Of a stretch of 64,000 bases of DNA, positions 1 through 64,000 are shown piece by piece. The notes below the pieces were generated by a model. That model ran no database searches, was not told the DNA's origin, and saw only the letters and a list, made by a program, of their open reading frames with translations. Both the position numbers and the translations under genes were made by a program. This stretch comes from Utricularia gibba (Eukaryota > Plantae > Magnoliophyta): the NCBI GenBank assembly GCA_002189035.1, contig NEEC01000002.1:5766001-5830000 (forward strand). Reading direction: 5' to 3'. Position 1 is the first letter of the stretch; each line of letters starts with the position of its first letter.

Positions 1-1260
1 GTGCCAACTGCTATAAATGGAGGCTTATTCCAACAATGGAGAAGTATGAAGAAATAAGAGAATGTATTATAGATAAGCCTTTCCTCTGTGAGGCAGTTCA
101 AGAATGGCAGCCTGAAATTTCATGTGATGATCCACCAGATGTAGAACAAGATGCCAGCAGGGTCTGGGCCATTGACAAACCCAGCATCCCTCGACCTCCT
201 TCTGGTTGGCAACGAATCCTGAAAATTCGAGGTGAAGGCGGCACCAAGTTTGCTGATGTGTATGTTTTCTTCCTTTTTTTTTTTTGTCCCTTGTTTTTCT
301 TTTCAGTTCACCATATAATTTTACCTCACACCAACATCAAAAAAAGAGGTTTTTTTCTGCTCAACATATTCCTTTGTTAGGGTTTATGTCTCGATTATTC
401 CTTATTGATATTTTTGTTCCTTTGGTTTCAGATTTTGTCGGAAGTTTTTTTTTTTTTTTTTCTGATGCCTCATTCTACACAAAATCATAGTTCTTATTTT
501 GCAGAAAAAGACCATTGTTGTCTTGGATTGAATAAACATGTGAAAAACTTTTTCTTTGAAAAAGCATGTAGCATTCAAAAAAATTTACACATTTATTTTC
601 TATGAGTATGGCATTGATTTCTGAAATTCATGTGCTTATAGCTTTTATGATGCACCGTCTGGGAAGAGACTTCGCTCCATGATTGAAGTGCAGAGGTAGT
701 GATTTCGCTTGCGAAAATCTGTTAATATTCATGTGCTTTGAAACTTCTCCATTAGCTTTCAGCATGCTTAGACATGGGAATTCATGTTGTTCATGCTTTG
801 AAGATTCCTTGATGAACATCCGGAGTTTGTCGAAGAAGGCATATTGTCAAAGTTCTCTTTTCAAATACCAAAACCTCTGCATGACAATTATGTGCAAAAA
901 CGAGCCCCTCGTATCCTGGAGAGCAAGAAACGTAGTCTTAAGTTCTCAGATTCTCCTCATCCAGCAAAAGGTTGGTCTTTAACAGCTGATTTTGAACATA
1001 AGAATCCTGCATCATATATTGGCTTCATTTCTCTTCGTCCAGTAACATGTCATGTATATACAGTTCCAGCAGCTGAACCATTGGCATGGATGGAACCTGA
1101 TTCGGAGATACAACTTGGCACACCTTCTCAGCCCTCCCAAGAATATTATGGATCTCCTCCTCCCGAGGGCGGATCAAAGAAAAGGAAAGTATTGAATCCA
1201 AGGAGCAGCGGCAAGGTAGTTCGTGAGCAAAACAAGGTCAGTAACTTTCCTCATTCTTAG
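1..1260 (+). CDS. Methyl-CpG-binding domain protein with CW-type Zn finger (MBD2-like), 5'-truncated by the window edge
   Basis: Exons <1-259, 642-695 and 804-~970, plus ~1063-1236. Spliced sequence reads CANCYKWRLIPTMEKYEEIRE...WAIDKPSIPRPPSGWQRILKIRGEGGTKFADV|FYDAPSGKRLRSMIEVQR|FLDEHPE...SKFSFQIPKPL, with GT-AG junctions. The 3' end is uncertain. Confidence 0.85.
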
Positions 1261-3203
1261 TTGGAGGCTTTCACCATAAAAATTGCATGCGATCACACAA
1301 TATGATTTCAGTGTGTGGGAGAACTCTTGGATGGATCAATGACCATGGGAATCCGATTAGATATTCGAGAGGAGGTGAACATATATGCTACATGGGAATC
1401 GGATTAGATAAGTTGTGGGCACAAGAAGGGATGCTTGCTGCAGTGATGGTGGACTAGATGTTCGTTGTAGAGGCAGAATCAACAAGCAGTGGCTGCCACC
1501 GGCAAGGAAGATGTGGTTTGTATATGATCCTAGCATTGTATGCGGTCAAGTTTGTGCGCTCTTCTTAGCAGACACTTGGTGTTGGTGTATGATTTTACTA
1601 GAAATGAGATTCCTCTGGTAGACGTACTCCCCACATGGGAAAGCTCCTGATCCACATGATTGTGCGCATGGAATTTATGAACACAGCAATCTTCATACAA
1701 GAGATGAAAGCTCCTGATCAGTGGCTCTGATGATGCACCCGTTTTGGCTTTTGACAGGGATCACGTACTTTCAGTGATATCTTCTCCAGAGATAAGTACT
1801 GGAATGCTTCAAGGGTAAGGGCAAATGAGCATTATATTTCCAATGCAATGCATTTTGCTGCGTGACTGATTAAGCAATCAAGGGAATCATGGAAAGTTTC
1901 AAATACAGTTGCAGCCTAGAGACGTTTTGGAAATCCAATCTTTTACGTTTTTTTCATTTTATGGAAAAGATCTGGTAAAAGATCAACTAACTCCTTTCAG
2001 TTAAGTGATTTTCCATTGTTCTGGGCTGCACGCTCTTCCTGGAGTGCTCCAACGAGTTCGTTCGTTTTGCATATGGATGTGTGCCGTTCTCATAAATCAC
2101 GGACTGTTTCACACTATGTACAGTACCAACTCCATCAGCACACGTTTGTTTTGCATACATGAACCATGAGGGTGCTTTTTCTTTTCTTGGATTTGTGGCA
2201 AATTTCGAGATGATTTACAAATCTGATCATAGTATGAAATGTTTGTTAAAAAACTGATCTTGAATATTAATTTTTTGTCTAAATTTGGTCCGTTTGACAT
2301 AGAATCTTTGTCTGTATACAAATCAAGAATAGTTTAGTATCATTATTTCCTATGTCATGCACTATACAACTTGGTCAGACTTCACATGTCAAGTGGCTAC
2401 CAATATTGCGAGATTTTTACCTTACAATATTTGCTATTTGCACGATACATTAATTGTTACTTTAAAAAGATTGTTTCTCTCATTATTTCACAAAAAATTA
2501 ACAGGTGATCAATTTTCTCACATATATATCACAGGATATTCACATATCCAAAGTATCCATCTCTCTTTGTATCACAGAGAGGGTGACAATAGTGATGTTG
2601 TCTGAACTCTGAGTATACAGGTTTTTTTATCTTTGACTCCATTCAGTTAAAATTTGCTTTAGCATCACAGCAACCATTGCCAGTTGACTCTATAACCCAA
2701 AGATTAGCCATGTGCACGTGCTGATGAAAAGTTTGACCTGATGATAGCGATATGCTTGTGTCTTGACAAAAAAGGTTGTTAGATACAAGAAATTTATTAT
2801 CATCAAGATGCTTGTAAGAGAAGCATCAGTTCCATTTTGTGGACACTAGTATGTTGTTTCTTGCATCAACATTGCAGATCACCAGGGATGGGGTTACTCA
2901 AAAATGCTATTTGGGTGATACACTTCCTCTATGGCGTGAAGAACTGAATCCATGAAATCACTATTTGACATTTTGGCAGTTTCTAGTCAACTTGTATCTG
3001 GTGTTCATCACTCTTTTCATATTGTCTTCTGTTTCGTTCCCAAGGCTCTTATTTTGGTCTTATTCTTCCTGAAAAAGACATCAGATTCAGTTCATCTGTA
3101 ACCTCCACAAATCAGTTGAAATCTGACTCACAACTACAATGTTTTGCAACATATTTCCTTGTTTTATTTCTACCCACTGTAAAGGTTCTTTTTCTTTCAT
3201 GTT

Positions 3204-5160
3204 CTATATATTAATGTTCTTGAAATCATCAGACAATCCCCTTGAAGATCGTCTGTCACCTTCACTTGTGTATACAGAGTAGAAGTCATCCTCCCCATCC
3301 GTCTCCCTGATCTCTTCAATGCTTGCCATTGCCTCTCTGATATCCGGCCTCTGCTCTGGATCCGCTGTGCTGCAACTCAACCCGATCTTCAACAGCTTCA
3401 TCATTTCTCCATGACTATTGCTTACACCATCCATGTCGTGATCGAACAAGTCAGCATCTGCAGCGTTTTGCAGTCGAGATTCAACCCAAGTAACCACGTC
3501 AACATCTTTGCTGCCTTGCTGAAGGAAATTGGATGGGAATCGTCCCGTCAGGATCTCTAAAATGAGCACCCCAAGGCTCCACACATCGGTCTTCTTATTG
3601 ATTCGGGAAGTAGCGGTGAACTCCGGGGACTTGTAGGAGATCATGTTGGCCACTGCGTGATCCTGATTCACAATGGGGACGAGCCCATAATCGGAGAGCA
3701 CCGGCCGGAACTCGCCGTCCAGGAGGACGTTGGAGGACTTCAGGTGCCCGTGGGGCGCGATCATGCTCGGCAGCTCGTTGTACAGGTAGTGCAACCCCCG
3801 AGCCATGCCTTTTACAATGGCGAGCCGTGTGGACCAGTTGAGGTGTGACTTCTTGCCGTGGAGATGAGACGCTAGACTCATGTTCTCCATGTAGTCGGCC
3901 ACAAGGAGCTTCTCCTCTTTCCGGTAGTAAAACGCGATGACGGAGATGATGTTCGGATGCCTCAGGCGACCGATGCGGCGCATGTGTTCATTGAACTCTT
4001 CCCTGTTGACGTTGTTCATGTGACGGAACCTCTTCACCACCATGGCGTTTCTCTCTTCCAACGCCGCTTTGTAGGTCGATCCAAACACCCCACTTCCGAG
4101 GATCTCCGCCGAGGCTTTTAGCAGCTCCGTCATGTCGAATTTCTCGACATCGTCTCGCAGGAACGTCAGCTTGACACCCTGTTTCCCATGCTCTGGTGTT
4201 GCCGAGCTGACAAATGCTATCCCCTGCTCCACCTTGTCCAACTCCTCCCCTGCTCCCCCTCCTGTTGCAGCCATTGTTTCTGGTTGCTGGGAAGATTTCT
4301 TTCTCAGAAGGATGAGTACAACGACGAGCAATGCAGCTAGCGCTGCCACCACAAGAACACACATGAAGATTCTTGGGGCGATGGATGAATTTTTCTCAGG
4401 GCACCGTTTCAGGGGCGTTCCGCAGAGCAGTTGGTTCCCTGTGCTCCAGAATCCATGAGAACGAAACCACAATAATGCATTGAAATGGCATTCTAGAGAA
4501 GCAACTCACACCTTCGAAGGACGAGGCGTTGAAATGGCTGAGACTAGCAGGAATAGGCCCCATCAACGCATTGTTGGAAACATTCAGCACAGCTAACTTC
4601 ACCTGAAAATCAGGCAATTCCCCTTCGAAGCCATTATCCTCAAGGTTCAGCTCTCTCAGCCTCGGCAGCCCAGCCAGCGTCATCGGAATCCAACCGGAGA
4701 ATTCATTATTCGCTAAATGCAGCTTCTTCAATGACATCATGCCGCTGAAAGTCACCGGCGCAATCTCCCCAGAAAACTTGTTATATGACAAGTAGATGCT
4801 TTTGAGGGATCCGATCCTACTGAGATTCGGAAGAGAACCCTCAAAACCATTGTGCATCAGACTAATGGTTCTCAGATCAGGTAGTTTTGATAGAATCTCC
4901 ACGTCCAGGACTCCGCCCAACCCCATGTTTTCCAACTTCAATCCCCACACTCGCCCATCATCATCACATAGCACACCGCGCCACGTTTCGTTGGCTCCGT
5001 TGCAGGGTGATCCGGCGACGTTCCATTCAGACAACACAGTTGCATTTTCCAAGGAATCCCTGAACCTGACGAGGATCTCGGCATCAGGGTTCTGCAGTGA
5101 GACCCGGAAATGGAAGAAAAGCAGGAGGAGAATATGAACACACATTATTCGGGTCGCCAT
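3204..5160 (-). CDS. Pollen receptor-like kinase (LRR-III, PRK family)
   Basis: Exons 5160-4512 and 4438-3204 joined by a 73-nt GT-AG intron (SSFEG|NQLLCG). Contains a signal peptide, LRRs (LxxLxLxxNxFxGxIP), a TM helix, and an atypical kinase (GSGVFGSTYKA, HGHLKSSN, DYG) typical of PRKs. Confidence 0.92.
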
Positions 5161-7424
5161 CTCGGTAGGGCGCACATACAAGTGCGCGCCCTGCAGTAGG
5201 AAATGCAAAATGGAGATGGGGAAAGGGAGGGAGAAGGAAGAGGTGGAAGGCGATGAGAAGAAACATGGAAAACTGAAAAAATGGGAAGATGAAAACAGAA
5301 GAAGGCAATAATTTTAGGAGGCTGGTGTAAGAATTGGACAAATGGAGAGATGGGAATTGCCCACCAGTCTCCATGGATTTCGGAAACTCAAATCCTTACC
5401 AAAAACCACATCTTTAAAAGGCAGATGATTGGCTTCTGTAGAACCTGTGTTTCTTTATGAAGAACAATGCTAGCTTTGGAGAGGATAACCTCACCATGTT
5501 GCTTCCTTGGCGCACATGGAGCTAGTAGCAGCACGCAAACCAAAAATCCAGGTGCTACTACTCTCTGCATATTGACTTCTTGAGCCTCTCCATAGATGCT
5601 ACGATTTCACATTCAGGTCGTAAAACAAGACAAAATCAATTAAATCTTGATTTGTGGAAATTAAGGATTAGATGGATTTGATAATCATGAATTCCAAATA
5701 TATAAAAATATAAATCATATTGAAAAAGATTAAACATAAATAATTATTAATAATATACAACTTATAATATATTTAATTATTTTACTTTTAAATTAAATTA
5801 ACATGTATGATTATTTGTTATAATATTCATTCTCAAGTAGAATTAATCTTTGATCTAATTAAGACTTATTTTTATATGATTATAAATAGTAATTGGATTA
5901 TAGATCGATCTAGTTTTTATCTTCTAAATTTAATGCATCTTTTTTTTATCAAAATTCATACTAATACAAAATCTTGGTCACTTAAATCATGTCATCATAC
6001 AAATACTCTAATATCATGTTGAAATTAATTATATTATTGATTGAACGAACGTATGTGAAGTTCAAGCATACAATAAATATAAATAACATTATAAAAAATT
6101 AGGTTTATTTGATTATTATTGATTTGTTATTTCAATTTAAAATCTCAATATGAGATTTTTTATTGTAATATGGTGTTAGAAGGAATAGATCCTTTTTGGC
6201 TGGTGCTACACATTGCCCATGTCTTACTTTCGAGATACTGCTATTTTGGTTCTTCACTACTACACAGGCACAATCCTAATTGGAGCACTTTCTTTATAAA
6301 GGCGACTGTTGATGAACAGTGCATCCTAGGGTTTTGATACATGGTGCGACCTTTCCCCAGCACTTCGCATCCAGGGACTGTACCTAAAAGAGCATTACTG
6401 TGATTGGTGGACCTTCATGTCTGTCTGTATACATGATTTCACGATGGTGCAGTAGTTTTCATTTAAAAAATTAGTATGAATTAATTTTTGACAGATGTTT
6501 TTAGAAAATAAAAATTTAAAAATAAGAATCATTTATAAATTTCTATTTTTTAGAATAAAATGGTTCCAAACAATTATTAGTGTGTAAGTCTATTCTAAAA
6601 ATTATTAGAACAAACAATTGCATATTAATAAATAAAATTGAAATAATCAAGTATATATAAGATTATAGATTATTAAGTAATTGATTTAACGTATCTTTCC
6701 TAATGTAATTCATATTTATTGTATAGTAAGTGTATGTCTTGACTTATCGGATACTTAATTTTAATATGGTATTAGAATATTTATTTTAAAGTATTATTTA
6801 ATTTAAGAGTAGGTATTTAAATAAACAATCTAATATTGGGTACTAGAATAAACAAATTCATATTAAAAAATAAAATTAAAATAGTTAAGTATATATGATA
6901 TTATGTATCACTAAATAATGCTTTATGTTTAATATTTTATAATGTGATTCATGTTTATTATATACCACGTGTGACTTCAACACAAAAAATACTTAATTTT
7001 AACAAAAATAAGTTTCTTAAAAACAAGAATGAAAAATAAAGTAAGACATAGAAGTATATTGAAAAAAAATATTCTGTAATTTGTAGAAATAGAAATTATT
7101 TTCAGCAATAAATTGTACCTATTTCTAATTTATAATATAATCTATAAAAATATAAATAAGCCATGTTTTATAAAAACCACTAATTTCTATTTTTGAGAAT
7201 GAGAAATAAGAAATAGAGGTTGTGTAAAATATATGGTGTTGGTGTTGGATTTGTGATTTTGTACATATTCTTTAATTTTAAAGAAAAAAAGGTATATTGT
7301 AATGTCCTAGTCATAAAAAATCCCATCAAGGAATATCGCAAAAAGGACTAATAAATATAATACAAGGTTCCCAAAACCTTCACTCTTCTTATACCGGACG
7401 GAAGGCACAAACGCACATGGTGGA

Positions 7425-7690
7425 AAACGTAGTGGGCCCATGCTACAGTACGTCTCCTTTAAGGCTGTCGGTGGCGGAGACCGCAATTGGGTGAAACACG
7501 GGAGGGTATTTCCGTAATCCGGCACTTACGCGGTGCCCCCGCGGGTCATTTTCTAGAGCACGTGGGCTTTTAGGATGGCGTCGCGTCTGGGCACTTGATA
7601 CGTTTTTTGGGGAGTAAAATAAGTACTTGGTTTGAATGCGCCTGCAAGTTGTAATAAGTTGACACGATTTCCAAATCGCGCACATCTTCC
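7425..7690 (+). promoter_or_regulatory. GC-rich JAZ promoter with a G-box and CGCG boxes
   Basis: CACGTG at 7559-7564; ACGCGG at 7528, CCGCGG at 7539, TCGCGT at 7581. All lie within about 300 bp of the JAZ ATG. Confidence 0.5.
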
Positions 7691-7825
7691 TCGTGCCTTT
7701 TCAGACCTAACCCCCGACACCTTTTCTCTCTCCCTATTAATCCATTCCATGGTGCAGACCTAGATTCCAAATGAACCCAGATTGCTTCAGCCGCTTCTAG
7801 CTGCTACCGCGCTATCGAGATCGAC

Positions 7826-8629
7826 ATGGGTTCCTCTGGGAAGGCGGATTCCGGGGCTGCAGCGACGAGGTCGACGTTCTCGCGGACCTGCAGTCGACTC
7901 AGCCAGTACTTCAAGGAGAACGGGGGTTTTGGAGAGCTCGGGCTTGGGTTGACTTCAGAAACCAGAGGTATGTGGGTTGAAATCGGGGGGTTTTTGTTTT
8001 GTTTGGAAGGTTTCGATCGGTCGAGGAGTTTCTGGATTTTGTGCCGTTTTCGGTGTGGTTAGATGTTTTTCTTATTTTATGGTTTGTGGGAACAGGAGGG
8101 ACCTTGGATTTGCTGCCCAAGATTGAGAAAGAACGTGAAGTGAGAGCCTCTCAGATGACCATATTTTACGGCGGTGAGGTTTTAGTCTTCAACGATTACC
8201 CACAGGAAAAGGCCGAGGAGATCATGAAACTGGCCGCCGGTTTCGCCGCGGCACCGTCGGCCGAGTCCCCCGCCAGCTCATCCGCTCTGCGCCGCACCAG
8301 TAAGCATACAATTAATTACTCCTAATCACGTCGCTGCAGCTAGCTCACGTTTTTCTCTACTCCGTGGCCGCAGCTCTGCCGATCACAAGGGGACACTCGC
8401 TGTCACGGTTTCTCGAGAAGAGAAAAGACAGGTTCGTGGTGGTTTTCCTTCCTCCATCGATTCGATTCTTTGCTCCTCGTTTTCTCTAATTAATCAATTT
8501 CATTATTTGCGTAGCAGGGCTCTGTCAGTCGCGCCGTACCACGCCAACAAGCCGCAGTTGACGCCAACAGACGAGGCTGAGGCCGGCCCCTTGCTGGAAC
8601 TGGCCCCGCCGGTATCCCGACTTCACTAA
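7826..8629 (+). CDS. JAZ: JAZ/TIFY jasmonate repressor (TIFY10-like)
   Basis: Exons 7826-7967, 8096-8299, 8374-8431 and 8518-8629. NT motif STFSRTCSRLSQYFKE; TIFY motif QMTIFYGGEVLVFNDYP.EKAEEIM; Jas motif LPITRGHSLSRFLEKRKDR|ALSVAPY with the conserved Jas intron. Confidence 0.93.
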
Positions 8630-9090
8630 GCGACAGCGGCTGCGGCGGCGGGCACCTGTTATGCACTGTATTTGACAAGGGATTACCCCACGTGTTAATC
8701 TACTAATTTTGCAGAATTTGTACGTGTGTATATATATATATATATTATTTCTCGACATAATTTCATATTTTTAATTGGTAAATGAGGAGGGACATTATTT
8801 AAAAATGAATAATTATACATAATTAATTGCGTGTTTGGAATAAACTCAGCACAGAATCGCATGGATCCTTTGAGCTGCCGCCCTCTTGGCCCGCAGACGA
8901 CCAAATTACTCATCTTTAACAGCATATCAGCATTCACCACTTGCACCTCACTGCCCTTTCATTTAGGGCATTTCCCACAACTGTATGGAACTGACCTGGC
9001 TCCACAAACTGCTGCTTAGAGCGGGGATGATTATTTTGATACTGCTCTTCCTGTCTGCACCGGAAGGCTGGATTGTGGGAGGGTTCTGTC

Positions 9091-11632
9091 CTATAGCTGT
9101 GCGAACAAAATTTCATTCCATGTATCAGGAACTCCGGGTAAGCACCAATGCAAGCAATCCTGGACACCCTCTGTTGCTTTGATGCTGTAACGAGATATAT
9201 GGCCCTCGTCTCGCAGTTCCGACAGAGAAGTGATGTCCAGAAGTGTAACGCCGGAGGCCCTTGCTGCCATTGATGCAGCAGGATCACCGGACTCATTTTT
9301 CACAACTTCCTTGCCGGCAGAGAGGGGTCTGTTGTTGTCACATGTGCCTCCGGTATTCCAGTCACCGTTGAAGAAATGTCTTGGTGAAATAGTTCGAAAA
9401 AATGCTCTCAAGCCAGGGTATAACGGGAGCTGTGAATCAACCCATCTTATGATACTGTGGATGGTCAGGTTTTTGGCATTTCTGATGTCTGCAGTCTTGG
9501 TACTACTGCTTGGAACACCATCCACATGCATGATCCAATGATTTGCGCTCAGTTTCCCTCGGTTCCAATGGTGGCCAGTGTTCAGGACTAGCACATCAAA
9601 TCTGTGAAGGAAGCGGCGCAAGAATGCTGGAGGTCGATCCAGATGCATGGCGAAATCAGTGGCATTAAGAGGTTCCAAATCACACAGACTTGCTGACCAG
9701 TAGAAGAGAATGGTTGTGTTGGTGGCAAGGAAACGGTATGCCCATCCGTCTGGTCTTATTGCTCCTCGTGGTTTTACGAGGCCGTACTCATAACCGACAT
9801 CAACAACATTCTCCGTTTGTTCTCCACCAGTCACCATGCACATCAAAGATTGGAACTGCTGTCGACCTAGTGAATCCCCAACAAAGGCCAAGGTTTTGTT
9901 TCGCATTCTGGGAGAATGAATAGAGTTAATGTAAGGCATGGGAAACAATACGCTAAGGTGTAAATCAGATAAAGACCTACGATGACAACATGCATGTTCT
10001 CTAGTTTATCAATTCCACCAACTAATAACCAAAATGAACTAAAGTAGAAAAGTCCATACTGATTTGACTACCAAACATTTGAGGAATACCTATTTCAGCA
10101 TTACTTGAAGAAGAAACGGATGATTTAATATATAGTGGCAGAACGCGCCAGTAATCAGAATCTCATTTGGAAATCGTCAGGAATAGCAAACTTAAACAAG
10201 CAAGAGTAGCTGTGAATGAAATTGACATTTACCTCTCCAGAAACTTGAATCCTGAAAAGTCCTTCATATTGCAATTTTTCGGCTGCCAACGTAATTTTTC
10301 ATATTCAAAATCCTTTCTTTGTGTTAGACGACAAGCCCACATAGAAGATAGCCATTTTTTGCATCCAAAGCCAGGGTATAAAGGCCGAGTATTGTCAAAA
10401 ACCCATCTACCTTGTGCATAATTGCAGTCTGCAATCAACAGACCTTTAGGCTGTTAGGCATAGTTTATAAACCTGGATAGTTCATGTTCAACACAAGAAA
10501 GAAAGCAATCAAAAACAAAACTCACAAGAAAAAAATAGTACAAAACCACTGTAAAACATCTCGCATCCAATTCAACTCCGCGATTGGCATTCACCATGCA
10601 AGAAAACATCAACATTCAGACAACATCCTTATCCCAGAATAAAGTGTACAATATGCACCTATTGTATTCCCAATATATGCATTACTAACGTTCTAATCTT
10701 ATCATTGAATCACATGAACTGTTCATCTTATCTATCACACCCATATTTCGTGGCCAAACTAGAGAACAACATCAAAGAGCTGATAATGTCCACGAATAAC
10801 ATCTCAAAAATAGATACCCTATAATATAGACATTTCATGTAAGAAGAAATACTAAAATAACATAGACAAAGAAATGAGCAATTGTGGAAAAAAAAAAACA
10901 AATATAGCATAGTTTTTTGCTTAATGTATACGCTGCTGTGTGAAAAGAGCTTCGCGTTTTCTGCAGGGTAGTCCTACTCCATAAATTTATATGGATGCTT
11001 TACTAAGGAAAATAACCTTCATGAGTACTGGCAGCTGGGAAGCTTCTGGGCTGATCCATTTTGACAGATGATTCTACTTTTGTAAGGTTATTCATTGTAG
11101 TTTCCACTTTCACCATGTTACCTTTTCCGCCAGATGATTTTGATCCTTTTGTGTCCAAATTAGAAAGGTCCCCTGTATCAAGAGAAAGCTTATGAAACTT
11201 ACATCTCGATAACCACATGTTTCTCCTCATAAATGCATAAAAGCAAACTTCTGCAGACAAAATTATTCCACATTTCATTTAAGCACATGACACGTTTCTT
11301 AATTGCTCACTTTCTACATGAGATTCTATAGTTAAATATGGGGGATGGCACCGGTTTGTTACTTTTCATTCCTCGTCCGTTTACAATACCTCATGCTGTT
11401 CTTAAAGAAAGATCCGAAGATGAAACTTCATTAAACAAGGTTGTACAAATTACGATATACAGAATGCAAAGAGGCAAACCTAGATCCCATTGCATGGAAC
11501 GAAACTGATTTGGAATGAAAGACGCAAAGCTTGGTGCCCTGAAAGATGCCAAAGTAACCGTGGTTGCACAAGCCAACCCAGAAAGATCAGGGAAACCCGC
11601 GAAGCTATCCCTGAAATTTTCAGCATCTTCAT
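9091..11632 (-). CDS. TBL: Trichome birefringence-like O-acyltransferase (TBL14/15/16-like), with an apparent -1 frameshift in the first coding exon
   Basis: Exons 11632-11480, 11172-11017, 10428-10233 and 9907-9091. PMR5N domain CNYAQGRWV...WQP; GDS motif (GDSLGRQQ); [16 protein letters not shown]-terminus. The first exon is 153 nt where 154 is required. Confidence 0.9.
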
Positions 11633-12635
11633 CCCACTAAACGGATGCATAATCATCCTAATATCACGGCCGCATCTTCATATCGAGAGAATCTGCAGTT
11701 TACAACATCAGGATCTCTCAAAAAAAAAAAAAAAAAACAAAAAAAGCAAGACCGTTTTTAATCCTCATTTTCACAACTAAAAGAAGCCAACATTAAATAT
11801 CAACAAACATTAACATCAAGCGTGAAGTTTCCGTATCTAATTAACCCTTCAGAAAAATAAAATATATAGGAAAACACAGCGAATCAACCAGCTGTAACAA
11901 GAGAAGCAGAAACCTGAAAAAAGAAGAAACAGTTACCTCGAATGAGTCGAATGCAATGACAGACCTAACTCTCCATCCAGACATGGAAACGAGTACCTCT
12001 GCGGTAGGTTAAAGAAGGTTCGTCACAATAATTGCGTGCCCCAAACCTCAAGATGGACTCAATTGCATCCCCGTGCATTCACAGTGAGCCAAACCGACGC
12101 AAATCAATAGGAATTGAACGCCAGCGGCGGGAGAAGAAAACAGCCGGCAGATTAGTAGAGTGTCGGCGACGGCGATGAGCAACGCAGCCCAGGTGGACTT
12201 TTGTGTTACGCTAATAGCCTCATCATTTTGACAAATAGCAGTGATGGGTCAGCCATCCACCGACATACCACCCAATTTGAAAAATTCCATATTTTCTGCT
12301 CTTACAAAAAAGAAATCAGAATTATTCTTATTAATTTATAATTAAAAATAATTTAAGTTTAGATTAATGCTTATTTTTCTATTTTATTAGAATATTTTCT
12401 CAAAAATTATTTTTTAAAAAATAGAATCAGATAAATTTTTAATTTGATTCGATTCGATCGAAAACATTGGAATTTAGTATTGGATACAGACGTGATCTCA
12501 TTGACCACCTGCTGATTTTTATTTTAATATAATTAAATAAAGATAACAAAAATAATTCAAAGTGTTTGGATAAAGACGAGCAGTCTGCGGCTGTGCCTGT
12601 TGTCGTATAGATTCAACTGAGCTATCTTGGCCGAG

Positions 12636-13774
12636 ATGTCGATCGCCTTCGAGCAGGGCAACTCCGGCGGATGTCGCCGGATCGGACTCTCCGAGTTCGT
12701 CATCCGCGATTTGGCCTACGCGCCGTCAGTTTTCGACACCGCGGAATTCGCCTCTGGAACTCGGCGGTTACCGGGGGTAAAGGAGGTTGTGGAGAAAAGT
12801 GAGGCGTCTTCTTCGTCCTCGTCTACTTCTTCGATAGGACAGAACAGTGACCAGTCTGCTGGCGGCGGTGCTGGCGAGAGAGATGAGGAGGAGGTGCAGA
12901 GTGTTTATAAACCGGGGCCTTTGGAGAGTTTGGAAGCTTTGGAGGAAGTTTTACCTATCAAGTATGATACGTCACACAAAGTATTGAAAATGGGTTTTAA
13001 AATCTGCCTGCGTTATCTTGTGATTCTGCATTTTCCGTTTTCCATTTTCTCAAGGCTTTAGGGATCTGGGTTACTCTCTTGAGAAACATGCATCTGAATG
13101 ATCGTTGTTTTTGACAAAGAATTAGGGAATCTTGCACGGTTTCGAGTTTATTTTGTTGAAATTGGTATCGACACTGCTACTTAAAACCTATTTGATTGAC
13201 GTCTGGGTTGTGAGTTCATATGGTGTCTATGGTGTTTTATTCCTTGATGCTTGCATGTAGTTGCAGATGGCTACATGAAAAGGTTTCTTACTGTGTTCCT
13301 GTAACATCTGTTTGGTGCTTTCTTATTTTCTGATGGTGTGGGGCTCTTTCCAGGAGAGGCATCTCCAGATTTTACCGTGGTAAATCAAAATCCTTCGCCA
13401 CGTTGTCAGATATGGCTGTATGGTCTTCCACTGAAGACATCACGAAGCCAGAGAATGCCTACACAAGGAAACGGAAGAATCTCCTCGCTTCTCAGAACTT
13501 CTGGAACAGAAACTCTAACAAGATACTTCAAAGCCGAACACACGGCCTATCGAAAAGGCCTACATCGTCCCGGAGTATGGTGGGAATTTCAACAGCAATG
13601 AACTACCATGGCTCCATCAAAGGTGAGGAAACCTCTGTGGGTGGATGGAACCCCTCACCATTGACACCGGACCCAGCTACACAGTGTGGCGATGTTGTAG
13701 TCTCCGCATGGAGGTCTTACTCTTCTTCTGACTTGCAAGGTGCTAAGAGTTCACATCCCCATGTTAATATTTGA
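12636..13774 (+). CDS. OXIDATIVE STRESS 3-like (KID-motif) protein
   Basis: Exons 12636-12961 and 13354-13774. Motifs SSSSIGQNSD, EVQS..GPLESLEALEEVLPIK|RGISRFYRGKSKSFATL, KPENAYTRKRKNLL, and C-terminal RSYSSSDL. Confidence 0.85.
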
Positions 13775-15086
13775 TATGTAAATGCTATGATGTAGGATCA
13801 AACTGTAGGTTTGTCTTGCCCCATCATCTGAAAGATGTAGTCGCCCATGGAGCTGGAAGCTAAACAGAGATGTAGCCTGTTTAGGTATTGTAGATCATTG
13901 CTTCCATGGGCTTATTCCATTTTAACCGTAAGTTCAAGCCTGCCTTAAGCGCCGCATTCAGTAGAATGGCTGTGTCAAAGGGGAACTAGCCTGTTGTGCA
14001 TCTATGTCTTTTGTCGTAACCTTGAGTTACAGCACAGGGCTTGCGGATCTGAGCAAGGATCAATAATCAACCCCAGTGCTTCATTGCTCAGCTTGCATCA
14101 ACAGCTCGCATCACAGTTTTTGATGAGTAACAGAGCCGTACGATTTGAAAAAACCTGCACCCACCATCTCAGCAAGATGAAAGGGGGGTTATTGTTGTTG
14201 ATAGGTGAGTGACAAAGGACTTGTTCCTTCAAGCCCGTGTTAACCGGGCTGCATGATTGCGTGTCAGTTCATTCAGCGATGCCCCACAGACATCAGAATG
14301 TCATTCAAAATGTCAGTTCTCTGATCATGCATAGCCAGTGCTAAGGATATCAACCCATGAACTGATCTGTTCTGATACCATCAACAGTTGAACACTATCT
14401 GTGGGGATGAATGCGCAGCGGTTATTTGTGGCTCCCTTTGCCCCCGCCAAAAGCTTAGTGGGCTGCTCTAGAGACGGACACGGATCCAACTCCTTTTGAA
14501 CTCCCTGTTCTGATAGTAGCCACTTCGAATTCGTCTAGTTAATAAATAAATTACTGTTCTGTAAAATTTTTGAAATTTATTTTTATTTTTTAAAATTAGA
14601 AATAAAAAATAAAAGTAATCTAATTCATTATTTTTTCAAAATAACTTTTGTAGTTATAATTTTAAAAGTATTTTTTATATAATTACTTTTACAATTAAAA
14701 ATATTCTAGAACAAAATTATTTTTACTTTTGAAAATTAAAAATAGGTTTTAAAAATTTTCTAAAATACTCCTTAAAATTTATGACTCAGATATACTCGAC
14801 CTTCCCAGATCATCGAGATCATTATAATATTTTTTATTTTAAATTAATAACATAAATTGAATTTAATTTTGTATTAAATCCATCCAATCCATTTAATAAA
14901 CAATACAATTTTTTTTTGTTGGACTGTGTGTCAGATCTAACCTGTCCAGTTGACTCGTATTCATGTACTACAAAATTGTCTCTTATTCGTTTTTTATGAT
15001 TACGAATAACGAACGGGTCGGGCACGTGACGGATCAACTCGACGGATATTCAAGTTGATTTATATCCCTGCTTTGGTCATACCCAC

Positions 15087-15295
15087 TGGGCCGATGATGG
15101 AAGATTCATTCAACTCTATTGTGGATATCAAGAAATGGTGAATCCGAAAATGGCCGTTGTATTTATTAATATTGGGCTAAGAGGTGGAAGAGACGACTTT
15201 GCCATGGATTCTCGATCGGCCCATTGAAGAAATGGATCCCCATAGAAGGCCCAATTGTCTTCGGTTTATATGCCTTCCGCATCCGGAAACCCTAA
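15087..15295 (+). promoter_or_regulatory. Site II elements plus telo-box (ribosomal-protein promoter module)
   Basis: TGGGCC at 15087; GGCCCA at 15218 and 15248; AAACCCTAA at 15287-15295, 52 bp before the RPS3 ATG. Confidence 0.75.
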
Positions 15296-16685
<1,390 letters not shown>

Positions 16686-17047
16686 AGCTTTTGAGCTTCA
16701 CCTCTGGACAATGTCGGTTGGTTGCTTCTGTGTTTGAATCCCAGATCTTCAGTTGAATTTATTCAGCTCTTTGTTCTGCTTGCTTCTTCTTGATCTGGAT
16801 TCTGACGACTAGTACCTGGAGCAATTACATTTTTACACAGTTTCATGCTCACTCTCGTTATTGTTGAAAACAAGAGGATATAAAACGGGGGAAACAGCCA
16901 CCACCATTCATTGACGTGTTGGCAGGTGGCTAAAATTGGGAGTGATTTTAAAAAATATCCACTGTAATGACTGTTTTATTACAGTACTAGAAATGTAGAA
17001 TGGGTATTTTTATAAACCATCATTAAAATTGGTGTACGTCATCACTC

Positions 17048-17095
17048 GGGGCTGCGGGCTACGGGCTACGGGCTACGGGCTGCCGGCTGCGGGGC
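17048..17095. repeat. (GGGCTRC)n heptamer tandem repeat, putative G-quadruplex
   Basis: GGGGCTGCGGGCTACGGGCTACGGGCTACGGGCTGCCGGCTGCGGGG, embedded in AT-rich DNA. Confidence 0.8.
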
Positions 17096-17677
17096 TGCTG
17101 TGCTTCCGTTAGAAAATGGGTTAATATCTGTGATAAAATTAATTACTTTTATTATTATTTTCTGTATATAATTAATTTCGTTATTAATTTTTTGTTTTGC
17201 TGTGAAAAGGAGAAACAATGCATGACATGATCATTCTTGTAAATTTTTTGAAGTGTTGATTGAGCATTTTTAATTTCAATTCATTTGGTTATTATTATTA
17301 TTATTCATAAGTTTAGTATTGTTTGAAAGAAAGATATTTTTCTTAAATAATTCTACTATAATTTTTAAATCCAATGAGAATTTTTGAATATTTTTATTTT
17401 TTTATAAAAATGTTTGAATTTTCCTAAAAAAATCATGAATTTAATTGGAATACGATCAATGGTATTATTAATAACATGGGATTCAAACAATGTGAACATC
17501 AAAAGTTTGACAGAAATTATAATAATTTTTAACGCAAATATCTCTGTACAGTCGTGTTCCTGGGCGTCTAGCAGTTTTCTTTTCTTTTCTTTTCTATAGG
17601 ACCAATAGCTTTGTCTCGTCTTCGTTGTGAAGTAGCTTGGAGTAGGCGGAAGTAAGCGAAATTATCAGTCACTGGAG

Positions 17678-19782
<2,105 letters not shown>

Positions 19783-20181
19783 ATGAGAAGAGAGATAGAG
19801 ATGGACTGCGCACCAGGATTTGCCTCTGCTCTCAACTCTTTCCCTTGCACTTGAAGGTGGCGCGCGGGGCTGCTTGAGATCCAGTGAGTTTCTGCTGAAT
19901 CGCTTCTCATTTGGCGCAGTATTTGTATCCTTGGAATTGTTTTGTGCAACTTTCTGCTCATTCAACTAGTCATGCCTATTGAAGAATATAATCCGTGTGT
20001 CCCCATACATTAGAAATTAAGTAATCTTTTTGATAGGATATAAAATATTATTAATTACATGTTAATTTATATTAAAATTTTATGTTAAGATATAAATAAT
20101 AGTCCATGTATTGGATTAATTCAGTTATGTTAAAATATAATATTAATTTTTATTTAAAATATTATCTCATCGACTATTTAT

Positions 20182-20212
<31 letters not shown>

Positions 20213-20578
20213 AATATTATGTACATTTTTATATCAAATAAATTGAAAAAATGTTATCAATTTTTTTTCATTGATATAAAATTTACTATCAATTGAATCA
20301 TAATAATCTTGGGCTTCGTTTAGAAAAATGGTTATTGTCATTTTTATCATATACGGTAAAATAAAAAAAATTACACATATGATATTTATTTTTATCATAT
20401 AGTTTTTAATGGTAACCATTTTTCAAATATACTAAATAATTTTGTACATTTGAGTTTGTTTTTTATTTTTCAAAATGAAAAAATAAAGTTTCATTCAAAA
20501 AATTATATTTAAATATAACAACATCATTTTATTCTAATAAAATTATTACCTCTTTTTTTCTTGTATTCGAACATGCGA

Positions 20579-20634
20579 ACCCTAACCCTAAATCTTCTTA
20601 AACTCTATACCCTAAATCCTAAACTCTAAATTTT
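20579..20634. repeat. Degenerate interstitial telomere-like / telo-box tract
   Basis: AACCCTAACCCTAAATCTTCTTAAACTCTATACCCTAAATCCTAAACTCTAAA. Confidence 0.65.
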
Positions 20635-21148
20635 AAGGTTCTTGCCTTCTTCAGTCAACGTGTTTCAGCCTCCGCCATTTGTTTGTTCATTTCTGTCGCT
20701 GTGCCGAACTTCAGTTTTCGGAACAGCTGATGATGGATCATCCACCGTGAATGAAGACGAGGAATTTGCTGATTAAAAGGCCGCAATAGACACCCACTGG
20801 TGAAGAGGTTGTCGGAATAGGTGATGTATGGATCATTTCCAAGGTCTTGGACCTGCTGCTGTTCGCGGCATGGCTTTCAGATATGCAGCGCCAGCAGGCC
20901 ACCAAGATTTTGCAACTCGATCAATTTGGGAGCAGCCCTCGCTTTTGTCAGCATCATATATGTAATGTGCTGAATCATTAATGCATCCATTTATAGCAAA
21001 CTGGGCAATAATTTCAAGAACACCATCCATTCATAGTCAAGACTGCATCTTCTCCATGTCTAGAAGACAAAATTTGGAATCCATATGCTGAACTTTAACA
21101 GTGATTTAACTGTCTCTAACTTTGGATCTTTCATTCTGATACATGTGG

Positions 21149-22783
21149 TTACCCAGCTGATACCTTTTTCCCATCCTCAATGAAGAAAATCGCAGCCTCT
21201 GGCACCTGAAAGTGGATAGTGTCTGAGGTTAGCATCATATCGAGCAGATGTGTGCGGTGCAGTGTCAAAACGATGTTACCTCAGGATAGATCTCAGTGAT
21301 AAACTCCACTATGTCATATGAAATGTCCCCTTGAACATCAATCTGCTCCTTCTCAGTTGGGCCCTGGCAGAAGAGATAAAAATAAGGAGCTTTTGCATGC
21401 TACATGGTGTTACTTGTTGAGAGGGGTAGTAAAGCTAGCTTACCTTAACGACTGAAGCTCCGGTGGCGAACTTTTTTCCAAGTTTCTTTGATGCATCACT
21501 TAGTTTAACTCCTGAAATGGGAAGGGAGGAAACAATGCTCAGAAAACGACGAATCTGAACCCTGAACTTTTAGATGATGACAGAAAATTGTCTCTACCAA
21601 AAAGTTCTAGGCCTTTCACAGTAGTTATGCATTTCCTCTTGTTTCGGATCATCTTCTCAATGATAACTTCCGGTTTTTCCTGAAAAGGGAAGCCTGGCTT
21701 TAGGAAAAAGCTCTTGATAGACTACTAAAATGGAGATGGCACCACAACAGTGGCGTTCGTGGATCAGCAATGCAAGGAAAAAAACATGATGCAAAGTTCA
21801 AATAAATATACACCACCAAGTTTGTACTGTTCATAAACAACGTTTTTCAAGAAGAAACAAAGGCAATCCTGAGCATGGTACGAGCACAGCATTCCAGCGA
21901 GATGCAAACTTAAGTTGATCGTCATTCTTGTATTTTTTTTTTTGATCAAATGACTATCTAGCAGATATCCATAATCCAAATAACTAAGCCGAACCTGATG
22001 CGGGCAGAGTAACCACATAAATATCAGGATCCTAGGCTATATCCATAAAAATAACCACTGAAACACTTGCAAGACAAAGTGCTAGAGTTGAAAAAACAAA
22101 ATGTAATATTTGAACAGAGTTCTGGGGGAGCACAGAGTAGAAATCCACTTTTTTAAGTGTCTTGTACATGTTAATAAAATCAAACATTCAAGCATCAACT
22201 GCATTCAGTTTCATTCAATATCATTTATACTCCCTTCATTTTTTTTGTTGAAAATGGATTTAAAACCTGTTTCTCAAATGATAATCACAACCCCTAAAAA
22301 AAAGTTGAAAACTTGAATCAAAATCTACGCGAAATGACGAAAGTATAATCCTCTGTCTCTAACCTTCTTCTTAATTTTCCCACCAGGCAGGCGCTTGACT
22401 TCCTCTTCCTTCGGTTTAGAAGAACCAGCTGCAAATAAAATCATAGCTTTTAAAAATGAAATATCAACATTTTCAACATAAAGCAAAAATTTACCATCGG
22501 AGATAGAAGTAGACTGGAGCTGATCAGACACCTTATCAGCATCCTTTCCGGCAGCACCTGATACCGTCAGAATGATAAAAAAGAATCCTAATCTACCTTA
22601 AACTTTAGAGAGAAGATTAGGGCTCAGTTGAAAACCGTGAAAGAGATCCGGATAAAGATCGGCAGCATTCTTTGCCAGCCATGGCTTGCATTTCTCAAAA
22701 TCGGGTCCAAATTCACAGTACTCCGCCGGCAAACCGCAGATTCCACAGTACAATACCTGGACTGGTTGGGGCTTCTCCGCCAT
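21149..22783 (-). CDS. DENR: Translation machinery-associated protein 22 / DENR (SUI1 domain)
   Basis: Seven exons. N-terminal Zn knuckle MAEKPQPVQVLYCGICGLPAEYCEFG; SUI1 domain ...IRNKRKCITTVKGLELF|GVKLSDASKKLGKKFATGASVVK|GPTEKEQIDVQGDISYD; ends VPEAAIFFIEDGKKVSAG*. Confidence 0.93.
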
Positions 22784-22962
22784 CAACGGCAAGCGATTTC
22801 GAATTCTGGCGGTGGTGTCAAATTTGATGGACTACGACCTCGTTTGGGCCAATGCTATAAAATGTCGAAGAAAAGGCGGAATCTTTAATTCTTTAGAAAA
22901 ACAGTTAAAACGTATAAAAAAACCCTCTTGAAAGTTGAAACTCGTATTCAAGTTGGAGCGGT
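22784..22962. promoter_or_regulatory. Shared bidirectional promoter (DENR <- -> CWF19L1-like)
   Basis: Only 179 bp separate the two divergent ATGs; site II TGGGCC at 22845. Confidence 0.7.
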
Positions 22963-25900
22963 ATGGCAACACCACGGATCCTCCTTGCCGGAGACGCCCT
23001 CGGCCGTCTCAACCAACTCTTCAAACGCGTTTCTTCTGTCAGTTTTAGGCAGTTACAGATTGCTTTCCCCAGAATTGTTGAATCATTTGGGGTCATTACA
23101 GATTTTACCTGCGGATTTTCAGGTGACGAAGTCTGCTGGGCCATTTGACGTGCTTTTTTGCGTTGGTCAGTTTTTTCCAGAGTCGCCGGAGCAGTTGGAG
23201 GAATTCCATGCTTACATAGAAGGGAGCTGTGAGATCCCCTTACCCACTTACTTCATTGGCGATTACGGCGTTGGGTCCGCCAAGATTTTGTCTGCCGTGG
23301 CGAAGGAATCTTCTAATCTGGGGTTTAAGATGGATGGCTTTAAAGTTTGCCATAATTTGTATTGGTTGAGAGGAAGCGGAAAGTTCATAGTCCAAGGTAA
23401 GTGTAATATGTTTCAAGTTACATTCATTCACGAAAGAACAAGATGTTTATTCTGAAGGTGTTTGCTTTCTCGTTGGTCGCACCACCTAAAGTGAAGTGTC
23501 ATTCTTTTGTACCTCAAAGAGAAATAGAATAAGCTTGGTCCTAAAACTACGTGTCTGTGTTGTTGTGTGTGCCTGGAAAACATTGAAACTTATGCATTCC
23601 ATCTTTTCCATGTACAAAAATGTCCAATTAAACAAGCGTATGCTTAGTGGGCTATTTGCTAATCCGCATTCATCTAAGCAACTCTTTGTTTGTTAAAGTA
23701 TCAGAACCACTGAAAAGTCTTTTTTTGGATTGGATGTAACATATGCATTTGACCCTTATGTTTAATCCATCATAGGTCTCTCTGTAGCATATTTATCAGG
23801 CACGCAAGCTACGAGCAATGGAAAATTTGGGGTATACAGCCAAGATGACATTGATTCACTGAGGGCATTATCTGAGGAACCAGGAATTGTTGATATCTTC
23901 TTAACATATCCTTGTTATCAGCTTACTTTTGTCAAAAAAATTTGTTCTCACCTTTGGACTCCTAATGTTTATGTTAAATAATTTGCATTTCCTTCACCGA
24001 GTTTCACTAATGAATGGCCCTTTGGAGTCACAAATGGAGCATCTGCATCTAAAGTTTCCTCACTGTCGCTACCGCCCACATATGGTGATTCAACCATATC
24101 AGAGGTAGTAGCAGAAATAAAGCCACGGTAAGATCTTCGTGATGGGTTTATCCTTGAATGCCACTCTGCAGTCTCTTTTTTGTTTTCTTCAAATGTTTAG
24201 TTTTCTCTTTATTTGGATTGTAGAATTTTCTTTTTTTTTTAGAGAGTTCATTTCTTGTAGCTATCATATTGCTGGTACAATGGGATTTTTTTTTGACCGA
24301 GAGCCTTATTCAAATGTTGGTGCTACCCATGTGACTCGCTTTATCGCACTTGCTCCAGTTGGAAATAAAGATAAACAGGTGCTGTGATTTTTGCATTGTT
24401 TTTTTCGACTTCCGATGGTATGCAGCTGTTTTTAAAAGCATTATTTTGATTTTATTCCATATTTGTGTCATTTTCTGATTTTTCAATTGATGAACGCATG
24501 GCGAAATATAGCTTGTAAAACACCTGAGTTCACTTTAGATGTCACTGTTTCTGCTTCTACTTCCAGAAGTTTGTTCATGGGCTTTCACTGAATCCAGCAT
24601 CCAAAATGTCCCCCACGGAGATTCATGCAAAACCTCCAAACACTACTTTGTCTCCCTACACTCATGTAGAGGAGGCTAGACCTACTGAAAAACGGAGATT
24701 GCTTGACACCCCGCCTGATGAACAGTACTGGAGGTATGATGTTTCCCAGAAGAAGCCGAAGCATGGAGATGGTAATGGTGATAAGTTGTGCTTTAAATAT
24801 ATATCGTCTGGTTCCTGTACAAGAGGCGAGGAGTGCCACTTTCGCCATGACGAGGATGCTAGGGAACAAAGTATTAGGGGAGTCTGTTTTGAATTTTTAA
24901 ACAAGGGAAAATGCGATAGAGGCCCAGATTGCAAGTATAAGCATAGCCTGCAGGAAGAAGGTCAGGGGTTTTCTGGAAGGAGATCCGAGTCAGTTACTGG
25001 CAATGCAAACAGGTTGGAGGATCAATTGCTTCCCACTCTAAAAAAGACTACAACTGGCATTTCTAGTGACAGTTTATGTGTTTCCTATGCTTCAGATCAA
25101 GGGAATGCTGGTTTTGCTTGTCAAGTCCTAGCGTTGAATCACATCTCATCACAAGCATAGGAGAATATTTCTATTGTGCACTTGCAAAGGGACCATTGGT
25201 TGAGGACCATGTGCTGATAGTTCCTATAGAACATCAATTTAACACTCTTCATATACGTCCAGAATGTGAGAAAGAATTATCTTTGCTACGAAGAAGCCTT
25301 CAAGATTTCTTCAAGAGCCAAGAGCGCGATGTGGTATTCTTTGAGTGGGCTCCTAGTCGTGGGACTCATGCTAATCTTCAGGTTTGAATAAACTGCTTGT
25401 TTCTTCCTGAATTTCTTTTCAGATATCCTGTAGTATCCTGCACCATTTCTTCCACCCAACTGTTTCATTTAATGAGCAGAAATAACTGACAGATTTTTGT
25501 TAGGTGGTTCCAATTCCATTATCCAAAGCACCTTCTGTTGAACATATTTTCAAGTTAGCAGCAAAGAAGTTGGGTTTCACGTTCCAGACAATCAAGGGTC
25601 AGTTTTTCTGTTTTCTTACACTTGCATAACAGTTACCAGCATCCAGTTGTAGGAACTTCGTGACATAGCGTGATATTCCTCTCCAGCTTACTCTCTTGGC
25701 CATACTTTTACTGTTGAATTTTGTGTGACTCTTTAGAGCTTATTAGAACCAAGTTCTCTCTTTGTTGGGATTTGATTTTGGGTTCTTTTTTTTTTAACGT
25801 TGGAAAAATAAAAGGTGCAAATTTGGATTTAAAACAGTTGATAAGTATTGCAAATCCTGAATTGCTGTGTATATGTCAGTGTGTTGACCATCTTTTCTTT

Positions 25901-26465
25901 CTTTTTTAGTATCTTCCGTATAATTCTTATTCTCATTGTTTTGTAGATTTTAATTTTTCATCTTCATTTCGTATAATACCCATTGATTTTCAAACTTGGT
26001 GATCATGTTTATGTTTATTCATGGCGCAACACAGCATAGCAGTCATAATGTGGTTGCATTCAATGCAGGGACCAAAGATTTAGAAGGACGAAAATTGTTG
26101 GGAGCAGATCTTGAGAAAGGCAGGAGTTTATTTTATGTTGAGGTTCCTGGGGGATCATCCTCAAACACTTGGTGGAGGAGAATGAGAAGTTTCCAACCCA
26201 GTTTGGTCGAGAGGTAACACTTGGAACCTACTCCAGGCACCGGGATTTGTAGCATATACTCGCCTGTTTCCTTGCCTGCTTAACTCTGTCCATGTTCTAC
26301 TACTTCAGCATGCAACCACCTGTTTGTGTGTAGGTTATGGCTGGGTTGCTGAATTTGGCTGATAAAGCTGATTGGAGGAATTGCCAAGTGAGCAAGCAGG
26401 AGGAAGAGAAAATGGCAGAAGACTTCAGGGTTCTGTACAAGGAGTATGATCCCAACACTGGTTGA
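22963..26465 (+). CDS. CWF19L1/Cwf19-like splicing factor with two CCCH fingers (C3H64-like)
   Basis: About 10 exons. Metallophosphoesterase-like N-terminus MATPRILLAGD...LFCVGQFFP; two C-x8-C-x5-C-x3-H fingers; CwfJ domain CWFCLSSPSVESHLI...KGPLVEDHVLIVPIEH; ends EYDPNTG*. Exon 26069-26213 is 1 nt short. Confidence 0.92.
23906..24007 (+). other. U12-type (minor spliceosome) AT-AC intron
   Basis: 5' site ATATCCTT; branch site TTCCTTCAC at 23989-23997; terminal AC at 24006-24007. Removing it restores DIFLT-NEWP. Confidence 0.88.
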
Positions 26466-26941
26466 TAACTCCTTGCTCTTACTGTAGAAGATCACTCACA
26501 TAAACACAAGCACTTGGGGACCTCGTTTATCAACAATGGAGTTTGTTCCGTTTTTTCAACAGCTTCTCTGCAGCTGCATCTTTGATCAGTAGCTGTAATG
26601 AACATCTTCTCCATAAGCACTAAACCCACAAACAGCTAGGAACAAGAGTGATGATAGGGATTTTGGCAAGACCCCATGAAGGAGCAGCAGTTTCCTTCTC
26701 ATGAACTCCATGACCCCATCCTTCTCCTCCCCGCCCACACCACAGCCATTTTCAGAGCTTTTTCGTGTGGGCATCTCTGTCTTCTTGAATAAGAGATGCG
26801 CACAAAGAAGGTTTACTGGTACAGGGAGGAGGGGTAACCATTGCAACCCAAGTGCTTCTTTCCCCTTAAGGGGTGGTACATATAACGGGAAATGGAAAAC
26901 CTCAAGTCATCCCCTTCATGTTGGCGACGCAGGATCCATAT

Positions 26942-27240
26942 TGTGATGTCCCGCCCCGCGGAAGGGTCGATGAGAAGGGCTTTAGGTGAGTCTCACATCT
27001 TTAGGTCGATGAGAGGATAGCATTAAGAGGAATGATCATGCAAATCTACTACAAGGCCTTTTCCACAGCACGGTAGAGGATTCTTCACAGGAATTCCAGA
27101 GTTAAGTATGTTGGTTCAAGGGTAATATGAGGATCGGTGATCCCTTGGGACGTTGGACGGTATGTGGGAAAAACGTAAAATCGTGAGGATTAGATGTCTA
27201 AAGCGGACAATATCGTGTTAGATGTGTGCGGATCGTTACA
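26942..27240 (-). mobile_element. Solo LTR, TRIM-like family
   Basis: TG...CA ends. The minus strand begins TGTAACGATCC..GATATTGTCCGCTTT and ends GGGACATCACA, sharing its 5' motifs with the LTRs at 60008-60476. No clean 5-bp TSD. Confidence 0.65.
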
Positions 27241-27730
27241 ATAAAGATCAAGGGATATAGGCATTAGACACATTCACAAAGGAGAGCTGAGCAGCACGTA
27301 CAGCCCAGGTTTTCATCTCACAAGTGTACAAGTTAGTTGAATCGGTTAATCGATTTTAGACAATTTGTTGATTTATCCGAAGCTTTGATCATGAGTATTT
27401 TTACATCCAAAATTCAATTCTTTTAAAATCTAAAAATTAAAAGGACGAACAAATGGATAGAGTAGTGGCTTTCGCAAGTATGGTTTTGAACTTATGATTA
27501 GGATGGGATCTTAGAAGTTGAGCTGGGGAATGTGCTTTTTTAATATTATTTAAATCAGAGGGTTGACATTTCTGAGATTTTGTTGGGCCTACCTCGGCCC
27601 AAATGAGAATGCGCAGATTGTCGCTTCCAATTATCCAATATTTGGGTGGCCGATTGCGCTGGGCCGCTTGGTTTCTCCGTCTTCGCTGCTTCTCTTTCTC
27701 TGGTGCCTAGTCGACGATACCTGCTCCAAA

Positions 27731-30700
27731 ATGAAGGGTAGCTATGTTAGCTATATTTACTGTTGCTCATTCTTGGATTTCGATGATCATTTTTTTTTTC
27801 CTAGAATGTGAAAATTTGAGGAATCTTTATTTTGTTTCAGTGATACTTTAGTTATGCAGAACCGTGGTCCATAAGGTTCAAAACAAATGGATTCTTGTTG
27901 TTGATCAAATTTTCTGCTTTAGTTGTGTGAGGGGCAATGGTGTACACTTTCAGCTACGGAATTTAGAATGTTTTTTGAACTAATTGCTAGGAAAATGCTT
28001 TGTGAAATCTTCAACTCCATTGGCCTAATATATAATGTTACTGAGTGGTAATTTCTTCTACTCCAAGTTATTGGTGGTTTATACAAAGGATTTAGCGTGA
28101 GTTTGGAAGCATTGGAAGTGCCTTGTGAAATGATAATAAAGAGGGAGCTGATGGTGACTTTCCTAATGGTGGTGCTTATTCTGAAATTTGATGAGGCACA
28201 TGGAGTAGCAACTCTAATGTTGGTACTATGTTTTAAAAATTTCTTATGCAGCTTTACTTGGGAAGGTTTTTCCACACTCAATGGCAGCACACTGCTGCCA
28301 GATGGATAGACTGTTAAGCAACAGGCATCGGAGGGATTGTTTTTCACCTTGTAGTCAGAACTCACATGCATATATAAAAGGGCAGTTGGCACGGGCTGAG
28401 ATCCCTAGAATGAAATTTCCTAATTTCCAAAAATTTAAGCTGGGAGTTGTTCATTGTAATGGTTTGTTCTAGACTCAAATTATTTCACATCATTCCTCTG
28501 TTTTCAATTTACTGACTCATTCACGTGTTGATTATCTCTTTAATCCATCCATGGGTTACTATACCAAGTTTCCCTACAGTTTATTGTATTGCCCTCCTCT
28601 TTGCAGTACTTAGAATGCATGATTATAAGGAAATTAAAGTTGTATTTTTTTTTTCTGTCTTCTCATTTCAGCTGCTCATTCAAGCGTCATCATTCCAGAT
28701 GTTGAGAAAAGCACTCTTCTGAAACTTCAGAATGGCAGGTGTGCGTTGCTAATTATTTCCTTCAAGTATTATGTGTTGTATATCATTCATTCTGCACCAG
28801 GGTTATCTTCCAGCGTTCTGCATTGTCTTTTTCTCACATTAGGCGCCTAGTATTTTTTGTTTCGAAACATATATGAGAATTCTGGTTATGTTTTGTTGGA
28901 GCAGTGATATTCGAGGTGTTGCTGTTGATGGTGTTGAGGGAGAACGTGTCAACCTCACTGAACTAATTACAGAAGCAATTTCTGCTGCTTTTGTGGCATG
29001 GCTAAAGGTGAAAAAAGCGCATTTTGAATCTAAACGAATGAAAGTTTCTGTAGGTCATGATTCAAGAATATCTGCTAACAAATTACAGGTGTGTAGTCAG
29101 TTCAGTTGCATGTGATACATGTTATTTTTTCTACCTCTTGCTGTAATTATTAACTTAATGAGGGTAGGCTGCAGTGGCTCGAGGTTTAGCTGGTGCTGAT
29201 GTTGATGTAATTCTGTATGGGTGAGAGAAGCTTCTTTATTTCATCCTGCAAGGTTCAAATGTGCCGGGAAAATTTAGTTTGCAACAACTTCTACTCATTT
29301 ACTCACTTAGAATTCAGAAATTATACGGAAAGACTCTAATATATGGCCTAAAATGAGTATTCTGAGGTAAAGTGATCCATTGGGCATTGCAAGATACCAG
29401 TGTTGAGTTAATAAGTCCTTTTTTGTAGATTGGCATCCACTCCTGCAATGTTCAACAGCACTCTCACTGAAAATGCTGACTTCTTCTGTCCTGTCGATGG
29501 ATCTATTATGATTACTGGTGATTATTTGATTCAATCCGTTTTCTTTGCGTTTTCCATTGTACATGTATTATTCCATTTGTATTAAGCCCCTTGGTTTCTA
29601 CACAAAAAAAGTTGGATTTCCTAACTTCTCCATTTCGTGAGTTGAACTTGTTAATGTAAATGTAGTTTTTCTTATGGTGAGATCTATAGGGGAATTATTG
29701 ATATTTAGGATAGTTATATTGTTTTGAACAGCGAGCCATCTTCCCTTCAATCGAAATGGGCTTAAATTCTTTACAAGCGATGGTGGACTTGGGAAGGCAG
29801 ATATCAAAGACATATTGGAACGTGCTTCTGATATATACAAGAGCTTCACAGATGATTATCTGAGGCATACAGAACGAAAAGCTATGGAGGCAGTGAAAAA
29901 AGTGGATTACATGGGTCTATACACTTCTTCTTTGGTTGCAGCAGTTCGAAAGGCTGCTGGAAATATAGGCATGTTCTTTTAGTAGAATATGCCTCTATAT
30001 GAGACTGCAATAATTAAGTCTTTTTGTGTAGTATTAAGCCGACTCATGCTTAATATGCCTCATGATCTTTCCTTGTGATCTGTCGCCCAAAAACTATTTT
30101 CTGCTTCTTTTTTCCATATGCAAGAACTATTATCATTCTACAGTGATGAGCTTTCTTTGCTGACATGATGTTCATGTTTCAGAGAAGCCATTGGAAGGGT
30201 TTCATATAGTTGTTGATGCCGGCAATGGAGCAGGGGGGTTTTTTGCTGTAAGCTTGACACTGCATTTGAATGTCTCTTTAGTTTATTCCTGTTTTAGTTT
30301 CTCTAAAATATGCTTTGTTATGATAAAAGCACCTGCATTTGAATATCTTTGCATCTGGGAGATGCTAATGGTGATGAGTTTTCTTACACCTGTGTTAATT
30401 ATGTATCAGGGAAAGGTACTTGAGCCTCTCGGGGCTATTACTTCCGGCAGTCAGTTCTTGGATCCTGATGGTAGCATAAACTCTACAGGCTTTTATGAAG
30501 ATCTATTCGTTGTAGATGTTCCGATCCAACACCGCAAACTTTTCAGGACTTTTTCCCAATCATATCCCGAATCCAGAAGATAAGGAAGCCATGAGGTCTA
30601 TTACTCAGGCTGTACTTGACAACAATGCAGATTTGGGCATCATTTTTGATACAGATGTTGATAGGTGAGAATGCGGGGAAGTTTATGTATGGTTATATGC

Positions 30701-32189
30701 CAATCACTCAGCTCATTTCGTTCCAAATTGCCCCCCTCATTAGATCTGCTGCGGTGGATTCAAGTGGCAAAGAGTTCAACAGGAATCGGTTGATAGCCCT
30801 TATGTCTGCTATTGTCTTAGAGGAAGTATAATACAGTTATATGCATTTTAGAAAAAAAATGTCAGTTTGGTGCCTTCCTGATTTCAGTTCTTACATTCAG
30901 CACCCTGGAACCACTATCGTCACAGATAGTGTGACTTCAGATGGATTGACTTCATTTATTGAAAAGAAGCTTGGTAAGCTCGGTAGCATAGATACGTTCT
31001 GAGAGTGAACTTGCTTACGGACCATTTTACTGCAGGTGGAAGGCACCACAGGTTCAAGAGAGGGTATAAGAATGTGATAGATGAAGCTATTCGTCTGGTA
31101 TTTCTTGTTTATGAAAGACTAGTTATGAACCTAGTTCGTTTTCTTAACTAATTTTTGAAACTGCGGCCAATTGACCTATTTTGCTGGTTTAACAGCCTGT
31201 TATGTTTCTTTTTTCTGAGTTTGAGGCGAAATTCAGCTATCTACATGTTTGATATATGTTGCAGAACGCTGTTGGTGACGAATCACACTTGGCAATTGAA
31301 ACCAGTGGCCATGGGGCGCTCAAAGAGAATCACTGGCTTGATGATGGTGCCTATCTTATGGTACCGTTCTTTGTGCGCCAGACTTACTTTCCCTTCATTT
31401 CCGTAGTTATTGTTTCTGCAATTATCATGCATCATTTCGTTGATCAGGAAGTGAAATGTGTGGATGTCCTGAATGTTTAACCATTTCATAGGTCAAGGTT
31501 TTGAACAAACTTGCTTCAGTCAAGGCGTCTGGTTCTAGCAATGGCAGCAGGGTTCTGACTGACCTGGTAGATGGCCTAGAGGAACCGGGTTTTGCCAATG
31601 AACTCAGACTCAAAATTGATCAGACCCATCCAGATCTTAAAGAACGGTAACATTTTCTAAAGCTTCCACCTTCTCCCTGAAATCCTGCACACCAAAGTCA
31701 CTATGCTGCCTTCCTTCTTCAGGGCATTTGCCTCTTTCCGTGATTATGGAGAGGCCATTCTTCAGCACTTAACAACTGCAGTTGATTCAGACCCAAGACT
31801 CCAGAAAGCCCCTGTGAACTATGAAGGGGTTAAATACGATACTCTTCACATCATATCCATCTCCTAAACTGCTTTCTGACCCCATGATAACCAAGTTTCT
31901 GGTTTCTCAACAACAGATAAGGGTGTCTGGCTACGGCGGGTGGTTCCTCCTGAGGCTCTCCCTTCACGATCCTGTTTTACCCCTTAATATAGAGGTTGAC
32001 ATTTTACTGATACCCGAGCTCCTTTGATTCTCTTCTGTGAAGACACCTGAGTTATTCTGGCAAACAAAATCTTTCCTGCAGGCACCAAACCGGGAGGATG
32101 CTGTGCAGCTTGGCCTTGCCGTCCTCTCCGCCGTGAAAGGATTCCCAGCTCTTGATACCACCTCTTTGGAGAAGTTTGTCCAAGCTTAA
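27731..32189 (+). CDS. Phosphoglucomutase/phosphomannomutase (alpha-D-phosphohexomutase, AlgC-like) family protein with N-terminal transit-like extension
   Basis: Multi-exon. Motifs FLKLQNG|SDIRGVA, VGHDSRIS, catalytic-Ser loop IMIT|ASHLPFNRNGLKFF, metal loop FDTDVDR, IETSGHGALKEN; ends LEKFVQA*. The first micro-exon (ATGAAGG) is tentative. Confidence 0.9.
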
Positions 32190-33265
32190 CGGAGCACAAC
32201 TTCAACATGCCATGAGCTGCATCACTGCGGGTGGCATGTCGGGATAGTATCCAATGCATGCAATAATTGAATAAATACCCTGAACTGGGTTTTTTTTTTT
32301 TTTTTTTTTTTTTGTATCCGTTGATCAAAAATCGGTGAAGGTGACATGGGTTAGTCTATGATTTTAGATCATTGGTTTTTTATTTGAAATTAATATCAAA
32401 TTATGAGGTTGCTTAGAACATTTTTTTGGTTTTAAAAAAATATCTCAAAATCAATTTAAAATGTAATGTGAGGAGGTTAATGACAGAATCGTATATTAAT
32501 TATGAATTGAGACAGATGTGTGCTTGAATATAGAGATTATTTTAATTTTGCATGATCCATTTTCTTTGGAATGATATAATATAAAAATATGAGATTTGAA
32601 TACCTAAAATAGGCAATATCAATATCAAAGTTAAACCCAAGTATGTATCAATGATGGAATGAGAGGGCATTCAATAGTAGTATTAGTATCTAAGAAAAAC
32701 TGAATATAATGTCAATGAACTAATAATAATATTTCACATTGGTGACAAACAAAAATCAGAATATACTTTAAATAGAAGAACATTCTTAATCTTGTACAAG
32801 TCATTTTTTTTTTCAAAAAAAAGAAGTAAAACTATAAGGATTGATTGTCCAAAATAGTTAATATCATGTAAAATAAATATGATTTGTTATATTTTTATTA
32901 AATATGAAAGGTTTGTTTTTAAAAATATTAAAAATTTAGAAAATATTTATTTTTCTAATAAAAGCAATATTTCATAAACAAGTTTTTTTTTATAAAATAC
33001 GAACAATTTATATATTTAAAAAATATATATTTAGATGTATTTTTATTTTTAAAAACTATTCCGAGGTGTCCACGTCTGCAATTCGAGCCCCTCGAGCAAT
33101 TGGGCAATTTTCAAAATTCCACTCCCTGGCGGTTGACGCCTTGCTCCGGTACTCGTTCATCTCTGTTGCTTCCGCATAGGCTTCCGGACAATGCTTGTTT
33201 CCAGATTTCATAGCAGCCCCGACTCTGAGTTCTGAATTGGAGGGGATTCGAGTTAGGGTAAGAGA

Positions 33266-36093
33266 ATGTCTTGGAGGCGGGTGCTGTTAGTGTCTTCTTC
33301 CTCAGACGAAGAACTATCGCAGCGTCAGGAAGAAGATGAAGAAAATGCAGACATTACGGAGCATTTAGGTGCGGATTTGGAGCCAATGACTCTGGATTCA
33401 TCGAATCTTGCACCAAACGCCAACTTATGCACCACACCTCGAAATGGGAATGGCCACGCTGAGCCGATTCTTCTTGATGTCTCGGATGAAGAGGAGCATG
33501 TTACGGACCTGGAAGTGATGGAGGACAGCGGTATTTCTAGTAGGGTTTTCGCGGTTTCGGAGTCACCGGTTAGTGGGGTTCTTGAAAAAATGGGGCTGAG
33601 GTTGAGGAGGGAATGGCTTAATTCTTGTTTGAATGAGCTGGAGTCATCTGTGCGCGGGGTTCAAGGGATGAATAATGAGATGAAGGCAAAGCTTTGTTTT
33701 GCCAACTTCTTAAACTCCGACATGAACTACTGTGGAGCAGGAGTGCTTCCTCCCAACGTCAGTGGCTTACATATGATTGACCTCAAGGGGCCTTTTGTCT
33801 TGCAGGTAACACAAGGAGCGCTCTTTTCCATGTATTTTGTTTTCCTCCAAAAGCTGCGAATCTGTTCTGTGTTCTGGAGGTTTTGTTGCAATTTCTCACA
33901 AAGTCGAGTTGGTAAAATTGGGATAATCACTTGACTTAGTGGTACATTACGGTTTGAAGTACTTCGCGTGGACTGCTGCAAGAGTTTGAATTTTCTAACT
34001 ATTTTTCCTGTCACCACTTTGCAGGTTGATGAAGTAGTTAACATTAGTTGTCCTCTGCGTGGAAGGTACCAAAAGGCCGCTGCAGGAGTCAAGAGATGTC
34101 TTAAGTTGTCTATGACTGATGGCGTGCAGCGTGTGTTTGGTATAGAATACAGGCCAATCAAGGATCTTGAAGTACTAGCACCTTCTGGTTTGAAGGTTTC
34201 TTTTGTATTTCAAGTTACAATAGCATGTTGGTTGTTCATTGTGCGGCACTTGATAGGGTAGTAATGGGTACCTCTTGCAGGTTGCTGTGTGTAATGTGCA
34301 CATTAGGCATGGCCTCCTGATGTTAGTCCCTGAAGTCCTTGAAGTTTTAGGAGGCGTTGTTGAGGAGTTAGAAGCTGCTAGAACAAGGGTTGCTAATGAA
34401 GTTAACAAGCCACCAAGGGGAAGAAGGTTTAAAGATGTGTTGTCAAGATCATTGCTTGAATTTTCTGGCCATCCTTGGTAACTTGTTGCCCTTTAGACCA
34501 TATTTAGTGCTAAGCATGGCCATATTTTCTTATCCTAGGAATAGCACAAGCATTGCTCCTCTGTCTACACGAGCAACTCTTGCCGCATGGCCACCAAGCC
34601 ATGTATCCAACAACACCACACCCGGGATGTCACCTCCACGTGCAAACGGGCAAGGTATTTGTATGATTAGGTATTGCAGATTCAGATACCAGATAGGAAG
34701 CTTCTCTTCTGTACACTTTACTTCTTTGTTCTCAATATTTTTTTTTTCATTCAAGCTCCACAGAAAATCCAGTCCGTGGCTCAGTCGATGCAATGCATGA
34801 ACAGGCCTCTACTGCAGGTTATAATAGCACAGACCGTAAGACATCATCTATACCTGGGTCGCATGGACGTGGTGACATTCATAGGTTTAATGATTTCACG
34901 CAAGGTAACTCTTCTCAAGGTTTTCCCATTTAGCCAGCGTGAATTCATGTGTTTTGATTTATATGTTTTGCATGATCTGCAGGAAGTACTTCTGTTGCTC
35001 CTGCTGTTTATTCATCTAGAATTGATGTTGGAGTTCTTCCCAACCCCAACAATGATGAGCCCACTGTGAGTTTCCCCTTTCAGTCAATTTCCTCCATTTC
35101 GCATCCTACGGCAGCAACTCCAGGGGCAGGATCAACCAGTTATGGTATTTGATTTGAATATTAAGTTTCACGCTCAAGAAATTGCACGTGGTCTAACTTT
35201 CTGTACCGTATGATCATTTGCATGTTGGCCTCTGCAGTCGCCATGCAATCTGATGAAATAGGTGGAGGCCATAATGAAACGTTGGATGTTCCCATGGCCA
35301 CTGAGGAGATTTCTATGGCTTCAGAGTTGAAGCGGGACTTTTTACTTGCCAGAGATAACGAAGCTCCCTTCATCTACTTGGATAGTTTATCCGCCAAGTT
35401 TGAAACTGCTGAAAACAAATCTCGTCCTGTACGGGGCATGATAAAGGTATAATTTTTGAATAGCATTGTTACCTTTATTTTTGTTGAAAACAAATCTCTC
35501 CCATTGGAAAAAGGCTGATGATTTCTGTTCTGGGTTCATGACATATTGCTATTGCAGTGTTTTCTAACTAGTGTGAAAGGGTTCCAATATAAACAAAGAG
35601 ATAGATATGAGCTCCGGGTTCATGTTGATGATGGCAGCCTCATATCTGAGATCCTGGTTGATAACAAGGTGTGTAGTGTGATCTTCAGAAACTCATCATA
35701 CAGTTTATTAATTGTTTTCATCACACAGATCGTACAGGATGGAATAGGTTGTTCTCCTCAGGAGGTTACAAATGCTCTTGCATCTCCAGACCCCAAACGG
35801 GTGGCTGAGATGAAGGAGACATTAAAACATTTCCAGACATTCTTAATGAATTTCGAGGTACGTTTTGGTTCATCTCGAGCATAACAGGCATCTCGAAAAC
35901 TTCTTGCATTGTATGAGCATCAGGGTTCTTGTGTTGCATCAATGGTGAACATGCCTTTTTTGAACAGGGAACAATGCTTGTGGAGATGAACAACTCCTCC
36001 CCTCTTCCAATAGCAGTTGAAATGAAACAGGGCTTTTCAGCACCTGATACATGGCTTCTCCTCAGGAGGCTCAACGCCTTCCTGCGTAAATGA
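33266..36093 (+). CDS. RMI1: RecQ-mediated genome instability protein 1
   Basis: DUF1767/OB-fold sequence GLRLRREWLNSCL...GVLP...GPFVLQ|VDEVVNIS...RCLKLSMTDGVQRVFGIEYRPI; C-terminal OB fold YELRVHVDDGSLISEILVD; ends LLRRLNAFLRK*. Confidence 0.9.
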
Positions 36094-36099
36094 ACAAAA

Positions 36100-36480
36100 T
36101 CTTTCTTGTAGGCATTTTACTGATACCCGATCACGTTTTCTCCCTTAACATAGAGGTGACATGGCGCTCCTTTGATCCATCTTCTGCAAGGAAACCTACT
36201 GTGAAGCTTGCTTGGCCTTGCCGTGCTTTCTGCCGTGAAAGGGTTCCCAGCTCTTGATACCAGCCCTTTGGAGAAGCCTGTCCAAGCCTAACGAGGCACG
36301 AGCTCAACATACCATGAGCTGGATCAGTACGGGTCGCAGGTAGGGAGATAGCATCCAATGCATTGCAATAATGATAAATACCCTGAACTAGGCAGTTTTC
36401 CTTTTTGTTATTGTATCCCTTGATCACAAAATCGGTTGTGACAAAATGGGTTAGTCTACGATTTTAGATTAAAACATTTT
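36100..36480 (+). pseudogene. Rearranged duplicate of the last exons and 3' UTR of the PGM-like gene
   Basis: Aligns with about 31965-32400, e.g. CTTGGCCTTGCCGT..GTGAAAGG.TTCCCAGCTCTTGATACCA..CTTTGGAGAAG and TCCAATGCAT..AAATACCCTGAACT. Confidence 0.85.
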
Positions 36481-36919
36481 TAATTAATGTATTTTTAAAG
36501 TGTATAAAAAATAAATAATGCAACTTTTTAATTAATTATTGAAACATGTATTTAAGAAATTTAATAATTTCTAATGTTAATATCAAAATCTAAATTCTGA
36601 TTTAATTATATAGGCAAAAAATTAGAATTTATATAAATTAAACGATATTACTTCATGAAATTAATGAAACTGAATAGGTTTATTTCTAATTTTTTTAATT
36701 ATATTTTATATGTAGAAGTACATCATCATAAAAAAATTATTAAATTCATATTTATGTAAATGAATATCATGTTATATATGCTTGAAGTAAATCTGAAAAT
36801 TCAAATAAAATGATATTCAGATGTATTATGGATGCAAACTTTCTAATTTTAATGAAGTTTGAAACCACAAAATGTTTTTTAATGTTATTTTCTGGTGAAT
36901 GAAAGGACGCAATTGCCCT

Positions 36920-37050
36920 TATCCGTAGGTATCCACGTCTGCAATTCCGAGCCTCTCCTCGAGCAGTTTCATAATTCCACTCCCTTGCGGTTGACACCTT
37001 TCTCCGGTACTCGTTCATTTTTCTGTTGTTTCCAGATTTCATTGCCAGAA
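36920..37050 (+). repeat. Duplicate of the RMI1 core promoter/5' leader (33060-33210), now upstream of the RF2-like gene
   Basis: Shared blocks TCCACGTCTGCAATT, CTCGAGCA, ATTCCACTCCCT.GCGGTTGAC.CCTT.CTCCGGTACTCGTTCAT and TTCCAGATTTCAT. Confidence 0.85.
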
Positions 37051-37455
37051 TGCTAATTTTTCTGTTGAAGAAGCCTTTATTTAGGAAATCGACACTGTGA
37101 CTGATCCCTTGAAAGTGTGGCGTATTTTCTTTCTTATTGAATTCCGATGTCATATTCCTTAGGATAGTTAGGGGGGATTTTCTTTTGAAGGGTTGCCCTG
37201 TTATGGTGTTTTTATGTTTGGCGTATTCAAGGTTTTGAATTTTGGCTTTACGTATTACTAGCAAATGATTTGGTGCTGGTATGTATCGCATCTTACCTTT
37301 ATGGTGGTTTGATGTTAAGAGAAGGATCATTTTTTTTTCTTTTTCTTTTTCTTGAAGGATTTCAACTCAGCGTGGAGATACAGATGAGTTCATCATTGCT
37401 GCTATAATTTTATACGTGAAAATTGTTACAGTTAGTGTCATTAGGTAGGTGGAAG

Positions 37456-38612
37456 ATGTCTCTAGCCACAAGCATTGCAAGTTCAGTCACTTCACTGCCC
37501 CTAGGTGCGTAGTTGTGTACATTTATTTTAGCGAGTTTCATGGCTGTAGAGGTTGCTTGTGTTTATCTTCGTGTTTGAACTGTTTAGTATTCTTAAAATC
37601 ATTGTTTATCATGTGAAATAGTTTTCTTTCTTAAGCTATAAACCTGCGTAGCTGGATAGGAACCTCAGATGGGACTTCAGTCAGTGTGATGTTGCAACAT
37701 CTTGATAGTATAACCGAATTGCATTTCTCATTTGTGCGGGTACTTTTCTATTACTCACTAGTCCCAGAACCATAAACGAGCATTGTATGAAAATTTGATT
37801 GAAAAAGTGTAATCACACACGCTTAGTTCTCTTTGTTTATCTATTTCTCACAGCTCATTCAGAAGGGCAGTGTTTGAAGCTTAAGAAAAATGTTTCGCCT
37901 CGGGCAGCTTTTGGCAAACAATTAAGCTTGAAGTTTCATCAGTTAGAGAGAGGAGTCAGTATGAATGGTGTTTCTAGATCAAAGTATTCTTCTGTAACAT
38001 GCAGTGCAGCCCTGGTAATTTTTGCTCCACATAAGAAATTTAGAATTTTCAGTTCTGATGTCCTGCCATCATCTTTTGTGCATGTTACTTTTGTGCTGCC
38101 ATCGTCGTTGGAAACACCCTTGCTCTTCATTAAGCTGATTTTTGGGATATTCTCATGCACTCAGATCTATTTTTTTCCTCTGTAGAACGCCAGATGTGGT
38201 GCTGAGCAGACCCAAACAGTAACAAGGCAATCATCAACTATAACAGTTGCACCTGGTAAATCACAATTTTCTTCGTCCTTGGTTATAAAATTCATTTGAT
38301 GTGAAGAAACAAGGCACATGAGGTTGTTGAATCTTTAGGTACATTGGATACTTCAAACTTTAGATGGGATTCAGGAAGAATGTATCCTCAAATTATAACA
38401 AACTTAATCGGAAGCTTGTTTCAGGGAAAGAAAAGTCTCCAGAGCTGGATGATGGTGGAACCGGATTTCCACCACGCGATGATGGTGATGGCGGAGGCGG
38501 GGGAGGTGGCGGTGGTGGCCACTGGTCTGGAGGCTTCTTCTTCTTCGGCTTTCTTGCGTTCCTTGGTTTCCTCAAGGATAAAGAGGGGGAGGGTCGGTAT
38601 GCAGATGAATGA
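37456..38612 (+). CDS. Organelle-targeted glycine-rich protein (rice Rf2-like family)
   Basis: Four exons. Transit-like MSLATSIASSVTSLPL...; NARCGAEQTQTVTRQSSTITVAP|GKEKSPELDDGGTGFPPRDDGDGGGGGGGGGHWSGGFFFFGFLAFLGFLKDKE. Confidence 0.75.
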
Positions 38613-39053
38613 TCAGACCTTGAGTTGGAGCCGTGAGGAGAAGGGAAGCTATTGTATTGCATTAATCCTTCAACTAGATTTTGTTGCTTCATTGAACGGG
38701 TTTTGTTCTTATTTTGAACCCCCAAATACTTCATCCTCTTCATCTCAACATATAGATCTTGAACCCAGGGAGTAAAAGTCCATATCTTGACCACTGACCA
38801 CGGTAACTTGTTACACAACGACTTGGCTGTTTTACTGGGGCATCTGATTGCTCTCTGTTAACTAACTCTTCCGCATCTGCTGGTAAGATCCCATACTTCA
38901 GACTCCAGCATGCGTGCTGTCGTTGACTCCATTGCAGCTATTTATCAGAGTTCTTTTCTGATAGGTTTGCGAAGTTTCCATCTTGGGTTTCGTTTGATCG
39001 AGAAAGCCGAAGAAACCTACTTTCTTGACTTCTGGCGCTACCAGATCGCTAAA

Positions 39054-40514
39054 ATGGATTCCGAAACCGTACCAGTGTTGACCTCGATTGATAAAGTATC
39101 CGAATCTGTGATTCTCGAAGAAGAAGACCATTGTGATGCGGCTCTTCTATCGCCAGTTTCGGACTCTTCCTCTCCTGATTCCATCAAAAAATCTGCATCC
39201 ACCACTGGTGCGTTCATGTGCCTCGTTCTCACTACATGCATTGCTCTGTCTGCAGCCGCTGCCTTTGCGTTCTTGTTTTTCTATACTTCATCGGCGAATT
39301 CGAGGCATGGGAGAGAAGTATCGAGACCACTGAAGAAGCTGAAAAGCCCAGTTGTTATACTGATTTCTTCTGATGGCTTTAGATTTGGGTACCAATTCAA
39401 GGCGAATATGCCGAATTTAGAGAGGCTAATCAAGAACGGGACTGAAGCTGAGATGGGCTTGATTCCCGTATTTCCAACTCTAACTTTCCCGAATCATTAC
39501 TCTGTTGCCACAGGCTTATACCCAGCTTACCATGGGATAATCAATAACTTCTTCTCTGATCCAGAAACGGGTGATTTCTTCACAACATCTAACCATGAAC
39601 CGAAATGGTGGCTTGGTGAACCCTTGTGGGAAACAGTGGTGAACAACGGGTTGAAAGCTATGCCATACTTTTGGCCCGGTTCTGAGGTAAAGAAAGGATC
39701 CTGGAATTGCCCTGAGAAGTATTGCATGTCTTACAATAGCTCTGTGCCTTTTGAAGATAGAGTTGAGACTGTTCTTGGGTATTTTGATTTGCCGAATGAT
39801 GAGATTCCTTCTTTTATATCATTGTACTTTGAAGATCCTGATCATCAAGGGCACAGAGTTGGGCCAGATGATCCTCAGATCACTGAGGCAATTATCAGAG
39901 TGGACGATATGCTCGGAAAGTTAATCAAAGGCTTAGAAGCGAGACAAGTCTTTGAGGATGTGAGTATCATTTTGGTTGGTGATCATGGAATGGTTGGCAC
40001 CTGTGACAAGAAGTTGATCTTCATAGATGATCTTTCAAAATGGATCGACATCAAGAGTGATTGGATTAATTCGTATTCACCGGTGCTCGCCATTCGTCCT
40101 CCATCCAACTTTTCGCTCAAGGAAGTTGTGAACAAGATGAATGAGGGGCTGAAGTATGTGGATAATGGTCAGCACTTGAAAGTGTACCTAAGGGATGATC
40201 TTCCAAGCCGGCTTCACTATTCCTCCGGTGATCGGATTCCGCCGATCATAGGATTGCCTGAAGAAGGATACAAGGTTGAGCAAACTAGAGGCAAAAATCA
40301 GGAATGTGGAGGATCACATGGATATGACAACGCATTTTTTTCCATGAGATCAATTTTTGTTGCTCATGGGCCTCGGTTTCGGAAGGGGTTCAAGATCCCT
40401 TCTTTTGAGAACATTGAGATATACAACGTAGTTATAGCCATCCTCAACATCCATGGAGCTCCTAATAATGGGAGTTCATCATTTTCAGAGAACATTCTTT
40501 TGCCTATTCACTGA
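39054..40514 (+). CDS. Ectonucleotide pyrophosphatase/phosphodiesterase (NPP, alkaline-phosphatase superfamily), type II membrane, intronless
   Basis: Motifs VILISSDGFR, catalytic PVFPTLTFPNHYSVATG, DPDHQGH, GDHG and GSHGYDN; N-terminal TM helix. Likely start is MDSETV at 39054. Confidence 0.93.
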   Translation: MDSETVPVLTSIDKVSESVILEEEDHCDAALLSPVSDSSSPDSIKKSASTTGAFMCLVLTTCIALSAAAAFAFLFFYTSSANSRHGREVSRPLKKLKSPVVILISSDGFRFGYQFKANMPNLERLIKNGTEAEMGLIPVFPTLTFPNHYSVATGLYPAYHGIINNFFSDPETGDFFTTSNHEPKWWLGEPLWETVVNNGLKAMPYFWPGSEVKKGSWNCPEKYCMSYNSSVPFEDRVETVLGYFDLPNDEIPSFISLYFEDPDHQGHRVGPDDPQITEAIIRVDDMLGKLIKGLEARQVFEDVSIILVGDHGMVGTCDKKLIFIDDLSKWIDIKSDWINSYSPVLAIRPPSNFSLKEVVNKMNEGLKYVDNGQHLKVYLRDDLPSRLHYSSGDRIPPIIGLPEEGYKVEQTRGKNQECGGSHGYDNAFFSMRSIFVAHGPRFRKGFKIPSFENIEIYNVVIAILNIHGAPNNGSSSFSENILLPIH

Positions 40515-41123
40515 ACATGATCTCTAGTGTTCCTAAGATGGGTTGTTGATTCATAGTACAGGAAAGCTGAGTTCTTTCTTTACCTATTGTGATGGTACTT
40601 GACTTCCTTGTTGCGGATTGATAGACAGAATCTCTTAAGAGTGAGTAAGAGCAGTGCGCATGAATACATTCTGTTTGCTCATGTTTCCTGCACTGTCAAC
40701 AAATACGCAGAACAAGTGCCACCATTGAAGCGTAAAATAATGCATATGTTTCGAATTGGGGAGGACGGAGAAGCCAGAAATGGTTGGCCCAGCTTCTGTA
40801 GACAGCTACAAGTGTATATCCTCCGTGATGACAAGTTTATGGTTGACATTCGCCCACATATCCATATTCCTGAGTTGCTTTAATTCCAACATTTCTACTC
40901 GCGTTTTGCGTAGTCCTGAGATGAATTGGTAAATTGTATCAGGAAAAAAGATGTGGCCTGGGGTGTCGCTTTTCCAGTCCAACGTTTCTTTGCAACTTGA
41001 GCTTCCCCTGTGTTGGTTTTTGACTCCCCAATTTCGTGTGACTAGCACAGCATCTTCTATTTGAAGTTGTACGGGTACCTGATCAAAAGGGCCGGTAGTG
41101 GATAAGAATTGATCGGAGTTGAA

Positions 41124-42874
41124 ATGGATGGTTTGGTCAAATTGTCTTCCAATTCCTTGGGGATTTCTTCTTCGCTGTTGCCTCCTGTTTGCAACATATT
41201 GAATCTTCATCGACGGGCTTCTCCAGGAGGTAATAAACGAAGAGCAGCTTCAATTTCGGAGGTGTGTTCTACCCCTTCCGGTTTCCTTTACCCAATTACC
41301 TTCGCATCCCGACAGCGGACGGCTTCTTTGAAGGTGATGAAAGAGCTCAGAGTATTGTGTCGTAAACATATTGGATGATCAAATTCTCCTTGGGCTACAT
41401 GTTTTTCCTTCTATTTGAATGCTGGAGGCATATAAGCTTGCAAAGTTTCTGCTTTTTGTATAATTGACTGATAGAAGAGAAAGAGTCTCGTGAAAAATGC
41501 TAACCCATTGTTTATGGGTGGACATCCTTGTATCTGATACTATCGAACGCTGTTCATGATGATTTTTTGTAGTCCATGCGACTATGCTGCTATTGTTCCT
41601 TGTCTTTTGAATGCATTCCCAGCATTTTAATGCTAGTACATGCTTTTGACTGGCCATAGTCGATCATAACTCCTTTCTTCTCCCTTCTCAAGCTATTTTT
41701 AGACCTGTTTTCATTTTCCGTATCAGGTACATGCAACTGTGACTGAAACCGAGCAACCCAAATGGTGGGAAAGAAATGGAGGCCCCAACATGATTGATAT
41801 TCATTCAACTCAGGAATTTCTAAATGCCTTGAGGGAGGCTGGAGAACGACTTGTTATCGTGGAGTTCTATGGAACATGGTGTGCTTCATGCCGAGCACTG
41901 TTTCCCAAGGTAATCATTCTGTACCCTTTATTGGCCTAATCAGTATCATTTTCTGGTGAAACATAATTTTCGTTTGTTGGGGGTTTACGAGCTCCACTTC
42001 TCTCTTTCTGGCCTGGCTGTTCTATACTCATTATTACTACACGTCATACTAAGTTCATGATAGCTTCACATGTTTTACTTGTATATGTACCCTATCGAGG
42101 TATTCCAGTTCTCAAGTTTCATCATTTCAATTCTTCATTGACGTTGACACTTGGAGATTCTGATTATAAGCAATATGGCTACAACTCCTTCTGGCAATTG
42201 TGATAACTGCTCTTTTTTGCATACCTTCTTTGGTGCATGTTTTTTACCTTATCAAGACGTTCCCTTTGATATTGTGCTTGCATCGTTTGCATAAGGATGT
42301 TTTCCTAGCAACCTTACTTATGGGCTCTAAGTTACCAGCCTTTTCATTTGATTGGTAACAGGGAAGACAAGTTAGGGTGATTCTTTAGGACCCCATTCTC
42401 TTTATTTACGGTTCACTGTACTCCATGGCTGTTATTGTTGTCTGGTTCCAAAAATTATGAAAATTTTATAACAGTGAGTGTGATACTCAGCTCTGCCGAA
42501 CAGCCAAGGATCATGCAGACATCTTGTTTCTGAAAGTTAATTTTGATGAAAACAAGCCCATGTGCAAGAGCTTGAACGTCAAGGTGCTTCCCCATTTCCA
42601 CTTCTACCGTGGAGCTGATGGACAGCTAGAGTCCTTCTCATGCTCCCTGGCAAAGGTAAGTGACACCAGCTGCTTCCTCTTCTTCATTCCCAACACCGTA
42701 GCATTTACAGGATCCCTTTTCTAATTTGATGTTGTGCTTTCCCTTTAGTTCCAGAAGGTGAAAGAGGCCATCGAGCTGCATAACACCGCTCGTTGCAGCA
42801 TCGGCCCCCCGAGAGGCGTTGGTGATCTCATCCTGGAAACCTCACCTCAGCTACAGGAATCAACTGGAGCATAG
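41124..42874 (+). CDS. Atypical Cys/His-rich chloroplast thioredoxin (ACHT1/2-like, lilium type)
   Basis: Exons 41124-41333, 41727-41909, 42491-42655 and 42749-42874. Reads [39 protein letters not shown]|[22 protein letters not shown]|FQK. Confidence 0.92.
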
Positions 42875-43299
42875 CGCGCTATGGATGAATGAATAGCTCA
42901 AAGTTGATATCCTATTCAACTGCTGCTCTGCTTTCTTCTTGTGCGTTTAGCTTTTGATTTACCATGTACCAATGTCTTGATTCTTGCAGAAAGAATGACA
43001 GGGGCTCAATCACCACATTGGGAATGAAAAAGCTCTTCGCTTTACAAATGGATAAAAGACTCAAAGTGATCGCAGAGAGAATGAATTGCAATACACATAT
43101 CTATTCCCCTCCCAGTGTTCTCCATCCCATATTTCTGTGTACAAAACAAGAATTTTATTGGATCCCATCTGAACTTCGAGCATCAAATGGAACACTTGGT
43201 TTGTATCTGGAGAGGATATTCTCAGCCTAACTTTTTTAAAATAAATTTTAGAGTTGTGATAGGTTCAGAACGGTTTTCTCAAATTGTCCATTCATAAAC

Positions 43300-43760
43300 T
43301 ACAGTTTACTATAAACTTTGGTTCTAGTTTCGAACCGAAATCAAATTTTTAAATTTTGAATCGAATTGAAATCACAATCGAATAATTATTTTGGAGATTA
43401 ATTTTCAGACATTTACATGAGCTTTTGTGGTTATCTGTAAAATGTGTTATTTTTTTAAGAGATTTTTCAGATTTTCATAATGATTGTAATGTTTATAAAC
43501 AATCTTAAAAATAATGAATATTTTCTAAGCATTCATATGAATCGTTAAATGTATCTAGAAAATGCATAATTCTTTAAAATATTATTTCAAGTTCTCAAAA
43601 CATCTATTAAATGTGCCTAGAACCATTTCAAACTGAAATCGTCGGTTCCATTGATTTTGCACTAATCGGAAACACGATTTTTCGATTTCAAATATCTCAA
43701 TCCGGCCTGAAATTTATTAGAGTTCTTGAACCATGCAATTCCGATTCGAATCGAGTACAA
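43300..43760. mobile_element. Degenerate AACCG/AATCG-rich non-autonomous DNA-transposon-like remnant
   Basis: Clusters of CGAACCG/AATCGA/CGGTT subterminal-type motifs at both ends of an AT-rich core. Termini and TSD were not resolved. Confidence 0.35.
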
Positions 43761-45108
43761 CTCTAACAAATTTGTATGCCATCTACTGCAACATGTTAAA
43801 GTGACAAGAAATCCCAAATCTGCAACATACAACAAAAGCTAACCCTACAACCTAAGCCTCCCGGAAGCAGCTTGTACTGGAGCAATACAGCTATGAGAAT
43901 TTAGAAGTTACAACACACAAGGAGTCACCATGTTTTACTAAATCTTACTCATGAGATAATTCATGAATGGTTTTATGAATTTATTTTAGAAAATTCAATT
44001 TTGAGAAAATTTGATTCCATTTCGTTGTGAATTTGGGGATATTTGATTAATATTTTTTTTACATATTTATTTAATATTATATGTTTAATATAGGGATTTA
44101 ATGTTATAATATATATATTCAGATATCCTATTCACTAATAATGTAATTAAATGTATTATTTAATTTATTCTCTTTTTGAATTTATAACATAATCAACTAT
44201 ATTTTTTGAATAAATATATTAACAAAACTTATAAACAATATAATTGAAGAAAACCTAATTAAATTTGTAGTGTTACATTATTCGATACAAGGGTTTATAA
44301 CAAAATATTAATACAAGGGAAAACTATAAAAGCTGATAAAATTGAAAATGGAATATTTAAATGATCGGTTTCTAAATTATTATATGTCCAATATATTGAA
44401 AATTAATATTTATAATTTATGGATAAAAAAATAATTTTTGGTTTTATTTGTGAATATGGTTTTAAGGAGTGAATTTTAGATTTTGTAATATTGAAATGAA
44501 ATAATAATTAGGGTTGGCTTGATGAGTTCGAGAGCGTTATGACCTACACTAGTGTTATCTTCTTCTATGAAACCCACATTGAGTTATTGCTTACAATCTT
44601 TGCATTCGGCCTCCAGTACAATCGTTTTTATATTTTGAGATCGAGTTCTCTAATTCTATGCATTTGTTCCTATCTTTAAATGGTTGGAAGGTTTCAAACT
44701 TATGACCCACACTCAATTTATACGATATTTTCCGTTTTAGATATTCAAACTTCATGGTTTTACGTTCTATTTTTTTGAAGAAAATATTCTGTATAAGATT
44801 AAGAAGATCTTTGTATTTAAGTATGTCTCTTCTCCCGTTTATAATCAATATGGTGTATTGTCATTAGGCCCATAATCTTATATTCTACCATTATTAGACA
44901 CTCAGTATTTTAATTGAATGACCCTTGTCCCACCATTAACATGTGTTTAGATTTAATTCTAATACCAAATATAACCTCAAAACAAGTGATCATCATGTTA
45001 TTATAGAAAGTTATAATATTGCTCATATTAAATAATAGTAAGATGATTGTAGTTTAAGATACATGCACCAATTTGTATATCTACAAAAGTTACTATCTAT
45101 CAAGGCTC

Positions 45109-45423
45109 TCAAGTCAATCGTAGTTCTGACATCATATAATACTTGCGGCAATCACTACAACAGAATTTGTAATTCCTGCAAACCAAATATCTCCACTTAG
45201 TGCCATGTTTATTTTGTCTATAGAAAAAAAAAATGAAAGTTATCATTTTAGTACACTCTGCTTACTTGTATTTGAAGGCATCACAAGCATAGCGGATTGG
45301 CGTCTTGCACTCATGGCACAAATAACCAATTAGGTTTGCTTGTGTAGACCCAGACCCAGAATCTTTGGCTGAGGATTTGGAGTCTGATTTCTTTTCCTTG
45401 TTGCTTGTTTTGTTTTTCGACAT
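45109..45423 (-). CDS. Short FLZ-like Zn-finger protein, copy S1 (74 aa)
   Basis: Exons 45423-45266 and 45175-45109, GTAAGC...GCAG intron. Protein MSKNKTSNKEKKSDSKSSAKDSGSGSTQANLIGYLCHECKTPIRYACDAFKYK|NYKFCCSDCRKYYMMSELRLT*, pattern CX2C-X17-FCCX2C. Confidence 0.75.
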
Positions 45424-46875
45424 CGTTGTGATTATGGAGTGTGCAATGATATTATATAGAGGTTAATATTATATATAAATATAAAAATGAAGTAATAACT
45501 ATTGTCTTTTTATTCTTTTTTAATTAATACAATGAAATATTAGAAATTAAATGTTGTTACAATAATTTGAATAATTAAAGTGTAAAAAATTAATAGGAAT
45601 TCATATAATAAGTTTTCTTCAACTATAAAATCATCGAAAATTAATTTAATAAAAACGAATAATATCATACAAATAAGTCAAGTATATGAATATTTGGTGT
45701 ACTACTACAAAGATTAACATAACATAAAAACGTTTAGAATATATGAACCACATTGTTATTTGTATTAAAATAGTTATATTTATAATAAAAAATTATTTTG
45801 AATGATAAGTATAAAACACAAATTTCTATTTAAATATTTAAAAGATTAGTAATTTTCAAAATTAAAAATTAAAATCAAAATTGGGTAACCGATTAATATT
45901 AAGTTATAATTGAGTTAGTCGATTTAGAAGGAACTTCTAAGAAGCTATTTGTGCAATAACAAATAATAATTATAATATTTAATTTAATTATTTTTTACTA
46001 AAACATATCAACATTTAACATTGAATACATTTAAAACTTTAATATTATAAATGATGATGTTAGTGTTGCTTCTATTTCGAGATTACATTTAAATTATTTC
46101 GAAAATTCAATATTCAAAAAATTTAATTCAATTTCGTTGTGAATTTTTGATTATTTGATTAATATATTTTACATATGTATTTAATTTTATATGTTAGAGA
46201 TAGAAACTTAATGTTATAATATTATATATATTTTTATATATCGCTAAATGAATTTAATGATAATATAATTAACTATATCATTTAATTTAATTTTAAAATT
46301 TATAATATTGTAATTAAATATAACATTGTGATTAAAGTCGTGTGTATGAATTATATATTTTTGAATAAAAATATTAACAAAACCTCATATATAATATAAT
46401 ATTATTTTATTCGATATAGAATTTTATAAATAAAAATAAAATTATATGTATAATATATAAATATTATAAAATAAAGCATTAATAATTGAGGGATTTCAAA
46501 ATCAATCTCATCAATGTCAATTTTGTAGGTATTTAGTATACCTCCAAATCTTCAAGTTAAGTGAATAATCATACTAATGAAAGTCATAGTGTTGCTCATA
46601 CTTAGTAATAAAAAAATAACTGTAGTTTTAAATATGCACACGGTAATTTGTGTATTTGTAAAAAGTACTATCTATCAACTCTATGAAGTATGTCATCCTC
46701 GCAGTATAAGATAAGACATATGATATGTACTAATATATAATCTTAGTACATATATACATATTCATTGAGTATCATGTTTACTTTATTCAAAAATAATAAT
46801 AATAAAGCATGAACGGTACCACTTTAATACCACTGATAATACATAAATTTCAATAGTTTTGGATGAAAAAAAGAA

Positions 46876-48700
46876 TGGTGTTATCCGAAAAAGTTAGGAT
46901 TTTAAATAGAATTTTAATATTTTTGCGAGTATCAGCATGATTTTAACATTATATTTAAGATTGTGATTAAATCTTTGATTTAATATCAATCTTAATTTAA
47001 TCTTCTACATTAGAGTTATGCGTCGCATTTTTAGCAAATCAAATCCCAATAAGCCAATGGTGCATAGGATATGAGAAGAAAATTGGAGATAAAAGGAGAG
47101 AGAAAAATTGAAAAGGTGTGAAGCTGTTTTTATTAATGTTGTTGTTTGATTTCTTTTTGTTACTTTGAGACTTGAGATATGTTGATGATATTATTTTGTA
47201 AAATCAATTTTGTTGTTCTTTGAGGCCAAAATGAAGTAAGTATAATTATTGATTATTAGATCATACTAATTAGATTATTATACTAATTCTTTATGAAAAC
47301 AAAATAGTTCCAAAAGGAAGAATAGATGATATATTTATTTTAATATAAACCTAACTAGAAGTAGAGCAAAGGTTAGGGAGAATAAAGAATTTAGATAGAT
47401 TTAAACCTTCTATTTTATTTGATGAATGATTTTTAGTTTGGATGAAATACTTATATTGATGAACATATCACTTGTGAAAAGATTCAAAGTATCGTATTAT
47501 TTATTTTTATACAATAATTTGATTTGCTTATTTATCGATTTTGTCGTATCCTACAATTGAATTTTGTTAGTTCTAGATTAGACCTAATATTCAATTTTAA
47601 TGAAACAAAATGCATTAGTATTCACACACAAAAAATCTTGCTCTTCATGTTCTACACTCATTCCATTATGCTCATATTTGATTGATGTTTGACTGAGAAT
47701 GCATTTTATAAATTTATTTAATATAAAAATTAACAATTGAACATGATTGGTGAAATTTTTAGTTAATCGAATTGGTGTCATTGCCAAGGAGGGGTGTTTA
47801 ATTGTTAAGTGTTATAATTGATGCATTTGCATTTCTTCTTGTATAGGTGATTTTGATTTCAATTCTCAAATTGAGAGGGTTGCTAGGAAGAACTAAAATA
47901 GAATAAGAGAAGCAGCCAAATTGAGGAGAATCCTAACTACAAACTAATTTAATTTGAGTATGGTAAAACAAGAGACAACTTTGAACAAACTATATGCATC
48001 AGATTACACATATAGGGAGTTGTGTTTAGATTTTTTTTATAATACAACTAATGAATTAAAACAAATCATGATAAATTTTATGTCAAAGTATTATGAAAAA
48101 GAGGTAGATAATCCATATGAACACTTGGACAATGTTAACAATTTATATATCCTTCAAAAATAGTGAAATGATAGAGTATGTTATCTATTTGAAATCATTT
48201 CAATTCATAATAAAAGAGAACACAAAGATGTGATTTAAGTATGTTAGATGTCGAAAAATAATTGATTGATCTAAAACGAAAAAAAATGGTTTAATTAAAT
48301 ATTTTTCAGTTTTTAAGATAGAGGAAATTAAAAAAAAAAAAAATCAATGGTATCGAACAATTGAATGAAGAATAACTTCACAAATATTGATAACATTTGA
48401 ACCATCATTTAGGATCTTGTACGTACCACAAATTTTGGACTAATGTACTGGTAAAGTATTTTTTATGATGGATTACTTTGTATTAATTGTGCAATAGTTG
48501 ATTCAGGTGTTATAGATTTATTGAGAAAAAAAAACACTCACAGGAGGCTGTAGGTTTACTTGAACAATTGGCTGAACACTACAGTCATATTATCAAATTA
48601 TAAGATTCAAATATAAGAGTTTATAAAGTGTAGTGCAACCTAAAAACATCAAAAATTGATCTGACAAGAAATGTTAGTTGAAGAAGAGCATGTTAGTATC
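46876..48700 (+). mobile_element. Decayed Athila-like Ty3/gypsy remnant (LTR, PBS, gag N-terminus)
   Basis: TTGGTGTCATTGCCAAGGAG at ~47772 resembles a CpG-decayed Athila PBS (TGGCGCCGTTGCCGGGGA). Gag-like TLNKLYASDYTYRELC...ELKQIMINFMSKYYEKEVDNPYEHL, followed by stops and frameshifts. Confidence 0.7.
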
Positions 48701-48933
48701 CAAACTTACTGATAGGTATCCAAACTTATTAGTATGCAAAATTGAGACATATTACTAATAAGTATTCAAACTTACATGAAGAAGAACATGTAAAAGTCAA
48801 TGGGATATTTAGAACTGCAAACAAGAAAGAAATACAATCCATACTTAAATACCTACAATTCATGATGGACAGACTATCCCAATTTTAGATAGAGCAACAA
48901 ATGATCACTCCTACAAGGAGCCACCATGTTTTC

Positions 48934-50759
48934 CTAAATCTTATGCACAGTGTACCCAGTATCCTCTGTTTTAAAGTCTTCCTGCCAATTCTCCATTTCA
49001 GTTCCACCAAAAGTCATTTGCTTGATTCCTATGTAACTGCATAGCAACAAGCGTGCAAACTAAAGTCTCTGAAGTCATGGAATGCGTAGAATTCAAAAGT
49101 GAATGCAAAGCTCCAGAGACAGCCATATTCATGAGGACGGGTACTTGAGATTCTTACTCAGAGCTCACTTGAGTCAGGGCATTAATCAAAATATCCAGCA
49201 GCAAAGGTTCTGAGGTGCCAATATCCACCCTGGAATTACGAACTCTAAGTCTCCGAATGAAGAAAGCAAGGGAACAAACCCATAAAGATATCCAAATTTT
49301 TACCATATTCGAGCTAAGTTATCTTGGATTTCAAGTTCACCGATGTTGTAAAAGGTGGTTGGTGTAACATTTGCACCTTGAATAGCATCATAACTTGGTG
49401 TTTTGTCGAGAGGGGATTGTGACAACTGTTGAGAAAAGAAATCAAATATCAATATGAAACAGGTTTCGAAATGGAGTCACCCTAGACCCCTTCTCTTCTA
49501 AAGTTTGCAGTATAAACAATACAGAGATATGAGAAGCATACCTGCATATTCATGGCATTGCACCCACCAAGCCGTCCAACAATGTGCCATGCACGAATAG
49601 TCTGAACATTTTTTCTGGTAATAATTGAAATAGGCATGATACAAATTATATCAATGAAACTAAAGCTGAATACACTTACATCACATATCAGGGAAACATC
49701 CTTCTCGAGTGGGGCATTGTAGAACTCCAACCATATGTATGAATTAGAGAAGTCAAACCTGGGTCGTGTCCAGAGAAAATTGATTCCTCAGCAACTAGCT
49801 TATAATTGCACAGACCAATGCAGGAGTGCTAGAAGGAAAAAAAACACATCCTAAAGCATGCCAATGAACTCTCTACTGCAGTAACCCCTCCAGCAAAATC
49901 CAAGTCTCATTAATGCGAATGGCTGAATAAACTATTTTTTGGTTCTTAGTTCCATAAAAAAAGACACTCAACCTAGGTGCTCTAATGATCCATGTACACC
50001 GCTAGAGAAGAAAATGATTTTATTTACCAAGGTCACTTGAGTAGCCTGCACAGAGGCACATAACTTTCAACAAACTACACATTTCTCTGTTCCAATCAAC
50101 CAAAACCTGGGAAAGGGGATGCGGGGAGCCAAACTAATGCTACTTGGATTTATTCAACGACACCAATGTAAGTGCAGAAATCTTCAGAAAGCTCACTTGT
50201 TAAACTTTACTTTCATTGGGTGTGGCGAGCCAGTTTTGGTATGCAATATCTTATCCCTCTTCCTCCTCAGTCGCTCTTCCATCTAGCAAAGGATTTATAA
50301 ACTAAATCATATAACATCACTTTCCAACAAAAGAAATCCGTAAAGAAGCAAAACATATCACAGTGGGTAGTTTCCTCTAGAATCAAAATCGAAACATCAG
50401 CATAGAGATTACGCAATTTTAAAGCCACTTACCTTTGACTTAGCCTTTGCAGGGTCATCAAGGGAAGCGCCAATAATCTCCGCAAGCTCAGGATCTCTGT
50501 CATAATCCTTTTCTCTTGCTTCACCCCGCCAAGAGAAATCTGTATCATCCTCCATTTCATCATCACTCTCAACACCAGAACCGAGAATTTCCACCCGGGA
50601 CCCGATATTGTCGCTTCTCTTCACACAGACGAAATGCCAACCCCGCCATGGGGATCTTTTATTACAAAAAGACGGGTTGGAGCTTAGAAACGGAAGTTTC
50701 CATGATATTGCAGGAAATGAGGGGTAGAGCGGACGCAAACCAGGCTGGAGAGCCAGCAT
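48934..50759 (-). CDS. Chloroplast DUF3531-type protein, intact, 7 exons
   Basis: Transit-like N-terminus, then EKDYDRDPELAEII...AKSK|MEERLRRKRDKILHTKTGSPHPMKVKFNK|FDFSNSYIWLEFYNAP...|TIRAWHIVGRLGGCNAMNMQ|LSQSP...FYNIGELEIQDNLARIW|VDIGTSE...|YIGIKQMTFGG...TVHKI*. The DUF number is from recall. Confidence 0.8.
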
Positions 50760-51451
50760 CACGAGGCTTGAAGTTCGGCTTCAGGAAACGGAAAATCGCC
50801 ATGGAAAATATAATTCACAGAAACATTGAGCCGCAATAATTGAAAGATCCGGGCCCAAGCCCAATATATTTTCCACACAATGATTTGAAAACCCTAATAA
50901 ACGGATAATTCTAAAAAAATGACATATAAAATAATCATTTTTTGCACATATTCTGACAAATGATCAATTTTCTAATTGATCCCAATAAATTTCAATTAAA
51001 TTAGATCATGTTTGATACAATTCGTTAAAATCATCGATTTTTTTTTTTGAATTTCAGACTCTCAATTTATTCTAATTAAATTATAATTGAATCACAGTTG
51101 AATTGTTATTGAATCGTGATTCATATTTTTTTTTCTATTTTAAAATGACTCAAGTTTAATTTAAACATTATGATGAATGATTAATGGTTGAAAAATGTTA
51201 AACTGCGATTGAAGTATAGTTTTTAATACATGGACTTTTATTAAACTGTTGATTTTCACAGAGTGAAGTAGGACTTTTTAGTCTAATGAGAAGAGAACAA
51301 TAGCTATCTAATCATTAACTTAACATGCATTTCCATTAGAATTGTGTCATTTATGTTTTTATATTAAAATTTTTATTTAATAATAATTTTTTAATATATC
51401 AATTTGACACCAGTTACTATAATCCATTAAAAATATATAATTACCCGTCAT

Positions 51452-51830
51452 TTACTTATCCTTCTTATTTTTCATATACGCCGACGTCATTCTAAAATAG
51501 GGTCTTTCTATATTTAGATCCGTTCCCGGCGCCGCCCTCCTTTGCAATGCAGCTTCATCGAGCGCCATCTGCAAACGCCGGCATTGCTCGGAGCAGTACC
51601 CACAGTCCCTGAAAAGTGAAACCCACCGCATCTCAGAGCGTCGTCACCCACCACAAATGCGATGCATAGAGAGTGCGAGTGAGTTACCTGTACATGAAGA
51701 CGTTCTTCTTGCAGTAATCGCAGCGCTCCAGAAGCTTCTCACCTGCTCCATTTCCGATGGGTTTCGTGTCTGGGACGATGGAGAAGATGCTGGAACTTGT
51801 TGACGTATCTTCGTCCGTTGGGTAGTCCAT
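51452..51830 (-). CDS. FLZ Zn-finger protein, YCS subtype, copy Y1 (99 aa, shortened finger)
   Basis: Exons 51830-51688 and 51608-51452. Reads ...EKLLERCDYCKKNVFMYR|DCGYCSEQCRRLQMALDEAALQRR...RPYFRMTSAYMKNKKDK*. TATA-like CTATATA upstream. Confidence 0.8.
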
Positions 51831-52989
51831 GTCGCTGCGCTGCGGTGTCCGATACGCTTCACAAGTGTCTGAATATATAGCTGAAGGGTGGGAAGTCTTT
51901 GGGCACTTGTAATCACCTGACATTGAAAGAGTTGAGGGAAAGGGAATTGGGATAATTTATTAATGGTTTTATGAATTTTATTTTAAAAAATTCAATTTAC
52001 AGAAAATTTGATTTCGTTTCATTGTGAATTGTGGATATTTCATCAATATTTTTTACATATATATTTAATATTATATGTTCAAGATAGGTATTTCATGTTA
52101 TAATATTATATATTTTTCAGATATCTTATTCATGATTAAATGTATCATTTAATTTAATCTTTTTGAATTTATAATATAATCAATTATATTTTTGAATATG
52201 AGTATTAAAAAAATATATAAAAACAATATAATTCAAGAAATTTTAATTAAAATGTGTTGTATTACATTATTCGAGATAGAAATTATAATAAGATATTAAT
52301 ATAAGAGAAAATTATAAAAACTGATAAAATTGAAATTGAATAATTAAATGATCTGTATCTAAATTATTTTTTGTCCAATATATTTAAAATCAATATCTAT
52401 AATTTATGTATAAACATAATTTTTGGTCTTGTTTGTGAATATAGTTTGAATGAGTGAATTTTAGATTTTTTTTTACATTAATGTCATCTTATCCTATGAT
52501 GATCAACTTATATACTTACAATAAGCTCTTTTTATTGTACTTATGTATTTTTTTCAATGCAATAGTTTTGATATTTCTAAACCTAGTTTTTCAAACTCAT
52601 CACCTATACTTCCTTTGTACGATATTTTCCGTTTCGAATAATCTATTTTCACGGTTTTATGTTATTCTTTTTTCTAAAAAAAATATCATATAAAATTATA
52701 AAGATCCATGAATTTAAACATACACTTTTCACAGCACATAATTAATGTGGAATATCATCATTAGATTTCTGATCTTACATTCATCTCATTTTATACTAGA
52801 ATGCGTTCGGGTTTGGCTATGATACTGAATGATCCATCCCTCAAAACTACAAGTTAAGGTGATCATCCTACTACTATAGAAAGTTATAGTATCATATTAA
52901 ATAATAGTAAGATAAATGTAGTTTAAGATACACATAGCAATCTGTGTATCTACACAAGGTACTATCGATCAAGGCTATGAAATCAAAAA

Positions 52990-53280
52990 AAAAAAAAATA
53001 CTTGCAGCATTTACTATAACAAAATCTATAATTCATGCAAACCAAACACTTATATTTAATATCATATTTACTTTTTCTATAAAAAAAGAAAGCATGAAAA
53101 TGTATCATTTCAATGCACCCTACTTATATACGTGGCCATCATGATAAGAACGGATTTGCATTTTGCACCCATGGCACAAATCAACAATTGGGTTTGTTTG
53201 TGTAGACCCACACCTAGAAGATTCAACTTAGGATTTGTAACTGATTTCTTTTCTTTGTTGCTTGTTTTGTTATGTGACAT
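52990..53280 (-). pseudogene. Short FLZ-like pseudogene
   Basis: Exon 1 (53280-53124) is 1 nt short and has an in-frame TAA. The acceptor CAG has mutated to CAT, and exon 2 decays into a poly-T run. Confidence 0.8.
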
Positions 53281-53499
53281 CGTTGTGATTATATATTGTG
53301 ATGATGTTCTATAGAAATTAATGTTGTATATAGATATTAGAATAGAGTACTCTCTTCTATCTTTTGATTCCTTTTTAATTAATACAATGAAATATTAGAA
53401 ATTGTATTTTATGATAATAACTTCAATAATTAATGCGTGAAAAATTAATATACATTTATATGATAAGTTTTCTTCAACCGTAAAAAGCATGAGATCTAA

Positions 53500-54010
53500 T
53501 AAATTAGACTTCACATATGTTCTATCCTCATTCCATTATGCTCTTCTTTGATTGATTTTTGAATGAGAATAAGTTTTATAAATTTATTTGATTCGAGAAT
53601 TAGCAATTGAACATGATTTATGAAATTTTCTGTTTATTAAATTGGTGACATTGTTGACGAGCGGTGTTTAATTTTTATATGTTATAAATGATGCATTTTC
53701 ATTCTTCTTATATAGGTGATTTTGATTTCAATTTTGAAATGGAGAGGATTGTTAGGAAAAACTAAAAGAGAGAAAGGAAATCAGCCAAATTGAAAAGACT
53801 CCTAGCGACAAACCAATTTAATCAGATTATGGCAAAACTTTGAATAAGCTAGATGCAACAGATCACACACATAGAGAATTGTGCATTAGATTTTTTGATG
53901 ATACAATCAATGAATTAAAACCAGTCATGATAAGTTTTATGTCAAAGTATTATGGAAAAATAGAAGAGAATCCACATGAACACTTGAACAATGTTACAAC
54001 ATATTACATG
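53500..54010 (+). mobile_element. Second, shorter copy of the Athila-like remnant
   Basis: Aligns with 47620-48140; gag-like ELCIRFFDDTINELKPVMISFMSKYYGKIEENPHEHL. Confidence 0.7.
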
Positions 54011-54309
54011 TCTGATAAATCAAAATTTCGATATCATTGCAAGAAATTAAATTTTCGTATCAAATAAATTTGTAAGCGTTAATTTTCATAAAATACAAAT
54101 AAAACACTAATTGCACCATAGAATTTCGAGATCAATTATAAAGAACAAATATTTGCTATGTATCTTAACTTATACAGGATCACATAATGATTTCAATCTT
54201 AGTTTAAGATTGAACTAACAACGATGCATAAATTCATTAAATAAAATCTAGTTATAGAGCAAAATGTAACAAATATTAGTTCTAAATAAGAAATAACAAT
54301 AGGCCGCAC

Positions 54310-55012
54310 AGAGTCACATAATTTTCAACAAACTACACATTTGTGTGTTCCCATCAACCAAAACCTGGGAAAGGGAGGAGCGAAACTAATGCTACTTGGA
54401 TTTGTTCAAAGACAACAATGTAATCGCACAAATTTTTAGAAAGCTCACTTGTCAAACTTTACTATCATTGGGTGTGGCGAGCCAGTTTTGGTATGCAATA
54501 TCTTATCTCTCTTCCTCCTCTACCTCTCCTCCATCTAGCAAAGGATTTATAAACTAACTCATATAACATAACCTTTCCCAACAAAAGAAACCGTAAAAAA
54601 GCAAAACTTGTCACTCTGGGTCGTTTCCTCTAGAATCAAAATCAAAACATCAGCATAGAGATTAAGCAATTTCAAAGCCAATTATCTTTGACTTAGCCTT
54701 TGCAGGGTTATCATGGGAAGAGCCAATAATCTCCGCCAGCTCAGGATCTCTGTCATAATCCTTTTCTCTAGCTTCACCCTGCCAAGAGAAATCTGCCTCA
54801 TCCTCCATTTCACCATCACTATCAACACCGGAACCGAGAATTTCCAACTGGGATTCAATATTGTCACTTCTCTTCACACATACTAAATGCCAATCCCGCC
54901 ATGGAGAACTTTTATTACAAACCGATGGATTGGAACTTAGAAACGGAACTTTCCATGATATCGCAGGAAATGAGGGGTAGAGTGGACGAAAACCGAGGTG
55001 GAGAGTTAGCAT
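54310..55012 (-). pseudogene. Truncated duplicate of the DUF3531-type gene (exons 1-2 only)
   Basis: Aligns with ~50050-50760. The exon-1 donor GT has mutated to GA, exon 2 has a TAG at codon 5, and downstream exons are absent. Confidence 0.88.
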
Positions 55013-56193
55013 ATTGAATTTCAGGATCCGATGGATCTAGCAAATGATTACATTAAGTCTAAGTATATAATAAACGTAAATAACAATAGAAAAGATTAGA
55101 TACAATCGATTATTTATGATTTATAATTTCTTATATACTTGATTATTTAATTTTCATTTTTCAATATAGTATTGCGTATTCTAATATATGCCCTCAAGTC
55201 AAATTGGTCTTCGATTCTGTTAAGACTTGTTTTTTTTTGTTTTTTTTTTGTTTTTGTTTGATTATAGGTAGTATTTATATAATATATCGATCTAATTTTT
55301 TGTCGTTTAAATCCAATGCATTGAAAGCTTTAATCATTTTTCCCAAAATTTAATCTAAATTTCAATTTTTGGATTCAATCCAAAATCCAAAATTTTTTCA
55401 AAAAAATTGACATGATATTTAAATATGAATGTTGTCACATTTTACATTATTTAAGTTTCTTTAAACATGTTTAAAATTAAAAAAATGTGTTTGATATATC
55501 AATTTAAATTATTTAAATTTATGTTAGATATCCCATGGTATATAAATTTGAAATAGTTGGTTTTAAAAATGATTTTGATTAAAATTATGTTACTATGATT
55601 AAATTACTAACCTGCTTAAAGTTTAGTACAAGAATGCTACTATGGTTAAAATTTAAAAATACATTAATTTTTAAATTTTAATTTTAATACAAACCTGTTT
55701 AAATTGTTGTAATAATATAAAATATAATTTACCGATTTATAATATTTATAAATACAATTATTTAAAAAATATAATTTCAAAAATTTATATATTTACAAAA
55801 TATGAATTTTTATGTATGATTATATATATATATATATATATAATTTATAAATTGACATGTCTTTTTTTTTTTAATTTTGAAATATTAAATTATTAATTAA
55901 ATCATGATCGAGTTGTTAATGATTCATGGGGTGTTCCTATTCGTTTTGGAGTCGTTAAACAACCCTTGTGAGAAGAGAACAATTGCTATCTAATCATTAA
56001 CTTAACATGCATTTCCATTAGAATGTTTTTATAATAAATTTTTTTAATATATCAATTTCACGCCAATCACTATAATGTTGCTCTAATATATAACGAGCGT
56101 ATAATAACGTCCCCAAAACTTACATTTTTTTTTATTTACAAAACTTAAGAACAGTTCATTATAATCCACTAAAAATATATAGTTACTGGCCAT

Positions 56194-56661
56194 TTATTTA
56201 TTCTTCTTATTTTCCAGATATGCCGACGTCATTTCAAAATAGGGTAATCTTATACTTGGATTTGAATGCGTCTCCTTCCTGTATAATGCAGCTTCATCGA
56301 GCGCCTCCTGCAAACGCCGGCATTGCTCGGAGCAGTACCCAAAGTTCCTGAAAATTGTATTGTAAATCGAATACCAAAAAGACAAAAGATTAAAATAAGC
56401 CAAGTTCACTCTTAAAACCATCAACATTGATGAATTAATATATCATATAAATAAGTTTAATTTCTCTTCAACTAGCAATGTGGGATAGCAAGTTATTCTC
56501 GTGAGTTAGTACCTATACATGAAGACAGTATCCTTCGGGGAGAGACCCTTCTTGCAGTAATCGCAGCACTCCACAAGCTTCTCACATGTTCCCTTTCCGT
56601 TCGGTTTCGTGTTTCGGACGACGGTGGAACTTGGACACGTCTCTTCGGTTGTGTAGTCCAT
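56194..56661 (-). CDS. FLZ Zn-finger protein, YCS subtype, copy Y2 (100 aa)
   Basis: Exons 56661-56513 and 56347-56194. Reads ...EKLVECCDYCKKGLSPKDTVFMYR|NFGYCSEQCRRLQEALDE..., pattern CX2C-X17-YCSX2C, with a phase-2 intron at MY-R as in FLZ genes. CTATAAATA upstream. Confidence 0.88.
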
Positions 56662-56889
56662 GTTACTGAGCTGCGGTGTTTGATACGCCTCACGAGTGTC
56701 TGTATTTATAGCTGAAGGGAAAAGGGGATTGAGATAATTTATTAATGGTTTTATGAATTTATTTTAAAAAATTCAATTTCATGAAAATTTGATTTCATTT
56801 CATTGTGAATTTATGGTTATTTGATCAGTATTTTTTAGTTAATTTGTTTATGTTCAAGATAGGGTTTTCATGTTGTAATATTAGTAGTA

Positions 56890-57160
56890 CCTCCAGCTTT
56901 AATGAAGCACATTAATCGAAACTCTAGTACAATTTTCCATGAAGTGTTGAAGATTTCAATACTTCTAAGCCCTTAATTACTTGGGTCGGGCCTTGAGGTA
57001 TCGAGTCGAGCTCATGCTTGATAGGCTTGACTCGATTACGTGCATCGAGTCCGATTGATAGATGAAGCTCGGGTTCAGACTCATGTAAATTGAACTCAGG
57101 CCGAGTCTTTATCGAGCCAAGCTTCGAGCAGCTTGATAAATGCTCGGCCCAATTACTCAA
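56890..57160. mobile_element. GAGCTCGA/TCGAG-rich non-autonomous DNA-transposon-like insertion
   Basis: Repeated TCGAGTCGAGCTC, GACTCGA and ATCGAGCCAAGCTTCGAGC motifs. Absent from the paralogous positions near 44120 and 52100. Confidence 0.55.
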
Positions 57161-58070
57161 TTATATTTTTTGAATAAAAATATTGACAAAAATTTACAAA
57201 AACAATATGATTTAAAAAAACTTAATTAAAATTTATAGTATTACATTATTCCAGATGGAATTTATAATAAAATATTAATGTAAGAATACTATACAAATTT
57301 ATAAAAATTAAGAAATTTGATTATTATATGTCCAATATGTTGAAAATTAATATATATAATTTATGAATTAAAAATTAATATTTGGTTTTATTTGAGAATA
57401 TGGTGTTAGGGAATGAATTTTGGATTATTTTAATATTGAAATGAAATAGTAATTGAGATTGGTTTGATGATTTGCAGAGCATTACACCTTGCATTAATGT
57501 CATCTTCTTCTATGATACCCAACTTGGAATGAATGTTTACAATGAACTCTCTGCATTAGACTCATGTATCTCTTCAAATATAATCATTTTGATACTTTGA
57601 GACCTAGTTTTTTGATTTTATAAATTTGATCCTCTCTTGGAATGATTGGGAGTTTTCATATTCATGATCTACACTCCCATATATGATATTGTTTGTTTTA
57701 AATATCTAATCATTATGTTTTACGTTTATTTTTTCAAGAAAAAACCTCACACAAGATTAAGATAAACCCTTTATTTAAGTGCGTCCCCACTCATATTCGT
57801 AATCAATGTGAGATATTGTCATTAGATCTCCGACCTTCAATATCTCCTTTTAAACACACAACATTTTTGCCATGTGCCCTTGTCCCACCCATTAGCATGC
57901 GTCTACATTTGGCTATAATGCTAAATGTACTCTCAAAACTACAAGTTAAGTCAATCGTCATACTACTATAGAAGTTTATAATATTACTCATATCAAATAA
58001 TAGTAAGATAATTATAATTTAAGATACACCAAGTAATTTATGTATCTACACAAGATTCTATATATCAATA

Positions 58071-58397
58071 CTATGTCAACCATCGTTCCAACTTAATATA
58101 ATACTTGCGGCATTTACTAGAACAGAATCTGTAATTCCTACAAACCAAAAATCTCCACTTACTTCCATGTTTATCTTGTTTATAAAAAAAAAAAAAAAGA
58201 ATGAAAGATGTCATTTCAGTGCACCCCACTTACTTGAATATGCGGGCGTGGGCATCACAAGAATAGGGAATTTGCTTCTTGCACAAATGGCACAAATCAA
58301 CAATTGGGTTTGCATGTGTAGATGCAGACCCAGAAGCTTCGGTGGAGGATTTGGAGTTTGATTTCTTTTCCTTGCTGCTTGTTTTGTTTTGTGACAT
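58071..58397 (-). CDS. Short FLZ-like Zn-finger protein, copy S2 (76 aa)
   Basis: Exons 58397-58234 and 58137-58071, GTAAGT...GTAG intron. Protein MSQNKTSSKEKKSNSKSSTEASGSASTHANPIVDLCHLCKKQIPYSCDAHARIFK|NYRFCSSKCRKYYIKLERWLT*, pattern CX2C-X19-FCSX2C. Confidence 0.8.
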
Positions 58398-60007
58398 TGT
58401 GGTGACTGTGTAGTATGTAATAATGTTCTATAAAGATTAGTATTATATATAGATATCAGAATATAGTGTTTTATTCTATATTTTATTCTTTTTTAATTAA
58501 TATAATAAAATATTAAAAATTTTATTTTGTGATAATAACTGAAAGTGTGAAAATTAACAGCATTCATATGATAAATTTTCTTTAACCAAAAATAAAATAA
58601 AAAATGAATAGTATTGTGCAAATAAAATGAAGGTAGGAATATTTGATGTACAATCACAAAGATTAACATAATGCAAAAAAGTTTAGAATATATGACATAC
58701 ATTGTTATTTATATTAAAAACAGTTATATATATAATAGCAATTGATATTTAAATGATAAATATAAAACATAAATTTTTATTAAAAATATTTAAATAATTA
58801 ATAATTTTCACAATATGAAATTAAAATCGAAATTGGTTAATCGATTAATATTAAGTAGATTTATTTTCATATAAATCAAGTGAGTTAGTCGATTTATTAA
58901 TATTAATTATTATAATTTATAAAAATGTGTATAATCGTAATTTCATTCTTAATTTTCATATAAATGCTATTATCTATTGATTTTTATAAAATTGAATTTA
59001 TTCTGAAATATTAATTCTCATTAAAATAGAATTTGATATATATTTCGAAGAAAAAAATAATTCTATTAGAATAAAATTGATTTTAAAGAATTCCAAACAT
59101 TCATTTAGTCGATTTTGAGCAAGTTTCTACAAAACTAATATTTAATTTGATTACCTTCAACAAAAATATATTAAAAATTAATATTGAAGACATTTAAATA
59201 ATTTAATATTATAAATGATGGTGTTAGTTTTGCTTATTTTTCGACATTGCATTCAAATTATTTCACAAAATTAAATATCCAGAAAATTTGATTCCATTTC
59301 GTTGTGAATTTCTGGATATTTGATTAATATTTTCTACATATGTATTTAAGTTATATTTTGAAGATAATAAATTACATATATATATTTTCATATATCCGTA
59401 AATGAATTCATTTATAATATAATTAAATATAGCATTTAATTTAATCCTTTCGAATTTATTATATTATCATTTAAAAAATATTTATGAATCTTATATTTTT
59501 TGAATAAAAATATTAACAAAACCTTATATATAATATAGTATTACATTTTTCGATATAAAATTTTATAACAAAATTAGAATATATTTATTAATATAACAAT
59601 TTTATAGAACATGATAAAAATTGAAAATCAAATAATCAAGTGATATAACAAAATTAGAATATACCTAAGTTATTATATATCCAATATATAATATATTGAT
59701 ATATTTTTTTTTGGTTTGTGAATATAGTTTGGACTAGTAAAGGTGGGAATGAGTGAATTTTAGATTTTCTAATGTTGGAATGAAATAGGAATTGAGATTG
59801 GTTTTTCACACCCAACTTTAGTTATTGCTTTGGATGAGATCTGTATTAATACAAATTGTATATGAAAAATTGAAAGTGAAATTATTATGCATATAATAAA
59901 TTCCAAATCAATAGTAATTCATTGATTCTAATTTTTTTAATCTGATCCATATTTATGTGTGCTTGCTCGATCTATCGAATTCTTAATTTCAATAATCATT
60001 GTATTAG

Positions 60008-60476
60008 TGTAACGACTCAATCTTGACTTGCATGATATTGCTTGTTTCGGGCTCCCAACCATTATGGTTTTACGTTATCCCCTTTTAGGAAAGAAGCCTC
60101 ATACAATATTAGGATGGTTCATCTATTTAAGCACGTCTCCTCTCTTATTCGTAGCCAATGTAAGATACTGTAATCATCATAAGTCATTTGGTCTTACATT
60201 CTTCCCCTCTTAGACACTTAATGTCCTCGTTGAATACCATCTCATCCCACCATTGGTTCAAGCTAGAATTGACTTTGATATCAAATGTAACGATTCACCC
60301 TGGTTTTGCATGATATTGTCCACTTTGGGCATTTGACCCTCATGATTTTACATTTTCCCCTTCGGAGGAAAAGACCTCATGCAAGATTAAGATGTTTCCT
60401 TTATTTAAGCATACTTTCTCTCTCGTTCATAACCAATATGAGATATCGTAACCGTCACAAGGTGCTTAACCTTACA
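60008..60476 (-). mobile_element. Complete TRIM (terminal-repeat retrotransposon in miniature)
   Basis: Two 191-bp TG..CA LTRs (60008-60198 and 60286-60476) flank an 87-bp internal domain. On the minus strand this carries a decayed tRNA-Met PBS (TTGATATCAAAGTC) and a PPT (AAGAGGGGAAGAA). Perfect 5-bp TSD ATTAG. Confidence 0.88.
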
Positions 60477-60720
60477 ATTAGACTATCGTATCCTTTTCAA
60501 TATAATCATTTTGATATTTCAATACCTAGTTTTATGATTCTATGCATTTCATGCTCTCTATGAATGATTAGGAACTTTCAAGCCCAACCTGATCAATCTC
60601 AATATTGATGGGTATTCAACATAACCCCAAAACTAAAACTTAAGGCAATCAGCATATTACATTTGTTTATGTACCAAAGATGCTATCTATTAATAGTCTG
60701 AAAATCAATCATCCAATATG

Positions 60721-60989
60721 CTATAGTTCCAGGGCCATATAATATGAACAACATTTACCAGTATAGAATCTTTTATCCCTGCAAACCAATACATTTCCAT
60801 TCAGTACCATGCTTTCTTTATCTAAACAAAGAACGCATGAAAGGTAGCATTTGTGTGCAGCCGACCTACTTGTATATGAAGGGACTTCGACAACTGATTT
60901 TTTCCTTGCATGTATGACATATATAAAGAAGAGAGTTTCTAGACCCAAATGCAACAACTTTGTGATGAGGTTCGTTTGTTCTCTGACAT
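60721..60989 (-). pseudogene. Divergent short FLZ-like pseudogene
   Basis: Exon 1 (60989-60870) is out of phase (120 nt, TAG in the ATG frame). Finger relics LYICHTCKEKISCRSPFIYK|DKRFYTGKCCSYYMALEL show FCS changed to FYT. Confidence 0.7.
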
Positions 60990-61806
60990 GGTTGCAACCG
61001 TGTAGTTTGTAATGATGTGTTGATGGAGGTGAGTTCTATATATAAATATCATATTGAGTCATCTACCTTTCTATTTGTTTTTAATTAAAACACCTGAATC
61101 TTGGAAACTAGATTTTGTTACAAAGATTTAAGTAATTAAATTATGTATATTCATATGATACATCTTTTTGACAGAAAAAGGCGTAAAACTGTAAGAAAAT
61201 GGATTTGATAAAAATGAATTATATTGTGCAATGCGTATGTCAATATTTAGTGTAATACCACAAAGATTAACAAAATACAAAAAAAACTTTAAAATATAGG
61301 ATCTACATGTTATTTTTATTTAAAATAGATATACTTATAATAAAAGTGATATTTAAATAAAAATAATTTTTAATTTGATTACTTTTTCCAAAAAAAATAT
61401 TACCATTTAACATTATTGTATATGATTTATGTTTAGAGTGCCGACACTCTATGTGATATTACACATCATTTTGTTAACACATCATGGGAGTCCTTTACAT
61501 TCCAGATTGTGATCCCACTCATGTCAAAAGGCAATGTGACATATTGTCATTATGTCCATGACATTACATTATCTCCTTTTAAGCACTCAACATTTTTGCT
61601 ATGTGCTCTTGTCCCACCCATTAGTATGCGTTCACATTTGGCTATAATTCTAAATATATTCTCAAAACTACAAGTCAATCATCATACTACTATAGAAGTT
61701 TATAATATTGCTCATATCGAATAATAGTAAGATAATTATAGTTTAAGATACAACAAGTAATTTATGTATCTACATAAGGTTCTATGTATCAAGGCTATGA
61801 AATCAA

Positions 61807-62122
61807 TCATCGTTCCAACGTAAGATAATATTTGCGGCATTTATTAGAACAGAATGTGTAATTCCTGCAAATTAAACATCTTCACTTAGTTCCATGTTTA
61901 TTTTGTTTATAGAAAAAAAATAAGAATGAAAGATATCATTTCAGTGCACTCCACTTACTTGTATATGTGGGCATGGGCGTCACAAGCATAGCGGATTTGC
62001 TTCTTGCACGCATGACACAAATCAATAATTGGCTTTGCTTGTGTAGATGCCGACCCAGAAGCTTCAGCGGAGGATTTGGAGTTTGATTTGTTTTCCTTGC
62101 TGCTTGTTTTGTTCTGCGACAT
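61807..62122 (-). CDS. Short FLZ-like Zn-finger protein, copy S3 (73 aa)
   Basis: Exons 62122-61959 and 61864-61807. Protein MSQNKTSSKENKSNSKSSAEASGSASTQAKPIIDLCHACKKQIRYACDAHAHIYK|NYTFCSNKCRKYYLTLER*, pattern CX2C-X19-FCSX2C. Confidence 0.8.
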
Positions 62123-62563
62123 CATGGTGATTGTGTAGTATGTAATAATGTTATATAGAGATTAGTATTATATATACACATCAGAATGGAGTAATTACTT
62201 CTGCCTTTTTATTCCTTTATAGAATAAAATAATGGAAATTGGATTTTGTTACAATAACTTAAATAATTAACGTGTGAAAAATTAACATACATTCATATGA
62301 CACGCCTTCTCTAATGGAAAAAGTTGTAAAACTGTGAGAAAATGATTTTAATAAAAACTAATAGTAGCGTATAAATATAATGAGTGTATGAATATATGAT
62401 GTACAACTGTAAAGATTAACATAATACAAAAAAAGTTTATAATCTATGTACATTTATTAAAACAATTATATTTATAATAATAAGTGATATTTCAATGATA
62501 AATATAAAACAAAAATTAGTATTTAAAATATTTAAATGATTAATGATATTAGAAATTAAAATC

Positions 62564-63057
62564 TGATGGGATATAAATCAGTTGGGGATGATCGGATTTT
62601 AAAAGGCTTCCAAAAGGAGCTCTGACAGGATAACACCAGTCAGCAACCGATATGTGTCAGAGATTTGACAGCGATGACCGTATGACAGGAATAGGCAGCC
62701 GATGTTTGAAAAGCAGGGTCGCATAGCAGGTCCAAAAGTAACCGACACGAGGTGAAGAATCGGCTAGACTGGCCTCCTCTATAAATAAAAGGAATCATGA
62801 CAGGAGAAGGGATTGGATCCCTAGCCTCCCAATTTGTACCAATCTGTATCTTTCTCCATCATCTCCGTTTAGTAAACATTTTCTCCAGCGAGTTCCGACA
62901 GCTCCGTGGTTTTTCAGCCTCACGGTGGTTTTCCGTTAAAAATCCCCGCCTACTTCTATGTTATCCAATCAAACTGAACAGACAGCAAAAAGGACACAAT
63001 ACCACCCGCAACCCGAAAAGTCGGCCCAATCCTGCATATCAATTTTCATCCGTAAAA
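62564..63057 (+). mobile_element. Solo LTR (gypsy-like, possibly Tat clade)
   Basis: A 494-bp GC-richer insert starting with TG, with internal CTATAAATA, flanked by a duplicated AAATC. The uninterrupted site is visible in the paralogs near 45870 and 58820. The terminal CA is degraded. Confidence 0.75.
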
Positions 63058-64000
63058 AAATCAAAATTAGTTAATCGATTGATATTATGCATAATGGCAA
63101 ACAATTCAAACTAGAATCATAGTTTAAGTTTTTGTACCATTCTCAATTTAAAACGAAAACTGAACAAAAACAAGTCAATTTGTCAATTTTGGATCCAATG
63201 GAATCAATGGTTCGAATCCACAAACTATCATTTCAAACACCCACGTGATCCGTTGTGAGTATCTAAAAAAACTTAAAGAAATGATGTTGTGAATACATGA
63301 AACATTTTTCGCAGTGTATGCATACATACATAACAATCATTATAAGTACATAAAAAAAACTTCGAAAAATATTGTGTTTATCAGATATCCACAATGGTTC
63401 ATATGAATATATTGAAAATATAAATATTTTTTGGAATATTTTCATACACGCAAAAAAGAGATTATGGATGATTGAAAATAGAATTTTTATTTTTAAATTA
63501 ATTTTTAATAATTAAAACCATGGTTTGAATTAAACCATATGGTTCAATTATGATTTTAGTTCCGGTTTGGTTCAAGTTTAATGATTTCGATTTTAAACTG
63601 AAACCATAACTAAATTAAAAAAAAATTAATTTGATTATTTTCTACAAAAAGATATTGACTTTAACATTAAAGGCATTTAAAGAATTTAATATTTTAAATG
63701 ATGACGTTCGTGCCGATTCTCTTTCGACATTGCATTCAATTTCAAAAAATCCAACATCCGAGAAATTTGATTAGCAAACCGTATGTATTATTTACTATTA
63801 CATTATTCGAAATAGAATTTTATAAAAGAAATAAGAGAATTTTTATTAATATATGAATGTTAAAAAAACATATAATTAAAAATTGAATATTCAAATGATA
63901 TGCATCTATATTATTATATATCCAATATTTAATATGTGGATCAAAAATAAATTTTGGTTTTGTTTGTTAAAATAGTGTGGACATGTAGGCAATGAGGGAA

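Follow-up and report, generated by a model that had tools for sequence, protein, structure and literature searches.

The window, as we call the whole 64,000-nucleotide stretch of DNA analysed here, holds exactly seven loci of related sequence, all on the minus strand and packed into 17 kb. Their spliced products were used as tblastn queries against the window, and no further A or B copy was found at positions 1-44000. Enumeration of GT..AG introns yielded one sensible splice model per intact locus, with two coding exons and a single intron in all five, and two loci are clear pseudogenes. The loci belong to two subtypes, A and B (Table 1), and follow one another along the minus strand in the order A3, psiA2, A2, B2, psiA1, B1, A1. 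Self-blastn identified the copies as paralogues at the DNA level, and the array is therefore not due to chance. An earlier sequence-only reading had proposed at least seven minus-strand loci of this structure, five of them open with canonical splice sites and two disrupted, and both the intron enumeration and the alignment agreed with it. The same reading described the two subtypes as alternating; two subtypes are indeed present, but their order alternates only roughly.

Table 1. Genes, pseudogenes and duplicated segments of the array (positions in the window).
Feature	Position	Strand	Exon 1	Intron	Exon 2	Product	Basis
A1, intact type A mini-FLZ	45109-45423	-	45266-45423	45176-45265, 90 nt, phase 2	45109-45175	74 aa	splice model
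Two tandem copies of a ~5.5-kb unit	47647-58856	-					self-blastn
B1, intact type B FLZ	51452-51830	-	51688-51830	79 nt, phase 2	51452-51608	99 aa	splice model
psiA1, type A pseudogene	about 52985-53280	-					tblastn and five-locus alignment
C2, duplicated fragment (DUF3531 exon 1 only)	54300-55012	-					self-blastn
B2, intact type B FLZ	56194-56661	-	56513-56661	165 nt, phase 2	56194-56347	100 aa	splice model
A2, intact type A mini-FLZ	58071-58397	-	58234-58397	96 nt, phase 2	58071-58137	76 aa	splice model
psiA2, diverged broken type A copy	about 60715-61010	-					tblastn and five-locus alignment
A3, intact type A mini-FLZ	61807-62122	-	61959-62122	94 nt, phase 2	61807-61864	73 aa	splice model

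The splice sites conform to the consensus, with donors AA/GTAAGT and AG/GTAAC and acceptors TTTGCAG/G (the slash marks the junction). In the five intact loci the intron occupies one aligned column across types A and B, one residue after a conserved Tyr/Phe and four residues before the (F/Y)C pair, in agreement with the shared phase-2 intron splitting the finger that had been described from the sequence. Each type A exon ORF is 45-56 aa long, and for this reason type A is absent from the 60-aa ORF list, as had been supposed for the short copies. An in-frame stretch at the 3' end of the type A intron, KWRFLVCR, was considered as a relic of an intron-less FLZ half and rejected, because it lies in a T-rich polypyrimidine tract with the acceptor, and A3 has TGA there. 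Every intact copy has a TATA box at a constant distance, -54 in type A (for A1, TATATATAA, 54 nt 5' of the ATG) and -49 in type B (for B2, CTATAAATA, 49 nt 5' of the ATG). The box of psiA1 is mutated to TATATACAA; exon 1 of this pseudogene has a 1-nt deletion causing a frameshift with a stop, a 4-nt deletion affects its donor, and its acceptor AG is lost. In psiA2 both GT and AG are retained; a deletion of 29 nt puts it out of frame after 16 codons, TGT of the third Cys has become TAT (Tyr), and the conserved Asp is replaced by Pro.

The signature of FLZ (FCS-like zinc-finger) proteins is CX2C-X17-19-FCSX2C (PMC4047054), and its extended form CX2CX3LX4DX3YX5FCSX2CR (PMC8037668). Counting the spacer from the second Cys to F/Y, the finger reads CX2C-X19-FCSX2CR in A2 and A3, CX2C-X17-FCCX2CR in A1 and CX2C-X17-YCSX2CR in B2. 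The spacer of B1 is only X11, outside the range of the signature, owing to an 18-nt in-frame deletion which removed six residues of the finger loop. All intact copies keep the residues of the extended motif or swap them conservatively (L to I, Y to F in A2, F to Y in type B), with spacings one or two residues off the published form. Type A, whose product consists of a Lys/Ser-rich tail and the finger, retains C, C, I (for L), D, Y/F, F, C, C and R, and its motif positions are invariant in 8 of 10 cases versus 14 of 32 for the other positions (P 0.048). A single-sequence AF2 model of A2 was of low confidence (pLDDT 59); it placed helices at 31-39 and 62-75, lacked a hairpin, and gave meaningless Foldseek matches.

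A search with the zf-FLZ profile (PF04570), the check suggested by the sequence-only reading, separated the two subtypes. At a Pfam gathering cut-off of 23.4 bits, type B passed (B1 29.7 bits, B2 37.5 bits) and type A fell below (A1 13.9 bits, E 0.039; A2 17.1 bits, E 0.0039; A3 20.9 bits, E 0.00025). The two halves of the domain fall on the two exons: the exon 1 half of B2 alone matched profile positions 7-34 with 23.5 bits, the exon 2 half of B1 alone matched positions 35-53, and the intron lies between positions 34 and 35. Type B carries a genuine, if divergent, FLZ domain. In spite of its scores, type A is, judged by profile alignment, homologous to type B (hhalign probability 81%, E 1.2e-5), with the intron in the same column. 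Because it lies below the cut-off and is nevertheless ranked to zf-FLZ, we filed it as FLZ-derived rather than as a passing member.

Self-blastn revealed that much of the array consists of two copies of one unit, running from 58856 to 53517 and from 53485 to 47647, which align in blocks of 70-88% identity in the same order. In each unit a type A gene is followed by one of type B and then by the start of a neighbouring DUF3531 gene (A-B-C). The fragment C2 is 88% identical to 50042-50759 and was carried along by the duplication. The array originated by segmental duplication of the A-B-C unit rather than by transposition. Its surroundings have a very high AT content (21-25% GC), and small dispersed repeats occur nearby, for instance at 55063-55186, which matches 6603-6965. 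A search of Rfam gave no match within 43-64 kb.

Database and transcript searches were also carried out. The sequencing runs listed as containing the loci were DNA runs, with no RNA run among them. For seven RNA runs of the species, the fraction of sampled words in common with 56150-62140 and with 56150-58450 was 0.00. The spliced A2, A3 and B2 products and the A3 exon 1 ORF had no gene-product record in the collection searched, which likewise held none for the DUF3531 exon and the 534-aa neighbouring ORF. A protein homologue search returned nothing for A2 exon 1, B1 exon 2 or full-length B2, and phmmer, run with A3 against 1.84 billion representative proteins, found no true relative and no FLZ protein; its sole match, a repetitive Cys-rich ORF that is not an FLZ protein, was rejected. 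Metagenome contigs queried with alignments of type A exon 1 and of type B exon 2 yielded no confirmed relative, and the best score for A2 exon 1 in the ESM Atlas, 0.81, was uninformative. The absence of near relatives from the protein databases searched is in line with the suggestion that these genes are lineage-specific.

Three other explanations of the array have to be weighed. Type A might not derive from FLZ at all and could represent an unrelated small Cys-rich family or another finger of the TRASH clan (zf-FCS/MYM, zf-HIT, YacG-like). Its scores below the cut-off and the phmmer search, which returned no FLZ protein, would fit this, as would weak Pfam matches to zf-FCS, zf-HIT, YacG and DUF7836, the last of which outranks zf-FLZ for A1. 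However, zf-FLZ ranks first among the families for A2 and A3 and second for A1, the zf-FCS matches of both types are weak and score below zf-FLZ, and type A has preserved the L/I, D, Y and CR positions specific to FLZ. Type A moreover shares with type B the duplication unit and the layout of the core promoter, in addition to the profile alignment and the phase-2 intron in the same column, and we regard an origin outside FLZ as very improbable. We consider it just as improbable that a non-autonomous transposon of the Pack-MULE or Helitron type captured and multiplied gene fragments. The AT-rich surroundings with their small dispersed repeats would suit such an element, and units classifying as transposon-internal sequence had been named beforehand as an outcome that would speak against an FLZ gene array. 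In the window, however, no inverted, direct or long terminal repeats bracket the A and B units, and between 42 and 64 kb there is no transposase or reverse transcriptase ORF, the longest ORF (117 aa) being part of the DUF3531 gene. The copies are strictly local and collinear, none lies in the other 44 kb, and they include the first exon of the neighbour, as expected of segmental tandem duplication.

The third explanation is that the array is a decaying relic, a recent local amplification of FLZ genes which are no longer, or never were, expressed, so that the copies scored as intact are simply those not yet disabled. Several observations agree with it: two of seven copies are broken, B1 has lost its six loop residues, none of the seven RNA runs was shown to hold the loci, and no annotated relatives were found in the databases searched. 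The dN/dS values (NG86) were 1.03, 0.59 and 0.38 for the type A pairs, near 1 for A1-A2, and 0.99 for B1-B2, and in type A the intron (84-88% identity) is as well conserved as the exons (83-89%). Strong purifying selection as in typical FLZ genes (Ka/Ks about 0.3) is therefore not seen in either type overall, and clear constraint is confined to the type B finger. There, non-synonymous change is fourfold lower than in the rest of the protein (0.074 versus 0.307, P 1e-5); identity is 82-86% in the type B exons but 53% in the intron and 69% in the flanks (P 9e-8), and the four type B exon indels (3, 9, 18 and 3 nt) are all in frame. For A2-A3, dN is lower than dS (P 0.03), and psiA1, unlike the intact copies, has a mutated TATA box. 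We also asked how often random placement of the observed substitutions would leave the start codon, splice sites, frame and four ligands in place. The probabilities were 0.03, 0.32 and 0.12 for A1-A3 (joint 0.0011) in a post hoc test covering the five type A copies in the window, with a three-sequence consensus as ancestor, and 0.002 in the same test for the type B pair. That frame, splice sites and ligands have been retained speaks against simple decay, and we judge the relic explanation somewhat unlikely. A dN/dS near 1 with matching decay, which the sequence-only reading had said would count against it, was thus found in part (0.38-1.03, with type A exons diverging like their intron), and the retention points the other way. 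Its picture of a fast-evolving tandem expansion in two subtypes was upheld by the dN/dS range of 0.4-1.0 and by the birth and death of copies: the proteins evolve fast, while their frame and ligands are kept.

The explanation that we favour, and hold to be probable, is that very small FLZ (DUF581) genes form a tandem cluster here, evolving by birth and death, of which the array is one end; the intact copies are presumably expressed, and their products may bind SnRK1 alpha. Unequal crossing-over would have duplicated the ~5.5-kb unit, comprising one gene of each type and the DUF3531 first exon, after which some copies decayed. The type B genes encode proteins of ~100 aa with a divergent FLZ domain. 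Those of type A encode proteins of ~75 aa, made of the Lys/Ser-rich tail and a strongly diverged finger, in which the zinc ligands and the FCS signature are retained along with the ancestral intron. The FLZ fold is alpha-beta-alpha around one zinc ion, and each product of the intact, probably expressed copies is predicted to fold around one such ion. SnRK1, the central kinase of the energy-stress response in plants, has FLZ proteins as adaptors, whose long disordered N-terminal region is said to bind the SnRK1 beta and gamma subunits. The finger of the present products may bind the SnRK1 alpha kinase subunit, as is known for other FLZ proteins (PMC8037668, PMC11641214). Because their N-terminal tail is very short and a long disordered region is absent, they are more likely to be small competitors or modulators than full scaffolds. 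A bolder version, which we put forward as speculative and consider unlikely, would make type A a family of unannotated, lineage-restricted FLZ-derived microproteins of ~75 aa with a Lys/Ser-rich tail, a fifth conserved Cys and fast surface turnover, perhaps maintained at a dozen or more copies by diversifying selection. In some restricted tissue, for example the reproductive organs, they would then compete for SnRK1 alpha, or for a new partner, or serve as decoys for it.

If expressed, the minimal copies would be natural finger-only versions of FLZ, useful for mapping the role of the finger itself, and the array would exemplify rapid diversification in tandem, in a family that normally expands through whole-genome duplication and stays under purifying selection. 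That the databases searched hold no product on record suggests that two-exon genes with exons below 60 codons may escape annotation. The practical weight of the array is modest while expression stays inferred. Plant microProteins are small single-domain competitors of larger relatives, and the present products resemble them in size and in consisting essentially of one interaction domain from a larger family.

Like the plant FLZ/DUF581 proteins (Arabidopsis FLZ1-18), the products have a C2-C2 finger followed by CR and a helix (PMC4047054, PMC8037668), placed near the C-terminus behind a disordered N-terminal part, and the two-exon structure with a single intron is also typical of FLZ genes (PMC4529292, PMC13554139). 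They differ in standing at the small end of the size range (73-100 aa) and in evolving faster, with a dN/dS of 0.4-1.0 compared with about 0.3 for typical FLZ genes (PMC13554139). Type A falls below the Pfam cut-off and carries a fifth conserved Cys, which immediately precedes the conserved Asp, A2 and A3 have two extra residues between D and Y, and in type B the F of the signature is replaced by Y. The zf-FCS/MYM fingers (PF06467, TRASH clan) likewise combine FCS at the third Cys with a spacer of variable length (X14-30), but score below zf-FLZ on the present copies; plants are said to lack them (PMC4047054). Growth of the FLZ family has occurred mostly by block or whole-genome duplication, tandem duplication being uncommon in most species surveyed (PMC4529292, PMC13554139). 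AthFLZ17 and AthFLZ18 are small tandem FLZ genes of the same structure (PMC4529292), but form a single pair, whereas the present array is multi-copy, with two diverged subtypes and pseudogenes. The earlier suggestion of an undescribed system was overstated, since FLZ proteins are well known and a cluster of small FLZ genes has been published for Brassica nigra (PMC11641214). There, BniFLZ19-25 form a dense cluster attributed to tandem duplication, one member of which, BniFLZ19, is at 69 aa the smallest FLZ protein of that study (PMC11641214). By its description, this cluster of dense, small, tandem FLZ genes is like the array reported here, with seven genes in about 108 kb there and seven loci in 17 kb in the present case.

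Between about 44 and 64 kb the window is very AT-rich (21-32% GC), and self-comparison showed this part to be made up of diverged local duplications. Here the sequence-only reading had placed a hidden tandem array (45109-62122) of at least seven small two-exon genes of the FLZ family (FCS-like zinc finger, or DUF581), five of them open and two disrupted. We enumerated all GT..AG introns leaving an open frame at the five open loci. A single sensible two-exon model was obtained at each of them, always on the minus strand, giving three mini-FLZ loci of type A (A1 to A3) and two of type B (B1 and B2). Their introns are 79-165 nt long and all in phase 2, with AA/GTAAGT or AG/GTAAC-like donors and TTTGCAG/G-like acceptors (slash, splice junction). 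When the spliced products were used as tblastn queries, exactly seven loci were found in the whole window, none of them in positions 1-44000, and the two additional loci correspond to dead type A copies (psiA1 and psiA2). One model per named locus and seven loci in total confirm the observation. The exons of the short copies are indeed under 60 codons, as type A exon ORFs measure 45-56 aa in all copies. Two subtypes do exist, but they do not strictly alternate, the order on the minus strand being A3, psiA2, A2, B2, psiA1, B1, A1.

Coordinates of the FLZ-like loci and of other features of the window
Feature	Position	Strand	Description
A1 (type A, open)	exon 1 45423-45266; exon 2 45175-45109	-	74 aa
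A2 (type A, open)	exon 1 58397-58234; exon 2 58137-58071	-	76 aa
A3 (type A, open)	exon 1 62122-61959; exon 2 61864-61807	-	73 aa
B1 (type B, open)	exon 1 51830-51688; exon 2 51608-51452	-	99 aa
B2 (type B, open)	exon 1 56661-56513; exon 2 56347-56194	-	100 aa
psiA1 (type A, broken)	52985-53280	-	frameshift and stop; both splice signals gone; TATA box mutated
psiA2 (type A, broken)	60715-61010	-	29-nt frameshifting deletion; third Cys codon changed to Tyr
Intron 3' part of A1, A2, A3	45176-45217; 58138-58180; 61865-61900	-	no stop in the exon 2 frame of A1 and A2; TGA in A3
Gap in B1 exon 1	51694-51702	-	18 nt absent
Duplicated unit, ~5.5 kb	58856 to 53517; 53485 to 47647		two collinear copies
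DUF3531 gene	48900-50762; exons 49154-50762	-	multi-exon; Pfam matches on three exons
DUF3531 exon 1	50409-50762	-	resembles a transit-peptide-bearing N-terminus
DUF3531 exon 1 duplicate	54300-55012	-	88% identity; first exon only
Dispersed repeat, ~124 bp	6603-6725; 6841-6965; 55063-55186		75-76% identity
Direct repeats	60008-60183 vs 60286-60461; 57555-57658 vs 60477-60580		between psiA2 and A2
Collinear repeat blocks	32108-32369 vs 36210-36469; 33060-33173 vs 36922-37033		80-81% identity; ~4 kb apart
534-aa ORF	38910-40514	+	unbroken; nucleotide pyrophosphatase/phosphodiesterase-like

The open stretch at the 3' end of the A1 and A2 introns reads through as KHG[TS]KWR[YF]LVCR/NY. We took it as the pyrimidine tract and acceptor; alternative AG acceptors are present, at which alternative splicing may occur.

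Single exons of type B were matched by the Pfam model zf-FLZ (PF04570), B2 exon 1 at profile positions 7-34 and B1 exon 2 at positions 35-53, which places the intron between positions 34 and 35. Once spliced, the type B fingers scored above the curated cut-off of 23.4 bits (29.7 for B1, 37.5 for B2), whereas the type A fingers stayed below it (13.9, 17.1 and 20.9 bits for A1, A2 and A3; E from 0.039 to 0.00025), so that the family model upheld the proposed assignment for type B only. Among families, zf-FLZ nevertheless ranked first with A2 and A3 as queries; with A1 it came second. Profile-profile alignment of type A with type B gave a probability of 81% (E 1.2e-5), and the phase-2 intron described as common to the open loci falls in the same column in both types (Y-K/N-Y-x-F-C-S and Y-R/N-F-G-Y-C-S).

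The published FLZ signature is CX2CX17-19FCSX2C (PMC4047054), extended to CX2CX3LX4DX3YX5FCSX2CR (PMC8037668). Counting the spacer from the second Cys to the F/Y, the finger is X19 followed by FCS in A2 and A3, X17 and FCC in A1, X17 and YCS in B2, and only X11 in B1, following an 18-nt in-frame deletion. Type A retains the L (as I), D, Y/F, F and CR positions of the signature and has an additional fifth conserved Cys directly ahead of the Asp. Since type B passes the cut-off and type A does not, and given the A-B alignment and the motif, the predicted type B products are members of the FLZ family, and type A was filed as a strongly diverged FLZ derivative that fails the formal model. The B1 deletion removes six loop residues, GLSPKD in B2, and leaves a spacer shorter than those of FLZ (17-19) and zf-FCS (14-30) fingers alike; apart from this gap the B1 finger is near-identical to that of B2, synonymous sites included.

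Self-comparison resolved two collinear copies of a ~5.5-kb unit. In each copy one type A and one type B locus are joined by the start of the neighbouring DUF3531 gene, of which the second copy is obviously a gene fragment. The units might have been transposon-internal sequence; however, no terminal repeats were found flanking them, no transposon ORF is present among the ORFs of the array region, and no copies occur elsewhere in the window. The array therefore arose by segmental tandem duplication, not by transposition.

Other repeats were also noted. A ~124 bp repeat, which may be a small MITE-like element, forms a tandem pair near 6.7 kb and has one inverted copy within the array. In the short direct repeats that lie between psiA2 and A2, ORF fragments resembling one another (KKPHT/ARLR...YLS) occur on the plus strand, and further collinear blocks lie at 32-37 kb, where the window is rich in genes.

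Do these copies represent maintained genes or decaying ones? Between B1 and B2, identity is 82-86% in the exons but drops to 53% in the intron and 69% in the flanks (P 9e-8), and the exons differ by four indels, of 3, 9, 18 and 3 nt. The finger has a non-synonymous divergence of 0.074, the remainder of the protein one of 0.307 (P 1e-5). These comparisons are good evidence for functional type B copies, although dN/dS over the whole gene is 0.99. In a post hoc test that placed the substitutions at random, the intact features of the pair survived with P 0.002.

For type A the evidence is mixed. Decay with dN/dS near 1 is partly borne out: the three pairwise values are 1.03, 0.59 and 0.38, A2-A3 alone being nominally below 1 (P 0.03), and the exons, at 83-89% identity, are conserved to no greater degree than the intron, at 84-88%. 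Retention of frame, splice sites and ligands points the other way, in post hoc tests on very few short sequences: when the observed exon substitutions (28, 9 and 17 from a three-way consensus) were placed at random, the P for A1 to A3 keeping start codon, splice dinucleotides, frame and the four ligand Cys was 0.03, 0.32 and 0.12 (joint P 0.0011); invariant finger positions comprise 8 of 10 in the FLZ motif against 14 of 32 others (P 0.048); and all five intact loci have a TATA box (type A, -54; type B, -49), which is mutated in psiA1. Taken together, this favours fast-evolving, maintained genes over plain decay, without amounting to proof.

None of the RNA runs listed for the species shared words with 56150-62140 or 56150-58450, whereas DNA runs did. 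Spliced A2, A3 and B2 are not on record as gene products, in a collection that may lack this genome's annotation. The gene-position collection likewise has no entry for the exact product of the 534-aa ORF, so the genome's annotation may lie wholly outside it. Word-index searches of protein databases returned no type A or type B candidate, a phmmer search of A3 against 1.84 billion representatives matched only a spurious repetitive ORF, and no relatives were found in metagenome contigs. The loci are thus unannotated and without close annotated relatives in the collections searched, which may reflect lineage restriction or the way in which genes this small and split are generally missed by annotation.

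Characterised FLZ proteins contact the SnRK1 alpha catalytic subunit through the finger, and their disordered N-terminal region helps beta/gamma subunit binding, the two together forming a scaffold (PMC8037668, citing a JBC 2018 study); the same SnRK1 interaction was shown for Brassica FLZs (PMC11641214). The predicted array products hold little beyond the finger. Type A has a Lys/Ser-rich tail of ~33 residues; type B has ~30 residues at the N-terminus and, at the C-terminus, the conserved motif PYF-x-MTSAY. If made, these products would most likely be small zinc-bound modules filling the FLZ-binding site of SnRK1 alpha, and would act as modulators or competitors of the full-length FLZ scaffolds. 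Rapid change of the loop residues would leave room for a switch to other partners.

The array had been put forward as the best candidate in the window for an undescribed system. In kind it is instead a new cluster within a known family, worth annotating and a possible subject for a small study. Many plants have FLZ families, with 10-48 genes (PMC4047054); these grew chiefly through block or whole-genome duplication, and purifying selection acts on them (soybean mean Ka/Ks 0.30; PMC13554139). Tandem pairs such as AthFLZ17/18 (PMC4529292) have been published, as has a dense seven-gene cluster in Brassica nigra, one gene of which, at 69 aa, is the smallest FLZ reported there (PMC11641214). The Utricularia array surpasses these in density and in divergence, and one of its subtypes (A) falls under the family model's cut-off.
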